From a virus (taxonomy: Duplodnaviria > Caudoviricetes): a DNA stretch of 51,673 nucleotides. The translations under genes were made by a program, and so were the position numbers. Within the stretch, counting starts at the first letter, position 1. Every line of letters begins with the position of its first letter. The notes below the pieces were generated by a model that was not told where the DNA came from, did no database searches, and saw only the letters and a list, made by a program, of their open reading frames with translations. The DNA lies in IMG/VR virus record IMGVR_UViG_3300023260_000002, positions 1-51,673 of that record; one strand, given 5' to 3'. Shown piece by piece: positions 1 through 51,673 of the stretch.

Positions 1-138
1 CCGGCTGTTATTGCATTCACGTTTATATTTGTAGTGTTGTGATTGAAGTGGCCGCCTTGTACAGTTAAGTGGCCGTTATTCGATCCTGTGTCAACTAGTA
101 AGCCAGTGGTTCCACCTGTACCTGAACATCCTTGCAGA
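1..138. repeat. Terminal direct repeat (circular assembly overlap), copy 1
   Basis: Identical to 51536-51673 except position 100 (a) vs 51635 (c). Confidence 0.97.
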
Positions 139-809
139 GTTAGATTTCCAGCAGCAAGCTTCCATCCTGTCAAATTACCAGAAGCTCCACATGCTGTAAA
201 TGTGCAATACTCACCAGTAGCAAGAACGTTAAATCCTATTCCGTTACACAACGTAGCCCGGCAATCGGTAATTTCATTCAGTGGGTACGGTGTGGTATTA
301 CTTGCGGCTCCTATTTGTAATCCAGCGACATTAAAACTGGTTAAATTACAATTTCGTATCTTAAATCCAGCTACGGCAGTAGTAGCTAATCCAATTTGGG
401 CGGCACCGGTATTGTTTCCAACGAAACTTATACCTTCAAACTCGGATCCATTTGCAGCGGATGAGGATATCACCCAACCAGTAATATTAGTTGAAACATT
501 CAACCTAGTGCCTCTGCCATAAACCTTTAGGTTCTTCGTCTGTGTGATCTGAGTGTCTATACGCACATCACCTTGACCGAAATACAACACATCACCAGCT
601 GTTGCTGCTGTAATGGCGGCAGCTATAACGGTGCTTTGGCTAGACGCTAATCCATATTCTACAGGAACTCGATTTATTTTATTAACCTCGAAGCCAAGAG
701 TACTTAATAATACACCTGGATCACCTGATCCACTGATTGGCATTCGCTCTAATAATGTGGGGGATAGGGTAGATACTAAATTTAAACTACCTACTGCTAT
801 ATTTGCCAT
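1..809 (-). CDS. Tail spike / parallel beta-helix (pectate-lyase-like) protein, 5' part; continues across the junction to 51295 (349 aa total)
   Basis: ATG at 809 (MANIAVGSLNLVSTLSP...), AAITAATAGDVLYFGQG motif typical of beta-helix N-termini, G/N/T-rich; frame stays open to the window edge and is in frame with ORF 51295..51555. Absent from the ORF track. Confidence 0.75.
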   Translation of the reverse strand, partial: MANIAVGSLNLVSTLSPTLLERMPISGSGDPGVLLSTLGFEVNKINRVPVEYGLASSQSTVIAAAITAATAGDVLYFGQGDVRIDTQITQTKNLKVYGRGTRLNVSTNITGWVISSSAANGSEFEGISFVGNNTGAAQIGLATTAVAGFKIRNCNLTSFNVAGLQIGAASNTTPYPLNEITDCRATLCNGIGFNVLATGEYCTFTACGASGNLTGWKLAAGNLTLQGCSGTGGTTGLLVDTGSNNGHLTVQGGHFNHNTTNINVNAITA

Positions 810-815
810 AATTTT

Positions 816-2150
816 TTATCCGGTTATGATTGTGTTTAGGTCATCTGTTGTAAGAGGGTTTCCACTGTCGGTAGTGATATTTTTTGCAGTAATAGTCACA
901 GCAGCGATTGCATTTCTGTAAGTATCTCGCATGGTTTTTATTGAAGCCGCCAGAGACTCCATATTGCCACCAAAAATGAACATCACCAATTTTCGTGTGC
1001 TTATGTTTGCTATGGTACCGGCAGCGTTAACCTCAGCCATTAAAACCATACCCCTATCAGGTAATGCTCCAGATCCAGCATTAGATACATCTGCCAGAAC
1101 TCCATCGATATAGTATTTGTGACCCGCTGCGCTTGATGCACTTCTGTTTTGATGGAATAGCCCTACTGAAGTAGAGACTACTGCAAGTGTAGATGTACTG
1201 GCACTATTCAAACATATTTGAGAAGTGCTTCCGGCATCCTTCGTCATGTTACGGATTCTCTTTGTGCTCACCGCGTCTGAGTGTGAGCATCCGTAATCAA
1301 TCTGTGTCGTACTAGCGACGTTTGTTTCTGATTCATGTATAGCCGACGCAGCATCTAAGGTAAAGTTTACTCCATTGGTAGCTGGTATCCATCCTGTAAG
1401 AAGATAACCGGTGCCTGCCGTGTAACCAGTTCCCCTTGTAAATGGAAGTGTGCCACCAACGGTGCAGTTAAAACTTCCTGGTGTTTTCCAGTTAGACTTA
1501 AAATAATTAATATCTCCATATATTGACAATGGATAAAACAAATCAGACAATTGCCAAATACCTTTTGCTTTTGCATCTATAACTAAATCATTTTCTACTG
1601 ATCTATACTCTGCAATAGGGATAGAATTTCCGTTATCAAAATGCCATCCTATGTGAGCGGCATAATCTGAATCGTAAGTTTTGTTTATTGAATCCGTTAT
1701 TGTGTTCAGTAAAATAGTAGAAATATCACCATCGGCATTTGTAATAGATGAAGAGGATGAAGGCTGAACAGTTACCAACTCTACACCAGAAGCCGTTCCG
1801 GATATAGTTATGTTAACCCTTATAATTAATTCACCTCCTGATAAATCTGTATTAGAGGTGTTCTTTACTGATGCTATTGTTACATTAGTTGCCGTTCCTC
1901 CATTTTGATTGAATGTTAACTGCAAGTCTGAAGCTTTAACTCCTCCATTATCAGAAGAAGAGTAAACGCCTGAATCAAAATACAAAAGTATAAACCTGTT
2001 TGCAGGATCAGTATTATACCCAACCAAATATAAAGACTCTCCTGTTACTCCTGAGCCTTGATTAAACCAGTTTATACCCATAGCACTTTTCCACCAGTCT
2101 GTGCGAGGGTGACTACATGGATTAGATTTTGTTCCGCAACGTCTAGCCAT
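816..2150 (-). CDS. Putative tail fibre / receptor-binding virion protein with C-terminal beta-sandwich (ConA/LamG-like) domain
   Basis: S/T/G-rich 444 aa ORF after the neck genes; C-terminal half resembles 12176..13036. Confidence 0.55.
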   Translation of the reverse strand: MARRCGTKSNPCSHPRTDWWKSAMGINWFNQGSGVTGESLYLVGYNTDPANRFILLYFDSGVYSSSDNGGVKASDLQLTFNQNGGTATNVTIASVKNTSNTDLSGGELIIRVNITISGTASGVELVTVQPSSSSSITNADGDISTILLNTITDSINKTYDSDYAAHIGWHFDNGNSIPIAEYRSVENDLVIDAKAKGIWQLSDLFYPLSIYGDINYFKSNWKTPGSFNCTVGGTLPFTRGTGYTAGTGYLLTGWIPATNGVNFTLDAASAIHESETNVASTTQIDYGCSHSDAVSTKRIRNMTKDAGSTSQICLNSASTSTLAVVSTSVGLFHQNRSASSAAGHKYYIDGVLADVSNAGSGALPDRGMVLMAEVNAAGTIANISTRKLVMFIFGGNMESLAASIKTMRDTYRNAIAAVTITAKNITTDSGNPLTTDDLNTIITG

Positions 2151-2151
2151 A

Positions 2152-2709
2152 TTAAGGACTGGTTTCTATTGGACAAAGAATAAATTCAACACTTAAAGCA
2201 ACAGCGTAAATATTCCAGTTGAACCTATGCTTTTCATAAACTGTGTTTCCGAGTTCAGTTCTGTAAATCGCTTCATGATCCGAGTCTACTTCTATGTTTC
2301 GGTTAATGAAAACAAATTCATATCCATCGATTACAAACCGATCTGGAATATCGCGCACTAACTGAATTATGAAGTTTTCTCCTAACTCAACTTTATGGGC
2401 AATGATCCATCGAAGTGTAGCTCCTTGTCGTCTACCGTCTTTTATTCCCCACTGATCATCTTCATTTTCTACTATTCCGATGCTACCAGGTAATCGAATC
2501 CAAGTTATCAAGTCGTACCGATCATCCAGAGCTATCTGATTTGTGCCCCTATCTGCAACGCCATCTATGATCTTTACGGGCATAGGTTGCTCTCCTGGAG
2601 GTGTGCCAGTAGTTTTACGCATTAACTCACAGTAACCCCAAAGCTTTTTATTAGCCGATGGATACCGTAATGCAGTCCAATCGTCAATCTTTTCAATGAT
2701 TTCTATCAT
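2152..2709 (-). CDS. Putative tail terminator / neck protein
   Basis: 185 aa, last of the head-tail joining genes; position-based. Confidence 0.45.
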   Translation of the reverse strand: MIEIIEKIDDWTALRYPSANKKLWGYCELMRKTTGTPPGEQPMPVKIIDGVADRGTNQIALDDRYDLITWIRLPGSIGIVENEDDQWGIKDGRRQGATLRWIIAHKVELGENFIIQLVRDIPDRFVIDGYEFVFINRNIEVDSDHEAIYRTELGNTVYEKHRFNWNIYAVALSVEFILCPIETSP

Positions 2710-3182
2710 AACAGTTTTTCAACCTCTGCTTTATGAACATCCCCTAAAAGATCAAGTTCCTGTTCTGTAAGATCAAACACATCCTTCTCGTATTTATCCT
2801 GAAGCCATTGAGACTTGTTATAATTCTGTTCATTCTGAAACCCGAATCCGAATTCTGTTCCATTCTGAATTATGCCGTAATCCATCGACATTTGATCCGT
2901 GTTTCTGAAGTTTACATCGCCACCTTTACCGATTGCGTCTTTGTATTCTTTGTATCCACCTTTGAAATATGTCTTTCCTGTATTTCGCGCTTGGTTCTTC
3001 TTAGAAATAGAAATAGGGTTAGTGGAGTATGTCCCAATTTTTGATTTATTTGAATCCTGCCCTGATTGAAATATGCGCGGCTTATGAATGGCTAAAACTG
3101 AAGTCAGGGCAATGCGCATGGCTTTCTCAGACTTTACAGCCTTATTGACTCGATCAATCAGGTCTAAAATCTCTTTTGCCAT
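2706..3182 (-). CDS. Putative neck / tail completion protein
   Basis: Likely start MAKEILDL at 3182; RIFQSGQD...IGTYS, GGYKEYK and VNFRNTDQM motifs resemble phage virion morphogenesis proteins. Confidence 0.55.
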   Translation of the reverse strand: MAKEILDLIDRVNKAVKSEKAMRIALTSVLAIHKPRIFQSGQDSNKSKIGTYSTNPISISKKNQARNTGKTYFKGGYKEYKDAIGKGGDVNFRNTDQMSMDYGIIQNGTEFGFGFQNEQNYNKSQWLQDKYEKDVFDLTEQELDLLGDVHKAEVEKLL

Positions 3183-3186
3183 TAGA

Positions 3187-3231
3187 TCAGCATTTACAGC
3201 CTTTTTTCTTACTTCCTTTTTTCTTTCCCAT
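3187..3231 (-). CDS. 14-aa basic micro-ORF MGKKKGSKKKGCKC
   Basis: ATG directly follows the TAA of the upstream gene and its TGA ends 4 nt before the next ATG; fills the gap exactly. Confidence 0.45.
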   Translation of the reverse strand: MGKKKGSKKKGCKC

Positions 3232-4191
3232 TTACGGTAAAATTGTTTTTGACATTGCAACAGTTTTGCATCTGAAACAAATAGGGTCTTCTACGATGTT
3301 CTGACTCTTTATAGCCTCTGAAATGTTCTGTGTGTACTTTGTTCCGAAATATCCACTACGCTCTTCTGCACGCTCTGAGGTCATTGTGGTGAACCGGTTC
3401 AGACGGTTCCCTAGTAATTGTTCATCTGCAAGTTCAGCTCCAATACGGTACCAATAAGCAGTTTTGAACAGATTTATATTTTGGCAAGCGAATTTGTCGA
3501 TAGAGCAAACAACCGCATAATTTACATTTAGCCCTCCCCCGTTTATCTGGGTGACTGTTCCGGTGTAAATACCGTCATAAGAACAAGAAAACTCACAAAT
3601 GGTTTTGCTCCAATTGATATATGGAGAATTGTCGTAGTGCTTGTTTTCCGTTTCACGTAGTTGAATTTCTTCCGGATTGAAGGCGATAAATAAGGCATCG
3701 GCCTCAAATTCTCGGTTTAGATAGATCGTATTTCTACCAGCTATCAGGGTTTGGCCGCCTTCGTAAAGAACTTCACCATTTTCGTCTGTATCATAGATAG
3801 TGAATGAGGCTTCTGGGCTATCGTATGCCTGCTGTGCAAATACTTCGAAGCTTACAATGTGGATTTTAGCGTACCTTGGTAATTCAAACTCGATTTTTAC
3901 CCCTGCTAAACCGGTTGATCCGTTCACATTGTCTTTAAAATCGGATGTTACACGTGAAACAATTTTGGAATCAACGAAGAATTTGTTCTGTAGGGCTATT
4001 GAAATATCCGATACCATGTTTGTCCATGCCCGGTTTGTGATCATATCCCATAACTCCAAGTAACTATCCTGGTCTTCTTTTGTCAGACCTTGTAACATGG
4101 AAATTTCAACTCCGGGCAGGTCAGATCCGTAAAGACCCGACCTACTCGTAATTGAACGATCAATTTCGATATATCCGTCAAAGCAAGGCAA
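3232..4191 (-). CDS. Putative head-tail adaptor / head completion protein
   Basis: 319 aa immediately after the capsid gene, with an internal beta-rich segment; position-based. Confidence 0.5.
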   Translation of the reverse strand: MPCFDGYIEIDRSITSRSGLYGSDLPGVEISMLQGLTKEDQDSYLELWDMITNRAWTNMVSDISIALQNKFFVDSKIVSRVTSDFKDNVNGSTGLAGVKIEFELPRYAKIHIVSFEVFAQQAYDSPEASFTIYDTDENGEVLYEGGQTLIAGRNTIYLNREFEADALFIAFNPEEIQLRETENKHYDNSPYINWSKTICEFSCSYDGIYTGTVTQINGGGLNVNYAVVCSIDKFACQNINLFKTAYWYRIGAELADEQLLGNRLNRFTTMTSERAEERSGYFGTKYTQNISEAIKSQNIVEDPICFRCKTVAMSKTILP

Positions 4192-4202
4192 AATGCTTCG
4201 AA

Positions 4203-5465
4203 TTAAATAGCCGTGGCTGTATATCCAAACAGGCCCAACATGCCATCCAGTTCGTCATTACAATCAGGAGACGTATCAGGCGAAGTGTCTTCACCGTCTG
4301 CGCTGAAGGAATCTGCCTGGAATACGTTGAATGTTCCCCAGGTCAAGCTCAATTGAGATTTCCAGATCTTATCACAATCGAAATAGAAGTCTAAGTTCCA
4401 ATCAAAAGGATAAAGCGGATCGGGAATTACAATGTGCTGGCGGGTTCCATCGCTGATATTGATGTTCCTGTTTTCGTTGAAAGTCAACAGATGCACGGCC
4501 CGGTAAGCGGCCATGATGAAGTTTGTAGACCTTGTTGCTGCAGCTCCAGAAGTTCCGAGAACCTCATTAGCGGCCTGATCCAGGTAGTAACGAACATCAC
4601 CTTCCATGTTTGCTTCTCCGTAAGGAGTTGTCGCGTTGCAACATGACATATCATGCAGCTTCATGAACATAGAAAGGTTTCCTTCACCGATCACTGCCGG
4701 AACGCCGGTTAATTGGTTGTTGCTGTAATCCATGAGAATTTCAGCCCAGTTGCCTGGCAGCGGAACGCGCTGACCTCCGGTGGTGGCAAGCAATTGAATA
4801 GGCTTGTACTGACCTGCCGCGGTGCTTGATCCGTCCCATTCCTGGTTTACACCAATCTGGTTGTCAAGCTCGGCAAGGATTTGTTCAGAGAAAGCCTCGT
4901 GGGCCGCCCGAATATCATTCATCTGACGGTCTTTCATGAATTCCAGGGTGCCTTTACAAAGGGCTACCATGTCGTTGTTGTCGTACTGCCGGATAGGCGT
5001 TTTCAAGCAATTCGAAATCACTTTCGTGAACTGCTTACGTACCGGGGTAGATCCAGGACTATCGCAAATATTGCCATCAGCACAATTTGTTATGATCTGA
5101 CAAGGTTTGGTTCTTTGATCGTACAGCACTTTAAGCCTGGCGATCTTTTTACCCTGGTCGTATGAATCGAGTGTTGCATCTACACCACCATTCTCAGGTG
5201 ATGTGATAAAGTCAAGAGCACCGGTTTTTCTTTTCAGGTTATAAGCGTAGTTATCAGTTCCGATAATGCTTTCAGCTTCCTTACGGATGTTTTCGCAGGC
5301 TCCAACTATATCAATGTTGAAGAAGGCATAAGCGTATTCACCTTTAGCTGGGTAACAGAATGCAAGGCCGATAAAAGATACAAGGCCGGTAAAAGGGTTA
5401 AGAGTACAGATAGAATACACCAACCCGACCACAAAAAATATGGTTAGTTTGTTTTTAAAAGACAT
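4203..5465 (-). CDS. Putative major capsid protein with hydrophobic N-terminal extension
   Basis: 420 aa, follows scaffold-like ORF and precedes neck genes; size fits an HK97-fold MCP. Confidence 0.7.
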   Translation of the reverse strand: MSFKNKLTIFFVVGLVYSICTLNPFTGLVSFIGLAFCYPAKGEYAYAFFNIDIVGACENIRKEAESIIGTDNYAYNLKRKTGALDFITSPENGGVDATLDSYDQGKKIARLKVLYDQRTKPCQIITNCADGNICDSPGSTPVRKQFTKVISNCLKTPIRQYDNNDMVALCKGTLEFMKDRQMNDIRAAHEAFSEQILAELDNQIGVNQEWDGSSTAAGQYKPIQLLATTGGQRVPLPGNWAEILMDYSNNQLTGVPAVIGEGNLSMFMKLHDMSCCNATTPYGEANMEGDVRYYLDQAANEVLGTSGAAATRSTNFIMAAYRAVHLLTFNENRNINISDGTRQHIVIPDPLYPFDWNLDFYFDCDKIWKSQLSLTWGTFNVFQADSFSADGEDTSPDTSPDCNDELDGMLGLFGYTATAI

Positions 5466-5480
5466 TTTGAATTAAAGAAT

Positions 5481-6362
5481 TTATTGAACCGTGGTTCTCC
5501 TTCCCTGGCGGATTGTTGTTTTACCGTCTGGAACTTTAAACCGTTTGGTCACCTGGTCATCGGAATCGTCATCCTTATCATCGTCACCGGTATTGTTGGC
5601 TTTGATGTAAGGTTTGAATTCTTCTTCCAGCAGTTGGCTGATTGTTACGGCAGAATTGCCATTGAATCTCGGCTTGCCCTCTGAATCTATTACTAGAATA
5701 TCGGGATCTTGCCCATCTTTCTCGACAAGTTGCAGAGCTTTGGAAGCGATCAACTTATCCAATTTTCCTTTTGTAATGTCTTTGCGAACGACTTCATCCG
5801 CATAAGCTTTTCCAAACTTAATACTATTGGCGCGTTTTTCCAATTCAGTGCGGAGTCGGTAGCCGTTTATTTTTTGTTCTGATTCTTTCTGCCAATGCTT
5901 CTCCCGGTTAGCGTTTTCAGTGTTAATGCTTTCGATCTTGCCTATTAACTCCTGAACGTTGTCCTTTGTCTTCTTCAGTTCCTTCTTTGTTTCTTCGTCT
6001 GTTGCTGGGGATGCTTTAATTTTATTCAAAAGCTCAGGAAGATAAGCGGTGATGGCGGCTGATTTCTCGTAAGTGCTTCCGATCTTGTCGATCTCAGAGG
6101 CTTTGAATTTGTCAACTCCGTCAATTACTGTCAAAATCTTTTTAAAGTCGTTGTCCAGCGGATCAAGGAATTCGCGCTTTAATTTGGAATGAACTGTTTT
6201 GTCAGTTGCAGCGCGGTCAATGGTGAGGAATGCAGCTTCGAATCCTTCAATCGCTTTATCAGGGAATTCAAAGTCCGGGAGCGTTTCAATGGCGGCTAAG
6301 AATTCAGCCTGGGTGATTTTACCGTCTGTCTTCAGCTTGGTAAAGAAGTCTTTTAATTTCAT
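5481..6362 (-). CDS. Putative capsid scaffolding protein
   Basis: K/E-rich coiled-coil, acidic low-complexity C-terminus, directly upstream of the MCP. Confidence 0.65.
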   Translation of the reverse strand: MKLKDFFTKLKTDGKITQAEFLAAIETLPDFEFPDKAIEGFEAAFLTIDRAATDKTVHSKLKREFLDPLDNDFKKILTVIDGVDKFKASEIDKIGSTYEKSAAITAYLPELLNKIKASPATDEETKKELKKTKDNVQELIGKIESINTENANREKHWQKESEQKINGYRLRTELEKRANSIKFGKAYADEVVRKDITKGKLDKLIASKALQLVEKDGQDPDILVIDSEGKPRFNGNSAVTISQLLEEEFKPYIKANNTGDDDKDDDSDDQVTKRFKVPDGKTTIRQGRRTTVQ

Positions 6363-6730
6363 TGTTCATTTTCATCTGAATTTGATGAAATAGATTTTTC
6401 GGTTTTAGGAGCTGCTAGATTTTTAGGCTTTGGCCCTGGTTTACGCCTCTCCTTAACAGGCTCCGATTGTTCTGCTTGTTCTTCCTGTTCAGTATCAGAA
6501 GTAACTACAGGCGCCACTAATTGAGTTCTAACCACCACAGGACCGGCACTTTTTACGCTTCTTGAGACTTGTTGTACTTGTGGTGTATTCCGGTTTGGGC
6601 TTCCTACATCCTGCCCATTTTCATCGACGAAGCCTAATTTTTCATAGACTTTCGGACCCATAGCGGCGTAGGCCTTCTGTGTAACGGTGCGTTCAACTCC
6701 CGTTTTTCTGTCTCTTACTTTAACAAGCAT
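6359..6730 (-). CDS. Hypothetical protein, disordered, with RRKPGPKPK basic motif
   Basis: 123 aa ORF coupled (ATGA overlap) to the scaffold gene. Confidence 0.6.
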   Translation of the reverse strand: MLVKVRDRKTGVERTVTQKAYAAMGPKVYEKLGFVDENGQDVGSPNRNTPQVQQVSRSVKSAGPVVVRTQLVAPVVTSDTEQEEQAEQSEPVKERRKPGPKPKNLAAPKTEKSISSNSDENEQ

Positions 6731-6782
6731 AATTGTAATTGTTGTTTTGTAATTAATTGTTCATACAATTATAGCAATTACA

Positions 6783-6813
6783 TTGTAATTAATCAACTAA
6801 ACAATTAGTTTTG
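6783..6813 (+). promoter_or_regulatory. Bacteroidota-type promoter (TTG-N20-TAGTTTTG), antisense to the late operon
   Basis: TAnnTTTG box at 6806-6813, TTG at 6783-6785. Confidence 0.45.
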
Positions 6814-6854
6814 ATAATGCATGGCTGAAGCAATACATGCCATGAAGGAATTCG

Positions 6855-6897
6855 GCCCTCTATTCTTGTTGCCAACGGTGAGTAGAGGGCTTTTTTA
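6855..6897 (+). terminator. Intrinsic terminator
   Basis: gccctcta...tagagggc stem (extended by G-U pairs on the + strand only) followed by T7. Confidence 0.7.
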
Positions 6898-7818
6898 TGC
6901 TGCTTTCTTATAATATCCTGCCTGAATTGCCCTATCAATTACATCTTTAGGAACAATTAATACCGATACCGGGATAATTGAATGTTTACAATTGTGTCCA
7001 CCCGCAAATGTGAATATCGAACTTTTGGTTGTTAGAGAGTTCTTTCCTGCCCATTCATCATCTGCCCATGATTCAATTTCTTTCCTGTGATAGTAATTAC
7101 CGGTTCTTTTAATGCAGAATTCCCGGGAGCCGCCTGAGCCCTTTCCTTTCCCTGATTTACCTTTATCAGTTCCGGTTAATCCACCAGAGTATAGATAGAA
7201 TTCAAGGCCCAGATCGGCGGTTACCGACTCCTGCCACGATCTGGAGTAATTGAAAAGAGTATCAGCGGTGTAAGTAGTCGTATACCTTAAGAGTCTACCA
7301 TCAACCTCATCAGTGCCTTTAATAAAGGTTTTTAGCTGATCCTGGAACCCGGAAAAGAATCCACCTGAATTTATATTCTGATTTAGAATTGCGTTGAGCG
7401 GTGTCTTTACGTTCGCGATTACTCCGTCATTCAGCAAACTTGTGCTTACATCTTTGATTACCTGCTTTTGCAAATCGGTTACAAATACCCGGTTAGCAGA
7501 GAATTTATCGGCTACTGTCTTAAAGTACTCCGAGTTGATTGCATCCAGTTTTGGAATTACTCTTAAATGAGATTCAACTGCCGCTTGATACGGTCCTTTA
7601 CCTATAATTTCATCGAATGTGTTTTGAGATTCCCGAAGAATTACCCGGTTAGCTGCCGACTGTTTTATATAGCCTTCCGCGTCTAATTCTAAACCCTTCA
7701 GTATTCCGATTATTTGGTTGTAAAGAGATCCCTGAACATTTGCCATTGATGCCGCAAACTTGATATTGTTGGCGACTATCAGTCTTTCTATTTCTGCCGC
7801 TAGTTCCTCCGGTGTCAT
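6895..7818 (-). CDS. Minor capsid / head morphogenesis protein
   Basis: Follows the portal; YLYSGG...SREFC and GGHNCKHSIIPV C-terminal motif of phage minor capsid/MuF-like proteins. Confidence 0.75.
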   Translation of the reverse strand: MTPEELAAEIERLIVANNIKFAASMANVQGSLYNQIIGILKGLELDAEGYIKQSAANRVILRESQNTFDEIIGKGPYQAAVESHLRVIPKLDAINSEYFKTVADKFSANRVFVTDLQKQVIKDVSTSLLNDGVIANVKTPLNAILNQNINSGGFFSGFQDQLKTFIKGTDEVDGRLLRYTTTYTADTLFNYSRSWQESVTADLGLEFYLYSGGLTGTDKGKSGKGKGSGGSREFCIKRTGNYYHRKEIESWADDEWAGKNSLTTKSSIFTFAGGHNCKHSIIPVSVLIVPKDVIDRAIQAGYYKKAA

Positions 7819-9632
7819 GCTGCATTTTGTTGCTGATCAAAGCTCAGGGTCATTGCAGCCTCGTCAATTCTGGGTTTTTCGGCTTCGATAAGTTCCGTAG
7901 CGAATACATCAAGAACGGCAATTTGCGCCTGTTTATCTTTTGCCAAAAATGCTTTATCTGCTGCCATAGCCTTATCAATGAAGGCTTTTATATTGTCGTG
8001 TATTGCCCAATCTGTTTTCTTAATTACTCCTTTGCTTACCCCAAGATCAATTTCGTCAACAGTGAAGGCATATAAAGGATCTAATTCCAGGATTGCAATA
8101 CGGTAATTTTTCATGTCAGGAGTAGATCCTGTTTCTGACTTAATAATGTTTATTGCCTGTGTGCGAAGCATATTTCGGTCAAGTCCGGCAGTCTTTGACA
8201 CGTTATAGTTATAGATCAACTCAGCACTTGTAAGCAGTTCAAAATGTGTTGGTTTATTAACTTCCGGAAGAAATTTCTGGTCACCTTCCCTATTAGTGGA
8301 ATCTGCCTTAACTGAGTTCATATACATGTTCATGAAATAGAACTCGTTATTCGTGTGAACATCGAATACACGGGAAATGATATCGAATATCGTATCGTTC
8401 TGCGCGGTACGATCAATCGCTTTAGCTTCACCTGACTGGTTAGCCCCTACCTTTTCTTCTATATCCATGTTGATTGCCGACAAGGCTTTCTTCTGCATCT
8501 TGTCGGTATATTCATCAAGGAATTTAGTAGAGTCAATAGGAACGTCAATATAACCCACAGGAGGTAGGTTTAACCCGGTGCCCTCCATAAGCTTCTCTTT
8601 CAGGAATTGATATGTCTGAAGCGGTCCTTTCACTGAAACCAGACCGGTACCGAAGCACTGTGGACATGGCTTATCATAATGAGTGCCTTTTGTTGCGCCA
8701 GGGTAATGTATTTTACCTCCCCTGCAAGAAAGATTTAAGCCTTCATAGTTCTCTCGATAAGCGCATTCCTCCGCTACCTCGTATTTCTGAGGGAAGATGT
8801 GCCCTATAATAGATGCCATCAGATCCGAACCGTGTTTTATGGCCAGGTTCCAATGAGGCAAAGCGGCAGAGAAAAACGACTGATAAAGAATCTTTCCGTT
8901 ATCCAGGTTCTTAGATTCTCCGCCTAAAAACCAGACAGGAATTTTACCACCATTGTGATTGTACGGGGCAATCAATTCACGAATCTCTATAACCTTTTCA
9001 GAGGCATCATACCAAGCTTCAAAATTTAAATACTGCTTTTTATCGTAGTATTCAAACTCGAAAATCTTAGTCTTATCTTCTTCGTATTCCTTAACGCAAA
9101 ACAGATAATGATCCCGGTCGTAATAGAATGCACAAGATGAACCGTATACAACTGTAACAGGTTTTATCTTTTCTGTATCATCATCAGGGATATATTCAGG
9201 TTTTACAGCCACCAAGCCGTTGGCGTCGGCTAGCATCTTTCGAAGTAATACGTCTTTATTGAAGTTTACAATCGAATTACAATTCGGGTAGTATTCAAGC
9301 GCGTATTCCTCCAACTCCTCTCCTTCAGTAGTTTTATCTTTCCATTCGATAGAATACAGACTCGGGTTGAATCCTTTGCAGACTATTTTAATAGCCTTGT
9401 CGGCATCCGCTTTGGTTGTTGGTTCGTGGTTCTCGATACGATACGCTTTTACTTCCTCATCCTCGCGAGGGCGGTTTCTTTCCAGGAGATACAAAGGTTT
9501 GTCTCCGTTAATATGCACGGACATTTCTTTAGCGTGCTCAACGGTTAAGTCGTAAAGGTCATGCCTGAGGCCGTCTTTTATAATAGCCTTTAGCAGTTCA
9601 GCGTATTCCTGTGTACCGTAAATCATTACCAA
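7815..9632 (-). CDS. Portal protein
   Basis: 605 aa; NQSGEAKAIDR motif typical of SPP1-like portals; precedes minor capsid, scaffold and MCP. Confidence 0.75.
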   Translation of the reverse strand: MVMIYGTQEYAELLKAIIKDGLRHDLYDLTVEHAKEMSVHINGDKPLYLLERNRPREDEEVKAYRIENHEPTTKADADKAIKIVCKGFNPSLYSIEWKDKTTEGEELEEYALEYYPNCNSIVNFNKDVLLRKMLADANGLVAVKPEYIPDDDTEKIKPVTVVYGSSCAFYYDRDHYLFCVKEYEEDKTKIFEFEYYDKKQYLNFEAWYDASEKVIEIRELIAPYNHNGGKIPVWFLGGESKNLDNGKILYQSFFSAALPHWNLAIKHGSDLMASIIGHIFPQKYEVAEECAYRENYEGLNLSCRGGKIHYPGATKGTHYDKPCPQCFGTGLVSVKGPLQTYQFLKEKLMEGTGLNLPPVGYIDVPIDSTKFLDEYTDKMQKKALSAINMDIEEKVGANQSGEAKAIDRTAQNDTIFDIISRVFDVHTNNEFYFMNMYMNSVKADSTNREGDQKFLPEVNKPTHFELLTSAELIYNYNVSKTAGLDRNMLRTQAINIIKSETGSTPDMKNYRIAILELDPLYAFTVDEIDLGVSKGVIKKTDWAIHDNIKAFIDKAMAADKAFLAKDKQAQIAVLDVFATELIEAEKPRIDEAAMTLSFDQQQNAA

Positions 9633-9660
9633 AAAGTTAAAAGAATAAGGGAATTAACCC

Positions 9661-10266
9661 TTATTCTCCAAGTTCAAAAATGCTTGCAGGCGCGTAGAAA
9701 GGCACGGCAGGAGTTAATCCAGTCGACCACTTAGCAGAGCCAGAATAGAACTTCCTGGTTTTAGTTGATCTTTGAATTACCTCATCAGCGAACACGGAAA
9801 CGTTAGTTACATAGAAGGCCTCAAAGTTTCCTTCTGCATCCCGTCCGGCAGTCAGGTAAACCATTTTCCAGTTGCGTCTACGATTTACAGCCGCCCAGAA
9901 GTTACGGTTTGCCATTACTCCCAATGAGTCGAATGTGAGTTCGTGATCTGAACCGGTCCTTTCGGTAGGAACAAGTCCAAAACCTTCTTCTTCAGTAGGT
10001 GTGCCCATAGGTTTTTCACCACGGGTATTAAGGACTATAAAAGCCTGTTCCGGTGAGGCGTTTAATAGCTCAGTCCACCAATCTGGATCTTCCAGGTATG
10101 TTTCAAGGCTTTCAATGTCCACTGGAACAGATGGCCGGAGCAAAGCAAGAGCAACGATACCGCCTAATTCACTACCGCATTCAAGCTGTACGTGAACCGG
10201 TTGCTCGTCAATACAAAATATGTCAGCTCGTCTATTGAAGAAGGCTAACGGGTTATTAAAATTCAT
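9661..10266 (-). CDS. Putative major tail (tube) protein
   Basis: 201 aa, C...E.GGI N-terminal pattern and beta-rich composition; no other tube candidate in the genome. Confidence 0.55.
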   Translation of the reverse strand: MNFNNPLAFFNRRADIFCIDEQPVHVQLECGSELGGIVALALLRPSVPVDIESLETYLEDPDWWTELLNASPEQAFIVLNTRGEKPMGTPTEEEGFGLVPTERTGSDHELTFDSLGVMANRNFWAAVNRRRNWKMVYLTAGRDAEGNFEAFYVTNVSVFADEVIQRSTKTRKFYSGSAKWSTGLTPAVPFYAPASIFELGE

Positions 10267-10345
10267 TTTTTTAATTTCTTTGGAATTCCATTACTTTAAT
10301 CTCTTCCCTTTCAGGAACATCACTTTATATTTTTTTTACAAAAGG

Positions 10346-11596
10346 TCACAATACATTTCGAACCACAGAGTTCTTTTCAGTCAGTAAGCAAGTAGCACTC
10401 TTTAAAGGCCATCTCATATTACCTTCGTTCAACTGGTACTTTTCTTCCTTCTTCCAGGATTTATTAAAGGCTGTAAGTGTTTGGTGTTTCAGCACCCTTC
10501 GAAGCTTCTTATGGAAGTAGTACGGTGCATGTTTTATCTCCAAAAGTCTTTGAGTTTTTACCTGTGAAGATGTGGTAATTATGGAGGATGTTAATTCCAT
10601 TGCCTCATCTTCTTCCGGCTCTTCTTCGTGAACAAATCGGCAAGGCACACGTATCCCAAATGAAGTATCTGGACTGTCATTTGCGTATATCAATCCATCA
10701 AAGTTCCTTTGGTTTGAGTATTCAAAGAAGACAGTTTCATCATGCGATGTCTGGATATCCAGGCAATCAGATTTTGCTAACAAAGTGTTTTCATTTACAT
10801 ATAAAATGCTATCTACTGGAATTATTATTGAAATCTGTGCCGTACCAGTAGAAATACTGGATATTAGTGATATTTTTAATATAGTGGTTTCGTCAGTGGT
10901 AGCTGAAAAATATTCTGTATAATTATACGTGCCATTTTCTAATATTGTTTTATCTGTTGCCGTAAGAGTACCAATTGCAACCGGACCCGATCCATTTTCT
11001 ACATAAAATGATACAAAAATAGGACTTGATCCATTTGGAGTCCATGTGCCGTTAACAATTATTTGATAACTAAAAGATATGAATGTGCCTGCTGGTACTA
11101 TAATAGATTGGGTGGCTTCAATAGCAAAATCTGATGATGTAAGTGATTCCCCGAATAAAGTGGAATTTTTTACGTCAAAAGAAGAAATGGTATCTGTCCA
11201 TGAGCTTGGTGCCAATAGCCTTTCAATGTTATCCACATCATCATCTGTGATTAATAGTTGTATCTCCTGATTATCTATACCCTGATTAACAGGAATGAAA
11301 CTTGTTTGATAAACTCCTGATTGAATCTCTGCTATCGCTTGGCTGAAAAGGGGTACATTTTCACTATTTTGAGCTATTAAAATAAGATCCTGTCCTGCTG
11401 TATCTTGAAACTGGATTACAATTTCATCGTCACAATTCCACGGCTGACACCAGCATACATGGTGAACCCCTTGGGCCTCGTATTCATTGTATGTCTCGCA
11501 ATTACTTAGCCAAAACTGCACTGGGAGTGCATAGGAAAAGGTCATTCTATCACATTGCTTCCTGGGAAATAGTCTCTTCCTGGTGAACAGGAACAT
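10346..11596 (-). CDS. Putative tail tip / distal tail protein with inserted beta-sandwich domain
   Basis: 416 aa in the tail region; S/T/I-rich central insertion. Confidence 0.45.
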   Translation of the reverse strand: MFLFTRKRLFPRKQCDRMTFSYALPVQFWLSNCETYNEYEAQGVHHVCWCQPWNCDDEIVIQFQDTAGQDLILIAQNSENVPLFSQAIAEIQSGVYQTSFIPVNQGIDNQEIQLLITDDDVDNIERLLAPSSWTDTISSFDVKNSTLFGESLTSSDFAIEATQSIIVPAGTFISFSYQIIVNGTWTPNGSSPIFVSFYVENGSGPVAIGTLTATDKTILENGTYNYTEYFSATTDETTILKISLISSISTGTAQISIIIPVDSILYVNENTLLAKSDCLDIQTSHDETVFFEYSNQRNFDGLIYANDSPDTSFGIRVPCRFVHEEEPEEDEAMELTSSIITTSSQVKTQRLLEIKHAPYYFHKKLRRVLKHQTLTAFNKSWKKEEKYQLNEGNMRWPLKSATCLLTEKNSVVRNVL

Positions 11597-11604
11597 CGAA
11601 TTAC

Positions 11605-11633
11605 TTGTAAATATAGAAAATTTCTTATATTTG
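11605..11633 (+). promoter_or_regulatory. Bacteroidota-type promoter (TTG-N18-TATATTTG)
   Basis: TATATTTG at 11626-11633, upstream of the only + strand gene in the tail region. Confidence 0.65.
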
Positions 11634-11637
11634 TCTC

Positions 11638-11750
11638 ATTCAGCCGCCCGTTACTTTAGACTGAATTAAAAAGCTTTTAGGAGCCTCAGATTGGCGTGCA
11701 GTAACGGGCATTGCTAGTTTGGGGCTCTGTACATTTTAAACCCGTTACAA
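11638..11750 (+). ncRNA. Structured 5' leader with complementary loops (candidate RNA switch)
   Basis: Hairpin attcag/ctgaat carrying gcccgttact; 15-bp hairpin 11681-11727 carrying agtaacgggc; second cccgttac copy at 11741-11748. Confidence 0.6.
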
Positions 11751-11752
11751 AA

Positions 11753-12181
11753 ATGAGAACTTTATTGCTTTGCCTGATCGCAATTTCTTGCGGCGCTCAA
11801 AATGTATCCTTCAATTTCCGAAAGTGGAGTAACCTTGAAACCAGGGAAATTATAATTGACTCTAAAGATCGATTTTCAATTGCTTTAAGCCAAACCGCAT
11901 TTACTGACTCAGATAACATTAGGCTTGCTTTCGATTTCAGAAATGAATACGTAGTTGTTACCCATAATCTGCCAGAAGATTCTGAGCGCATAGATATTCT
12001 ATCAAAACAAGTTTTGTTACACATAGCTTTTTTAAGGCAGGTGGCAGCGCATTACAAAGTGCAAAACTTAAGGATATACATCAGGTTAAGAAAAGATCTA
12101 TACTTATTTTACGATAATGAAGAAGTATGGATGAAAGGTAAAAAAGTGAAAATGAAGGATAAACTATTTAAGGCATTATAG
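11753..12181 (+). CDS. Secreted protein or lipoprotein (moron-like, opposite strand)
   Basis: Start MRTLLLCLIAISCGAQ (signal peptide, possible lipobox Cys); has its own promoter and leader. Confidence 0.65.
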   Translation: MRTLLLCLIAISCGAQNVSFNFRKWSNLETREIIIDSKDRFSIALSQTAFTDSDNIRLAFDFRNEYVVVTHNLPEDSERIDILSKQVLLHIAFLRQVAAHYKVQNLRIYIRLRKDLYLFYDNEEVWMKGKKVKMKDKLFKAL

Positions 12182-13036
12182 GCTGGTAAAATAATTATTC
12201 CATGCGGAGTAAAGTGCGGATTCACTACCTGAAAGAGATGCACCAAGTCCAAATATTCCCATTTGTCTATTCGAGAATGTCCCTATAGAACCATTATTGT
12301 TATTCGCTAATAAAGGTAACGTGAGTAGTGGAACTCCTGCAGAAATAGATGTTATATCCGCACCGACTTGACTTCCGTTTTTGAATATCTTAGATACATT
12401 AGATGCTGTTCTTTGTACTTGAAAAAACCCGGTAGATGTCACACTTGTTCCTCTTGTTACCGCCGTGGCTGCGTTAATCCTGCAACTATGCTGTGCGCTA
12501 CCATCCCTAGAAACAAGCCTTAAGCTAGGATCTGATACACCAGAATTTACTCCAAAATCTACCCTGTTTACAGTTCCTTCATTATTCAAATAACAGAATG
12601 CAGAAGCATCGTTTTGTGTGTACTGTACTGCATGAGTAGAAGCTATGTATCCTGTATCAAAATAAGTTGCTGCTCCATCTCCTTGAAATCCTACATTTGG
12701 CGTAAACGTTAATGCGCCTGCCGGTTCTGATGGTGTAAAAGTTCCAGGATTAACCCAGTTTATTTTTGCGTAGTCAGATTCAAACTCACCCATTACTAAT
12801 TCAGCCGCATCAGTAGCGAATAGATAAAGCAAGTCTAATTCAGTTAAGCATTCACCACAGATATTCTCTAATCTAATAAATAGAGTATTCTGTTTAAGTC
12901 TTTGTGATTCTGACGGCAAGACAGCGGCTGAAAATGAATCTCTTGCATAGTCGAATACATTCGACATCCCTGATCTGTAACGAGGAATTATGTTGAACAG
13001 GAATATTCCTTTGTTATGGTTAAATCGTTTCTGCAT
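12176..13036 (-). CDS. Putative tail fibre / receptor-binding protein (ConA/LamG-like), paralogue of 816..2150
   Basis: GFQGDGAATYFDTG, SKIFKNG and FSNRQMGIFGLGASL motifs; follows the large tail protein. Confidence 0.55.
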   Translation of the reverse strand: MQKRFNHNKGIFLFNIIPRYRSGMSNVFDYARDSFSAAVLPSESQRLKQNTLFIRLENICGECLTELDLLYLFATDAAELVMGEFESDYAKINWVNPGTFTPSEPAGALTFTPNVGFQGDGAATYFDTGYIASTHAVQYTQNDASAFCYLNNEGTVNRVDFGVNSGVSDPSLRLVSRDGSAQHSCRINAATAVTRGTSVTSTGFFQVQRTASNVSKIFKNGSQVGADITSISAGVPLLTLPLLANNNNGSIGTFSNRQMGIFGLGASLSGSESALYSAWNNYFTSL

Positions 13037-16000
13037 AAGTTAGTATTGCTTGATAACATGGCGCATAGGTGAATGGCGCTGGTTCGTTACATTCCATCTC
13101 TGGTGTACTATCGATAACATTGATTCTAAAGAATGTCTTCGGCCATGCTTTTATAACCGCCTCTCCTTTTACAATATCATATTCAAGTATCTTGATTTTA
13201 AAAACTACGTGACCGGTATCTGTTTGGCTTATTCCTATTGATTTCTTCCGGTTGTTCCGGATTTCTTTGTACTCTTCCCATTCCATTGGTATAGTAATAT
13301 CATAAAGCAATGGCAGGAAAAAGTATCCGAAAGAAGAATTATAGGGTACTAGTGGTATGTCATGACTTTCTCCTAATGGATCACAAATAATAGCCTGACA
13401 TACATCACCAAGTGAACATGAGTAATCAGAAACCATGTCATAATTTCCTTCCCCAGAAACAAACTTGTATGATGAAGTTGTATACGATTGAAGGCACCCT
13501 CCTAAATAATTTGCCCATCGTAATAGATTACGCATGGGAGTAAGAATCAAATTGTATCTTGTATCTGAATTTAAAATTCCTGAAACAGAATCGAAGTTTT
13601 CATCCAATTCAGGTATGTATACTTCAGGGCTTACATGATCATGATTAATAGCTAATATAAAGTTATCATTATCATACTTATAGTCTTTTGACTTTTCACG
13701 TGTTGTTCTGCGTGCGCTTTCAAGTGCAAGACCTGCAGCAATGAATTCACTTTCAAGAATTATTTCTTTGCCTACATGCTTAAATCGTGTCGCGTAAGTA
13801 TGCTTTGTTTGTGGATCATCTATTCCGGAAATATCCTCAGATTCCCATTTTTTATAACCTACTTTTATCCTGCTGAAGATCATGTTTTGATCATATGATG
13901 ACCTTATCTCTCTTACATTGGAGAAATAAACAGAAATATCATCTTCAACAACATGCTCTTTTTGTTCCACGCGTATCACCTGTACGTCATCTATTATTTC
14001 ATAACCAAGACTAAGGTTTAAAATTGGATTAATTCCGTTCCATATTTGTTTCACTGAAATGAAGAAAGGCTTTTCCTCTATGGAATAACCGCGAACTTGA
14101 ACACCTTTCATTATTACATAATACTGCCCGCAATCATCGCTAAGGAAATCAGAATATAATGGATTCAAGCCAAGTCCAATTCTGGAAAGTGTGGCATTAA
14201 ATAGATCTCGTAATAAGTAACCCTCTGCTGTTGTGTTTCTGAATGTGGTATCTCCTGAAATTATCAAATGATTATCAGGAGTTCCAGTGCCAGGATATGG
14301 CACTAACTTAGTATCGTTATAAATGGTAGTTACAAATGTTATCGGTGTAACTCCTAATTCAACATCCTCAGTAGACTGAATCCAATACGTACCTCCGTTA
14401 GTATCTCCGTTTACGATAAACATTGTTGCGTCTTGCAGTTCTACGATTGAGTCTGCATCCGTAGCCCTTGTCCACGCTCCGGCTGCAACAACCCAAATAC
14501 CGTTTTCTTTTGAGTCACCCTGATTCTTTACAAGAACTCGATCACCGATACCAGCAGAGTAATTATCTATTAATTGAGTACCTGACAATACAAGTGCAAT
14601 TGTACTGGCAACATCTACGTCATTTTTCCAATCATTTATTCTGCTACCGAATACATCTGTAGTTCCTGCTCCTGAATCAGTTACTCCAAATATTGTTATT
14701 TGTTGACCCTTTGATAAGGTGAATGAGCCATTGAATGTGTGTACAAATAAATATTGTCCTGAACCATTATTAATTGATGTCCTATTGAATAAAATGTAGT
14801 CTGTTTCATTAACTCCTGACCCAGTATTCCCTATTCTAAACCTTGGCGCTCCTAATGCATTCTGCCATACTCCAGAAAAAAATGAACCGCTTTCGATACG
14901 AATATCAAAAGTATAAGTTCCATCATAAGGAGCTTCAAATATTCCTGGCAGGATATTAAGCGGAGAGGTTGTAACATCAACTCTTGGTAAGGAGAACTTT
15001 TGGATATCATCAATTATTTCAGTATCCCAATCAATTTGTATAGTTCCATCTCCGGCAGGATTTGGGTATTGAACTGTTTCCTTCCATGTATATTCTCCAT
15101 TGTATCTTATCTTCTGACTCTTTAGGTTAACTGTTACAGGGGTCACTGCATCTACCGGATTTCCATCAAGATCTACAAGGTCAGATAGATTTACAGGTGT
15201 ATCTATCCTGTTCATAAACTTAGACCAAAAATCATCACGAATAATAGGTAACTGCATTTTATTATCAGGCATTTCATTCTTTCCTGATAAATCGACTAGC
15301 CCATTAAATATTTCATCAAATGTAACATCGTCAGGTGCATACTCTGCTAATAATTCAATATTTACATCAACCCCATAATTTTCTTCAACATCTTTTATAA
15401 ATTCTACACCTCCGTTTTCTACACCGTTTTCTCCATAGAAAATAAAGGCTCCGCCAGCAGATCCTTCATATCTTTCAATCAATGAAAAAAACTCGTCGTC
15501 TCTTTCAAGTTTTATTTTGCCACCTTTCCATCCATCAGGTTCTGATATTTCTTGTTCCTCTCCAACTCCCTCTACACTGATCAACTCTATCAAATCAATT
15601 GTAAATAAAACGTTATAGCCAGATCCTGGTCCAGACTTTATAAACTTAAAAAACAGTTTTTGATAATACTGCGAAAGTGTAAATGTTACCTCATTCGTTA
15701 TAGAACCGGAACCAACTGTCCACAAAGCTGTTCCTGTGTAAGAAATAGAATCATCTAAAGCTGATCCAGTATCGGAACCAAAAATTGCCAATCCACTCTC
15801 TAATGGAGAGGAGCCACCAGTTGATGCATTAGTAGCTGTTATCTGAATTGTATAATCTCCAGGAGTCCATCCAATAGATTGGTTATCAGGTCTTGTCTGA
15901 CCTATAGCAGAAGTATTTGGGGTTGCTCCTGATGCCCTTGCAGATGATGGATTATTCCAAACAAAATTTGCGTCTGAGCCACTGTTTAATTGATCCCATC

Positions 16001-16085
16001 CGGTTATGGATACCTCAAATTCATTATTAGTAAATTGAAGATCAGTTACAGTAAGTTGATGATTTAAAGTAAATCTGAATCTCAT
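13020..16085 (-). CDS. Large tail tip / hub protein with inserted domains
   Basis: 1021 aa directly downstream of the tape measure gene; contains the GDRVLVKNQ...ENGIWVV...WTRATDAD module. Confidence 0.65.
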   Translation of the reverse strand: MRFRFTLNHQLTVTDLQFTNNEFEVSITGWDQLNSGSDANFVWNNPSSARASGATPNTSAIGQTRPDNQSIGWTPGDYTIQITATNASTGGSSPLESGLAIFGSDTGSALDDSISYTGTALWTVGSGSITNEVTFTLSQYYQKLFFKFIKSGPGSGYNVLFTIDLIELISVEGVGEEQEISEPDGWKGGKIKLERDDEFFSLIERYEGSAGGAFIFYGENGVENGGVEFIKDVEENYGVDVNIELLAEYAPDDVTFDEIFNGLVDLSGKNEMPDNKMQLPIIRDDFWSKFMNRIDTPVNLSDLVDLDGNPVDAVTPVTVNLKSQKIRYNGEYTWKETVQYPNPAGDGTIQIDWDTEIIDDIQKFSLPRVDVTTSPLNILPGIFEAPYDGTYTFDIRIESGSFFSGVWQNALGAPRFRIGNTGSGVNETDYILFNRTSINNGSGQYLFVHTFNGSFTLSKGQQITIFGVTDSGAGTTDVFGSRINDWKNDVDVASTIALVLSGTQLIDNYSAGIGDRVLVKNQGDSKENGIWVVAAGAWTRATDADSIVELQDATMFIVNGDTNGGTYWIQSTEDVELGVTPITFVTTIYNDTKLVPYPGTGTPDNHLIISGDTTFRNTTAEGYLLRDLFNATLSRIGLGLNPLYSDFLSDDCGQYYVIMKGVQVRGYSIEEKPFFISVKQIWNGINPILNLSLGYEIIDDVQVIRVEQKEHVVEDDISVYFSNVREIRSSYDQNMIFSRIKVGYKKWESEDISGIDDPQTKHTYATRFKHVGKEIILESEFIAAGLALESARRTTREKSKDYKYDNDNFILAINHDHVSPEVYIPELDENFDSVSGILNSDTRYNLILTPMRNLLRWANYLGGCLQSYTTSSYKFVSGEGNYDMVSDYSCSLGDVCQAIICDPLGESHDIPLVPYNSSFGYFFLPLLYDITIPMEWEEYKEIRNNRKKSIGISQTDTGHVVFKIKILEYDIVKGEAVIKAWPKTFFRINVIDSTPEMECNEPAPFTYAPCYQAILTYAETI

Positions 16086-18502
16086 ACATTCATTGATTTA
16101 CTTCTCACCCATTGCTTATAGTTATCGCTTTTTCTTCGCGTCTCATAAACTAGATTGGAACGCTGAACAATGTCAGGCTGTGAGTCTTTCAAGTCTTTCA
16201 AACCTTTTACTATTGGGCTAATGTCTACACTAGTTCCTGTTGAGCCACCAGATCTTCCAGAAGTAATATCCTTCAATACTTTGTCATTAAGCTTACGGGC
16301 ACGTACGGCTTTGAATATGCCTTTTGATGATGCCGTTTCGTCTGCCGTCATCACAGACTCACCTTTTGAAAGTCTGGCCGGTATTGAATCGCTTGTTTTA
16401 GTGCCTGGACCTTTAAGATCAATTACACCATCTTTATATCCGCTGTACTGTGAATTGCTTATAACGGCTAATTGCACCGCTGTTTCACCAGCAATCAAAA
16501 GAGACGCAACAACGGCAGCTGGATATGGCAGAGTAGCAAAAGCATTTATAACTCCGGCAGCTCCGTTAATAATCGTAGTAAGTCGTTTTGCTTCTTTGTC
16601 AGCCTCAAATGCTTTCTTCCTTAACTTTGATTCTTCTCTATCTCTTTTAATTGCTAACTCCATTTTGGCGCGTTCGTTGTCTCCCGCTAAATTCATTTGC
16701 TCATCATAGAATCCCCTAAGTTGATTTAGTTGGATATCATATGAATCTGCATTCTGTTGAACAAATGAATTAATAAGAGTAGATGTGTCTTGAATTCCTG
16801 AGCTAACAATATTTCGCCAATTATCCGCGAACTCTTCACCTATCTTTTGCCATGCGTCTGGTTCGAAAGGGGCCGGTTTTACTTTTACTTGTAGTGGCTT
16901 TAGATAAAGATAAGTTTGTATCTCTTCCACAAGCTTATCTATTTGAGCCTTAGTGTCTACTAGCGTTTGTTTATCAACAACCCTTGGAACGAATGGAGTT
17001 TTTGCTGGTTTTGGTTTATCCGAAAGCGTGTCTCTGCCTAGAATTTTATCTCTTAATTCTATTTCTTTTTCAGTCTCTTGATTAACTTTTTTAAGTGCTA
17101 ACAATCTGCCTTGAAGAAGTTTCAATATCTCTTGATCAATTAACGTATCTTCTTTTTTAACGTCTATCATATCCTTTCGGAACTTGATATTCTGAGCGAG
17201 TGATATTATTTCATCTTGGCTTGCATTGAATGTTTTCTTTTTGGTATCCAATTCTATTTCATCGGCTCGGTTCTGTTCCTCCATCGTGTCTCTAAATCTA
17301 GCCCATGATCCTATTGATTTAGTGAGTACTGCAATTTCTTCTTCAAGAGTCTTTATATTTTGCTCTTTGCTTTTTGTAAATGTCCGGTTAACAAATTCAT
17401 TTTCGCTTATTCTTGCAATCTCTGCACGCTGTTGCTCTGCGAATACCTGAGATACATCGATACCACGGTTATGAGCTTCGATCCATGCTTTAAACGAATC
17501 AGTATAGCTTTTCAGAAGCCCAATTATACCTCCTGATGTTCCTTCAGTGAAAAACTTTGCAGCCTCAACCCTTAATTCATGCCAAGAAACTGTTAACTGA
17601 TCTACTTGAGTTGCAGCAGTAGCAACATAGCCGCCCATCTTCTGCATTTCCACTTGCGCAATGTCAGCTACTGCATTTGTCACATCTCCTACACTCTGAG
17701 CGGCCAATGCAGCACCATTAAATTCTGCTTTCAACCTAGTTGCTGATATACCTAAGTTATCCAGGATTAGGATTGATTTCCTGCCTATACCGGTAACAAT
17801 TGAGTTAACCAGGTAATCGACTGACACTCCAGTTTGCTGCGCTCTTATAGCCGCGAATTCAAGCAACTCAGGAAGCCTCTGAACATCAATACCGAAGTTT
17901 TGAGCCTGCAGAGCCTTTTGCATCAATTCCAGATCGGTTACTGAATTCTGGGTTGCTGCACGTAGTTGGTTAAGTAATCCTACCGAATTAGGAATTTGTT
18001 TTTCAAAAGCCCTTTGTACACCCTCTACATTACCACTTAACTTAGCCATTTCCAGTGCTATGTTTACTACCTCCCTGGCAAGACCAGCAGCTATTAATAA
18101 CCTTATTGCACTGTATACATCGCCGAATTGTGTAGCAAGGTTTTTAGTATCCGCAGCAGCAGCTTTTGTTGCCTTTGCTGATTCGAATAGGGATTTATTA
18201 TACGCATCAATCTGCGCTTTTAAGGACTTGTATTGATTTGATAATTGCTGAAGTCTAGCGGTATCTTGAGTGCTTGTGAGCTTGATTTGCTGCCGTAGCC
18301 TGGCAAGCTCTATTTCCATTCCTTCAATATACTTTGAAGCAGATTGAAAGCTTTTACCGGCCTGATTGCCAAAATTCTGGGTAGCGTTTCTTAGTTGATC
18401 TGTTGATTGTGATGCTCGATTTAAAACCTGATTACTCTTTTCAACTTCTATGGTATTAACCTTATAGTTGATATTAATATCAGTCTGCCGCTGTTTAGCC
18501 AT
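16082..18502 (-). CDS. Tail tape measure protein
   Basis: 806 aa helical A/Q/K-rich; SIVTGIGRKSILILDNLGIS motif; C-terminal GPGTKTSDSIPARLSKGESV motif. Confidence 0.9.
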   Translation of the reverse strand: MAKQRQTDININYKVNTIEVEKSNQVLNRASQSTDQLRNATQNFGNQAGKSFQSASKYIEGMEIELARLRQQIKLTSTQDTARLQQLSNQYKSLKAQIDAYNKSLFESAKATKAAAADTKNLATQFGDVYSAIRLLIAAGLAREVVNIALEMAKLSGNVEGVQRAFEKQIPNSVGLLNQLRAATQNSVTDLELMQKALQAQNFGIDVQRLPELLEFAAIRAQQTGVSVDYLVNSIVTGIGRKSILILDNLGISATRLKAEFNGAALAAQSVGDVTNAVADIAQVEMQKMGGYVATAATQVDQLTVSWHELRVEAAKFFTEGTSGGIIGLLKSYTDSFKAWIEAHNRGIDVSQVFAEQQRAEIARISENEFVNRTFTKSKEQNIKTLEEEIAVLTKSIGSWARFRDTMEEQNRADEIELDTKKKTFNASQDEIISLAQNIKFRKDMIDVKKEDTLIDQEILKLLQGRLLALKKVNQETEKEIELRDKILGRDTLSDKPKPAKTPFVPRVVDKQTLVDTKAQIDKLVEEIQTYLYLKPLQVKVKPAPFEPDAWQKIGEEFADNWRNIVSSGIQDTSTLINSFVQQNADSYDIQLNQLRGFYDEQMNLAGDNERAKMELAIKRDREESKLRKKAFEADKEAKRLTTIINGAAGVINAFATLPYPAAVVASLLIAGETAVQLAVISNSQYSGYKDGVIDLKGPGTKTSDSIPARLSKGESVMTADETASSKGIFKAVRARKLNDKVLKDITSGRSGGSTGTSVDISPIVKGLKDLKDSQPDIVQRSNLVYETRRKSDNYKQWVRSKSMNV

Positions 18503-18554
18503 GAAGGCATAGAAGTGAAATTTAAGTGGATAGTCTCATTCGCGGCAAAGCGAA

Positions 18555-18866
18555 TCATTTTGCACCAAAAGGCTCATTTTCAAGTGAAGAAGACTCTGCC
18601 TTATTTTTCTTATTAAGTGCTAATATACGGTTCAGAAATGAAAAAATGTCCATTTTACGCAATTCCTTTTCCTTTACCGGATCACCGTCAGCCAGCAAAA
18701 CAAAGTCTTCCTCCCAGGCTCTCAGGAATTGTCCTCTACTACTTTCCGCAGATCCAAGTTCAGATCCTGGGTTATCCCATCCTGAATTCTCAAATGCTCC
18801 TGCAAATATTCTACCGAGATACTCTTCAGATTGAATAACTCTCCGATAGGCTTCGTCAAAAAAAAA
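18555..18866 (-). CDS. -1 frameshift extension of the tail assembly chaperone (gpGT-like)
   Basis: T9 run (A9 on + at 18858-18866, GAT TTT TTT TTG); the -1 frame is open FDEAYRRV...LADGDPVKEKELRKMDIFSFL...GAK to TGA at 18555. Confidence 0.8.
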   Translation of the reverse strand, partial: FFFDEAYRRVIQSEEYLGRIFAGAFENSGWDNPGSELGSAESSRGQFLRAWEEDFVLLADGDPVKEKELRKMDIFSFLNRILALNKKNKAESSSLENEPFGAK

Positions 18867-19456
18867 TCGTACACGTTATGCTCTTCCCATAGCTTTATTT
18901 TCTGCTCCCCGTATTTGTCGATGTAGGTAGTCAAGTCTTCGGTTTCATCGAAATAAGCAACGGCAGCAAGTTTTTTAACTGTCTGGGTATCGAAGGCTAG
19001 TTTGATACGGCTTTCCAGGTTTATAACGAGCTTATTCAGATCGTTGAGGCTTATGGTCTTTTTCTTCGAGCCTCCTTCCAGGACCAATTTAAAGGCATCT
19101 ACGTACTCTTGGAGGTTTTTAAGGGAAAGCTTTAATTCCAGCTCCCGGAGAGTGGAGTAATAGTATTTGTACCTGCCGGTGCTCATCCGGTACTCTTCTT
19201 TGAACCGGTAAAAGCGTTTCCCTCCACAGGCAAAAGCTTCCTCCACCATAGGGGCATAATCGGGATGTGTAAGAGTGAATTCTGGCCGGGCTTTTGGCTT
19301 GAGTAGTTCAGCGACTTGGGTGTTTTTGTATTCCCATTTGCTGAGCTGTACTTCTGTCAAATGCAACACCATTGCAATATCAGGTTTGTTGCAACCAAGC
19401 TTCACCAAGGATTCTATTTGCTTAATATCGGATTTGAAGGGGCGAAGGATATTCAT
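18722..19456 (-). CDS. Tail assembly chaperone (gpG-like)
   Basis: Upstream of the TMP, with a T TTT TTT slippery site near the 3' end. Confidence 0.7.
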   Translation of the reverse strand: MNILRPFKSDIKQIESLVKLGCNKPDIAMVLHLTEVQLSKWEYKNTQVAELLKPKARPEFTLTHPDYAPMVEEAFACGGKRFYRFKEEYRMSTGRYKYYYSTLRELELKLSLKNLQEYVDAFKLVLEGGSKKKTISLNDLNKLVINLESRIKLAFDTQTVKKLAAVAYFDETEDLTTYIDKYGEQKIKLWEEHNVYDFFLTKPIGELFNLKSISVEYLQEHLRIQDGITQDLNLDLRKVVEDNS

Positions 19457-19746
19457 AGAGGCCTCATAATTTCTGCTAATTGATCGGACTCTTTTATAAG
19501 GCTTTTGTAATAACCTTGCCTATTTATATATCCAAAATCATAATATGTACCAGCCAACTGTTCTGCCTCTCTCCTTATCTTTTCACACCTCTCAGCAATG
19601 CTTAATTCTTGAGGTTGATTAACGCCGTTAGCCTGATCTTCAGTAACCAATGATTTACCGTAACCATCATCGTACAGGACCATTTTAGCGGCGGTAGAGG
19701 CTACAGAAACACCAGTAATCGTAGCTAGAAATTGTTTTCTATTCAT
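19453..19746 (-). CDS. Hypothetical protein with Tat-like N-terminus
   Basis: Start MNRKQFLATITGVSVAS; ATGA-coupled to the downstream gene. Confidence 0.55.
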   Translation of the reverse strand: MNRKQFLATITGVSVASTAAKMVLYDDGYGKSLVTEDQANGVNQPQELSIAERCEKIRREAEQLAGTYYDFGYINRQGYYKSLIKESDQLAEIMRPL

Positions 19747-20056
19747 ATTCTGGGAAAAGTATCGATTTAACAATGAAATTCAGTCCGCAAAGACAGATCA
19801 TATAAGCCCCCATTAGATATATAAGCCAGTCGTAATAAATAGCGCTGATAAGGAAGCCGTGAATAGAAGCCATGCAAGGAGGGCAGTCGAATAAAGGCTT
19901 GCTGTACCATGTTCCTTTTATCTTTGGTGGTGAATCATCATTTTCCTTTCGAAGGAGATCACCAATTTTATCAAGCACATATCCATCATAGAACAAGGTG
20001 AAAACACCCCAGCACCAGAAAGATCCAACGACTAAAAGAATAAGAAAATCAGTCAT
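19739..20056 (-). CDS. Small membrane protein with CxxC (DUF1360-like)
   Basis: About 3 hydrophobic segments and the KPLFDCPPCMASIHG motif. Confidence 0.6.
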   Translation of the reverse strand: MTDFLILLVVGSFWCWGVFTLFYDGYVLDKIGDLLRKENDDSPPKIKGTWYSKPLFDCPPCMASIHGFLISAIYYDWLIYLMGAYMICLCGLNFIVKSILFPEYE

Positions 20057-20283
20057 ATTCCTAAAATTTGGTAAATAAAATCCTTCTTAATACCACTCTC
20101 GTCATATTCTCTGAAAAGTCCGCACATTGGCCTGCGATCAACTTGGCAATTGTGAGTGCACGAGCAACCTGTAGACATACAATATCCATTCAAAGATTTA
20201 AGCGGGTTTTTACCATCTCTTATTCTGAATTCATTAACTTCCTCTAAGCTATTACTATCAATTTCAAAGTAGTCCTTACTCAT
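20053..20283 (-). CDS. Hypothetical Cys-rich protein
   Basis: 76 aa ORF coupled to neighbours. Confidence 0.5.
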   Translation of the reverse strand: MSKDYFEIDSNSLEEVNEFRIRDGKNPLKSLNGYCMSTGCSCTHNCQVDRRPMCGLFREYDESGIKKDFIYQILGI

Positions 20284-21043
20284 ATTCAGGAAGGTTAAAT
20301 AGATTAGGCGAAGATACTAATTCCCTTTGATATCCTTTAAGGAAATACCCGGGTTTGGCATTTTTAAGATCCTCGTAAACAAACGCTGACCGGTGAGCTT
20401 TGAATTTAGCGGAACTGTTATCCATCTTCAGTTTAAAGTCTCTGCGAATCCACGAATAGTGATGCATCGTAATATCCACCATCTGCACACCTTTCGTTAT
20501 GTTTAACCTACGAGTAGAGTCTATTCTAGCCTGCCCTCTTTCATAGGCAAACGGATAACCTGCAAATTTCAGGTGATATTTGAGCGTGGGCGTTATCTTA
20601 TGGATGAATGGCACAAGAGTATGGTCTAATCCTATCGTTAACGTAGGGCTTTTAAAATAGGTCTGTACACGGCACACGGTCCCTGCTAAATCCTGATCTT
20701 CTATAGCTTTCTTTTGCTTTATGAAATCGGATTGAACATAGAATTCGTCTGAGTCCATCATTATGAAATGAGTGAATCCACCAGATTTAGCTGCTTCTAA
20801 TCCTGCATTGCGTTTCGCTGTCTCGTTAACATGTGGGACTGTTGAAACGGGTTCACATTGAACTAATTCACATCCCTTAGGCAATTCGTAGTTTCCAAGC
20901 TTATCACCAGAATAGTGACCACGGTTTGATTTTCTGGACCATACTATAATGACCTCATCCACAACCGGGCGTATGTTTTCAACCGCATACGGAAGTAAGC
21001 ATAGACAATCGGCCCATACGTTGAAAATCGCAGCAAGCCTCAT
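20276..21043 (-). CDS. Glycosyltransferase, GT-A fold (GT2-like)
   Basis: RPVVDEVIIV, ETAKRNAGLEAA, FIMMDSDEFY (DxD), MHHYSWIR. Confidence 0.8.
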   Translation of the reverse strand: MRLAAIFNVWADCLCLLPYAVENIRPVVDEVIIVWSRKSNRGHYSGDKLGNYELPKGCELVQCEPVSTVPHVNETAKRNAGLEAAKSGGFTHFIMMDSDEFYVQSDFIKQKKAIEDQDLAGTVCRVQTYFKSPTLTIGLDHTLVPFIHKITPTLKYHLKFAGYPFAYERGQARIDSTRRLNITKGVQMVDITMHHYSWIRRDFKLKMDNSSAKFKAHRSAFVYEDLKNAKPGYFLKGYQRELVSSPNLFNLPEYE

Positions 21044-21543
21044 AAATCAAATTTAGTCACATCTATGAAGTTAGAGACAGCCGTTGCCCATGCCCCGTCT
21101 GTTTCATAATCGATCATATATTTAAACTTCTTTAGTTCTGCGCGCATTTTATAGCCGTGATCTGCCGCTGGCTCAGTATCGTGACACACGATTATTTTAG
21201 CCTTATCTGCGAAGTGGCTTATATCAATTTTCCTTCTTTCCCCTGGAGCGTGATCGATAAATACAACATCAGGTGCAGGACATTCATGGTGTAATGTATT
21301 CCAATCCTGGAATAACTTAATATGTGGATATGCCCCTTTCATTTTTATGTACCATCCATAATTGTTCTCTCCACTGATCAATTCTCTACTGTGTTCTTTT
21401 GCGTATTCAGTGAGGAAAGGAGTAGATCCATAACCGCATCCCATCTCAACTATCTGTCCGGATGTTGCTTCAAGTGCTTCCCATAATAGCGGGCGATGGC
21501 TATCGTAGTTACTGGTTATCTGGATGAACTTTTCCTTTGTCAT
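21040..21543 (-). CDS. Class I SAM-dependent methyltransferase
   Basis: VEMGCGYGST motif I, DVVFIDH, IVCHDT. Confidence 0.8.
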   Translation of the reverse strand: MTKEKFIQITSNYDSHRPLLWEALEATSGQIVEMGCGYGSTPFLTEYAKEHSRELISGENNYGWYIKMKGAYPHIKLFQDWNTLHHECPAPDVVFIDHAPGERRKIDISHFADKAKIIVCHDTEPAADHGYKMRAELKKFKYMIDYETDGAWATAVSNFIDVTKFDL

Positions 21544-22037
21544 AAGCAATCGATTACCTTTTTACACTCTCCAAATACTGAAATCTCATTCTTTCCGGTC
21601 AAAGGCAAGTTATCAGTCAGCAATAAAAGCTGTTCTTTTGAGATAATATACTTCCACTCGTCTCTTATCTCTACAGGTTCACCTTTTGCTTTCTTATTAC
21701 GAATGTAATTTATGAACGTGTTAGGGTTGTTCCCCCATGATATATTGCCTATCCGAATGATATTGTATGAAGGAAAGTATTGTTTTACTAAATCCTCCAT
21801 TTCTAACTTATGCTTTGTGTATCTGCTGACCTTGAAGTTTATTGAAAGAGTACTGAAATAGAAACAGCATTTTATACCAAAAGATAATGATGCAATAGCA
21901 TTAAAACGTAGCAGTCCTATTTCTCTTTGAAATTCAAGTTCGTCGGTACAGTTACTATTACTTACACCAGATGCAAAGATTAAAGCCCCTGTACGGTCAT
22001 TTAGTACGCTTGCGATATCTCCATTGCCTACGATCAC
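21540..22037 (-). CDS. Short NAD-dependent epimerase/dehydratase-like protein
   Basis: MIVGNGDIA Rossmann start, FASGVSNS, YFST, YxxxK (YTKHK). Confidence 0.75.
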   Translation of the reverse strand: MIVGNGDIASVLNDRTGALIFASGVSNSNCTDELEFQREIGLLRFNAIASLSFGIKCCFYFSTLSINFKVSRYTKHKLEMEDLVKQYFPSYNIIRIGNISWGNNPNTFINYIRNKKAKGEPVEIRDEWKYIISKEQLLLLTDNLPLTGKNEISVFGECKKVIDCL

Positions 22038-22285
22038 AGAGACTCAACTTTAAATTCATGCCATTTATCTACAAGCTCATCATACCATGATTTAATTATT
22101 TCTTTATTCGCGTCAGTATCAAAGGCACAAAAGAAATGCACTGGCTTTTCCGTATCACACAGAAACACCTCAAATCCCCACGGAAACGCATAGCCTTGAA
22201 CAGTTAAAACTCTAGGTTCCTTAATAGCGTTGATTCTACTTAGGTCAATGATTGTGTTGCTTTTAGTTTTGTATAGTGAATTCAT
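22034..22285 (-). CDS. Hypothetical protein
   Basis: Small coupled ORF (MNSLYK...). Confidence 0.55.
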   Translation of the reverse strand: MNSLYKTKSNTIIDLSRINAIKEPRVLTVQGYAFPWGFEVFLCDTEKPVHFFCAFDTDANKEIIKSWYDELVDKWHEFKVESL

Positions 22286-22830
22286 GACTGAAGTATAAAC
22301 AGTGAGTCCCAATAGTTAAAACCCATTCCGTGCTGACTTGTTTTATCATGCTTTACCGGAAAGTATCCGAGTGATAACAACTTATCTTCCATTTCTTTTA
22401 CCTGAGCATCACCGTATATTTTAGTGTGAAGATGAAATTCGCACGAGATTTGCTTTGCTGGTGCTTCAGTGAGTGACATGATTACTTCGTATTCGCTGCC
22501 CTCTATGTCCATCTTTATAAGATCCCAGAAATCAACATCCACATCTTTGGAAAACCGTTCAATCGTCAACATTAGAATATCATAGCCTTCAACTTTTTGT
22601 GTCGCTTGTGGATCTGATCCTTTTCTTATTGAGCATCGTCCAACTTTAGATCCAATACCAACTTGAAAATATCCCTCCGGTCCTAAGTAGTCTATATCAA
22701 CAGCGTATACATCATGGCCCATAGTTCTCAACGCACCTGTAAATAAGAATCCACGGCACCCCAAATCAAGAATTTTAGCTTTTTCTGGAAGAAGTGTTTC
22801 TTCTATGGTATGCTCTGCGATTGTGATCAT
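22282..22830 (-). CDS. FkbM-family methyltransferase
   Basis: ILDLGC, DLIKMDIEGSEYEVI, QISCEFH. Confidence 0.88.
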   Translation of the reverse strand: MITIAEHTIEETLLPEKAKILDLGCRGFLFTGALRTMGHDVYAVDIDYLGPEGYFQVGIGSKVGRCSIRKGSDPQATQKVEGYDILMLTIERFSKDVDVDFWDLIKMDIEGSEYEVIMSLTEAPAKQISCEFHLHTKIYGDAQVKEMEDKLLSLGYFPVKHDKTSQHGMGFNYWDSLFILQS

Positions 22831-23000
22831 GTTACTTTTATTTTCTGTTCGTGATACTTCAATACCTTAAACCAACATGACCGACAAAGCATGTGTAATC
22901 TGATCGCGTGATTATGGTTATACTCCTCGAAAGCTTGATTCCATAATTCAGTCTTTTGACTAAACGTTTTCTTTAGCATTTCAATTTCTTCGACTGTCAT
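22827..23000 (-). CDS. Small hypothetical protein with CxxC
   Basis: MTVEEIEML...LCRSCWFKV; ATGA overlaps on both sides. Confidence 0.6.
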   Translation of the reverse strand: MTVEEIEMLKKTFSQKTELWNQAFEEYNHNHAIRLHMLCRSCWFKVLKYHEQKIKVT

Positions 23001-23644
23001 TTGAAATGCATTTTTTGAACTATCCCTCCCTTCTCCCAATTATACCTCGTTGCTCCGGTGAATGGCTTGCTTCCAGCCTCGTAAAGGAACAGGCTCATCA
23101 TTGTTTCATCTGATCTATGCCCTTGCAGTTGTTCACCACATTGCTCTACCATGTTTCCGAATAAACCTTTCTGCTCTGATTCCATCCACCTACCGAAGAT
23201 ATATTCACAGCCTGGAATATCAAAGTCAAAGTAATAAAGAGATCCGCCAACCAGGTGTTTATCTTTTATGTATTGCCTATCCTTTCCGATGTAGCGAAGC
23301 GCTTTGTCTGAACAAAAGCCGGTAAGTTTGTTGTCATCCTGTACAGCTAAAACACCTTTATGATCTGCAGTGTGCTGGTCATAGTATTCCAGTTTATCCT
23401 GAATGACACAAGTGCAATCGATGAAGAATATTTTCTTGTATCCTTGATTCCTGGCTATCTGAATAGCATGAGGTTTGAACCCGTAGAGAGATTCATTAAA
23501 TGGCCTGGCTCCATCTGGCATACGGTCAACCCATTCGAATAAACGAACGTCAGGATTTGTCGCCTGAAGAGTTTCTTTCATTCGGCCTAACCGCCACACG
23601 TACTTTTCTCCGAAGGCTACGGAGGTAACTGCTATTTCATTCAT
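22997..23644 (-). CDS. Putative glycosyltransferase, GT-A-like
   Basis: YGFKPHAI, IFFIDCT (degenerate DxD), GHRSDET motifs. Confidence 0.6.
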   Translation of the reverse strand: MNEIAVTSVAFGEKYVWRLGRMKETLQATNPDVRLFEWVDRMPDGARPFNESLYGFKPHAIQIARNQGYKKIFFIDCTCVIQDKLEYYDQHTADHKGVLAVQDDNKLTGFCSDKALRYIGKDRQYIKDKHLVGGSLYYFDFDIPGCEYIFGRWMESEQKGLFGNMVEQCGEQLQGHRSDETMMSLFLYEAGSKPFTGATRYNWEKGGIVQKMHFK

Positions 23645-23843
23645 TATTTGTTGATTTTTTTAACGCTCCTTCACCATAAGTACCAACACCATCAATTACA
23701 TATATGTAACAGGAGCCACCTAGTGCCAACTGGCTTATGTCAATTGATCTGTCGATTATTTTACCTATATGATTTGGGTATTTATCCGATCGATAGACAC
23801 CTACCAATTCAACTATTTCGCCAATTTCAAATTGCCATTGCAT
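23637..23843 (-). CDS. Small SH3/KOW-like hypothetical protein
   Basis: FEIGEIVELV...GKIID pattern. Confidence 0.5.
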   Translation of the reverse strand: MQWQFEIGEIVELVGVYRSDKYPNHIGKIIDRSIDISQLALGGSCYIYVIDGVGTYGEGALKKSTNNE

Positions 23844-24727
23844 AGCTTCCTAAATTCTTTTACGTAGTTGATCCACCATTTAAAATCCTCATTAGGAAAA
23901 ACAGTGTGTAACATTTCGATAGTCTTTTTAAACTTTGCGTCATCGTTCTGAATGCTATGGAACATGTGGCAATCTACAAATTCTTTGTGGTCTAACGTCC
24001 AGTTCGACCGGTCAACTCTCCCAATGGGATATCCGGTTCTATTATCGGTACCCCTATCAATTCGTGTAGGCACATGCTTTGAATCGTTTATACGCTTTGT
24101 AATCAAATCCTGGTCAGTAACCCATCGATTTGTCTTATCATTGCTTTTTGCTTGTGGTAGCCTGTCAAGATCGTATTTAATATACCCATTATAATCATCA
24201 TGCGAAAGGTGCATTATTTCAGACCACACAACAGAAGGAGCCCCAATATAACATATTGGATAGTGATAGTCTGTAAGATCGCGGCCGTAAACTGTAAGCT
24301 TGTCCATTTCAGGCTTCCAGTAGTCTGAAATGGGAAGCATGTCTATATCTCCGGTCATTACGTAGCCATCTACAATACAAGATCCGTAAAGTCTGGATAC
24401 TTGGGTGATCGTATCTGATTGATATCCTTGTATTGACAATGGTAAAACATTCATACCGCCAAGTACTAAAATTTCAAAATCTGAAGGATTGTTCCATGTT
24501 TCTGAATTATAGAATATAATTGGTTCCCATCCAAAGTATTTCCATGCCCAAACTGTTAGTGGAACATGGAATAGGTAATCCGGGTTATCGTTTACTGAAA
24601 GTACTATGTATTTTTTCATGCTGCTTTTATTTCTTGTGGTGTAATCCTCATAGTCTATTTCAACCTGATATCTCTTCCCAGTTTTAATCACTATAACCCA
24701 ATCACCGTTATCGAATATTCCTCTCAT
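23813..24727 (-). CDS. Putative glycosyltransferase, GT-A-like
   Basis: Core starts at MKKYIVLS (24619); TQVSRL, VMTGDIDMLP (DxD), YPICYI, WVTDQ. Confidence 0.65.
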   Translation of the reverse strand: MRGIFDNGDWVIVIKTGKRYQVEIDYEDYTTRNKSSMKKYIVLSVNDNPDYLFHVPLTVWAWKYFGWEPIIFYNSETWNNPSDFEILVLGGMNVLPLSIQGYQSDTITQVSRLYGSCIVDGYVMTGDIDMLPISDYWKPEMDKLTVYGRDLTDYHYPICYIGAPSVVWSEIMHLSHDDYNGYIKYDLDRLPQAKSNDKTNRWVTDQDLITKRINDSKHVPTRIDRGTDNRTGYPIGRVDRSNWTLDHKEFVDCHMFHSIQNDDAKFKKTIEMLHTVFPNEDFKWWINYVKEFRKLCNGNLKLAK

Positions 24728-25242
24728 TGCTTCGTTATTACAGCAGTCTGCCAGTCTTCGTGCCCAGGTTCCTTGTAAATAGTTATCGGCATTCCTTCAA
24801 TCAACTTATCAGTTAGCGGCCAGTGCTCAAGGTCTGCGCTTTTCTGATGGAAATTGTCAATGATTAGATAACCGCCATGTTTTAGTTTTTGTAGCGCGTA
24901 CTTGGTGCATTTGTCCCGATGGATTCCGTCTATAACAATTATATCAAAAGAATCAACAAATCTCATTATCGATATACCAGAATAGGATTCTTCGGTCAAA
25001 GCAACCATATAGTATGCCCCGCGTTGCTTAGGAACATATGCGAGATTATGATCTACTCCGCATGTAATTGCGGATTTCTGTATAAACCACTCGCTAGAGT
25101 CACCTAATCCGTATTCAAATACGTATTTGCCTTTCAGATCAATCGTACTCAACCACTCCAAACATGGTGAAGTATACCACGGCATTATCAGTCCGTTGCT
25201 AGGATCAATACGCCTGCCTCCTTCTAGTTTCTCGCCTAACAT
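24724..25242 (-). CDS. Class I SAM-dependent methyltransferase
   Basis: VFEYGLGDSS, FDIIVIDGIHR, LKHGGYLIIDN. Confidence 0.82.
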   Translation of the reverse strand: MLGEKLEGGRRIDPSNGLIMPWYTSPCLEWLSTIDLKGKYVFEYGLGDSSEWFIQKSAITCGVDHNLAYVPKQRGAYYMVALTEESYSGISIMRFVDSFDIIVIDGIHRDKCTKYALQKLKHGGYLIIDNFHQKSADLEHWPLTDKLIEGMPITIYKEPGHEDWQTAVITKQ

Positions 25243-25378
25243 ATCATTTTAATCTGGTTCACAATCAAGACAATGACCGATGATAAAGTCAGCCATGCAA
25301 TAAATTGCAAATTGTTCTACCGTTCACATTCAATATCCGATTTTTCGGATACAGGGAATAAAGACTTTATCCACTTTA

Positions 25379-26185
25379 CTAACGAGCCCAATAGCATATA
25401 TCTGAATGTTCTTTTTCAAATTCACTATAATCTGTTTTGTCGAAGCGTTTGAAGAAACGTAGAACCTCCATGTCAACCACTCCAGCAGATCCGATGTGTC
25501 TGCAAGTTAAATTGCTTTCCCATAGTTTTGGGTCAACGCCTAATATTTGATTACTTACTGATGTCCTTAATATCTTCACTTTCTCGCTACAGCCCTGAAA
25601 AAAATGACCAATCATGTTGTCTTTTGCTTTAGGGTAAATGTCAGCCATTAATAGTTGTTGATCGCTTCCTCGCTGAGTTAAATTCCATCGCTTAGTCATA
25701 TAATCCAGTGATTTCCATTGTGGGAATAGCTGCCTGAATATATCAGTCCTAAAACCAATCATTCCACCCATCATAGGTAAACTGTGAGCCTGATTATCCG
25801 TAATACTATGAAAGCCTAATCCAGAATCTATCCACTCCTGCACAGCCTGAGCTTCTTTATAAGTGGTTATTGCATCAGCATCTCGGCATATAACATGAGT
25901 TATCCCAACGCTTTCAGACATTATAACTGGGTACATTCTTTCTAGCATTGACCGACATAAAACAGCATCTTCGTGCAGATCAACCCAAACTCCGTTGGCT
26001 TTTAGATTTAAGAAGAAACTATTGTATTCGCTGTTTTGTATTGATCTTGAAATGGTTACATACATTTTCCAGCCTGGGTAAATAAGATTGTTCATTCTCC
26101 AGTTAAAATAAATTCCACGGAGATAAGACATGAACTCAAACTTTTCACATGGTGCACTGAAAATCGAATACGCGATTACTTTCAT
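25379..26185 (-). CDS. Putative glycosyltransferase, GT-A-like
   Basis: IAYSIF, IYPGW, ICRDADA (DxD), AVQEWIDSG..FH, MMGGMIG, GSDQQLL. Confidence 0.7.
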   Translation of the reverse strand: MKVIAYSIFSAPCEKFEFMSYLRGIYFNWRMNNLIYPGWKMYVTISRSIQNSEYNSFFLNLKANGVWVDLHEDAVLCRSMLERMYPVIMSESVGITHVICRDADAITTYKEAQAVQEWIDSGLGFHSITDNQAHSLPMMGGMIGFRTDIFRQLFPQWKSLDYMTKRWNLTQRGSDQQLLMADIYPKAKDNMIGHFFQGCSEKVKILRTSVSNQILGVDPKLWESNLTCRHIGSAGVVDMEVLRFFKRFDKTDYSEFEKEHSDICYWAR

Positions 26186-26337
26186 TTGTAGACCTTTATA
26201 TTAAGCTTTGCGCGTAGCTCTTCCCATGTAATGCCTTGCTCTTTCATTTGCTTACGCTCGATGAATGTAGGTTGGTTCAAATCAGATATTAGTTTAGCTC
26301 GTCTATCGGATAACTCCTTTTCGGTTGGTGCTTTCAT
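26182..26337 (-). CDS. 51-aa hypothetical protein
   Basis: MKAPTEKELSDRR...KVYK; ATGA overlaps both neighbours; below the ORF-track cutoff. Confidence 0.6.
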   Translation of the reverse strand: MKAPTEKELSDRRAKLISDLNQPTFIERKQMKEQGITWEELRAKLNIKVYK

Positions 26338-26885
26338 TTGTAATAGTAGTAAAGTATATCTGAAATAGAATGCATGGTTTTTACGACTCCAGATTTATGT
26401 ATTTGCTCTGCCCATGTCATGTCTTCCCCAAAGTTCTTGTTTTGGAAACTGAAGTCTTTAACAAGATCCAATCGCCAAAAGTTAAGATGGTTTGGGAATC
26501 TGTGGTATTTCTCCTTATCCTCCCATGCATGAGTACATCCTAAGTAATGATGGAATGGCTTTATGAATTTTCCTTTCTCGTAGTAATGGCCCCATAGTTC
26601 TCCACAATCCAATCCGATATCCATTGTTTCAATACCTCTCTGGATGTATGTAGGCCCTGGCATATCATCATCATCGAAGAAGGAAATGTAATATGCATTG
26701 TTTTCTATCGCCGCCTGAACAAGCTTATTGCGCTTTGCTCCTGTTGTTTCCTGTCTCTGATCTTCTGCTATGAGCAGTATTACTTCTTTATCTATGCGCT
26801 GCTTATCCAGTTCTGAAACAAGCCTGTTAAGAAGCTGCTGGCGCTCTGTGAGTGTTGGGATTAGGATAGCGAGTAGTGGTTTCAT
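26334..26885 (-). CDS. Glycosyltransferase family 2-like
   Basis: LAILIPT, TGAKRNKL, YISFFDDDD, FGED. Confidence 0.88.
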   Translation of the reverse strand: MKPLLAILIPTLTERQQLLNRLVSELDKQRIDKEVILLIAEDQRQETTGAKRNKLVQAAIENNAYYISFFDDDDMPGPTYIQRGIETMDIGLDCGELWGHYYEKGKFIKPFHHYLGCTHAWEDKEKYHRFPNHLNFWRLDLVKDFSFQNKNFGEDMTWAEQIHKSGVVKTMHSISDILYYYYK

Positions 26886-27045
26886 GATGAGTATCCTTTC
26901 CAAAAGGCATGTGCTTCAGCCTTTGTTTTTACAACCATAAATATTGATTCACATATAGGATCAAGAAGAGGTAATAATTTAGGGTTCTTTTCTTCCATCT
27001 CTTTCTTGACCTGGTTTTTAAACTCTTCTTTTCTTTATCGCTCAT
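26882..27045 (-). pseudogene. Small ORF with apparent 1-nt frameshift
   Basis: ATG coupled to the upstream stop (MSDKE) and a different frame (KEEFKNQVKKEM...WKGYSS) coupled to the downstream ATG. Confidence 0.45.
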
Positions 27046-27743
27046 CTTCTTCCTTTGTATTTATCGAATGGAGTAGGCCCTGGATTGTTAACGAAAAAGT
27101 TCTTATTCAGTCTTTCGAAATAAGTTGCAGTGTCCTGCTTTTGAAACTTCTCATTCTCCACATACAATTGATCGCTCTTCACTCCTTTTACATTTGCCGG
27201 GTGAACGTGTTTGTAAAGTAGATCAGGAAAGTAATGGTAACGTTTCAGCGTCTGCGCCACGTACATGGCTTCAGCGTCACAACTTAATGACCGGTAACAT
27301 GGAGCATATATGTAAAAGAAGCGTTCGTAATATTCTCGGCCCATGATTGACATCGTGGCAAGCTTTGGACCCTGGAATCCATCATTAAAGTTTGCAAAGA
27401 AATCCAGCGAATTCGGCCAAACGCTTTTTATCTTCTCAATCATTATCTGATCCCAGCCTTTCACAATGAATTGCATGTCGTCCGACATATTTACCAGCCA
27501 GTCCCAGCCTGATAAAGGAATGTTAGCATTAATCGCTCCTATCTTTCCTCCAAAGTTGTCATTGATATAAAACTGAGTGTTTGGAAATCCTGAGTTATTA
27601 GCAATGGTGATCATGTCTTGATCGTCGCTGTCTATACTTACAATGATTTGAAAGTCTCGAGTAACGGTGGATAAAATGTTGTCCATTGCCTGGATGAATT
27701 TGCCGGGGCGGTGTCTACTAGCGTATTTTATCAGGAGGCGCAT
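27042..27743 (-). CDS. Glycosyltransferase family 2-like
   Basis: ASRHRP, IIVSIDSDD, KIGAIN, LVNMSDDM, KHVHP. Confidence 0.82.
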   Translation of the reverse strand: MRLLIKYASRHRPGKFIQAMDNILSTVTRDFQIIVSIDSDDQDMITIANNSGFPNTQFYINDNFGGKIGAINANIPLSGWDWLVNMSDDMQFIVKGWDQIMIEKIKSVWPNSLDFFANFNDGFQGPKLATMSIMGREYYERFFYIYAPCYRSLSCDAEAMYVAQTLKRYHYFPDLLYKHVHPANVKGVKSDQLYVENEKFQKQDTATYFERLNKNFFVNNPGPTPFDKYKGRR

Positions 27744-28381
27744 ACATTTAATTTATCTGCTAAAGATCGATAAAAATCAAAGCTTTCCGAATCCACATGC
27801 GCTGCCAACCACTTCATTTCAGGATCTTTATTTCTCATAACGAATTGATGCCCTTTCCCTCCGCAAAGACCCATACCTGTTTTTATTCCTACAGCACCGG
27901 TATCAGTGAATATCCTTTTCTTATGCCTGGCGTATTTCCATATATCGATATCAAGGAAAGGTTTTGAGTCGTCCGGCCAATCGAAATTGTTCAGTGCAGA
28001 TATTTTGAATCCTGTAGTGAAAAGGCTTGACCTGTATTGGTGATCAAATCGGTTATAGGTGAGGTTTCGAAGATTGTAGTACCAGGAGCATTCTTGACCG
28101 AAGAAGTCGTATTGCTCAAAGAATGGTTCATATCGATAGAAATAATCGAATGGATAGAAATCGTCGTTCTCAATTACGAAACATAAATCAAACCCTTCAG
28201 CTTCAGCTTGCTTTACACCGTCATAGATTCGAGAAACCAAATCAAAGCCTGATCCTACCGGAGAGTTATTCATGTGGAATATCCTATCAGGCTTTAATGT
28301 CATTCTTTCCAGTTGCCGGAAGCAGAAGGACGTTAGTTTGGGCCGGTCATTTCTATCAGGAATAATGGCCGCAAATCTCAT
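27731..28381 (-). CDS. Glycosyltransferase family 2-like
   Basis: AAIIPDRNDRP, RQLERMTLKPD, FVIENDDFYP. Confidence 0.78.
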   Translation of the reverse strand: MRFAAIIPDRNDRPKLTSFCFRQLERMTLKPDRIFHMNNSPVGSGFDLVSRIYDGVKQAEAEGFDLCFVIENDDFYPFDYFYRYEPFFEQYDFFGQECSWYYNLRNLTYNRFDHQYRSSLFTTGFKISALNNFDWPDDSKPFLDIDIWKYARHKKRIFTDTGAVGIKTGMGLCGGKGHQFVMRNKDPEMKWLAAHVDSESFDFYRSLADKLNVCAS

Positions 28382-28632
28382 TCGGGTATCAATTCAACTC
28401 CATCGCTCATATCTGTAAATAACCTCATTGGTTGAAACTTCTGACCGAAAGTTAAGCGCGAATAATATATTTTACCGGTTTTATTGATCTGCTTTATTTC
28501 ATCCTCAGTGAGTTCATAACATGCAATTATCTCACCTTCCGGACCGGGCACCTGCATTGCATGTATCACGCTATACTCTGGTTGGCCCTTACCTATCTCA
28601 AGGTTGCATCCTGGAAACTTGACTGATTTCAT
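28378..28632 (-). CDS. Hypothetical phage protein
   Basis: 84 aa; GKGQPEY...ACYELTEDE...TGKIY...TFGQKFQP. Confidence 0.6.
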   Translation of the reverse strand: MKSVKFPGCNLEIGKGQPEYSVIHAMQVPGPEGEIIACYELTEDEIKQINKTGKIYYSRLTFGQKFQPMRLFTDMSDGVELIPE

Positions 28633-29170
28633 ATACCGGTAAAATTTGTTTCAATACTGTATTCTCATTTCCTATCCACACTTTAACTCCACAGTTTTCA
28701 AGCTGCTCAAATAGCATCTTATAGTAATCGAACTCTATACTAAAACTTCGCTTTCCTGGTGAATAGGTGTGATGGTTTGTCATATCGATGCCCCAAAGGA
28801 TTATCTCTGTTGCACCTTCTCTTACAGCTAAAGTAATTGCTACAAACGGAGAAGTCTTTGAAGAGTAAATGCGGCCTTTTTTATATGTACCTACAAAGTT
28901 TCTAAGTCCAAGCAATTCAGCCTCAGGAAACCACTTCTTCCAGTTGTTATTATGGCAGAAGAACCGTTTAGGCTTGCTGTCGGTGATCACCTTTAACCGG
29001 TCTGTGTATTTATTGTCTAAGCGGGGATGGAATTTAAAAGGAGAATTAACCACAACCAGGTAATCAGTAGGATGACCGAATTTCCAAGCATCATTTACTC
29101 CGATAGAATGACCTCTTGGTATCCAGTCCTTAGCGGTAGAGCCACAGCCTATGATACTATATGTGTTCAT
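28598..29170 (-). CDS. DUF115/Maf/Cst-II-like putative transferase
   Basis: IIGCGST, SIGVND, DYLVVVN, TSPFVAITLA...GATEIILWGIDM. Confidence 0.7.
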   Translation of the reverse strand: MNTYSIIGCGSTAKDWIPRGHSIGVNDAWKFGHPTDYLVVVNSPFKFHPRLDNKYTDRLKVITDSKPKRFFCHNNNWKKWFPEAELLGLRNFVGTYKKGRIYSSKTSPFVAITLAVREGATEIILWGIDMTNHHTYSPGKRSFSIEFDYYKMLFEQLENCGVKVWIGNENTVLKQILPVYEISQVSRMQP

Positions 29171-29412
29171 TTTATTGTATCGTTTACTTTTCTGCTTTTG
29201 CAGAAAGCTAGAGCCATACCTTCATAAAATGTTTCTATTCTTCCAGAAGAATCAATGACCGTTAAAACATGGTGAGAATTTAATCCATGTTCCTCGAAGG
29301 ATATTGCTATAATCCTTACGGGTGATTTCATTTCTGATAGAATATCACTTTCGCTTTTATAGCTCCTTTCATTGCAACTGAAAATGAGAAGCAGGACAAA
29401 TAAATATTTCAT
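29167..29412 (-). CDS. Small lipoprotein
   Basis: MKYLFVLLLIFSC signal with lipobox Cys. Confidence 0.65.
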   Translation of the reverse strand: MKYLFVLLLIFSCNERSYKSESDILSEMKSPVRIIAISFEEHGLNSHHVLTVIDSSGRIETFYEGMALAFCKSRKVNDTIK

Positions 29413-29431
29413 TTCTTACAGTCCTCCAGGA

Positions 29432-29566
29432 TTAGAAACCTTTAAGAAAATTCGCTGCTTTAATCCTCAAACTGAGCAACCACATTTTAAACTGCATCTT
29501 CCAGATTTGACGTTTAGCTTTCCTAGAATCTACTTTGATCTGAATGTTAATAGTTGATGCTGCCAT
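29432..29566 (-). CDS. 44-aa basic hypothetical protein
   Basis: MAASTINIQIKVDSRKAKRQIW...; fills the gap; not in the ORF track. Confidence 0.5.
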   Translation of the reverse strand: MAASTINIQIKVDSRKAKRQIWKMQFKMWLLSLRIKAANFLKGF

Positions 29567-29573
29567 AAAGGTT

Positions 29574-29714
29574 TTATTTTTTACAGTCTTCTAAAATTAG
29601 GTTTCTGATGTATTCGGATTCGGTAACACTTTGTTTTGCAGCCTTATTGTACATGCACTTGTACTCGGAAGGCTTCATTCTGAACTGTACCCGTCTTGTT
29701 CTACGCTCTGCCAT
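29574..29714 (-). CDS. Ribbon-helix-helix transcription regulator (46 aa)
   Basis: MAERRTRRVQFRMKPSEYKCMYNKAAKQSVTESEYIRNLILEDCKK: beta-strand VQFRM, helix, SEYIR helix; not in the ORF track. Confidence 0.75.
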   Translation of the reverse strand: MAERRTRRVQFRMKPSEYKCMYNKAAKQSVTESEYIRNLILEDCKK

Positions 29715-29746
29715 ATTGTTATTTCCTGTGGGCCGGTACTCCTCCT

Positions 29747-29902
29747 ATTCCTACTGCAAGGTCTCATTACGGATAGGCCTTCCCGGCTTATTTTGTCCTC
29801 TCCCCTTACAGGCTCGGGGCATGACAACATTGAATAAATTCCCCTATCAACGGTTTTCGGAGCGACCTCTGCCGAAGGACTAAGCAACTGCCCAGTAGGT
29901 AT
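29747..29902 (-). ncRNA. Candidate structured RNA / leader upstream of the RHH gene and glycosylation cluster
   Basis: Nested helices cctactg/cagtagg, gctta-gtcct/aggac-taagc, ttcgg/ccgaa, cgttga/tcaatg, cccc/gggg; GC-richer than other intergenic DNA. Confidence 0.55.
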
Positions 29903-29923
29903 TATTACTCAAAATTGTCGGTA

Positions 29924-29955
29924 CGAATGTACGTACAGCATACTGGCAAAACAAC
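29924..29955 (-). promoter_or_regulatory. Candidate promoter (TACATTCG -7 variant) overlapped by palindrome TGTACGTACA
   Basis: -7-like box at 29924-29931; perfect 10-bp palindrome at 29928-29937. Confidence 0.45.
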
Positions 29956-31259
29956 TATTCCTCCCTGTATTTGTCTGGGTTCTTGATGAAATCAGAATAG
30001 AATGTTCCAATCATGTAACGCACGTTGTCAAAGAAGTGCCTACCCTCATCTTTTGTCTTTATTAATTCGCCCTGGCCGTCTACTTGAGCATAGACACAAT
30101 CATTTATAGTCTTTTTGCATCCCGCCGTAATTCTGAATTGCGCATGCTGAAGAACCGAACAGCATAAATTACGGGAATCTTTATGTGCCAGGTTTGCAGA
30201 TCTGACTAATAGGTTTCTATCCTGCAATTCAAGATCCTGTTTGATTTGTGTGTAAGCATTAATATTCCCCCGCTTTACTTTCTCCCGGTTGCGCCCGGTT
30301 GCATCGCCTGTAACGTCAATAAAGCCGAGCCAGTGCATGTATTTGACTTTAATGATCTCGTTTATTTCCTCCACAGATCCTGTTTTTACTTCAATTTCAT
30401 CGAAAATAGTCCCTATCCATCCATCTAACTGGCCGACTAGGGCCGTCATTGGCTCAACGTTGAAATCGTATGAGATCAGTATGGGGAGATGTGGATTTGG
30501 TTCGTATTCCGGAATTATATGCTTCCCAAGTGAGAAATTATAGAAATATGGCTTATCTACCGCGAAAGCTGACCAATCGCCGTCAATCATCCTTGCCTTT
30601 GTTAGCGGGTCCAGGTGGGCCGTTACATTGTGCATGTAGAACTCATCATTGAACAGTGCTGGGTTGTCGCTTATCTTAGCGGGCTCGTAAAACCAATCCT
30701 TTGGAAGGGTTCCTACATTGTACCGATCGTAGATCTGTTCCTTTGGCCAGGTCAGAGTTGGATTTACATTGCAAATGATCAGCGGGCGTGGCATTTTGTC
30801 GATTAGATGCCTTCCAGCGCGGACAAAGCAGATATCCAATAGCCCTTTCTGCAGCTCTTCAATCTGTTCAAGCAGGAATCCATTAACTTCCAATCCCTTG
30901 AAACGGTCAAAATCCTTATCATCCTCCCAGTTTTCAGCCATGAACAATATTTGGCTGTCATTGTTGAAGGTGTAAACCTGGTCTTGCTGATTGTATGACT
31001 TTACGAAATTGGTTGGGACTATCTTTTTAAAGCTTTCAAGTGTGGTTCGCTTCAAAGTAGGGACTGATTCACGGATAACACACCATTTAGATTTTGGATA
31101 GGCTTTGCAGAGCAATAGAAGCGTGGCCAGGCAAACATAAGTCTTGCCGCCACCCATTGCACCACCATAGCATAGAAGCGAGTATAGACCCGAGAAAACA
31201 GCTTCTATAAACTCCTGCTGTTTTGGGTAAGGTTTGAAGAAAACGCGCTCAGAATTCAA
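29955..31259 (-). CDS. terL: Terminase large subunit
   Basis: PYPKQQEF, Walker A GGAMGGGKT, Walker B-like FLLEQ, CNVNP, nuclease SYDFN, GDATG, HFFDNVRY. Confidence 0.93.
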   Translation of the reverse strand: MNSERVFFKPYPKQQEFIEAVFSGLYSLLCYGGAMGGGKTYVCLATLLLLCKAYPKSKWCVIRESVPTLKRTTLESFKKIVPTNFVKSYNQQDQVYTFNNDSQILFMAENWEDDKDFDRFKGLEVNGFLLEQIEELQKGLLDICFVRAGRHLIDKMPRPLIICNVNPTLTWPKEQIYDRYNVGTLPKDWFYEPAKISDNPALFNDEFYMHNVTAHLDPLTKARMIDGDWSAFAVDKPYFYNFSLGKHIIPEYEPNPHLPILISYDFNVEPMTALVGQLDGWIGTIFDEIEVKTGSVEEINEIIKVKYMHWLGFIDVTGDATGRNREKVKRGNINAYTQIKQDLELQDRNLLVRSANLAHKDSRNLCCSVLQHAQFRITAGCKKTINDCVYAQVDGQGELIKTKDEGRHFFDNVRYMIGTFYSDFIKNPDKYREE

Positions 31260-31803
31260 TTTTTTGCCCGCCTATTTCCATGATCTGTTTTTCAGGTAAA
31301 AGCAGTCTAAGCTTCTCAGGCTCATTGTAGCCTAACATCTTAGAAATGCTTTCCAGGGCTTTTAATTTATCGAAAAGCTTGATTTTAATATAATCTACCT
31401 GAACTGGTACTTGTTCCTCAGTTTCAGGGTCATATTTGGATTCCATCCTGGTTTGAGTCTCAATCTGGCAGATAGCCGCTTTTTGTTCTGCTGTCAACTT
31501 CTCAAATTCCTTGCGCTCCACCCAGGTATTATGCAGGTCGGCTATTGAGCTATAGGCGATCTTTTCGTACTCACGTAATACCCGTAGTCGGCTTATTCCG
31601 GCTGTTTTTTCAAGATCTGTCTGAATTTCTTTGATGTAAGCCTGTATTTCAGGTTTCTTAAGGTTTTCTGATCCGATAGATCCAGCTGTATCCTTGCTAT
31701 ATCCCGCTGCCTTAGCGGCTCTTGTGGCGTTCCAATCAAATATGTATTCCTCGCAGAATCTCTTTTGTTTCTCTGTAAGGTCTATGGGTTTTGATTCCTC
31801 CAT
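31249..31803 (-). CDS. terS: Terminase small subunit
   Basis: LTEKQKRFCEEY...NATRAAKAAGYS...ENLKKPEI; DKLKALE. Confidence 0.95.
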   Translation of the reverse strand: MEESKPIDLTEKQKRFCEEYIFDWNATRAAKAAGYSKDTAGSIGSENLKKPEIQAYIKEIQTDLEKTAGISRLRVLREYEKIAYSSIADLHNTWVERKEFEKLTAEQKAAICQIETQTRMESKYDPETEEQVPVQVDYIKIKLFDKLKALESISKMLGYNEPEKLRLLLPEKQIMEIGGQKIEF

Positions 31804-31808
31804 AGATT

Positions 31809-31816
31809 CAAATGTA
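31809..31816 (-). promoter_or_regulatory. Promoter -7 box TACATTTG, 5 nt before the terS ATG (leaderless mRNA)
   Basis: caaatgta on the + strand. Confidence 0.6.
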
Positions 31817-31833
31817 ACTAAAATATTAGTTAT

Positions 31834-31871
31834 AAAAAAGGAGAAGCCGCCCCCGGGAAGAGACGACTTCT
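31834..31871 (-). terminator. Intrinsic terminator separating accessory genes from terS
   Basis: On the - strand agaagtcgtctc/ggggcggcttct stem followed by ccT6. Confidence 0.75.
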
Positions 31872-31910
31872 GTAATCCCCACTAGCTATATAAAATTACT
31901 GAAAAACTGT

Positions 31911-32357
31911 TCAATTAATACGCTTTAATACCATTATTTGAGTCTCCTGTACGGGCTCCCCGTATGGTCCGAATTCCTCAATTACCTTAGTTTCAAAGAA
32001 TGGTTCCATGGCTTTAAATATGGAATGCTTCTGTTCCTCGGCAGCCCTGCGCTTCATGTGCTCCATCATCTGCTTGTCGTTACGATCCATCCAGTGCCTG
32101 AATACGACAGACTGGGAACGTATCGTTTCAACGTGGTATTTTGCCTCAGTTACCCTCATTTCAACGTATTCCGTTGGATCTTCCATCAAGAACTCAGGAA
32201 ACTGATTGTACTGAGGGAAGGCCATTACCTCTACGTATTTCTGCTTACGCGATACCTGGATTCGCATGCGCTGACGGGATAACCAGTATCCTGCGTAAAT
32301 CACAAAGGTGATCACCGCAACGATGAAGAACAAAAGGAATAGTATGTAGTAAGTCAT
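31911..32357 (-). CDS. Hypothetical protein with N-terminal TM helix
   Basis: Hydrophobic N-terminus, coupled ORF. Confidence 0.55.
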   Translation of the reverse strand: MTYYILFLLFFIVAVITFVIYAGYWLSRQRMRIQVSRKQKYVEVMAFPQYNQFPEFLMEDPTEYVEMRVTEAKYHVETIRSQSVVFRHWMDRNDKQMMEHMKRRAAEEQKHSIFKAMEPFFETKVIEEFGPYGEPVQETQIMVLKRIN

Positions 32358-32602
32358 GGTTTTTCAGGGAATAGTCCTTTAATGAACTCTGTTTTGTCAG
32401 GGTATTCGTCTTCCGGGCCTCCCATAATTTTGGTGTGCATTGATCCTTCGGATACGTCCCAGGCTAAAGAGGCTATCTCTTTCATAGCGGATAAAATCCT
32501 GTCCTTATGAGCACCGTATATTTTAACTCCATGCTTGTCCAGTATGTCTTCTGCTGTCTCGGGGGTCATGGTTTTACCTGTTTTAGTTTGTTGTGCTTGC
32601 AA
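32354..32602 (-). CDS. Hypothetical protein
   Basis: Likely start MTPETAE; coupled ORF. Confidence 0.55.
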   Translation of the reverse strand: MQAQQTKTGKTMTPETAEDILDKHGVKIYGAHKDRILSAMKEIASLAWDVSEGSMHTKIMGGPEDEYPDKTEFIKGLFPEKP

Positions 32603-32814
32603 ACGTGACTGATCACCTTTTTATAAAGCTTTTGCCTAGCCTTTTCAATTGCACCGTCAGGAAGAAGGCCAGCCAATGAAACGCTTACAAGGGATTCAGA
32701 TACCTTTTGTAAATATCTAACCTCTTTATGATCAAAGGAAAAACCCTGTGCTTCTAGTTGGTTTGCGATAGGGTCAGACAGTGCTCCAAAGTGTAGGCCA
32801 ATTGTTTTGTTCAT
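32566..32814 (-). CDS. Hypothetical phage protein
   Basis: GLHFGALSDPIANQL motif; coupled ORF. Confidence 0.6.
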   Translation of the reverse strand: MNKTIGLHFGALSDPIANQLEAQGFSFDHKEVRYLQKVSESLVSVSLAGLLPDGAIEKARQKLYKKVISHVCKHNKLKQVKP

Positions 32815-33497
32815 AGTTCATCTTTAGGACAATACGGGGGACAGGGGAGGCCGTCTGAGGCGGCTACTTGTAGGGCTGTGTAACCTAGTTTATAGCAGGC
32901 CATCGCGTACCACTCAAATACTCTGTTAAGTTCTCCCGATGGGGAATAATTGAATATTTCCTGTGCTGTAATGTCAGGGGATAATATCTGAGCCTTTACT
33001 ATATGTTCACACATATCTTTCATTGAAAGGCCCTTTTCTGAGGCGGCAAGTTGTTCGGTATTTCCGGACAACTCTCCGGTTTTTCCGGTAGGTTCGATTT
33101 GATTTGGTACATTTTCTTTCATCCATTCCTGTTTTGTTTTTGGAATATAAGGTCCGGCGTTCCATGGATTAGGATCCCATAAGTAACTTTCACGATCTTT
33201 GCTTGCATCCCAAGCCTGGGATAAGAGTTCTTTAAAAGAGAGATACCCTTTCGGGATTAGTTCATACCGTTCAGAAAGGAATTCGAGAATCTTTGAGTAC
33301 GGCTGAATTTTGCCATCATTATGCTCTATGGCATCAGTTAGAGCGGTATCCCAATTTGATTTGTTGTCTTCTGTAGTCATGCACCTATTTTTTAAATAGT
33401 GTTTTTTAAGAGCTTCAGCCTCTTCTACTGTATAAACAGTTTCTCCGTGTTCATTTGTAGTCAAAGATTGTTTTCTTTTAATCAACACTGAAGCCAT
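32811..33497 (-). CDS. Mosaic hypothetical protein
   Basis: 228 aa ORF in a run of same-strand genes. Confidence 0.55.
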   Translation of the reverse strand: MASVLIKRKQSLTTNEHGETVYTVEEAEALKKHYLKNRCMTTEDNKSNWDTALTDAIEHNDGKIQPYSKILEFLSERYELIPKGYLSFKELLSQAWDASKDRESYLWDPNPWNAGPYIPKTKQEWMKENVPNQIEPTGKTGELSGNTEQLAASEKGLSMKDMCEHIVKAQILSPDITAQEIFNYSPSGELNRVFEWYAMACYKLGYTALQVAASDGLPCPPYCPKDEL

Positions 33498-33626
33498 GCT
33501 TTCCCATAACGAACTTTAGATTAGCCCTTTTCATTCTAGGCGTTGAAAGCTTCATTGCCTCTTCCAAAAGATATAAGGCTCTGATGTCGTTGTCCTTTAC
33601 AGGACCCTTTGTTTTAATGTCTATTC

Positions 33627-33866
33627 TCATAAATTTTCTTTAAGCCATTCCTGAAAATTAGTTCTCGTTATCCAATCTTCTCCGGTCCAGTCTTTACCAC
33701 CACCTCCCGCCTCGAAAGCCTTCTCTATCCATTCTAGGCAGACTTTTTCAGCTACTTTCGATACCTCCAATTCAGCTATAGAGGTGCCAAATTGATTTGT
33801 ATTAAGCACTGTGTTTACAGATGAATTTTTAATTGCCTGTAGTATCTGCTCCTGTAGTTTGGTCAT
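33627..33866 (-). CDS. Hypothetical protein
   Basis: 79 aa; KAFEAG...FQEWLKEN. Confidence 0.55.
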   Translation of the reverse strand: MTKLQEQILQAIKNSSVNTVLNTNQFGTSIAELEVSKVAEKVCLEWIEKAFEAGGGGKDWTGEDWITRTNFQEWLKENL

Positions 33867-33932
33867 GGGTTCGAATTTAGTTTTAAAAGTAACCCCCCGT
33901 AAGTACTCGACAAACAGGGGGAGATGTTCACC

Positions 33933-34598
33933 CTATCTCTTGTCTATCGGTAGCTTAGTCCATTTCATGTGGACTGAATCTACTTTCTGCTTAGTGTGCT
34001 TTAGCGTCCATTCTTTAGCTGAAAAGTCATAATAGCCTATTTCGAAGTCGTCCATGTCGCGGAATCCGTTGCGGTCGATCATTACGTAATCCGAATAGTC
34101 AGCTCCTTTACCTGAGCGCTCCGGAATGTCGTTCACTGAATAGAAGTTTGTGAAAACTAATCCGGATGGATTGTCGATCTGAGGTTTTCGCGGCTGAATC
34201 ATCTCTTTCCAGTTCGGATTGTTTCTCCAATCAAAGTACTCCGCTTCGGATGTGTAGGATACATTGCCGTGGCGGTACAGGAGGTAATTACCGAAGTCGA
34301 TCAGGTCTGCAAGTGCATTGTCCTTTTGAACGTAAGGGTCTGACTGGATTGGTCGTTTACACATTACGTGTGTCAGTGTTGATTCCGGGTACACCTCTTT
34401 GAACCATGCCTTAAATACATCATAGCATGCGTCATAATGATCATACGGACCCCTATCTCCTTTATCTGGATTTAGGGCTTTCTGATTCTCAGTGAAGCGT
34501 TGTACATCCTTGTCGGTAACCATTACCAACTGATTGTCGCTGTATTCGATCTTTCCAGTCTCGAACACAAATGAAGCTAAGAATAATAGCTTTTTCAT
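33933..34598 (-). CDS. Hypothetical protein
   Basis: 221 aa ORF after the RHH gene. Confidence 0.6.
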   Translation of the reverse strand: MKKLLFLASFVFETGKIEYSDNQLVMVTDKDVQRFTENQKALNPDKGDRGPYDHYDACYDVFKAWFKEVYPESTLTHVMCKRPIQSDPYVQKDNALADLIDFGNYLLYRHGNVSYTSEAEYFDWRNNPNWKEMIQPRKPQIDNPSGLVFTNFYSVNDIPERSGKGADYSDYVMIDRNGFRDMDDFEIGYYDFSAKEWTLKHTKQKVDSVHMKWTKLPIDKR

Positions 34599-34642
34599 AT
34601 ATGTGTTTGTTCAGTTTATCCGCTGTTCCCCGGTTTATTCTT

Positions 34643-34795
34643 TTATACCAGGTCTTTTACCTTGTATTTAGAGATCTTTGCCATCCCTCTTTCAATGTAC
34701 TCTGTAAGGGATATTTCACGTCTTTTGGCCTGCTCACGTAAATGCTGGTGAAACTCAGGCTTAAATTTAAAGGTATATAGCTTTTTGTTTGCCAT
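34643..34795 (-). CDS. Ribbon-helix-helix regulator (50 aa) at the divergent switch
   Basis: MANKKLYTFKFKPEFHQHLREQAKRREISLTEYIERGMAK...; not in the ORF track. Confidence 0.78.
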   Translation of the reverse strand: MANKKLYTFKFKPEFHQHLREQAKRREISLTEYIERGMAKISKYKVKDLV

Positions 34796-34900
34796 GGCTC
34801 AAATGTAGGCATAAATACGTATATTCAAAAGGCTATACAAAAAATAAAATATTTTCTTTAAAAGACTTGACATGGTATATACGTTCTATTACCTTTACTT
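34796..34900. promoter_or_regulatory. Divergent promoter region with candidate operator
   Basis: - strand TACATTTG at 34800-34807; + strand TTGACA (34867) with TACCTTTA (34890-34897); inverted repeat acgtatat (34817-34824) / atatacgt (34877-34884). Confidence 0.65.
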
Positions 34901-34927
34901 CATAATCACACAGAAACACTATCGCAT

Positions 34928-35152
34928 ATGAAAATGAGAAAATTGGTTTGTACACATAAATACAGAAGGCATAACAGAGAGGGGGTCCCTGTTACGGTCG
35001 GCCCAGCATTCAATAGTATTGTACAACCTGTTGCTCAGACGTTAACGCATTGGTTTTTCAAAGAATATCCAGATGTCCCTTTTGATAAGGAGAACTTTGT
35101 AGATCTGATTAATGACTTCGATCTTATGTCCTACACCAACAAACTTTCTTAA
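34928..35152 (+). CDS. Early hypothetical protein
   Basis: First ORF of the + arm. Confidence 0.55.
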   Translation: MKMRKLVCTHKYRRHNREGVPVTVGPAFNSIVQPVAQTLTHWFFKEYPDVPFDKENFVDLINDFDLMSYTNKLS

Positions 35153-35301
35153 ACAACTGGAATCATGAACTACCTAGACAAAGTAATAAACCTACTGGTA
35201 ACCGGAAAGATAGACTACCGCACTAGTATTAGGCTTAGAATGCAACTTGCCTTTGCAACTAGATACACGAACGCTGTTAAGGAAATTAAAGAACTCAGCA
35301 A

Positions 35302-35487
35302 ATGAAAATATACTTAACAGAATCCGAAGTTATAGAACTGGCCTATGATGCCCTTGACATGAACTGCCCTGATCCGGACAAAGTGCATAGTATTGCTGAA
35401 AGGATGGACATGGTATATGATGAATACCTTGACATGTTTGAAGATGTGGAGGAAGTTTCACTTAGGAAATTAAGGAACAGAGTATGA
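35302..35487 (+). CDS. Acidic hypothetical protein
   Basis: 61 aa, D/E-rich. Confidence 0.55.
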   Translation: MKIYLTESEVIELAYDALDMNCPDPDKVHSIAERMDMVYDEYLDMFEDVEEVSLRKLRNRV

Positions 35488-35563
35488 ATATCCACGCACG
35501 AATGACAAAGAAGCAAGTAAAGGACTTAAAAGCAGTAAGTATAAAAGATAAACAAACTTCACT

Positions 35564-36079
35564 ATGAAAACATCACATACACCAGGACCGTGGAATAAGA
35601 ATTCTGGTAATGGTTGGATTAATGCTAGCGGTTATCGAGAAATCAGAGTTAATGGCAAAACTACTAAAGAACATCGTCACATAATGGAGCAACATTTAGG
35701 ACGCAAATTATTGGCTACTGAATTAGTCCATCATAAGAACGGGATCAAGACAGATAATCGAATTGAGAATTTGGAAATTCAGGAATGGGACGAACATACT
35801 ATTGAACATCACAAAGGCTCAACGCGCAGCGAATATACAAAGCAAACCATGAAAGTTCTAGCCAATTTCAGAGAAGAAAATAAGTCCCTAAAATCCATTA
35901 ATATGGAATTACTGGAAGCGCTTAAAAAAGCTCAACGCTTGTTAAGTATGGCGCTTACAGAAACTTACCGTAAAGAGATCGAACGATTCTTGAGTGGTGG
36001 GTATGCTGAAGCCGTACAAAATGCCTGCCTTAAAGATTCTTTAGGTATTGATGCAGCAATTAAAAAAGCAACTGAATGA
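35564..36079 (+). CDS. HNH endonuclease domain fused within an HTPGPW-type phage protein
   Basis: [14 protein letters not shown]...[17 protein letters not shown]...H; flanked by HTPGPW and ELLEALK...AAIKKAT. Confidence 0.85.
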
Positions 36080-36276
36080 ACTACTTCGATCTTTCAATCG
36101 ACCAGAAAATAAACTGCAAGGGTAACGCCCGCATTCTTTACACTGGATACAATCAAAAGTGGATCAGTGGATTTGAAGGGGCCGAAACTATCCTGATACT
36201 GAAACGTATCTCCCGCCGCGATGCGGAGATCTTCACCCCTAACATGTTGTTGAATAAAAACACTGTACGGATATGA
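36076..36276 (+). CDS. Hypothetical protein
   Basis: Coupled ORF. Confidence 0.5.
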
Positions 36277-36437
36277 TATACAAATACACAGTGCTGACTT
36301 TTGGCCCGCTGCCTGTCGGCGGCTCCCCTCAGCTTAATATAACAAAATTCCCCTGGCTATCCGATGCTGTTAGATTCGCTCTACGACATAACGGAGAGAT
36401 TACTACACCTTTTAATTGTCCTTAAACTATAAAAACT

Positions 36438-36905
36438 ATGGGAAGAGAATTAAGAAAAGTGCCAGCAAATTGGGAACATCCGAAGAAAAACGACGGCAGC
36501 TATCAACCAATGTTTGATCGGTATTATTTGGATGAGCTTAATTTATGGCTTGCTGATCACAATAAGTGGCAAGACGGAACACACATGGATCTTCAAAATG
36601 ACCCATCTTTAAAAGAAAAGTATCCTTTCTGGGCCATGTATGGAGGTGATCCACCGGACGTTTCGTATTACCATACAAGAAAATATTCGGATGATGAGTT
36701 GACACATATCCAGTTATACGAGACAACTTCAGAAGGTACTCCGAAAAGCCCTGTATTCCACACCTCACAATTTGATGAGCTTTGCAAATATGCGGCAGAA
36801 CATTGCACAACATTCGCCACATACAAGGCTACAAAAGAGCAGTGGAAACAAATGCTATCCGATGGCCTAGTATTTCACCAGCAAGGAAACGCAATCTTTT
36901 TATAG
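36438..36905 (+). CDS. Hypothetical phage protein
   Basis: MGRELRKVPANWEHPK...QLYETTSEGTPKSPVF. Confidence 0.7.
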   Translation: MGRELRKVPANWEHPKKNDGSYQPMFDRYYLDELNLWLADHNKWQDGTHMDLQNDPSLKEKYPFWAMYGGDPPDVSYYHTRKYSDDELTHIQLYETTSEGTPKSPVFHTSQFDELCKYAAEHCTTFATYKATKEQWKQMLSDGLVFHQQGNAIFL

Positions 36906-36909
36906 TCTG

Positions 36910-37140
36910 ATGGAAACAATAGCAAAGACAACCGAAGAACGTACAGGGCTAGGGCATCAGCTTCAATCAGATCGCCGCACCGTAGATTCCTGTAAGGATT
37001 CACTCGATGAAGCGTTCTTCATGTTACGCAAACTGAAAGGCACGGAAATTGAAACCTTGCGTACAAAGATTGCAGCGGCTATGTGGGACTGCACAACAAT
37101 TTCCCATTCAATGGAAGAAGCATACAACCAAAACGACTAA
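36910..37140 (+). CDS. Hypothetical protein
   Basis: ORF in operon. Confidence 0.55.
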   Translation: METIAKTTEERTGLGHQLQSDRRTVDSCKDSLDEAFFMLRKLKGTEIETLRTKIAAAMWDCTTISHSMEEAYNQND

Positions 37141-37146
37141 ACCGTT

Positions 37147-37428
37147 ATGAACCTCACACAGGAATTAAAGTCATCAATAGCCCTCGTATCTCATAGGAAA
37201 GGACTGGAGAGAGCTGAAGCGCTCCTTTCTCTCTATGAGAAAGCCTGTAAGATAGTCGATATTAGGCAACATCAATCTGACCAATTTTATGATTATGGCC
37301 ATTACGAAACTTCTGCAAAATGGCAAGATAAAGCAGGCTCTGCAAGAAGAGCCAGCGAAAGAATAGCCCTGGCTTATCATAACCAGATAGCTGAAATACT
37401 TCAAACACCTCTAAGATGCAACCGATGA
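37147..37428 (+). CDS. Hypothetical protein
   Basis: ORF in operon. Confidence 0.55.
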   Translation: MNLTQELKSSIALVSHRKGLERAEALLSLYEKACKIVDIRQHQSDQFYDYGHYETSAKWQDKAGSARRASERIALAYHNQIAEILQTPLRCNR

Positions 37429-37703
37429 AACCACAGAGATTTGAAATAGGCCAGGCCGTAACTATGAAGAATCCATTGAACTGGCTGGTTTTAGATGGGC
37501 CTTCGGCTGGGTCTCTTGCTTTATTCGGTAAAATATATCACGTTAAGGAGTACACTAGTTATCATTCACAATACAGATGGCTTATATCATTTGAAGAATT
37601 GCACCCAGAAGATGAGTTTGAAGAAAATGAATTCGTTCCTGTAATCTCAGATGCAATTCTCGAATCAGAACTATCCTCTATAAATCAAACGATTAATGTA
37701 TAG
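37416..37703 (+). CDS. Hypothetical protein (SH3-like)
   Basis: FEIGQAV start pattern. Confidence 0.55.
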   Translation: MQPMKPQRFEIGQAVTMKNPLNWLVLDGPSAGSLALFGKIYHVKEYTSYHSQYRWLISFEELHPEDEFEENEFVPVISDAILESELSSINQTINV

Positions 37704-37757
37704 TGATTGCCTCTTTCTGTAAAACTCATTATATTAAACTGAAACCGATATACGGAT

Positions 37758-38141
37758 ATGGAAAAAAAAGCGAAGATTACACGAACAGTATTTAAGAACG
37801 AATGGGCTGGTACTAACGGCACCGTATACTACCACGACATCGAACTGGACAACGGAGATAAAGGCTCCATAGGCAGCAAAGAAAAAATGCCTACCAAACT
37901 AAATCCAGGAACAGAACTCACTTACACCATTGAAGGCAACAAGATAAAAGCAGTGTCCGCGCCTGTCGGTGGTGGCTTTCAAGGTGGCGGTGGTGGCAAG
38001 AGAGGCCCTGATCCTAAAGTACAGATTGTAGGATTCGCAATGTCCTACACTAAGGATTTAATCATAGGCGGCAAAGTTGACATTAAACACTTGCCTGAAA
38101 TGTTCGAAAAGATTCACGGATTAATGGCAGCTAAAGTATGA
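37758..38141 (+). CDS. Putative single-stranded DNA-binding (OB-like) protein
   Basis: Beta-rich N-terminus, Gly-rich linker, short C-terminal helical domain; early recombination region. Confidence 0.45.
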   Translation: MEKKAKITRTVFKNEWAGTNGTVYYHDIELDNGDKGSIGSKEKMPTKLNPGTELTYTIEGNKIKAVSAPVGGGFQGGGGGKRGPDPKVQIVGFAMSYTKDLIIGGKVDIKHLPEMFEKIHGLMAAKV

Positions 38142-38620
38142 ACGAACTACCAAACACAGCCTTTGGTGTAATCAGATTACTACCAGAGACGAAAGACGAA
38201 ATAAAACGATTTGGTGATCAGCTTATACGCTCCGTTCAGGATGGAGAGATAAATCCCCTGCAACTGAAAGCCATGTTAAAGGCTATTGAAATAATGTCAA
38301 AGAACGTAACGGATGCCATAGATGAAAACGTGCTCCGTGAAGCAGAAAGATACGCAGAAAAAAGATTTTCCGCATACGGATTTTCAATCGAAAAAGCTGA
38401 AAATGGAGTGAAGTATGATTATCTTAGCTGTGGTGATCCTGAGTATAACGAACGGCATAACGCCTTCGAAACAGCAAAACAGAGATTGGAAGATAGGGCG
38501 AAATTCTTAAAGGCCCTGAAAGAACCTCAACCCATAGTGCATCAGCCTACAGGGGAAGTGACGACAATAAGACCTCCTACTAAAACCGGTAAAGAAGGAT
38601 TGAAGTTTACATTGCAATAG
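38138..38620 (+). CDS. Hypothetical protein (recombination module)
   Basis: GEINPL...GVKYDYLSCGDP. Confidence 0.6.
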   Translation: MNELPNTAFGVIRLLPETKDEIKRFGDQLIRSVQDGEINPLQLKAMLKAIEIMSKNVTDAIDENVLREAERYAEKRFSAYGFSIEKAENGVKYDYLSCGDPEYNERHNAFETAKQRLEDRAKFLKALKEPQPIVHQPTGEVTTIRPPTKTGKEGLKFTLQ

Positions 38621-38622
38621 AA

Positions 38623-38991
38623 ATGGACGACAAGATAGAACGCGATTTAAAGGCTATTAGAGCCGTCGTAGATACAGACACTACAGGAGCCGACATAGAT
38701 TCAGTCGTTGAATGTGGCAAGAAATTAGCGGCTATGTGTGGGCTTTCTGCTCAGTGTATGGGCGCTGCTAAAAAGAGATTGGAAGCCGCCAGGTTAAAAA
38801 CCATCAGCGAACTAATAGAACGTAAGCTATCACCTTCTGTAATGAACAAAATGGTAGACGCTATGTGTGGTGAGCAACTGGCCCTCTACGATTATGCAGA
38901 CCGGCTAAACGCTGCCATCACTCATCAGCTTGACTATTACCGTTCGTGCATCAGTTTATACAAATGCGAAGTTGAAAATAGCTTAAAATAG
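38623..38991 (+). CDS. Hypothetical helical protein
   Basis: 122 aa; ends EVENSLK. Confidence 0.6.
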   Translation: MDDKIERDLKAIRAVVDTDTTGADIDSVVECGKKLAAMCGLSAQCMGAAKKRLEAARLKTISELIERKLSPSVMNKMVDAMCGEQLALYDYADRLNAAITHQLDYYRSCISLYKCEVENSLK

Positions 38992-38995
38992 AATT

Positions 38996-39538
38996 ATGTG
39001 GAAGCGTGTTAAAGGCTTTGAAGATAGTTACGAGGTATCATCTGATGGATGTGTTCGCACTATTGATCGTATTTGCGGGAAAAGACCAGGATTGCTAAAA
39101 TCCAAAATTTTAAAACAATTTGATAGTCGCGGATATAGATTTGTAATTTTATCTAAGAATGGATCTAAAAAAAATTGTTATGTTCATCGCTTAGTCGCTC
39201 AATGTTTTATACCAAACCCTGAAAATAAACCTCAGGTCAATCATAAAAATGGGGTCAAGTCAGATAATGTATTGACAAATCTTGAATGGTCTACAATACA
39301 AGATAACCATTTGCATTCCTATCGTGAATTGAACCGACATCGTCCGAATCAAAAAGGAGATAGAAATACAAATTCCAAATTAACACGCAATCAGGTAAAT
39401 GATATAATCAATAGATATAAATCTAAAAAAAGTACTGCAATTCAACTTGCTAAAGAATTCAGTATAAATAAAAATTATGTGTATCAACTATCTAATGGCA
39501 AGACATGGAAAACCGAACTTGAAAACAGCTTAAAGTAA
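38996..39538 (+). CDS. NUMOD4-HNH homing endonuclease with C-terminal HTH
   Basis: WKRVKGFEDSYEVSSDG, VHRLVAQCFIPNPENKPQVNHKNGVKSDN...NLEW, NSKLT...LAKEFSI. Confidence 0.92.
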   Translation: MWKRVKGFEDSYEVSSDGCVRTIDRICGKRPGLLKSKILKQFDSRGYRFVILSKNGSKKNCYVHRLVAQCFIPNPENKPQVNHKNGVKSDNVLTNLEWSTIQDNHLHSYRELNRHRPNQKGDRNTNSKLTRNQVNDIINRYKSKKSTAIQLAKEFSINKNYVYQLSNGKTWKTELENSLK

Positions 39539-39680
39539 TGAAACCCTTATTAATCTCCTTCCGCCTCTATCTAGCTGAGTGGCTACTAGGTAAGGTGTAC
39601 GATATAGCTCCTAAATGTAAAGAAGGAGAAGGAATAAAATTACACGTAGCTAACTACTTCCAGATTAAAGATAAACAGCA

Positions 39681-40142
39681 ATGGAACAGAAACGTATTAT
39701 AAAGTTCAGAGTTTGGGACAAGGTAGCAAAGCGTATGTCCCCGGAGTTTCACTTGTTCGGTGAGTTCATGTTAATGGGAGGCATAGACTCATGGTTATAT
39801 GAATCAGGAATTAAAGGTAAGGACTCACTGGAAAGGCTAAACGATCTAGTAGAATTGCGGTCAACGGGAATACACGATAAGAACAAAGTTGAAATATTTG
39901 AAGGTGACATATTAGAATTCGCAGATAAATGGGAGTGGTATAGAGGATCATATGGGATAAAAATGCTAGCTGCAAATGAAGAAAGAAGAAAAGAATTGCA
40001 GCGTCAATATGATTTAGAACCAATGGAGAGACGCGAGGTGTCAATCCCTGAATCTTATGAATGGTTGCTTAGTAGCGAAATCAAAACATATTGGCAAGTA
40101 ATCGGTAACGTATACAGCACCCCTAACCTATTGGAGAAATGA
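39681..40142 (+). CDS. YopX-family protein
   Basis: IKFRVWDK, STGIHDKNKVEIFEGDIL, VIGNVYSTPNLL. Confidence 0.88.
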   Translation: MEQKRIIKFRVWDKVAKRMSPEFHLFGEFMLMGGIDSWLYESGIKGKDSLERLNDLVELRSTGIHDKNKVEIFEGDILEFADKWEWYRGSYGIKMLAANEERRKELQRQYDLEPMERREVSIPESYEWLLSSEIKTYWQVIGNVYSTPNLLEK

Positions 40143-40468
40143 AAACAGATAATGAATTGATCGCTGAATTCATGGGATCAACATATATCAAAGATGGCAC
40201 AATGCGCTACTGGATTATAGATGGCCGGAATCATTCGACACTACACTATGAAACATCATGGGACTGGCTCATGCCCGTTGTGGAGAAGATAAAGTTGAGT
40301 TATGATGTTTCAATACGTTTTTATTCAGGTGATTGTACATGCTACATAAACAAGCAAACATTGGAGGGCATAGAGATTTCCAGCTTCGGCAATTTCGAAC
40401 CATCAATTATGAATGTATATAAGGCTGTTGTTAAATTCATCAAATGGTATAACTCACAAAAGTTATGA
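40139..40468 (+). CDS. Hypothetical phage protein
   Basis: NELIAEFMG...YETSWDWLMPVVEKI...VVKFIKWYN. Confidence 0.7.
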   Translation: MKTDNELIAEFMGSTYIKDGTMRYWIIDGRNHSTLHYETSWDWLMPVVEKIKLSYDVSIRFYSGDCTCYINKQTLEGIEISSFGNFEPSIMNVYKAVVKFIKWYNSQKL

Positions 40469-40854
40469 TCATAGGTGATTGCTCATGTGGACGAAGGTGC
40501 CGTGCTGGATCAACTCAGTGTGCAACGTGTGAGGCTGAGGATAGGAAACTATCTAGGAACGCTTTAAAATTAAAGGTGGTGAAGCCTGTTAAAAAAGTGA
40601 CAGCTAAACGCGCAGGACAGTTGCAGGAGTACGCGAAGCTCAGAAAAGAATACATGGCTTTATATCCGGTTTGTGAAGTACCTGAATGCAATGAACGATC
40701 TGTCGAACTACACCATCAGAAAGGCAGGGAAAACGATATGCTTTTAGACACTAACTACTTCTTTGCCTGCTGTAAGAAACATCATGATGAATTCACAGAG
40801 CACAGCAAAGAAGCTAAAGAAAACGGTTATTCAGTGCTGAGAACAGCTAAATAA
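40465..40854 (+). CDS. HNH-like Zn-binding nuclease
   Basis: CEVPEC...ELHHQKGR...CCKKHH. Confidence 0.65.
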   Translation: MIIGDCSCGRRCRAGSTQCATCEAEDRKLSRNALKLKVVKPVKKVTAKRAGQLQEYAKLRKEYMALYPVCEVPECNERSVELHHQKGRENDMLLDTNYFFACCKKHHDEFTEHSKEAKENGYSVLRTAK

Positions 40855-40855
40855 A

Positions 40856-41098
40856 ATGAGATGTCACTGGGCGCATGAAGGAGGCAAAAGGTTCTGGATA
40901 CCTGGATGCATGTGGGCGGTGAACAATCCTGAGCATGATGGACAGTGCTACTGCCGAATAGATGAAAAGAAACTGCAACAAAAGTGGAAGGAAAACGACC
41001 CGGAGTTTAAAGCCAGAATTGAGAACAAGGCACTTTGGAAAGAGAACGCAAGGCTCAACAGGATAATTCAAAAACTAACTAGTAAGCAGGACAGCTAA
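40856..41098 (+). CDS. Hypothetical protein, Cys/His N-terminus plus coiled coil
   Basis: CHW...IPGC...CYC then a coiled coil. Confidence 0.6.
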   Translation: MRCHWAHEGGKRFWIPGCMWAVNNPEHDGQCYCRIDEKKLQQKWKENDPEFKARIENKALWKENARLNRIIQKLTSKQDS

Positions 41099-41150
41099 AC
41101 AATGAACGCATGACAAACAATAAATCCCGTATTGTATTTGACATTTCTGG

Positions 41151-41489
41151 ATGGCAGTTAATGGGACTATTCTTTATAGCCATAGGACTTTGGTTCTTGT
41201 CTCTTCTGGCTATGAGTGCTTATATTTACTAGTTCATCTGGTGAGTAACGAAGAACTATACTCCCGCTACCGTGTAAGCTTACGTGGGATACTAAGAGCA
41301 AAAAAAAAGATAAAACGTCAGGTCGAAAACAATCTGGATGATCTTGATTTTTGCAGTATCCGTCATTACCGGATAGAGTTATTGAACGTAATAGCTTCTA
41401 ACTTAAGATTGGTTTTAAGCGAAGTAGACGGTAGATATATAAACAAGCAGCAGAAATTAAACCCTGTCTTTTATAGATGGGATATGTAG
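41151..41489 (+). CDS. Hypothetical protein (start uncertain)
   Basis: ORF in operon. Confidence 0.45.
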   Translation: MAVNGTILYSHRTLVLVSSGYECLYLLVHLVSNEELYSRYRVSLRGILRAKKKIKRQVENNLDDLDFCSIRHYRIELLNVIASNLRLVLSEVDGRYINKQQKLNPVFYRWDM

Positions 41490-41977
41490 GAAACTTATTA
41501 AACACTAGTTATATGAGAGATTTTAATCACACTTTAAATGTATTAGTAAAGGCTTATTTAAACGACACTCTTCAACACGGAAGATGCACGGCTTGTGCCG
41601 TCGGTAACATGATTTGTGATTCTCTGAATATAGAGACATACAAGACCGAAGACGGTAACATACATTGGAAAAATAATATATTCTATTGGGACGAGGTTGT
41701 ATGTACCCGAATGGGTAATCAGAGAATTCACATGGATAATTATTTAGGCCAGGCTAAATATCAGATTGATTCAACCGGATATTCAGTAGAAGAGATTGCA
41801 AAAATAGAATTTGCCTTTGAGGCGCGTGTAAAATATGACGACTTTGGACAAGTTATTGGCGATAAAGATATAGCCATGTTCAAAGGTTTGATGGCAGTAG
41901 TTGACGTACTCGCAGACATTCATGGCATAGACCTTAAAGCTAAAGAAGAAGCTAAGGCGCTATTCGTAAAAGCATAG
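41477..41977 (+). CDS. Hypothetical phage protein
   Basis: LVKAYLNDTLQHGRCTACAVGNMI...TGYSVEEI..IEFAFE. Confidence 0.7.
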   Translation: MGYVGNLLNTSYMRDFNHTLNVLVKAYLNDTLQHGRCTACAVGNMICDSLNIETYKTEDGNIHWKNNIFYWDEVVCTRMGNQRIHMDNYLGQAKYQIDSTGYSVEEIAKIEFAFEARVKYDDFGQVIGDKDIAMFKGLMAVVDVLADIHGIDLKAKEEAKALFVKA

Positions 41978-42083
41978 TGTAGCCCAGCACCGGAGAACGT
42001 AAAGCAGGACCGCGTTAAAGAGTCCTGCAACATTTGGAGAGGTGGCGAAATTGGTAGACGCACCGAAAGTCGGGGCCTTTTTT
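41976..42083 (+). pseudogene. Two tandem degenerate tRNA-like elements
   Basis: GGAGAGGTGGCGAAATTGGTAGACGCAC (42036-42063) matches the 5' end and D-arm of a tRNA-Leu; upstream GTAGCCCAG and GCAGG...GAGTCCTGC resemble D-arm and T-arm remnants. Confidence 0.6.
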
Positions 42084-42097
42084 ACTAAATTTGTCTT

Positions 42098-42754
42098 ATG
42101 CGTGTATTAGTTGGTTGCGAAGAATCACAAGTAGTATGTAAAGCTTTCCGTGAGCGAGGACATGAAGCATACTCATGCGACTTACAGGAATGTTCTGGAG
42201 GGCATCCAGAATGGCATTTTGACTGTGACGTAATGGATTTACTACAAACAAGGGTTCGATTGTTCATTACCCAAAATGGAGACTATCATTCTATTGATAA
42301 GTGGGATTTAGGAATATTCCATCCGCCGTGTACATACTTCTCAAGAGCTGCCGGAAGATGGCTTTATAATCCTGATAGGCTTGTAAAAACAAAAGAGTCT
42401 TATGAATTCGTGAAGAATATTTGGAACTCAGGCATACCAAAAATAGCTATTGAGAATCCCCCCGGATGGCTTTGCACAAACTGGAAGAGGCCAAGTCAAA
42501 AAATACACCCCTGGTATTTCGGTGATCCGGAAATGAAAGAGACCTGCCTTTGGCTTAAGGGTCTGCCAAAACTTCAAGGATTGCGTACTGTAGCAGAGCG
42601 TCCAAAACTATACCATCCAAAACCAATTAGTTCACGAATGGGCAGTGATGGAAAAGTGAAAAACAAATACTTTGTATCGCGAATGACCAACGCAAAAGAC
42701 AGATCTAAAACCTTTCCCGGCATAGCCCGCGCAATGGCTGAACAATGGGGCTAA
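42098..42754 (+). CDS. Phage DNA cytosine-C5 methyltransferase-like protein
   Basis: VLVGCEESQ...AYSCDL, HPPCTY (catalytic PC), IENP, RSKTFPGIARAMAEQW. Confidence 0.78.
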   Translation: MRVLVGCEESQVVCKAFRERGHEAYSCDLQECSGGHPEWHFDCDVMDLLQTRVRLFITQNGDYHSIDKWDLGIFHPPCTYFSRAAGRWLYNPDRLVKTKESYEFVKNIWNSGIPKIAIENPPGWLCTNWKRPSQKIHPWYFGDPEMKETCLWLKGLPKLQGLRTVAERPKLYHPKPISSRMGSDGKVKNKYFVSRMTNAKDRSKTFPGIARAMAEQWG

Positions 42755-42815
42755 ATCTATATGTAAGTACAATTAAGTACTTCTCGGTATTTTACAAAGA
42801 ATAAGGATATAATCG

Positions 42816-42847
42816 TTTGCGCTAAAGTATGGACGGTTGTATATTTG
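42816..42847 (+). promoter_or_regulatory. Consensus Bacteroidota promoter TTTG-N20-TATATTTG for the replication module
   Basis: tttg 42816-42819, tatatttg 42840-42847. Confidence 0.8.
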
Positions 42848-42855
42848 TTTATTCG

Positions 42856-42958
42856 CTCGCAAAATTATTTCTGGAAGGCTAATTTTGCGGGTAAGTTGTT
42901 TAGACTTCAGAAGCTAAACTTCCCGCCCGGTGCATCTTCCAGAGTGCCGGGCTTTTTT
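42856..42958 (+). ncRNA. Three-hairpin leader / attenuator with kissing-loop complementarity
   Basis: 12-bp hairpin with loop tctggaag; terminator hairpin gcccggtgc/gtgccgggc plus T6 with loop cttccaga. Confidence 0.7.
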
Positions 42959-42989
42959 ATTTTACACTTACTTGAAAGGAGTTCCTACT

Positions 42990-43346
42990 ATGGCCAATCT
43001 AATCTTAAAGAACGGATCTTTCTACCGTGACGGCGAAAAAGTCCCCTTAGAATTCGGTAATAAGGAGCAGATTAAAATGCTCAAAAAGATTAAAGAGCTA
43101 TCCGGTGACGGGGTTCTGGCTAAAGTTGATGAGGATGAATTAATATCGCTTGAATATGTGTGTTTATGTGGCACTCCGTTTCGAAAACAATATACCTATG
43201 ATCAGTGGAATGAGTTTCAGCACGACAAATTTATATGCGCTGGATGTGATCTTAAATACTTCCTTGATGGCGAAGTGTTCAACCCCTTCGTAGTCGTTAA
43301 GCTTGACAAAAAGAAAGCATCAAGGAAAGAGGTGAGCAATGGCTAA
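42990..43346 (+). CDS. Hypothetical protein with Cys motifs
   Basis: Start MANLILK; DGEKVPLEFGNKEQI; CLC and CAGC. Confidence 0.65.
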   Translation: MANLILKNGSFYRDGEKVPLEFGNKEQIKMLKKIKELSGDGVLAKVDEDELISLEYVCLCGTPFRKQYTYDQWNEFQHDKFICAGCDLKYFLDGEVFNPFVVVKLDKKKASRKEVSNG

Positions 43347-43737
43347 TATCACCGAACTTCTTGAATTGCCAAGACCCGCTAAACGGCCTCCCTATTCAGA
43401 ACAGTTAAAAGATCCCCGATGGGAATGGGTTAGGTCAGAGATAATCCAAAGGGATGGATACTGCTGTAAAATATGCTTCAGGACAAGGGGCCTACAAGTT
43501 CATCACATGGAATATGTGGATGGTTGGCTGGCCTGGGAATACCCTTTCAATTATCTTATAACCCTCTGTGGCCGATGTCACGCGATAGAACACGGTATTA
43601 TTGCGGATATAGACACCTTCCGGCAAATTGGCGAAAGTCGTCCAGTAAAAAGCATATACGAGATTATGTTAGAGATGGTTCAGGCTTCAATAAAAATGGC
43701 AGAAAACAGATCGCAATGGCAAAGGAAAGGACTTTAA
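43339..43737 (+). CDS. HNH endonuclease
   Basis: LKDPRW...RDGYCCKIC...LQVHH...WEY...LITLCGRCH. Confidence 0.88.
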   Translation: MANITELLELPRPAKRPPYSEQLKDPRWEWVRSEIIQRDGYCCKICFRTRGLQVHHMEYVDGWLAWEYPFNYLITLCGRCHAIEHGIIADIDTFRQIGESRPVKSIYEIMLEMVQASIKMAENRSQWQRKGL

Positions 43738-44582
43738 AAGAAGGCCTCGAATTCTTCCCGCTGGACATCGATTACTTTGATGATAGTAAGATATTGCTGA
43801 TCGAATCAAAGTTTGGCCTGGCAGGCTCTATCGTAGCCACACGCCTTCTTTGCACTATCTACCGTCAAGGGTACTATATGACATGGAATGACGGTGAGGC
43901 GCTGGCCTTGGCCCGCCGGGTAGGTAACGGAGTAACCTTTGAGGTGATCAACGAAATTGTGAATGGGCTGCTAAAATGTGACTTCTTTGATCAGCCGATG
44001 TTCGAGGGTTTTGGCATCCTTACCAGCCATGGTATACAGACCAGATGGAAGAAGATAATCACCGATTGTAACCGTAAAAGTCGGATAAAGTCTGACTTTA
44101 ACCTTCTCATAGAGGATCAAAAGTCAGACTTTAAGCCTCAAAAGTCCGAAGAAAGGACACAAAGTAAAGTAAAGGAAATTAAAGTAGAAGAAAGTAAAGT
44201 ACAGGAAAGTATTACGGCGGAAGCTTATGACATTATCCCGAAGATCCTGAAATACTTTTCAGCCAGCACTGACCCAATGGGAATAATATACAGTGTTACG
44301 ATGGATTTCGTAGAGACAACATTCCACCGAGGGGAGTTTGAAAAGCTTAAATTGGCTTTTGACAAATACCAGGAATACAAAGCCCGTTCACGAGAACAAC
44401 TCCACGGAATCGAAAGATGGATAGGAACGAAGGAAAAATATTACCAGGACGGATATTGGACGCAAACGGATTGGAACGATAAAAACAGCAAATATGAGCA
44501 GCAAATTGCTAAAAGAACATCTGGATCAATTGTCACCCAGGTTGGCGGAACAAGTTACGCAAACAATGCGGGATGGGGATAA
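43716..44582 (+). CDS. Replication initiator with DUF4373 (Lin1244/Lin1753-like) domain
   Basis: GLEFFPLDIDYFDDSKI...IYRQGYY...ILTSHGIQTRW, KVKEIKVEESKV linker; start MAKERT. Confidence 0.82.
   Translation: MAKERTLKEGLEFFPLDIDYFDDSKILLIESKFGLAGSIVATRLLCTIYRQGYYMTWNDGEALALARRVGNGVTFEVINEIVNGLLKCDFFDQPMFEGFGILTSHGIQTRWKKIITDCNRKSRIKSDFNLLIEDQKSDFKPQKSEERTQSKVKEIKVEESKVQESITAEAYDIIPKILKYFSASTDPMGIIYSVTMDFVETTFHRGEFEKLKLAFDKYQEYKARSREQLHGIERWIGTKEKYYQDGYWTQTDWNDKNSKYEQQIAKRTSGSIVTQVGGTSYANNAGWG
44076..44150. repeat. Candidate replication origin iterons (AAAGTC-based)
   Basis: taaagtc-t-gacttta (44086-44100), aaagtc-a-gacttt (44120-44132), half sites at 44076 and 44140; A-rich tract follows. Confidence 0.6.
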
Positions 44583-45381
44583 CCTCCCACTGCCGGAACT
44601 AACGGCTGAAGAACAGGATAAAATACTACTTGAAGCCAGAAAACGGAAACAAGCGGCCATAGAGCAGGAGAAGTACAACCGGGAATATTGGCAAAAAATT
44701 ACCATGGAAAAGCCAGTTCCGAGATACAGTGCAGAAGAATTACTAACCCGACTCACACTATCCCGAAATACTCATGGAAAGCGCTTCGTTGTAGACTCCG
44801 AAAATAAGGCCCAGGTGAATACCCTTTGCTTGTACTTCTCAGGCGATCCTAGGCTAGAGGAATATGGGTTAAGCCACGACAAAGGCGTTTTACTCATTGG
44901 ACCGTTAGGTGTCGGCAAATCGCATCTAATGAGCTTTTTCTTCCAGAACCAAAAGGCCAGCTATGTAATGGCACCATGCCACAAAATAGAGGATGAATGG
45001 GCGAATGCTAAACCAGAAGACCGGAACGTTATTGTCTATTACTCACAGTTGGTAGACGGTGCCCTGAATACCAACCCATACAAACACCTTAAATTGGGCA
45101 CCTGTTTCGATGAACTGGGGAATGAGACAACGCCATCCAAACGGTTCGGTGAGGAAAAGAACGTCATGCAGGAAATAATCCTTAGGCGCTATGACAGGGC
45201 TATAGCTGAAATAAACTTCCAACCATCGGAACGGCAAATGCCATTCTACAAAACCCACTTTACCACAAACCTTACCGCTGATGGAGTTAAGACTAAATAC
45301 GGTGATCGGGTAAGAGATCGACTCAAGGAGATGTGCAACATGATTGTATTTCCTGAAGACACAAAAAGCCGTAGAGCATAA
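44494..45381 (+). CDS. DnaC/IstB-like AAA+ ATPase (helicase loader)
   Basis: GPLGVGKS, CFDELGNE, FTTNL, YGDRVRDRLKEM. Confidence 0.88.
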   Translation: MSSKLLKEHLDQLSPRLAEQVTQTMRDGDNLPLPELTAEEQDKILLEARKRKQAAIEQEKYNREYWQKITMEKPVPRYSAEELLTRLTLSRNTHGKRFVVDSENKAQVNTLCLYFSGDPRLEEYGLSHDKGVLLIGPLGVGKSHLMSFFFQNQKASYVMAPCHKIEDEWANAKPEDRNVIVYYSQLVDGALNTNPYKHLKLGTCFDELGNETTPSKRFGEEKNVMQEIILRRYDRAIAEINFQPSERQMPFYKTHFTTNLTADGVKTKYGDRVRDRLKEMCNMIVFPEDTKSRRA

Positions 45382-45554
45382 AACAATACGACGCTAAAGT
45401 ACCTAAACTATGAGTGATGAATACGTTGTAGGATTTGTTAGCTGTGATCCCGATGGACTGACACCGATTGACATTGTAATGGATGTAACAGGACTTACTT
45501 ACGACGAGGTTAAATCCTGTTGTGAGGTTGTGAATATTCCGGACACAATACCAG

Positions 45555-45740
45555 ATGAATATTGATTCTCGTATCTGTCCCTGCTGCCAGCTACCCGGTA
45601 AGTTCCGAAATATGTCTATGAGCAGGACACTAGTAGACGGTACTTTGAAAACCTACAACTATATTAGAGGGTGCTGCAACAGATGTGAATATCAAAGAAG
45701 AAAAGAGAAACATTTTAAAAGCCATGAACATAACACGTAA
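45555..45740 (+). CDS. Small Zn-finger-like protein
   Basis: CPCC...CCNRC. Confidence 0.5.
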   Translation: MNIDSRICPCCQLPGKFRNMSMSRTLVDGTLKTYNYIRGCCNRCEYQRRKEKHFKSHEHNT

Positions 45741-45948
45741 GAGATTATTTCACATTCTTAAATCCCATGCGTATATTGCTGTACGTTGGAGCAGTGGTAT
45801 TGTTACAGGAGCAAATTGCAGGATAGCAATAATGGGGTATAAGAAGTTTCCAGCCAACGATGCAGAGACAGATATAATAGGATTCTATCCAATTTCCTTT
45901 CAGGAGTACATAAGGATTAAAACACCGATAATCAAAACCAATGAATAA
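45685..45948 (+). CDS. Hypothetical protein
   Basis: Probable start MNITRK; ORF in operon. Confidence 0.5.
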   Translation: MNIKEEKRNILKAMNITRKRLFHILKSHAYIAVRWSSGIVTGANCRIAIMGYKKFPANDAETDIIGFYPISFQEYIRIKTPIIKTNE

Positions 45949-46183
45949 TAACATCGTAACAATATCAGTTAAAGGGGAGTTTTTATTCGAGCTTGAAAGT
46001 AAGCACGAATGGGTAAACAAAGTCCCCGAGATACTTCCTGAAAAGACACGAGCAGGAGAAACATGGATTTGGGTAGATGTTAATGGTTGCGTGTTTGAAA
46101 AAGGCGGAGATTTCATGGCTGCCGAGAAACGTGGCACATATCCTTGTAAAGTATACAGACTAATAAACGTAGAAAATGGATAA
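45941..46183 (+). CDS. Hypothetical protein
   Basis: Coupled ORF. Confidence 0.6.
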   Translation: MNNNIVTISVKGEFLFELESKHEWVNKVPEILPEKTRAGETWIWVDVNGCVFEKGGDFMAAEKRGTYPCKVYRLINVENG

Positions 46184-46679
46184 TAACATTAAGGAAGTAC
46201 TACACCTGTATCTCGGGTGTGAAGTTATGGCCCCGAATCCTTACGACGAAAAGGAACTGGCTAAAGGATACCTGACCGGAATTCACGGAGAATACGGTCC
46301 AGAAGTTCAGTTTATCATTGATGGTAATTCTGAAGAGTCACCAGAGTATCCCAACTACGAAAATGTAAAACTGTGCTGCCGCCGTCTCTCATCTATGAGT
46401 GAAGAGGAAGCTAGAGAGGCTATAAAATTAAACTTGGGAATTAGTGACGAAGTTGTTGTCCTAGAAAAAATAGATCAAGGGAAAGAAATGATATACAGAT
46501 ATGGTTTCATTTATCAAACTCCGCCTGATACAGAAACATCTGTGTACGTTCCAACCATCCGATGCACCTCATACGAATTCGCGTACCTACTATCGAAAGG
46601 CTTCTGGCTCTTCTCTCCTGATGCCTTTGATAAAGGACTGATAATAGACAGGGATGCCCTTCCTGACCCCGGGAAATAG
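46176..46679 (+). CDS. Hypothetical phage protein
   Basis: LHLYLGCEV...RRLSSMSEEE...YLLSKGF...GLIID. Confidence 0.7.
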   Translation: MDNNIKEVLHLYLGCEVMAPNPYDEKELAKGYLTGIHGEYGPEVQFIIDGNSEESPEYPNYENVKLCCRRLSSMSEEEAREAIKLNLGISDEVVVLEKIDQGKEMIYRYGFIYQTPPDTETSVYVPTIRCTSYEFAYLLSKGFWLFSPDAFDKGLIIDRDALPDPGK

Positions 46680-46697
46680 ATATTAAACAATAAAACA

Positions 46698-46949
46698 ATG
46701 GAGAACTTTAAGAAATTCAGTGTATTAAAAGACACTCCGACAGTAGCCACAGATCATACAACACCAATCGGGGCAGTCCCTGTAGTAGATAAGCCGCCAG
46801 TCAAATTTTTCACTATTCAGTATCCTGAGACAACATTCATACAATATGTTAAGCTTACTGATTATCGTGACATGGAGAAACAGTTTCAGGCTAGGGTCAA
46901 AGAACTGGAAGAAGAGGTAGAAGAACTGCGTAAATTCGATGAGCGATAG
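46698..46949 (+). CDS. Hypothetical protein, last gene of the + arm
   Basis: YVKLTDY plus coiled coil; converges on 46952. Confidence 0.55.
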   Translation: MENFKKFSVLKDTPTVATDHTTPIGAVPVVDKPPVKFFTIQYPETTFIQYVKLTDYRDMEKQFQARVKELEEEVEELRKFDER

Positions 46950-46951
46950 TA

Positions 46952-47353
46952 TCACAAAGCTATAACAATAGCAGCCACCGCTATTACTCCGAGTCCTACG
47001 CGTTCCCATTTCAATCTTCTGACCTGCTTTTTAAGGCTGGATTTTTCCTCTTCGTAGGTCTTTGCAACGCTTTCAGATTGTGCGGTGATTTCTTTTTGAA
47101 GAATTAGTTTATCCTTTTCAATTTTTAGTAAATTCGTGAATGATGTATATTGAACTGCTACCCGATTTTCAAGTAAGGACACCCGCGCAGAAAGCGTATC
47201 GTTCAAAAGTACCTGCACTTTCAAACGTAGAGCGTCAGCAATTACTAGTCTTGCTTTATCAATCGGCAGACAATAAATCGAATCAGTCCGGATATAAGAC
47301 TGACAAAACGCTGTCGAGTTGAACAGAAGAAGCCCGATTAAGATTGATTTCAT
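46952..47353 (-). CDS. Putative spanin-like protein (signal peptide, coiled coil, C-terminal hydrophobic helix)
   Basis: MKSILIGLLLFNSTAFC; overlaps the upstream coiled-coil membrane gene; end of the lysis cassette. Confidence 0.55.
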   Translation of the reverse strand: MKSILIGLLLFNSTAFCQSYIRTDSIYCLPIDKARLVIADALRLKVQVLLNDTLSARVSLLENRVAVQYTSFTNLLKIEKDKLILQKEITAQSESVAKTYEEEKSSLKKQVRRLKWERVGLGVIAVAAIVIAL

Positions 47354-47630
47354 TGTATTTTTTTTTAAGCTTTCCGTAAGCCTCTTTATTTGCCCTCAGA
47401 TCGATTGCGGCCTTAACTGAGTCTTCATACATCTTCTTTACGATCTGCTGTCCTACCTTATCTCTGTCATCAATAGCGGCTTTTAATTTCTCTATCTCGT
47501 TAAGGTGGTACTTTCTTTCAAGAGCGTATTTTCTTTCAAGCTCTGAAGAGTTATCAGAAGAGGTCCATCGACCAGCAAAGAAAAGCGCAGCGGCCAGTAT
47601 ATAAGACAGAAAAGGTTTAATCTTTTTCAT
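47283..47630 (-). CDS. Putative i-spanin-like protein
   Basis: N-terminal TM helix followed by a coiled coil. Confidence 0.6.
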   Translation of the reverse strand: MKKIKPFLSYILAAALFFAGRWTSSDNSSELERKYALERKYHLNEIEKLKAAIDDRDKVGQQIVKKMYEDSVKAAIDLRANKEAYGKLKKKYNEINLNRASSVQLDSVLSVLYPD

Positions 47631-47662
47631 TATATTTGACTCCAATAAAAATAATACTTTTT

Positions 47663-47962
47663 ATGGAAAAAACATTAGACATTACAGAAGTAAAAGGGGC
47701 AAAAGCCAACATTGCTGATCTAAAAGTATTCGGTAACGGTGACCTTTTTCAATTGATTGCAAAAGCTTCATCGCAGGAACAAGGCTGGATGAAATCAACA
47801 AAGGCCATGTTTACTGGAAATGGTGTTGTTGTGCAAGTCACAACACAACAACGTAATATTGATGGTACTTATTCGGTTGCGGAGGCATTGACATTTGTAC
47901 CTGACGTTGCCATTGTTGTCGGTGAAGATGGAAATAAATACATCGGAAAAATTCATCTATAG
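47663..47962 (+). CDS. Hypothetical phage protein inserted antisense in the lysis cassette
   Basis: MEKTLDIT...KASSQEQGWMKSTKAM...VAEALTFVP; TATATTTG at 47631-47638. Confidence 0.7.
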   Translation: MEKTLDITEVKGAKANIADLKVFGNGDLFQLIAKASSQEQGWMKSTKAMFTGNGVVVQVTTQQRNIDGTYSVAEALTFVPDVAIVVGEDGNKYIGKIHL

Positions 47963-48117
47963 AACCTTATCCCGTTATAGTCTCCTATTAAATACAGGAT
48001 AGCCAGAACTACTAATACGACTATCAAAATATTTCTGAGCCTCGTATCGGTTACTAAATACTGGATAACGTAAATTACGAGTGCTAAGATCAGGATTGTT
48101 ACGAGTATTGCTATCAT
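47953..48117 (-). CDS. 54-aa two-TM membrane protein
   Basis: MIAILVTILILALVIYVIQYL...ILIVVLVVLAILYLIG; not in the ORF track. Confidence 0.7.
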   Translation of the reverse strand: MIAILVTILILALVIYVIQYLVTDTRLRNILIVVLVVLAILYLIGDYNGIRFYR

Positions 48118-48365
48118 GGTTTTTCTGGTTCAGCTTTATGTGAAATTACCTTATCCGGAGTCCATCTCCTAATCCCGAGCAACCCGGATCCAAGTCCAGC
48201 GAAAGCTAATCCTTGCAGCATGGAATCAGCATGAGCAGAGAAGGCACCACGCAAACCCATTATACAGCCGGTAATCACTAGGATAAAAGCAGAAACCAAA
48301 GCACATGCAGTCTTACCTTGGCTGTTTGAAAACATCTCCCCAATGTTGAATTTACGAATGTCCAC
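48114..48365 (-). CDS. Two-TM membrane protein (holin-like)
   Basis: EMFSNSQGKT plus two hydrophobic helices, GLLGIRR. Confidence 0.6.
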   Translation of the reverse strand: MDIRKFNIGEMFSNSQGKTACALVSAFILVITGCIMGLRGAFSAHADSMLQGLAFAGLGSGLLGIRRWTPDKVISHKAEPEKP

Positions 48366-48696
48366 CCTTGACTATCTGTTTTTGCCTTCCGACTATCGCA
48401 ACGATGCTCGCTGTTGCCCCGATTATTAGAAATACTGCCGTCCAAAGTTCTGTCCGGGTGACGTACGTACTTGTTTGATCCTTCATCTGCTGACGCCACT
48501 CATTCTGTCCTTCGAATTTTGCTACGTTTACAGCCTCAACTTTCCCTACAGCGTCACGGATGGATTTGATCTCAGCGTCCGTGTAACGCTTAAGCCACTC
48601 CACCTGATTGTTTACGTAGGCTCTTGGGTCTTCGGATTGAGTGTCTGTTTGAGCGAATGCGGAAAAGGAAAGCAGTATAAGGATAAGTGTTTTCAT
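48352..48696 (-). CDS. Membrane protein (signal peptide, coiled coil, C-terminal TM)
   Basis: FSAFAQ cleavage site; KFEGQNEWRQQMKDQ...YVTRTE. Confidence 0.6.
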   Translation of the reverse strand: MKTLILILLSFSAFAQTDTQSEDPRAYVNNQVEWLKRYTDAEIKSIRDAVGKVEAVNVAKFEGQNEWRQQMKDQTSTYVTRTELWTAVFLIIGATASIVAIVGRQKQIVKGGHS

Positions 48697-49403
48697 TGTA
48701 CCGCCTTGACGGCTTCAATTATCTTCGCTTTGAAAGTCTCCAGATCCACGACCGGCTTAGGTGCTTCTTTGAATTGCTGCTTCAACCATTCCAAAAGCTG
48801 ATCCTGGCCGGGTGTCACGCTACACGCTTTCTCCCAAGAATTATGACCAACACCAGGGTATAGTGTATAACCCCATTCTGTATCATGGGTGCTATTGTAA
48901 GCATCCACGAAAGACTTTGATTTACTGTATGGGACTGTTTTGTCCGCATCGCCGTGAAAAGCCCATCCGGGCATCTCCGGAAATGATGCAGCCAATTTTG
49001 AATCCATGCCCCCGCATATCGGAACCACTCCGTCAACCAGCCGGAATTTATCGTAGTAAACAGTATCGAAAGCACCGAAACCTCCCATGCTTAGGCCCAT
49101 CACGTAAACGACTCTTAATTTATGCCACAGCTTTGCGTAAGCGGGCATGAAGTACTTTATCTGATTGTAGGAAGAGGCACACTGCGGTACTAACAAATGG
49201 AATGGGAATTCGAAACCTGCCGCTGCATGCCTGGGGTATCCGTTTTTAAGAACAAGCTCAAGCTTGCTGCCGTCTATAGGGCCACGTTCACCAATACCGT
49301 GCAAGAAAACGACTCCAAAATCGCAAGGCTCTTTAGGTGCGAAGTGGATGTAATTGAATTTCATTCCGAAGGCAGTAGCTCCTATGTAGTCTTTTCTTAT
49401 CAT
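48693..49403 (-). CDS. Alpha/beta-hydrolase (esterase / predicted peptidase)
   Basis: VFLHGIGERG, GLSMGG nucleophile, FHGDADKTVP, GVGHNSW: intact Ser-Asp-His triad. Confidence 0.88.
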   Translation of the reverse strand: MIRKDYIGATAFGMKFNYIHFAPKEPCDFGVVFLHGIGERGPIDGSKLELVLKNGYPRHAAAGFEFPFHLLVPQCASSYNQIKYFMPAYAKLWHKLRVVYVMGLSMGGFGAFDTVYYDKFRLVDGVVPICGGMDSKLAASFPEMPGWAFHGDADKTVPYSKSKSFVDAYNSTHDTEWGYTLYPGVGHNSWEKACSVTPGQDQLLEWLKQQFKEAPKPVVDLETFKAKIIEAVKAVQ

Positions 49404-49915
49404 TCGTCTTCGTTTAATTTTTCATGTGGCCATCCGGCTCCAATAAGGTGCTTATATTCTGTCTCTGCATCGAAGCAGGGACAAACAAGAGCCCACTCAT
49501 TTGGCTCCACTACTCCTATTCCATTGCTTAAATTTCTATGCCCTGTGATACGCTTTACATTCCCTGAAGCATATTCTAAGGCATCGAGTATGCATTCTAT
49601 AAGAGATTCCTTTTGTGGTGCCGTTCTAGTATCCTTAACCTTGCCTCTTTCGTCCAGACCACCTTCGTAACAGATTGCGATAGATCCTGAATTACGACCC
49701 TGCACGTGATGGCATGTAGAATCGAAGTGTCTGCCTATATGTTTACTTCCATCCCGGGATACGAATAGGTGATACTCACATCCATTAAACCCACGAGCTT
49801 TATGATCTTTTATGCATTGAGCAAAAGTATAATCAACTGTCTCCCGTGACCCGGATGAATGTACGACTATTAAATCAACATTTCTTCTGTCGTAATTCCT
49901 GAGGCCCTTTTCCAT
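49400..49915 (-). CDS. N-acetylmuramoyl-L-alanine amidase (Amidase_2, T7-lysozyme-like)
   Basis: IVVHS, YH, SIAICYEGGLD...DTRTAPQK, GHR, CPCFD. Confidence 0.88.
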   Translation of the reverse strand: MEKGLRNYDRRNVDLIVVHSSGSRETVDYTFAQCIKDHKARGFNGCEYHLFVSRDGSKHIGRHFDSTCHHVQGRNSGSIAICYEGGLDERGKVKDTRTAPQKESLIECILDALEYASGNVKRITGHRNLSNGIGVVEPNEWALVCPCFDAETEYKHLIGAGWPHEKLNEDE

Positions 49916-49930
49916 TTTTTATTACTTTGC

Positions 49931-50425
49931 TCATATTATAACAAAGCCAATAATTTTCAATCCATCGCGAACTTCTTTTTTAACTACTCGGTTTACTTCA
50001 TACACGCCGTCACCATTCCTACTCCCCGCTGTACTAGCATTTCCTTCTATGCTTTTAAATGTCGTTTCATTGATTACCTCAGACACTATACCGGTGTGTC
50101 CTGTCCACTCCGCCTTGCCATCCTCGTACTTCTGCCAAAATACCAATGATCCAACTACTGGAACATCTGAGGTTTTATAGCCAGCATTTACCAGATTTCG
50201 GAATGTATTTACCGCACTTGGTACAAATAGCCCTTTAACTTTTTCTTTCATTTCCGGAAATGCTTCCCATATCCACTTCTCCAAAATAGATGCACACCAA
50301 GCCCAGCCAGGTTGCCACCCTACATCCATCATCGCAAGCTCCAGTTCCCTATCATGAAAGCCAGAATTGCCAGGCTTCTCTTTCTTTCCAAGGTCTTTTT
50401 TTGCAACTTCAATGAGTTTGTTCAT
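49931..50425 (-). CDS. CHAP-domain endolysin
   Basis: AWCAS, GHTGIV, SIEGN. Confidence 0.88.
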   Translation of the reverse strand: MNKLIEVAKKDLGKKEKPGNSGFHDRELELAMMDVGWQPGWAWCASILEKWIWEAFPEMKEKVKGLFVPSAVNTFRNLVNAGYKTSDVPVVGSLVFWQKYEDGKAEWTGHTGIVSEVINETTFKSIEGNASTAGSRNGDGVYEVNRVVKKEVRDGLKIIGFVII

Positions 50426-50511
50426 AAGGATTTTTTACTATATTTGTCTTCTTATTATCCACGGTAATCATTTCGCGAAAGCCCGGGGGTTTAACACCGC
50501 TGGGCTTTTTT
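50417..50511 (+). promoter_or_regulatory. Antisense promoter (TTTG-N18-TATATTTG) followed by an intrinsic terminator
   Basis: tatatttg 50439-50446; gcccgg...ctgggc stem (50481-50505) plus T6. Confidence 0.6.
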
Positions 50512-50822
50512 CATTTCTTAGTACGTATCTTATCGACAACCCCTTCCAAAATAGACTCCACATTAAATTTATATACAAGCCAGAACCCTATCTTCTCTCC
50601 TGAAATTGTGATCGCAGCTATTGCCAGTGGGATACAATTATGTGGCACGGATGAAATTACAAGATCCGAAAACAAATACGCAGATCCTATGCCGGTCACG
50701 AATGAAGTTATAATACTAAACCAGGTAACAGAATCTTTCTTCGCTGTTACAGCAAGTTTAATGGATACGGCGACTAGTGACGGCAGAAGTATTTTTATCA
50801 GCCATGTTCTAAAGTCTTCCAT
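50511..50822 (-). CDS. Putative holin
   Basis: 103 aa, about 3 hydrophobic helices, basic C-terminus, upstream of the endolysins. Confidence 0.65.
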   Translation of the reverse strand: MEDFRTWLIKILLPSLVAVSIKLAVTAKKDSVTWFSIITSFVTGIGSAYLFSDLVISSVPHNCIPLAIAAITISGEKIGFWLVYKFNVESILEGVVDKIRTKK

Positions 50823-51169
50823 CGCTTAAGGTATAGGTAGATAGATATAAAGCCAGCAAAGAATGTTAAAAATATGTCTGAGTATAAATATTGATTAATT
50901 CCAAATATTACCTTGTCGATGAAGCTGCCGCCAGTCATTATAACGAGGAAACAACAAAGCGCTTTTGCACCCCTGTATGTATTTTTAAAAGTAACTAATG
51001 CCATTAGGAAAAGCATAGCGTCATATCCGGCATTATTTATAACAAAATAATGACACCATGTTTCAAAGTTCTCCTTAGCATTTGGCAAGTAATAATCTAA
51101 CGTAATTTGTAGAGAGTAAAAAATTACAATTACAATACTGATTAATACAATGCCTATTTTATTATTCAA
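50798..51169 (-). CDS. Four-TM membrane protein
   Basis: Four hydrophobic segments; start of the lysis cassette. Confidence 0.6.
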   Translation of the reverse strand: MNNKIGIVLISIVIVIFYSLQITLDYYLPNAKENFETWCHYFVINNAGYDAMLFLMALVTFKNTYRGAKALCCFLVIMTGGSFIDKVIFGINQYLYSDIFLTFFAGFISIYLYLKRWKTLEHG

Positions 51170-51173
51170 AGCC

Positions 51174-51272
51174 TTACGGTTTTGGTGTCGGCGGAGGCGT
51201 TGTAGGGTTAACCGTTTTGGTTGTCTCGGTTGTCTCTTCTTTTGTTTTTCTGGGTCTAGGTTTCTTTGCCAT
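51174..51272 (-). CDS. 32-aa micro-ORF, basic N-terminus plus Thr/Pro-rich tail
   Basis: MAKKPRPRKTKEETTETTKTVNPTTPPPTPKP; fills the gap between the spike and membrane genes. Confidence 0.6.
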   Translation of the reverse strand: MAKKPRPRKTKEETTETTKTVNPTTPPPTPKP

Positions 51273-51294
51273 AAAGTTTTTATGTGTTATTTTT

Positions 51295-51535
51295 TTATCC
51301 GCTGTAAGCAACACCTAAGTTAGTGTAACAATTAGCCCACGCATTATTAGCCGTTCCGGTTCCAGCTATCGTAGGGGTGCCGTGAATTATAACCCCATTA
51401 AATAACACTCTTAAAGCTGTTATATTTGTGGTTATAGTTGTTGCGCTTATTTGTCCTGCTGTCCATGTAATCACATCACTATTGAAGATAATATTTCCTG
51501 AGAACGCTTGTACACCAGTGAAAGAAATACCGTTA
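51295..51535 (-). CDS. 3' part of the junction-spanning beta-helix tail spike protein
   Basis: VNAITAGNGISFTGVQAFSGNII... is in frame with the 809-1 segment via the overlap. Confidence 0.8.
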
Positions 51536-51673
51536 CCGGCTGTTATTGCATTCACGTTTATATTTGTAGTGTTGTGATTGAAGTGGCCGCCTTGTACAGT
51601 TAAGTGGCCGTTATTCGATCCTGTGTCAACTAGTCAGCCAGTGGTTCCACCTGTACCTGAACATCCTTGCAGA
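51536..51673. repeat. Terminal direct repeat (circular assembly overlap), copy 2
   Basis: 137/138 identity to bases 1-138; implies a circular unit length of 51,535 bp. Confidence 0.97.

Follow-up and report, generated by a model that had tools for sequence, protein, structure and literature searches.

The genome of an uncultured tailed virus (IMGVR_UViG_3300023260_000002) carries a block of predicted glycan-building enzymes among its packaging and tail genes, which raises the question of what the resulting glycan would be attached to. The window analyzed here is the whole virus record (51,673 bp, completeness rated 100%). An SD-like motif was found for just 6 of the 62 genes, and the bins that contain relatives include both Bacteroidota and CPR MAGs; a Bacteroidota phage is plausible. 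The replication genes comprise an initiator and a DnaC-like loader, on which phage replication is predicted to rely.

Layout of the enzyme island

The island spans positions 20276–29170, amounting to 8,895 of 51,673 bases (17.2%, compared with the approximately 17% given in the initial annotation). All twelve enzyme ORFs listed in that annotation, named here by their low coordinates, were found on the minus strand, tightly packed, with terL on one side and tail genes on the other (Table 1). Hydropathy analysis shows no transmembrane (TM) helix in any of the twelve, in line with the earlier claim. The flanking ORFs differ from the island enzymes, 29167–29412 having a lipoprotein-like signal and 19739–20056 having 2–3 TM segments. 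Seven small ORFs are interspersed in the island, all of them orphans; relatives of 29167–29412 were sought in 89 loci and none were found.

Table 1. Coordinates of the island ORFs and of the neighboring features
Coordinates	Strand	Length (aa)	Feature	Evidence or remark
31249..31803	-		terS	first gene of late string; Pfam Terminase_2, 127.8 bits
29955..31259	-		terL	PHROG terminase large subunit: phrog_979 1.3e-21, phrog_2 2.5e-20
29574..29714	-	46	ribbon-helix-helix ORF	terL-island gap; Pfam NikA-like PF21983, 33.9 bits (cut-off 27)
29167..29412	-	81	orphan	lipoprotein-like N-terminus; translation starts MKYLFVLLLIFSC
28598..29170	-	190	MptE/WaaZ/Cst-II-like transferase	PHROG phrog_4603 sialyltransferase, 1.2e-4 (weak)
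28378..28632	-	84	orphan	no relatives found
27731..28381	-	216	GT-A (GT2-like) glycosyltransferase	hhalign 99.9% to 26334 family
27042..27743	-	233	glycosyltransferase, core module	PHROG phrog_14945, 9.5e-15
26334..26903	-	189	GT2-like glycosyltransferase, core module	PHROG phrog_14775, 2.6e-25
26182..26337	-	51	orphan	no relatives found; no Pfam match
25379..26185	-	268	GT-A glycosyltransferase, core module	family without Pfam model; structure model
24724..25242	-	172	methyltransferase-like, paralogue-like of 21040	hhalign 93.6% to 21040 family
23813..24727	-	304	GT-A glycosyltransferase, core module	family without Pfam model; structure model
23637..23843	-	68	orphan	no relatives found
22997..23644	-	215	conserved protein, candidate glycosyltransferase	weak Pfam matches in relatives only
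22827..23039	-	70	orphan	no relatives found
22282..22830	-	182	FkbM-family SAM methyltransferase	Pfam Methyltransf_21, 33.3 bits (cut-off 22.7)
22034..22312	-	92	orphan	no relatives found
21540..22037	-	165	SDR/RmlD-like protein	Pfam RmlD_sub_bind, 19.9 bits (below cut-off 27)
21040..21549	-	169	methyltransferase-like, core module	invariant motif ExGxGxGST
20276..21043	-	255	GT2-like glycosyltransferase	hhalign 94.9% to 27731 family
20053..20283	-	76	Cys-rich orphan	no relatives found
19739..20056	-	105	membrane protein	island/tail junction; 2–3 hydrophobic segments; conserved C-P-x-C-M motif

Judged by gene order, the island would be co-transcribed with the late genes and expressed late. A 13-pair terminator-like hairpin lies just 5' of terS (31871–31842, minus strand), compared with two weak minus-strand sites inside the island (at 25296 and 23567, with at most three G-C pairs each); no minus-strand site with more than three G-C pairs was found there. 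A TAnnTTTG match 13 nt before the terS ATG is weak, being one of 21 such matches on the minus strand. Relatives of terL in loci L001–L007 share 50–78% identity with it. For the ribbon-helix-helix ORF, a regulatory role would be a guess.

Enzymes encoded by the island

Seven GT-A/GT2-like glycosyltransferases had been claimed. Six are supported: 23813 and 25379 by structure models, 26334 and 27042 by PHROG families, and 20276 and 27731 by profile–profile links to these. The seventh, 22997, was not verified. Pfam GT2 scores fall below the cut-off for 26334 (20.1 against 23.3 bits), 27042 (17.3 bits) and 20276 (16.9 bits). The translations of 20276 and 27731 contain a DSD and an NDD motif, respectively, and the 27731 family has matches in 65 loci. 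By sequence comparison, the island GT-A enzymes appear to span at least four mutually unrecognizable families.

Neither 25379 nor 23813 matched Pfam, PHROG or NCBIfam, and the 23813 family comprises 2,323 representative clusters. The structure comparison suggested in the initial annotation recovered GT-A folds for both (Z 12–13). The AlphaFold (AF2) model of 25379 (pLDDT 94.8) gave Foldseek GT-A matches with E 3e-6 and VIA Z 11.2–12.3 against GT-A structures (2y4j_B, Z 12.3, rmsd 3.2, 179 aligned). That of 23813 (pLDDT 94.4) gave Foldseek GT6/GT8 matches with E about 1e-6, and its best VIA match was 8vh7_A (Z 13.2, rmsd 3.3, 166 aligned). Both families keep an invariant DxD: D90 and D92 are invariant in the 23813 family (modelled numbering), and in the 25379 family R101 and D102 are invariant and D104 nearly so. 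The true start of 23813 is probably the ATG at 24619, since relatives align only from residue 39. Among the 359 relatives of 22997, none has a Pfam domain; weak matches were to DUF1647 (10/120) and GT8 (3/120), with an unrelated family also at 10/120. The 22997 profile showed no link to the other island families, and its domain is joined to a 23813 domain in one weak fusion (P0115).

The description of 28598 as Maf/Cst-II-like gains support from its ESM-Atlas structure neighbors (TM 0.74–0.82), which include WaaZ_KDO_III and MptE-like clusters, and from the weak PHROG sialyltransferase match; the match to Pfam MptE-like is below threshold (E 0.23). It is a candidate CMP-ulosonic-acid transferase. 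In each of 14 loci, its family is the first gene after terL.

Three SAM methyltransferases had been proposed, of which the FkbM-type 22282 is firm (with a PHROG methyltransferase match at 6.9e-5) and 21040 and 24724 are probable. Relatives of 21040 match four methyltransferase Pfam families weakly (6/40, 4/40, 3/40 and 3/40), and its Atlas cluster is named "Methyltransferase family protein" (0.97). The match of 24724 to Pfam Methyltransf_24 has E 0.053, and its family has matches in 14 loci. As for the NAD-dependent epimerase-like assignment of 21540, the GxGxxA and YxxxK motifs are kept (G4, G6, A9, Y73 and K77 invariant across 14 sequences), although the protein is short and its Pfam match sub-threshold.

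The earlier reading of the locus, co-directional soluble glycosyltransferases and methyltransferases within the packaging/tail gene string, is supported for the ORFs, their place and most enzyme classes. No point of the initial observation was contradicted.

Recurrence of a core module in other phages

A core module, GT(27042)-GT(26334)-GT(25379)-GT(23813)-MTase-like(21040), occurs in about 80 uncultured phage contigs with at least four genome architectures, usually near a terminase gene. Its recurrence across phages is a new result. Iterated searches of 86 related or module-bearing loci found 23813 in 79, 25379 in 77, 26334 in 67, 21040 in 66 and 27042 in 60, counts that are conditional on the presence of 23813 because most loci were fetched via 23813 itself. 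Both the 25379 and the 23813 family are present in 75 loci, and the two genes are immediate neighbors in 50 of these. Among the best 150 of 2,323 representatives of 23813, 14 are fusions (eight 25379+23813, five 23813+21040 and one 22997+23813); the fusion proteins suggest that 25379, 23813 and 21040 act together.

The survey of related contigs called for in the initial annotation showed a conserved position, in related and unrelated phages, near terminase or structural genes. In 39 of 79 loci, the island has a terL of the window's family no more than 3.6 kb away. In the myovirus-type L016 the island is flanked by a terL of another family on one side and by sheath and tube genes on the other; its place in L049 and L036 is just upstream of the terminase genes. 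Some contexts differ, as in L057, where the glycosyltransferase pair follows the replication genes with no terminase beside it, a point against virion proteins as acceptors. Related islands differ in content, including a TylF sugar O-methyltransferase (6.8e-38) and RXYLT1-like, GT2 and GT4 genes, and the L007 gene set is different from the other islands. A surface glycan subject to diversifying selection would be expected to vary in this way. The island passes between phages that are unrelated and have no structural gene in common; this rules out dependence on one specific virion protein family and counts against virion proteins as acceptors.

Possible acceptors of the glycan

We propose that the island encodes a cytoplasmic glycan-assembly line expressed alongside the morphogenesis genes. 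Sugars would be added stepwise, with host nucleotide sugars as donors, by 28598 and no fewer than six soluble GT-A-type enzymes; no sugar-nucleotide synthesis gene was recognized in the phage apart from the short SDR-like protein. O-methylation of the glycan would fall to the three methyltransferases, namely the FkbM-type enzyme and two members of a family also fused to 23813-type glycosyltransferases. The conserved heart of this pathway would be the 25379 and 23813 pair, followed by 21040. By analogy and gene position, the phage's own virion proteins are the acceptor we favor, a proposal that we hold as evenly poised; host-envelope remodelling and DNA modification are both less likely.

One alternative, which we regard as unlikely, is that the substrates of the soluble glycosyltransferases are lipid-linked host intermediates (LPS-core, O-antigen, capsule or general O-glycosylation) on the cytoplasmic side of the inner membrane. 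Host flippases would then export the altered glycan and change the infected cell surface, for example to block superinfection or so that progeny do not adhere to debris. Undecaprenyl-linked intermediates are common substrates of GT-A enzymes that lack TM segments, and several observations favor this alternative while counting against virion proteins as acceptors: 28598 has an LPS-core Kdo transferase family (WaaZ_KDO_III) as its closest named structural neighbor, a lipoprotein-like ORF (29167–29412) opens the island, and the small membrane protein 19739–20056, found in 11 loci, travels with the island and lies within it in L014, L018 and L088. However, the ORFs gave no match in Pfam, PHROGs or NCBIfam to an initiating phosphoglycosyl transferase, flippase, polymerase or GtrA/GtrB. 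Genes for an integrase or for lysogeny were absent among the ORFs scanned, so there would be no long-lived lysogen to protect. The absence of integrase, membrane glycosyltransferase and flippase families among these ORFs bears out the earlier case against serotype conversion. Moreover, the genes lie in the packaging/tail string and not among early or moron genes, and devoting 17% of a lytic genome to a late surface change would be hard to rationalize.

It is rather improbable that the product is a free, lipid- or protein-bound glycoconjugate distinct from virion, envelope and DNA, such as a glycosylated host cytoplasmic protein (as part of takeover) or a small-molecule glycoside. FkbM/TylF-type methyltransferases and short SDRs are, by their Pfam names, characteristic of secondary-metabolite sugar tailoring, and the fold neighbors of the 23813 and 25379 models include structures of enzymes that modify cytoplasmic proteins (glycogenin-like and Skp1-GT-like). 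Yet aglycone-synthesis genes are absent, natural-product glycosyltransferases are usually GT-B whereas those of the island are GT-A, and the consistent placement by packaging and structural genes across several phage lineages would be left unexplained.

To our knowledge, seven transferases and three methyltransferases as a chain-building set go far beyond known DNA glycosylation systems, which argues against a methylated oligosaccharide being placed on phage DNA bases, ahead of packaging or in its course, as a means of evading restriction. This is very improbable, even though terminase genes adjoin the island in many phages, a Mom-like ORF lies within the L004 island (sub-threshold, 22 against 27.1 bits), and phage glycosyltransferases that hypermodify DNA with diverse glycans have been reported (Pyle et al. 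2024, as cited in an excerpt of PMC12619734). A thymidylate-synthase-family hydroxymethylase, whose absence the initial annotation had argued, was found in none of five records in six frames (this genome, three complete cluster-bearing relatives and one partial relative), with the control matching in 10 of 14 genomes. Tet_JBP matched in 0/5 records, but its control also matched nowhere, so this result carries no weight. Genes for a phage DNA polymerase or for nucleotide metabolism were not found in this genome.

Glycosylation of virion proteins has precedents. A point against it is that the island is accompanied by no conserved glycosylation motif or carrier. [quoted passage not shown] The chlorovirus protein A064R, described in an excerpt of PMC9614988 as a soluble cytoplasmic enzyme of the capsid glycan, has the domain order GT-GT-MTase, which is mirrored by the island gene order and fusions; A064R-D1 was absent from the matches in profile searches of PDB sequences. 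If the phage glycosylates one or several of its own virion proteins, the progeny would bear a variable, methylated glycan coat, parallel to those associated with gp35–38 of Corndog in mycobacteriophages and with A064R/A061L in chloroviruses.

Enzymes of the island and their folds

The island of glycan-building enzymes spans positions 20276-29170 of the window, and its ORFs are named here by their low coordinates. All twelve ORFs named in the initial annotation were found, each on the minus strand, and the cluster covers 8,895 bases, or 17.2% of the genome, in line with the earlier estimate of about 17%. The proteins had been described as lacking TM helices, and no typical hydrophobic segment was present in any of them; the marginal hydropathy (1.7) at the N-terminus of 20276 is in the expected place of the first GT-A strand.

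Comparison of the single sequences with curated families gave weak results. The FkbM homolog 22282 was the only island ORF above a curated threshold (PF05050, 33.3 vs 22.7 bits), and scored 21.7 against TIGR01444, below the cut-off of 37.7. Matches to PHROG glycosyltransferase families were obtained for 26334 (2.6e-25) and 27042 (9.5e-15). Three ORFs scored below the cut-off of 23.3 bits for Pfam Glycos_transf_2 (PF00535), namely 20276 (16.9), 26334 (20.1) and 27042 (17.3), and are at best GT2-like rather than Pfam members, and PF00535 gave no match for 22997, 23813, 25379 and 27731. Single-sequence Pfam, NCBIfam and PHROG scans showed nothing above threshold for 21040, 22997, 23813, 24724, 25379 and 27731. 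Because of the weakness of these searches, relatives were gathered, and profiles and structure models were used. Profile-profile comparison (hhalign) linked 27731 to 26334 (99.9%), 20276 to 27731 (94.9%) and 24724 to 21040 (93.6%). The motifs DSD, DDDD, SDD and NDD were seen by eye in the translations of 20276, 26334, 27042 and 27731, respectively. PDB-sequence profile searches with the island-family alignments returned only rows with E ≥ 0.0014, including an Ig-like repeat, C. difficile toxin A repeats and staphylococcal enterotoxin B, and these were judged to be chance matches.

AF2 models were made for 23813 and 25379 among the seven proposed GT-A enzymes. The 23813 model (pLDDT 94.4) resembled retaining-type GT-A enzymes, including GT6 ABO transferases, the bacterial GT6 4ayl and GT8 glycogenin (Foldseek E ~1e-6, best 6e-7), with a VIA Z of 13.2 to heparosan synthase (8vh7_A, rmsd 3.3, 166 aligned) and Z of 11.4-12.6 to KfiA, WrtF, GT6 and GT8. 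The DxD residues D90 and D92 were invariant in 48 sequences of the family. The 25379 model (pLDDT 94.8) resembled GT-A enzymes broadly, including mannosylglycerate synthase, SpsA, RmlT, TarP, WrtF and glycogenin (Foldseek E 3e-6; VIA Z 11.2-12.3, best 2y4j_B with Z 12.3, rmsd 3.2, 179 aligned), and in 49 sequences of its family D102 was invariant and D104 nearly so. The predicted structures thus indicate that both proteins are GT-A fold glycosyltransferases. Their Foldseek neighbors span GT6, GT8 and GT78, with no single CAZy family singled out, and a BFVD fold search with the 23813 model yielded just generic GT-A proteins, encoded by giant viruses and by uncultured phages (TM ~0.5, 8-16% identity). 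Prediction of a complex between 25379 and 23813 returned no answer and a score of 0.00, which is evidence neither for nor against binding.

The ORF 28598 had been described as Maf/Cst-II-like, a description supported at the level of the predicted fold. An ESM-Atlas model of the exact protein (pTM 0.85) had structure neighbors at TM 0.74-0.82, among them a WaaZ_KDO_III cluster (0.79) and an MptE-like cluster (0.76), with predicted models on both sides of the comparison; both neighbors reached the naming bar. Maf flagellin glycosyltransferases, Cst-II sialyltransferases (GT42) and the WaaZ Kdo transferase belong to the MptE-like (PF01973) superfamily, and 28598 is predicted to share their fold. 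At the sequence level, it is shorter than the matched Cst-II chains (190 aa vs 258-291 aa) and lies below every curated threshold, including those of PF01973 (E 0.23, 11.7 vs 34.6 bits) and PF27901, with a weak PHROG sialyltransferase match (1.2e-4) and weak Cst-II rows in the PDB (E ~0.4).

Profiles, PHROG matches and models together supported six of the seven GT-A assignments of the initial annotation; the seventh, 22997, was left with no established link to glycosyltransferases. None of the 359 relatives of 22997 carried a Pfam domain. Among 120 relatives, weak matches were to DUF1647 in 10 (best E 5.9e-4), GT8 in 3 and FERM_f0 in 10. Deep hhalign against the other island families stayed below 2%, and the PDB profile matches of 22997 were noise.

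As for the three proposed methyltransferases, 22282 is firm, while 21040 and 24724 are probable methyltransferases only. In 21040, the motif ExGxGxGST was invariant in 40 sequences, and sub-threshold matches to Methyltransf_23 (6), _17 (4), _25 (3) and _31 (3) were seen among 40 relatives. Among the closest Atlas clusters of 21040 is one with the name methyltransferase (feature score 0.97), and the PDB entry 3iht appeared at E 2.2. The epimerase-like assignment of 21540 held in part: SDR-like motifs are kept (GxGxxA and YxxxK, with G4, G6, A9, Y73 and K77 invariant in 14 sequences), but the protein is short (165 aa vs a 287-position profile) and its RmlD_sub_bind score is below threshold (19.9 vs 27 bits).

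A recurrent core among related phages

A survey of related phage contigs had been proposed as a check, and it showed that the island or its core recurs in 79 loci, often beside terL or structural genes. An IMG/VR search with terL gave seven loci, three of which (L002, L004 and L007) carry homologs of island genes after terL in the same order, with 27-54% identity. A search with the 23813 profile gave 110 relatives, and the best 80 loci were kept. Iterated HMM searches were then run over the ORFs of 86 loci. Matches were found for 23813 in 79 of these, 25379 in 77, 26334 in 67, 21040 in 66, 27731 in 65 and 27042 in 60, counts that are conditional on 23813, since most loci were retrieved through a 23813 relative. 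The remaining families were rarer (22282 in 21, 20276 and 22997 in 19 each, 24724 and 28598 in 14 each, 21540 in 13). The seven small ORFs interspersed in the island had no match in any of the 86 loci, and neither phmmer (E ≤ 1) nor tblastn (E ≤ 0.01) found a relative in 89 loci.

The recurrent core has the order 27042, 26334, 25379, 23813, 21040. The full window-type island after terL was present in 13 IMG/VR loci and in L088, a phage contig from a MAG. The window has twelve family genes, which places it towards the upper end of the sizes seen; five is the commonest number (26 of 79 loci) and 14 the largest.

The pair 25379 and 23813 occurs together in 75 loci, directly adjacent with 25379 first in 50 of them, and mostly with a gap of a few hundred nt in the others. 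Loci with just one of the two genes mostly have it at a contig end. In locus L085, the two are fused in a 580-aa protein (E ~5e-69 for each part). When the 23813 profile was compared with 1.84 billion representative proteins, it matched 2,323 at E ≤ 1e-3 and 1,559 at E ≤ 1e-10. Among the best 150 of these 2,323 representatives, 14 were two-domain proteins (P0102, P0116, P0118, P0119, P0123, P0124, P0138, P0139, P0009, P0060, P0082, P0097, P0126 and P0115), with the order 25379-23813 in seven, 23813-25379 in one, 23813-21040 in four, 21040-23813 in one, and a weak 22997 and 23813 combination in one. The occurrence of fusions in both orders with both partners argues that the two glycosyltransferases and the methyltransferase-like protein act on one product.

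Relatives in cultured phages were scarce. Searches of phage records by tblastn gave no match for 23813, and six records with less than 30% identity for 25379. A limited contig scan in MAGs, using a single peptide pattern, found three loci, all of them phage-like and none in an ordinary bacterial polysaccharide locus.

Genomic setting

The record is rated 100% complete in IMG/VR, with a GC content of ~40%, and Rfam and tRNA scans of the window gave no match. The minus strand has an unusual order, in which terS and terL are followed by the island and the tail genes, with the portal and head-size genes last.

Features of the window and of related loci (L numbers)
Feature	Location	Strand	Description
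terS	31249-31803	-	Pfam Terminase_2, 127.8 bits
terL	29955-31259	-	PHROG terminase families
Gap between terL and island	543 nt		contains the NikA-like ORF
NikA-like ORF	29574-29714	-	46 aa; PF21983, 33.9 bits vs cut-off 27
Island with flanking small ORFs	29412 down to 20053	-	
First ORF of the island	29167-29412	-	81 aa
Small membrane protein	19739-20056	-	105 aa; followed by two more ORFs
Tape-measure-like protein	16082-18502	-	followed by a 1,021-aa virion protein
Portal	7815-9632	-	followed by other ORFs of structural size
Putative capsid ORF	4203-5465	-	420 aa; head-gene region
Plus-strand arm		+	HNH endonucleases, YopX, DNA methyltransferase, replication initiator, DnaC-like loader
Lysins	right end of window		Amidase_2 and CHAP
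Alpha/beta-hydrolase-like ORF	48693-50425	-	Peptidase_S9, 24.7 bits
25379 and 23813 fusion	L085:9035-10774		
ORF with Mom family match	L004:12534-12971		
19739 homolog inside island	L014:6695-7066		
19739 homolog inside island	L018:7406-7687		
19739 homolog inside island	L088 near 3651		
HNH/NUMOD4 endonuclease	L004:16405-16986		between enzyme genes
HNH/NUMOD4 endonuclease	L011:9528-10001		between enzyme genes
HNH/NUMOD4 endonuclease	L012:6517-6993		between enzyme genes
HNH/NUMOD4 endonuclease	L013:5202-5768		between enzyme genes
HNH/NUMOD4 endonuclease	L015:6332-6832		between enzyme genes
HNH/NUMOD4 endonuclease	L025:8531-9061		between enzyme genes

A 13-pair hairpin precedes terS, and no convincing minus-strand terminator was found within the island, a layout from which co-transcription of the island with the late genes is inferred. 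A sigma-70 promoter scan of the window gave fewer sites than shuffled sequence, and the promoter pattern TTG-N19-TAnnTTTG occurred at chance level. The 46-aa ORF ahead of the island encodes a NikA-like ribbon-helix-helix protein, which may be a regulator.

Several small features lie in or near the island. Its first ORF has the N-terminus MKYLFVLLLIFSC, a lipoprotein-like signal, and no relatives in 89 loci. The membrane protein 19739 has two to three hydrophobic segments and a conserved C-P-x-C-M motif. In the window and in the majority of 11 relatives it follows the island, and in three relatives it is located inside it. Homing endonucleases of the HNH/NUMOD4 type interrupt several related islands, and the two HNH genes of the window are confined to the early arm. 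At the right end, an alpha/beta-hydrolase-like ORF adjoins the lysin genes.

The distance of the module from terL was examined across the 79 loci. In 39 of them, a terL belonging to the window's family was no more than 3.6 kb away. It is upstream of the island in 10 cases, and in 29 it is downstream, separated from the island by a small terS-like gene. Short contigs make up many of the remaining 40 loci. The surrounding genes vary. In the myovirus L016, a terL of another family precedes a twelve-gene island, followed by sheath, tube, tape measure and baseplate genes. In L036, replication genes are followed by a GT4 and another GT, the core, terS and terL. In L049, from a 102-kb contig, the core lies with a DHH phosphoesterase upstream of terL, and in L026 the island lies between the tail genes and the portal. 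In L057, the 25379/23813 pair is accompanied by an FkbM methyltransferase, a GT2, an RXYLT1-like protein and two nucleotide-sugar epimerases, and the set is located after T4-like replication genes. The module has thus moved among unrelated phages with no structural gene travelling along, and is mostly settled in the packaging and morphogenesis region. Further genes in related islands encode a TylF sugar O-methyltransferase (6.8e-38), RXYLT1-like, GT2 and GT4 proteins, and the island of L007 contains a wholly different gene set.

Shine-Dalgarno-like motifs precede few genes of the window (6 of 62), which is compatible with a Bacteroidota host but is no proof of one. Three island-bearing phage contigs sit in MAGs (L088, L089 and L090); that of L089, with 51,399 bases, also forms the complete virus record G001/L009. 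The labels of the three bins are Saccharibacteria, Paceibacterota and Bacteroidota (one Bacteroidota and two CPR), and reflect either wrong binning or an uncertain host range. No close cultured phage was found: when the island was compared by megablast with 50,697 phage records there were 0 matches, and the best tblastn matches of terL in phage records had 25-32% identity.

Proposed acceptor of the glycan and comparison with known systems

We propose that the island enzymes would form a stepwise cytoplasmic assembly line fed by host nucleotide sugars, and that the glycan produced would be O-methylated by the island methyltransferases. By analogy with known systems, the phage's own virion proteins are the best-supported candidate for the acceptor, a reading to which we give about even odds. 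In a search of the window's structural proteins for an S/T-rich acceptor tail, only DTSPDTSPD was found, near the C-terminus of ORF 4203-5465. The C-terminal stretch DGEDTSPDTSPD of this putative capsid protein may be a candidate glycosylation site.

The nearest proven system is that of the mycobacteriophage Corndog (Cluster O), whose cassette consists of the methyltransferase gp35 and the glycosyltransferases gp36-38. The gene order in the Corndog record is terS gp31, gp32, gp34, methyltransferase gp35, glycosyltransferases gp36-38, and major head protein gp41. In both Corndog and the window, genes for tandem glycosyltransferases and a methyltransferase are set among the virion genes, downstream from the terminase, and encode soluble enzymes of a lytic phage. 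The Corndog cassette has four genes and the window twelve enzymes, and the host of Corndog is an actinobacterium whereas the expression signals of the window are Bacteroidota-like. Comparison of Corndog gp35-39 with the 12 family HMMs gave no match (hmmsearch E up to 10; hhalign > 40%). The Corndog enzymes are reported to modify capsid and tail-tube subunits (PMC11600133, PMC12363180, PMC12619734). The Corndog target is proven, whereas for the window it is analogy and position that point to the acceptor.

In function, the core is most closely paralleled by A064R of chlorovirus PBCV-1, described as a soluble protein with three domains (GT-GT-SAM methyltransferase). It completes the capsid N-glycan and methylates it, with A061L as an additional methyltransferase, and the chlorovirus genes are reported to be expressed early (PMC9614988). 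The order of its domains resembles the gene order 25379-23813-21040 and that of the natural fusions, and a second methyltransferase is present in the chlorovirus and in the island alike. Both viruses encode cytoplasmic enzymes of glycosyltransferase families missed by sequence annotation; one is a eukaryotic giant virus and the other a tailed phage. The first domain of A064R (D1), which the comparison covered, was absent from the PDB profile matches at E up to 10. Corndog and A064R are both analogies. The triad 25379, 23813 and 21040, with 27042 and 26334, could be a widespread, unnamed virion-glycosylation engine of environmental tailed phages, convergent with A064R, unrelated in sequence to the mycobacteriophage system, and extended by variable transferases to give complex, O-methylated, strain-specific coats. 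We regard this broader proposal as plausible but somewhat short of probable.

Remodelling of the host envelope by the island enzymes is an unlikely alternative, in whose favor are the WaaZ-like neighbor of 28598, which belongs to an LPS-core family, the lipoprotein-like first ORF, and the 19739 membrane protein that travels with the island and is inside it in L014, L018 and L088. The setting, however, is late and lytic, and no initiating transferase, flippase, polymerase, Gtr protein or integrase was found among the ORFs scanned. Serotype-converting gtrABC modules and modules for O-antigen modification contain membrane proteins (the flippase GtrA, and GtrC), and adjoin an integrase in temperate phages. 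They share with the window GT2-type phage enzymes that alter a glycan, but no Pfam or PHROG match to GtrA, GtrC or integrase was found among the window ORFs scanned, the twelve enzymes have no TM segment, and 19739 (up to 3 TM) has no family match. The initial annotation had considered serotype conversion less likely, and the lack of Gtr, flippase and integrase matches agrees with this.

Another cytoplasmic acceptor is an improbable option, and hypermodification of DNA, reportedly known in phages in a glycosyl form, is more doubtful still. Phage DNA glucosylation systems are encoded among nucleotide-metabolism genes and need one or a few transferases. The T-even alpha- and beta-GT systems share with the window phage-encoded glycosyltransferases acting on host nucleotide sugars, but such systems require a hydroxymethyl-pyrimidine pathway that is absent in the window. 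A six-frame search for the thymidylate-synthase-type hydroxymethylase (PF00303) found it neither in the window nor in the records of four relatives, three of them rated 100% complete, while the control matched in 10 of 14 genomes. There is also no phage polymerase or nucleotide-metabolism gene among the window ORFs. The only hint in favor is a 145-aa ORF inside a related island with a sub-threshold match to the Mom family (22.0 vs 27.1 bits). A Tet_JBP search was uninformative, its control having no match anywhere. With no hydroxymethylase found by a search with a working control, DNA hypermodification is disfavored, as the initial annotation had anticipated.

Phage- or virus-encoded glycan machinery set among late genes is of a known kind. 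What is new is the size of the island, with eleven supported enzymes and the conserved 22997, which has no family assignment; the presence in it of at least six glycosyltransferases and an MptE-like transferase; the five-gene core common to ~80 contigs, which represent at least four genome architectures; the evidence from fusions of the core partners; and two families, predicted from models to be GT-A, that have no Pfam model, one of them with 2,323 representative clusters, and whose cultured-phage relatives are absent or weak. Limited literature searches found no description of virion glycosylation in Bacteroidota phages, nor of the core module. In the literature examined, virion glycosylation by a phage's own enzymes is described for mycobacteriophages only, where it is reported to keep antibodies from binding the particles and to lower the production of neutralizing antibodies.

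Unrelated uncultured phages thus carry much larger glycan-building sets at a comparable genomic position, and these sets are built from enzyme families overlooked by standard annotation. The small conserved core, with its natural fusions, is a clear first target for biochemistry. If the core is indeed a virion-glycosylation engine, virions that carry glycans would be common among phages of soil and water, well outside the Actinobacteria, and the two new GT-A families would gain a defined biological role. If the enzymes do build a coat, it would bear on phage stability and adsorption in soil and water, on recognition between phage and host and between phage and predator, on the reading of many 'auxiliary' glycosyltransferases in viromes, and on choosing or engineering phages with an altered surface. 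If they do not, the enzymes would point to an unrecognized late manipulation of host glycans or DNA.
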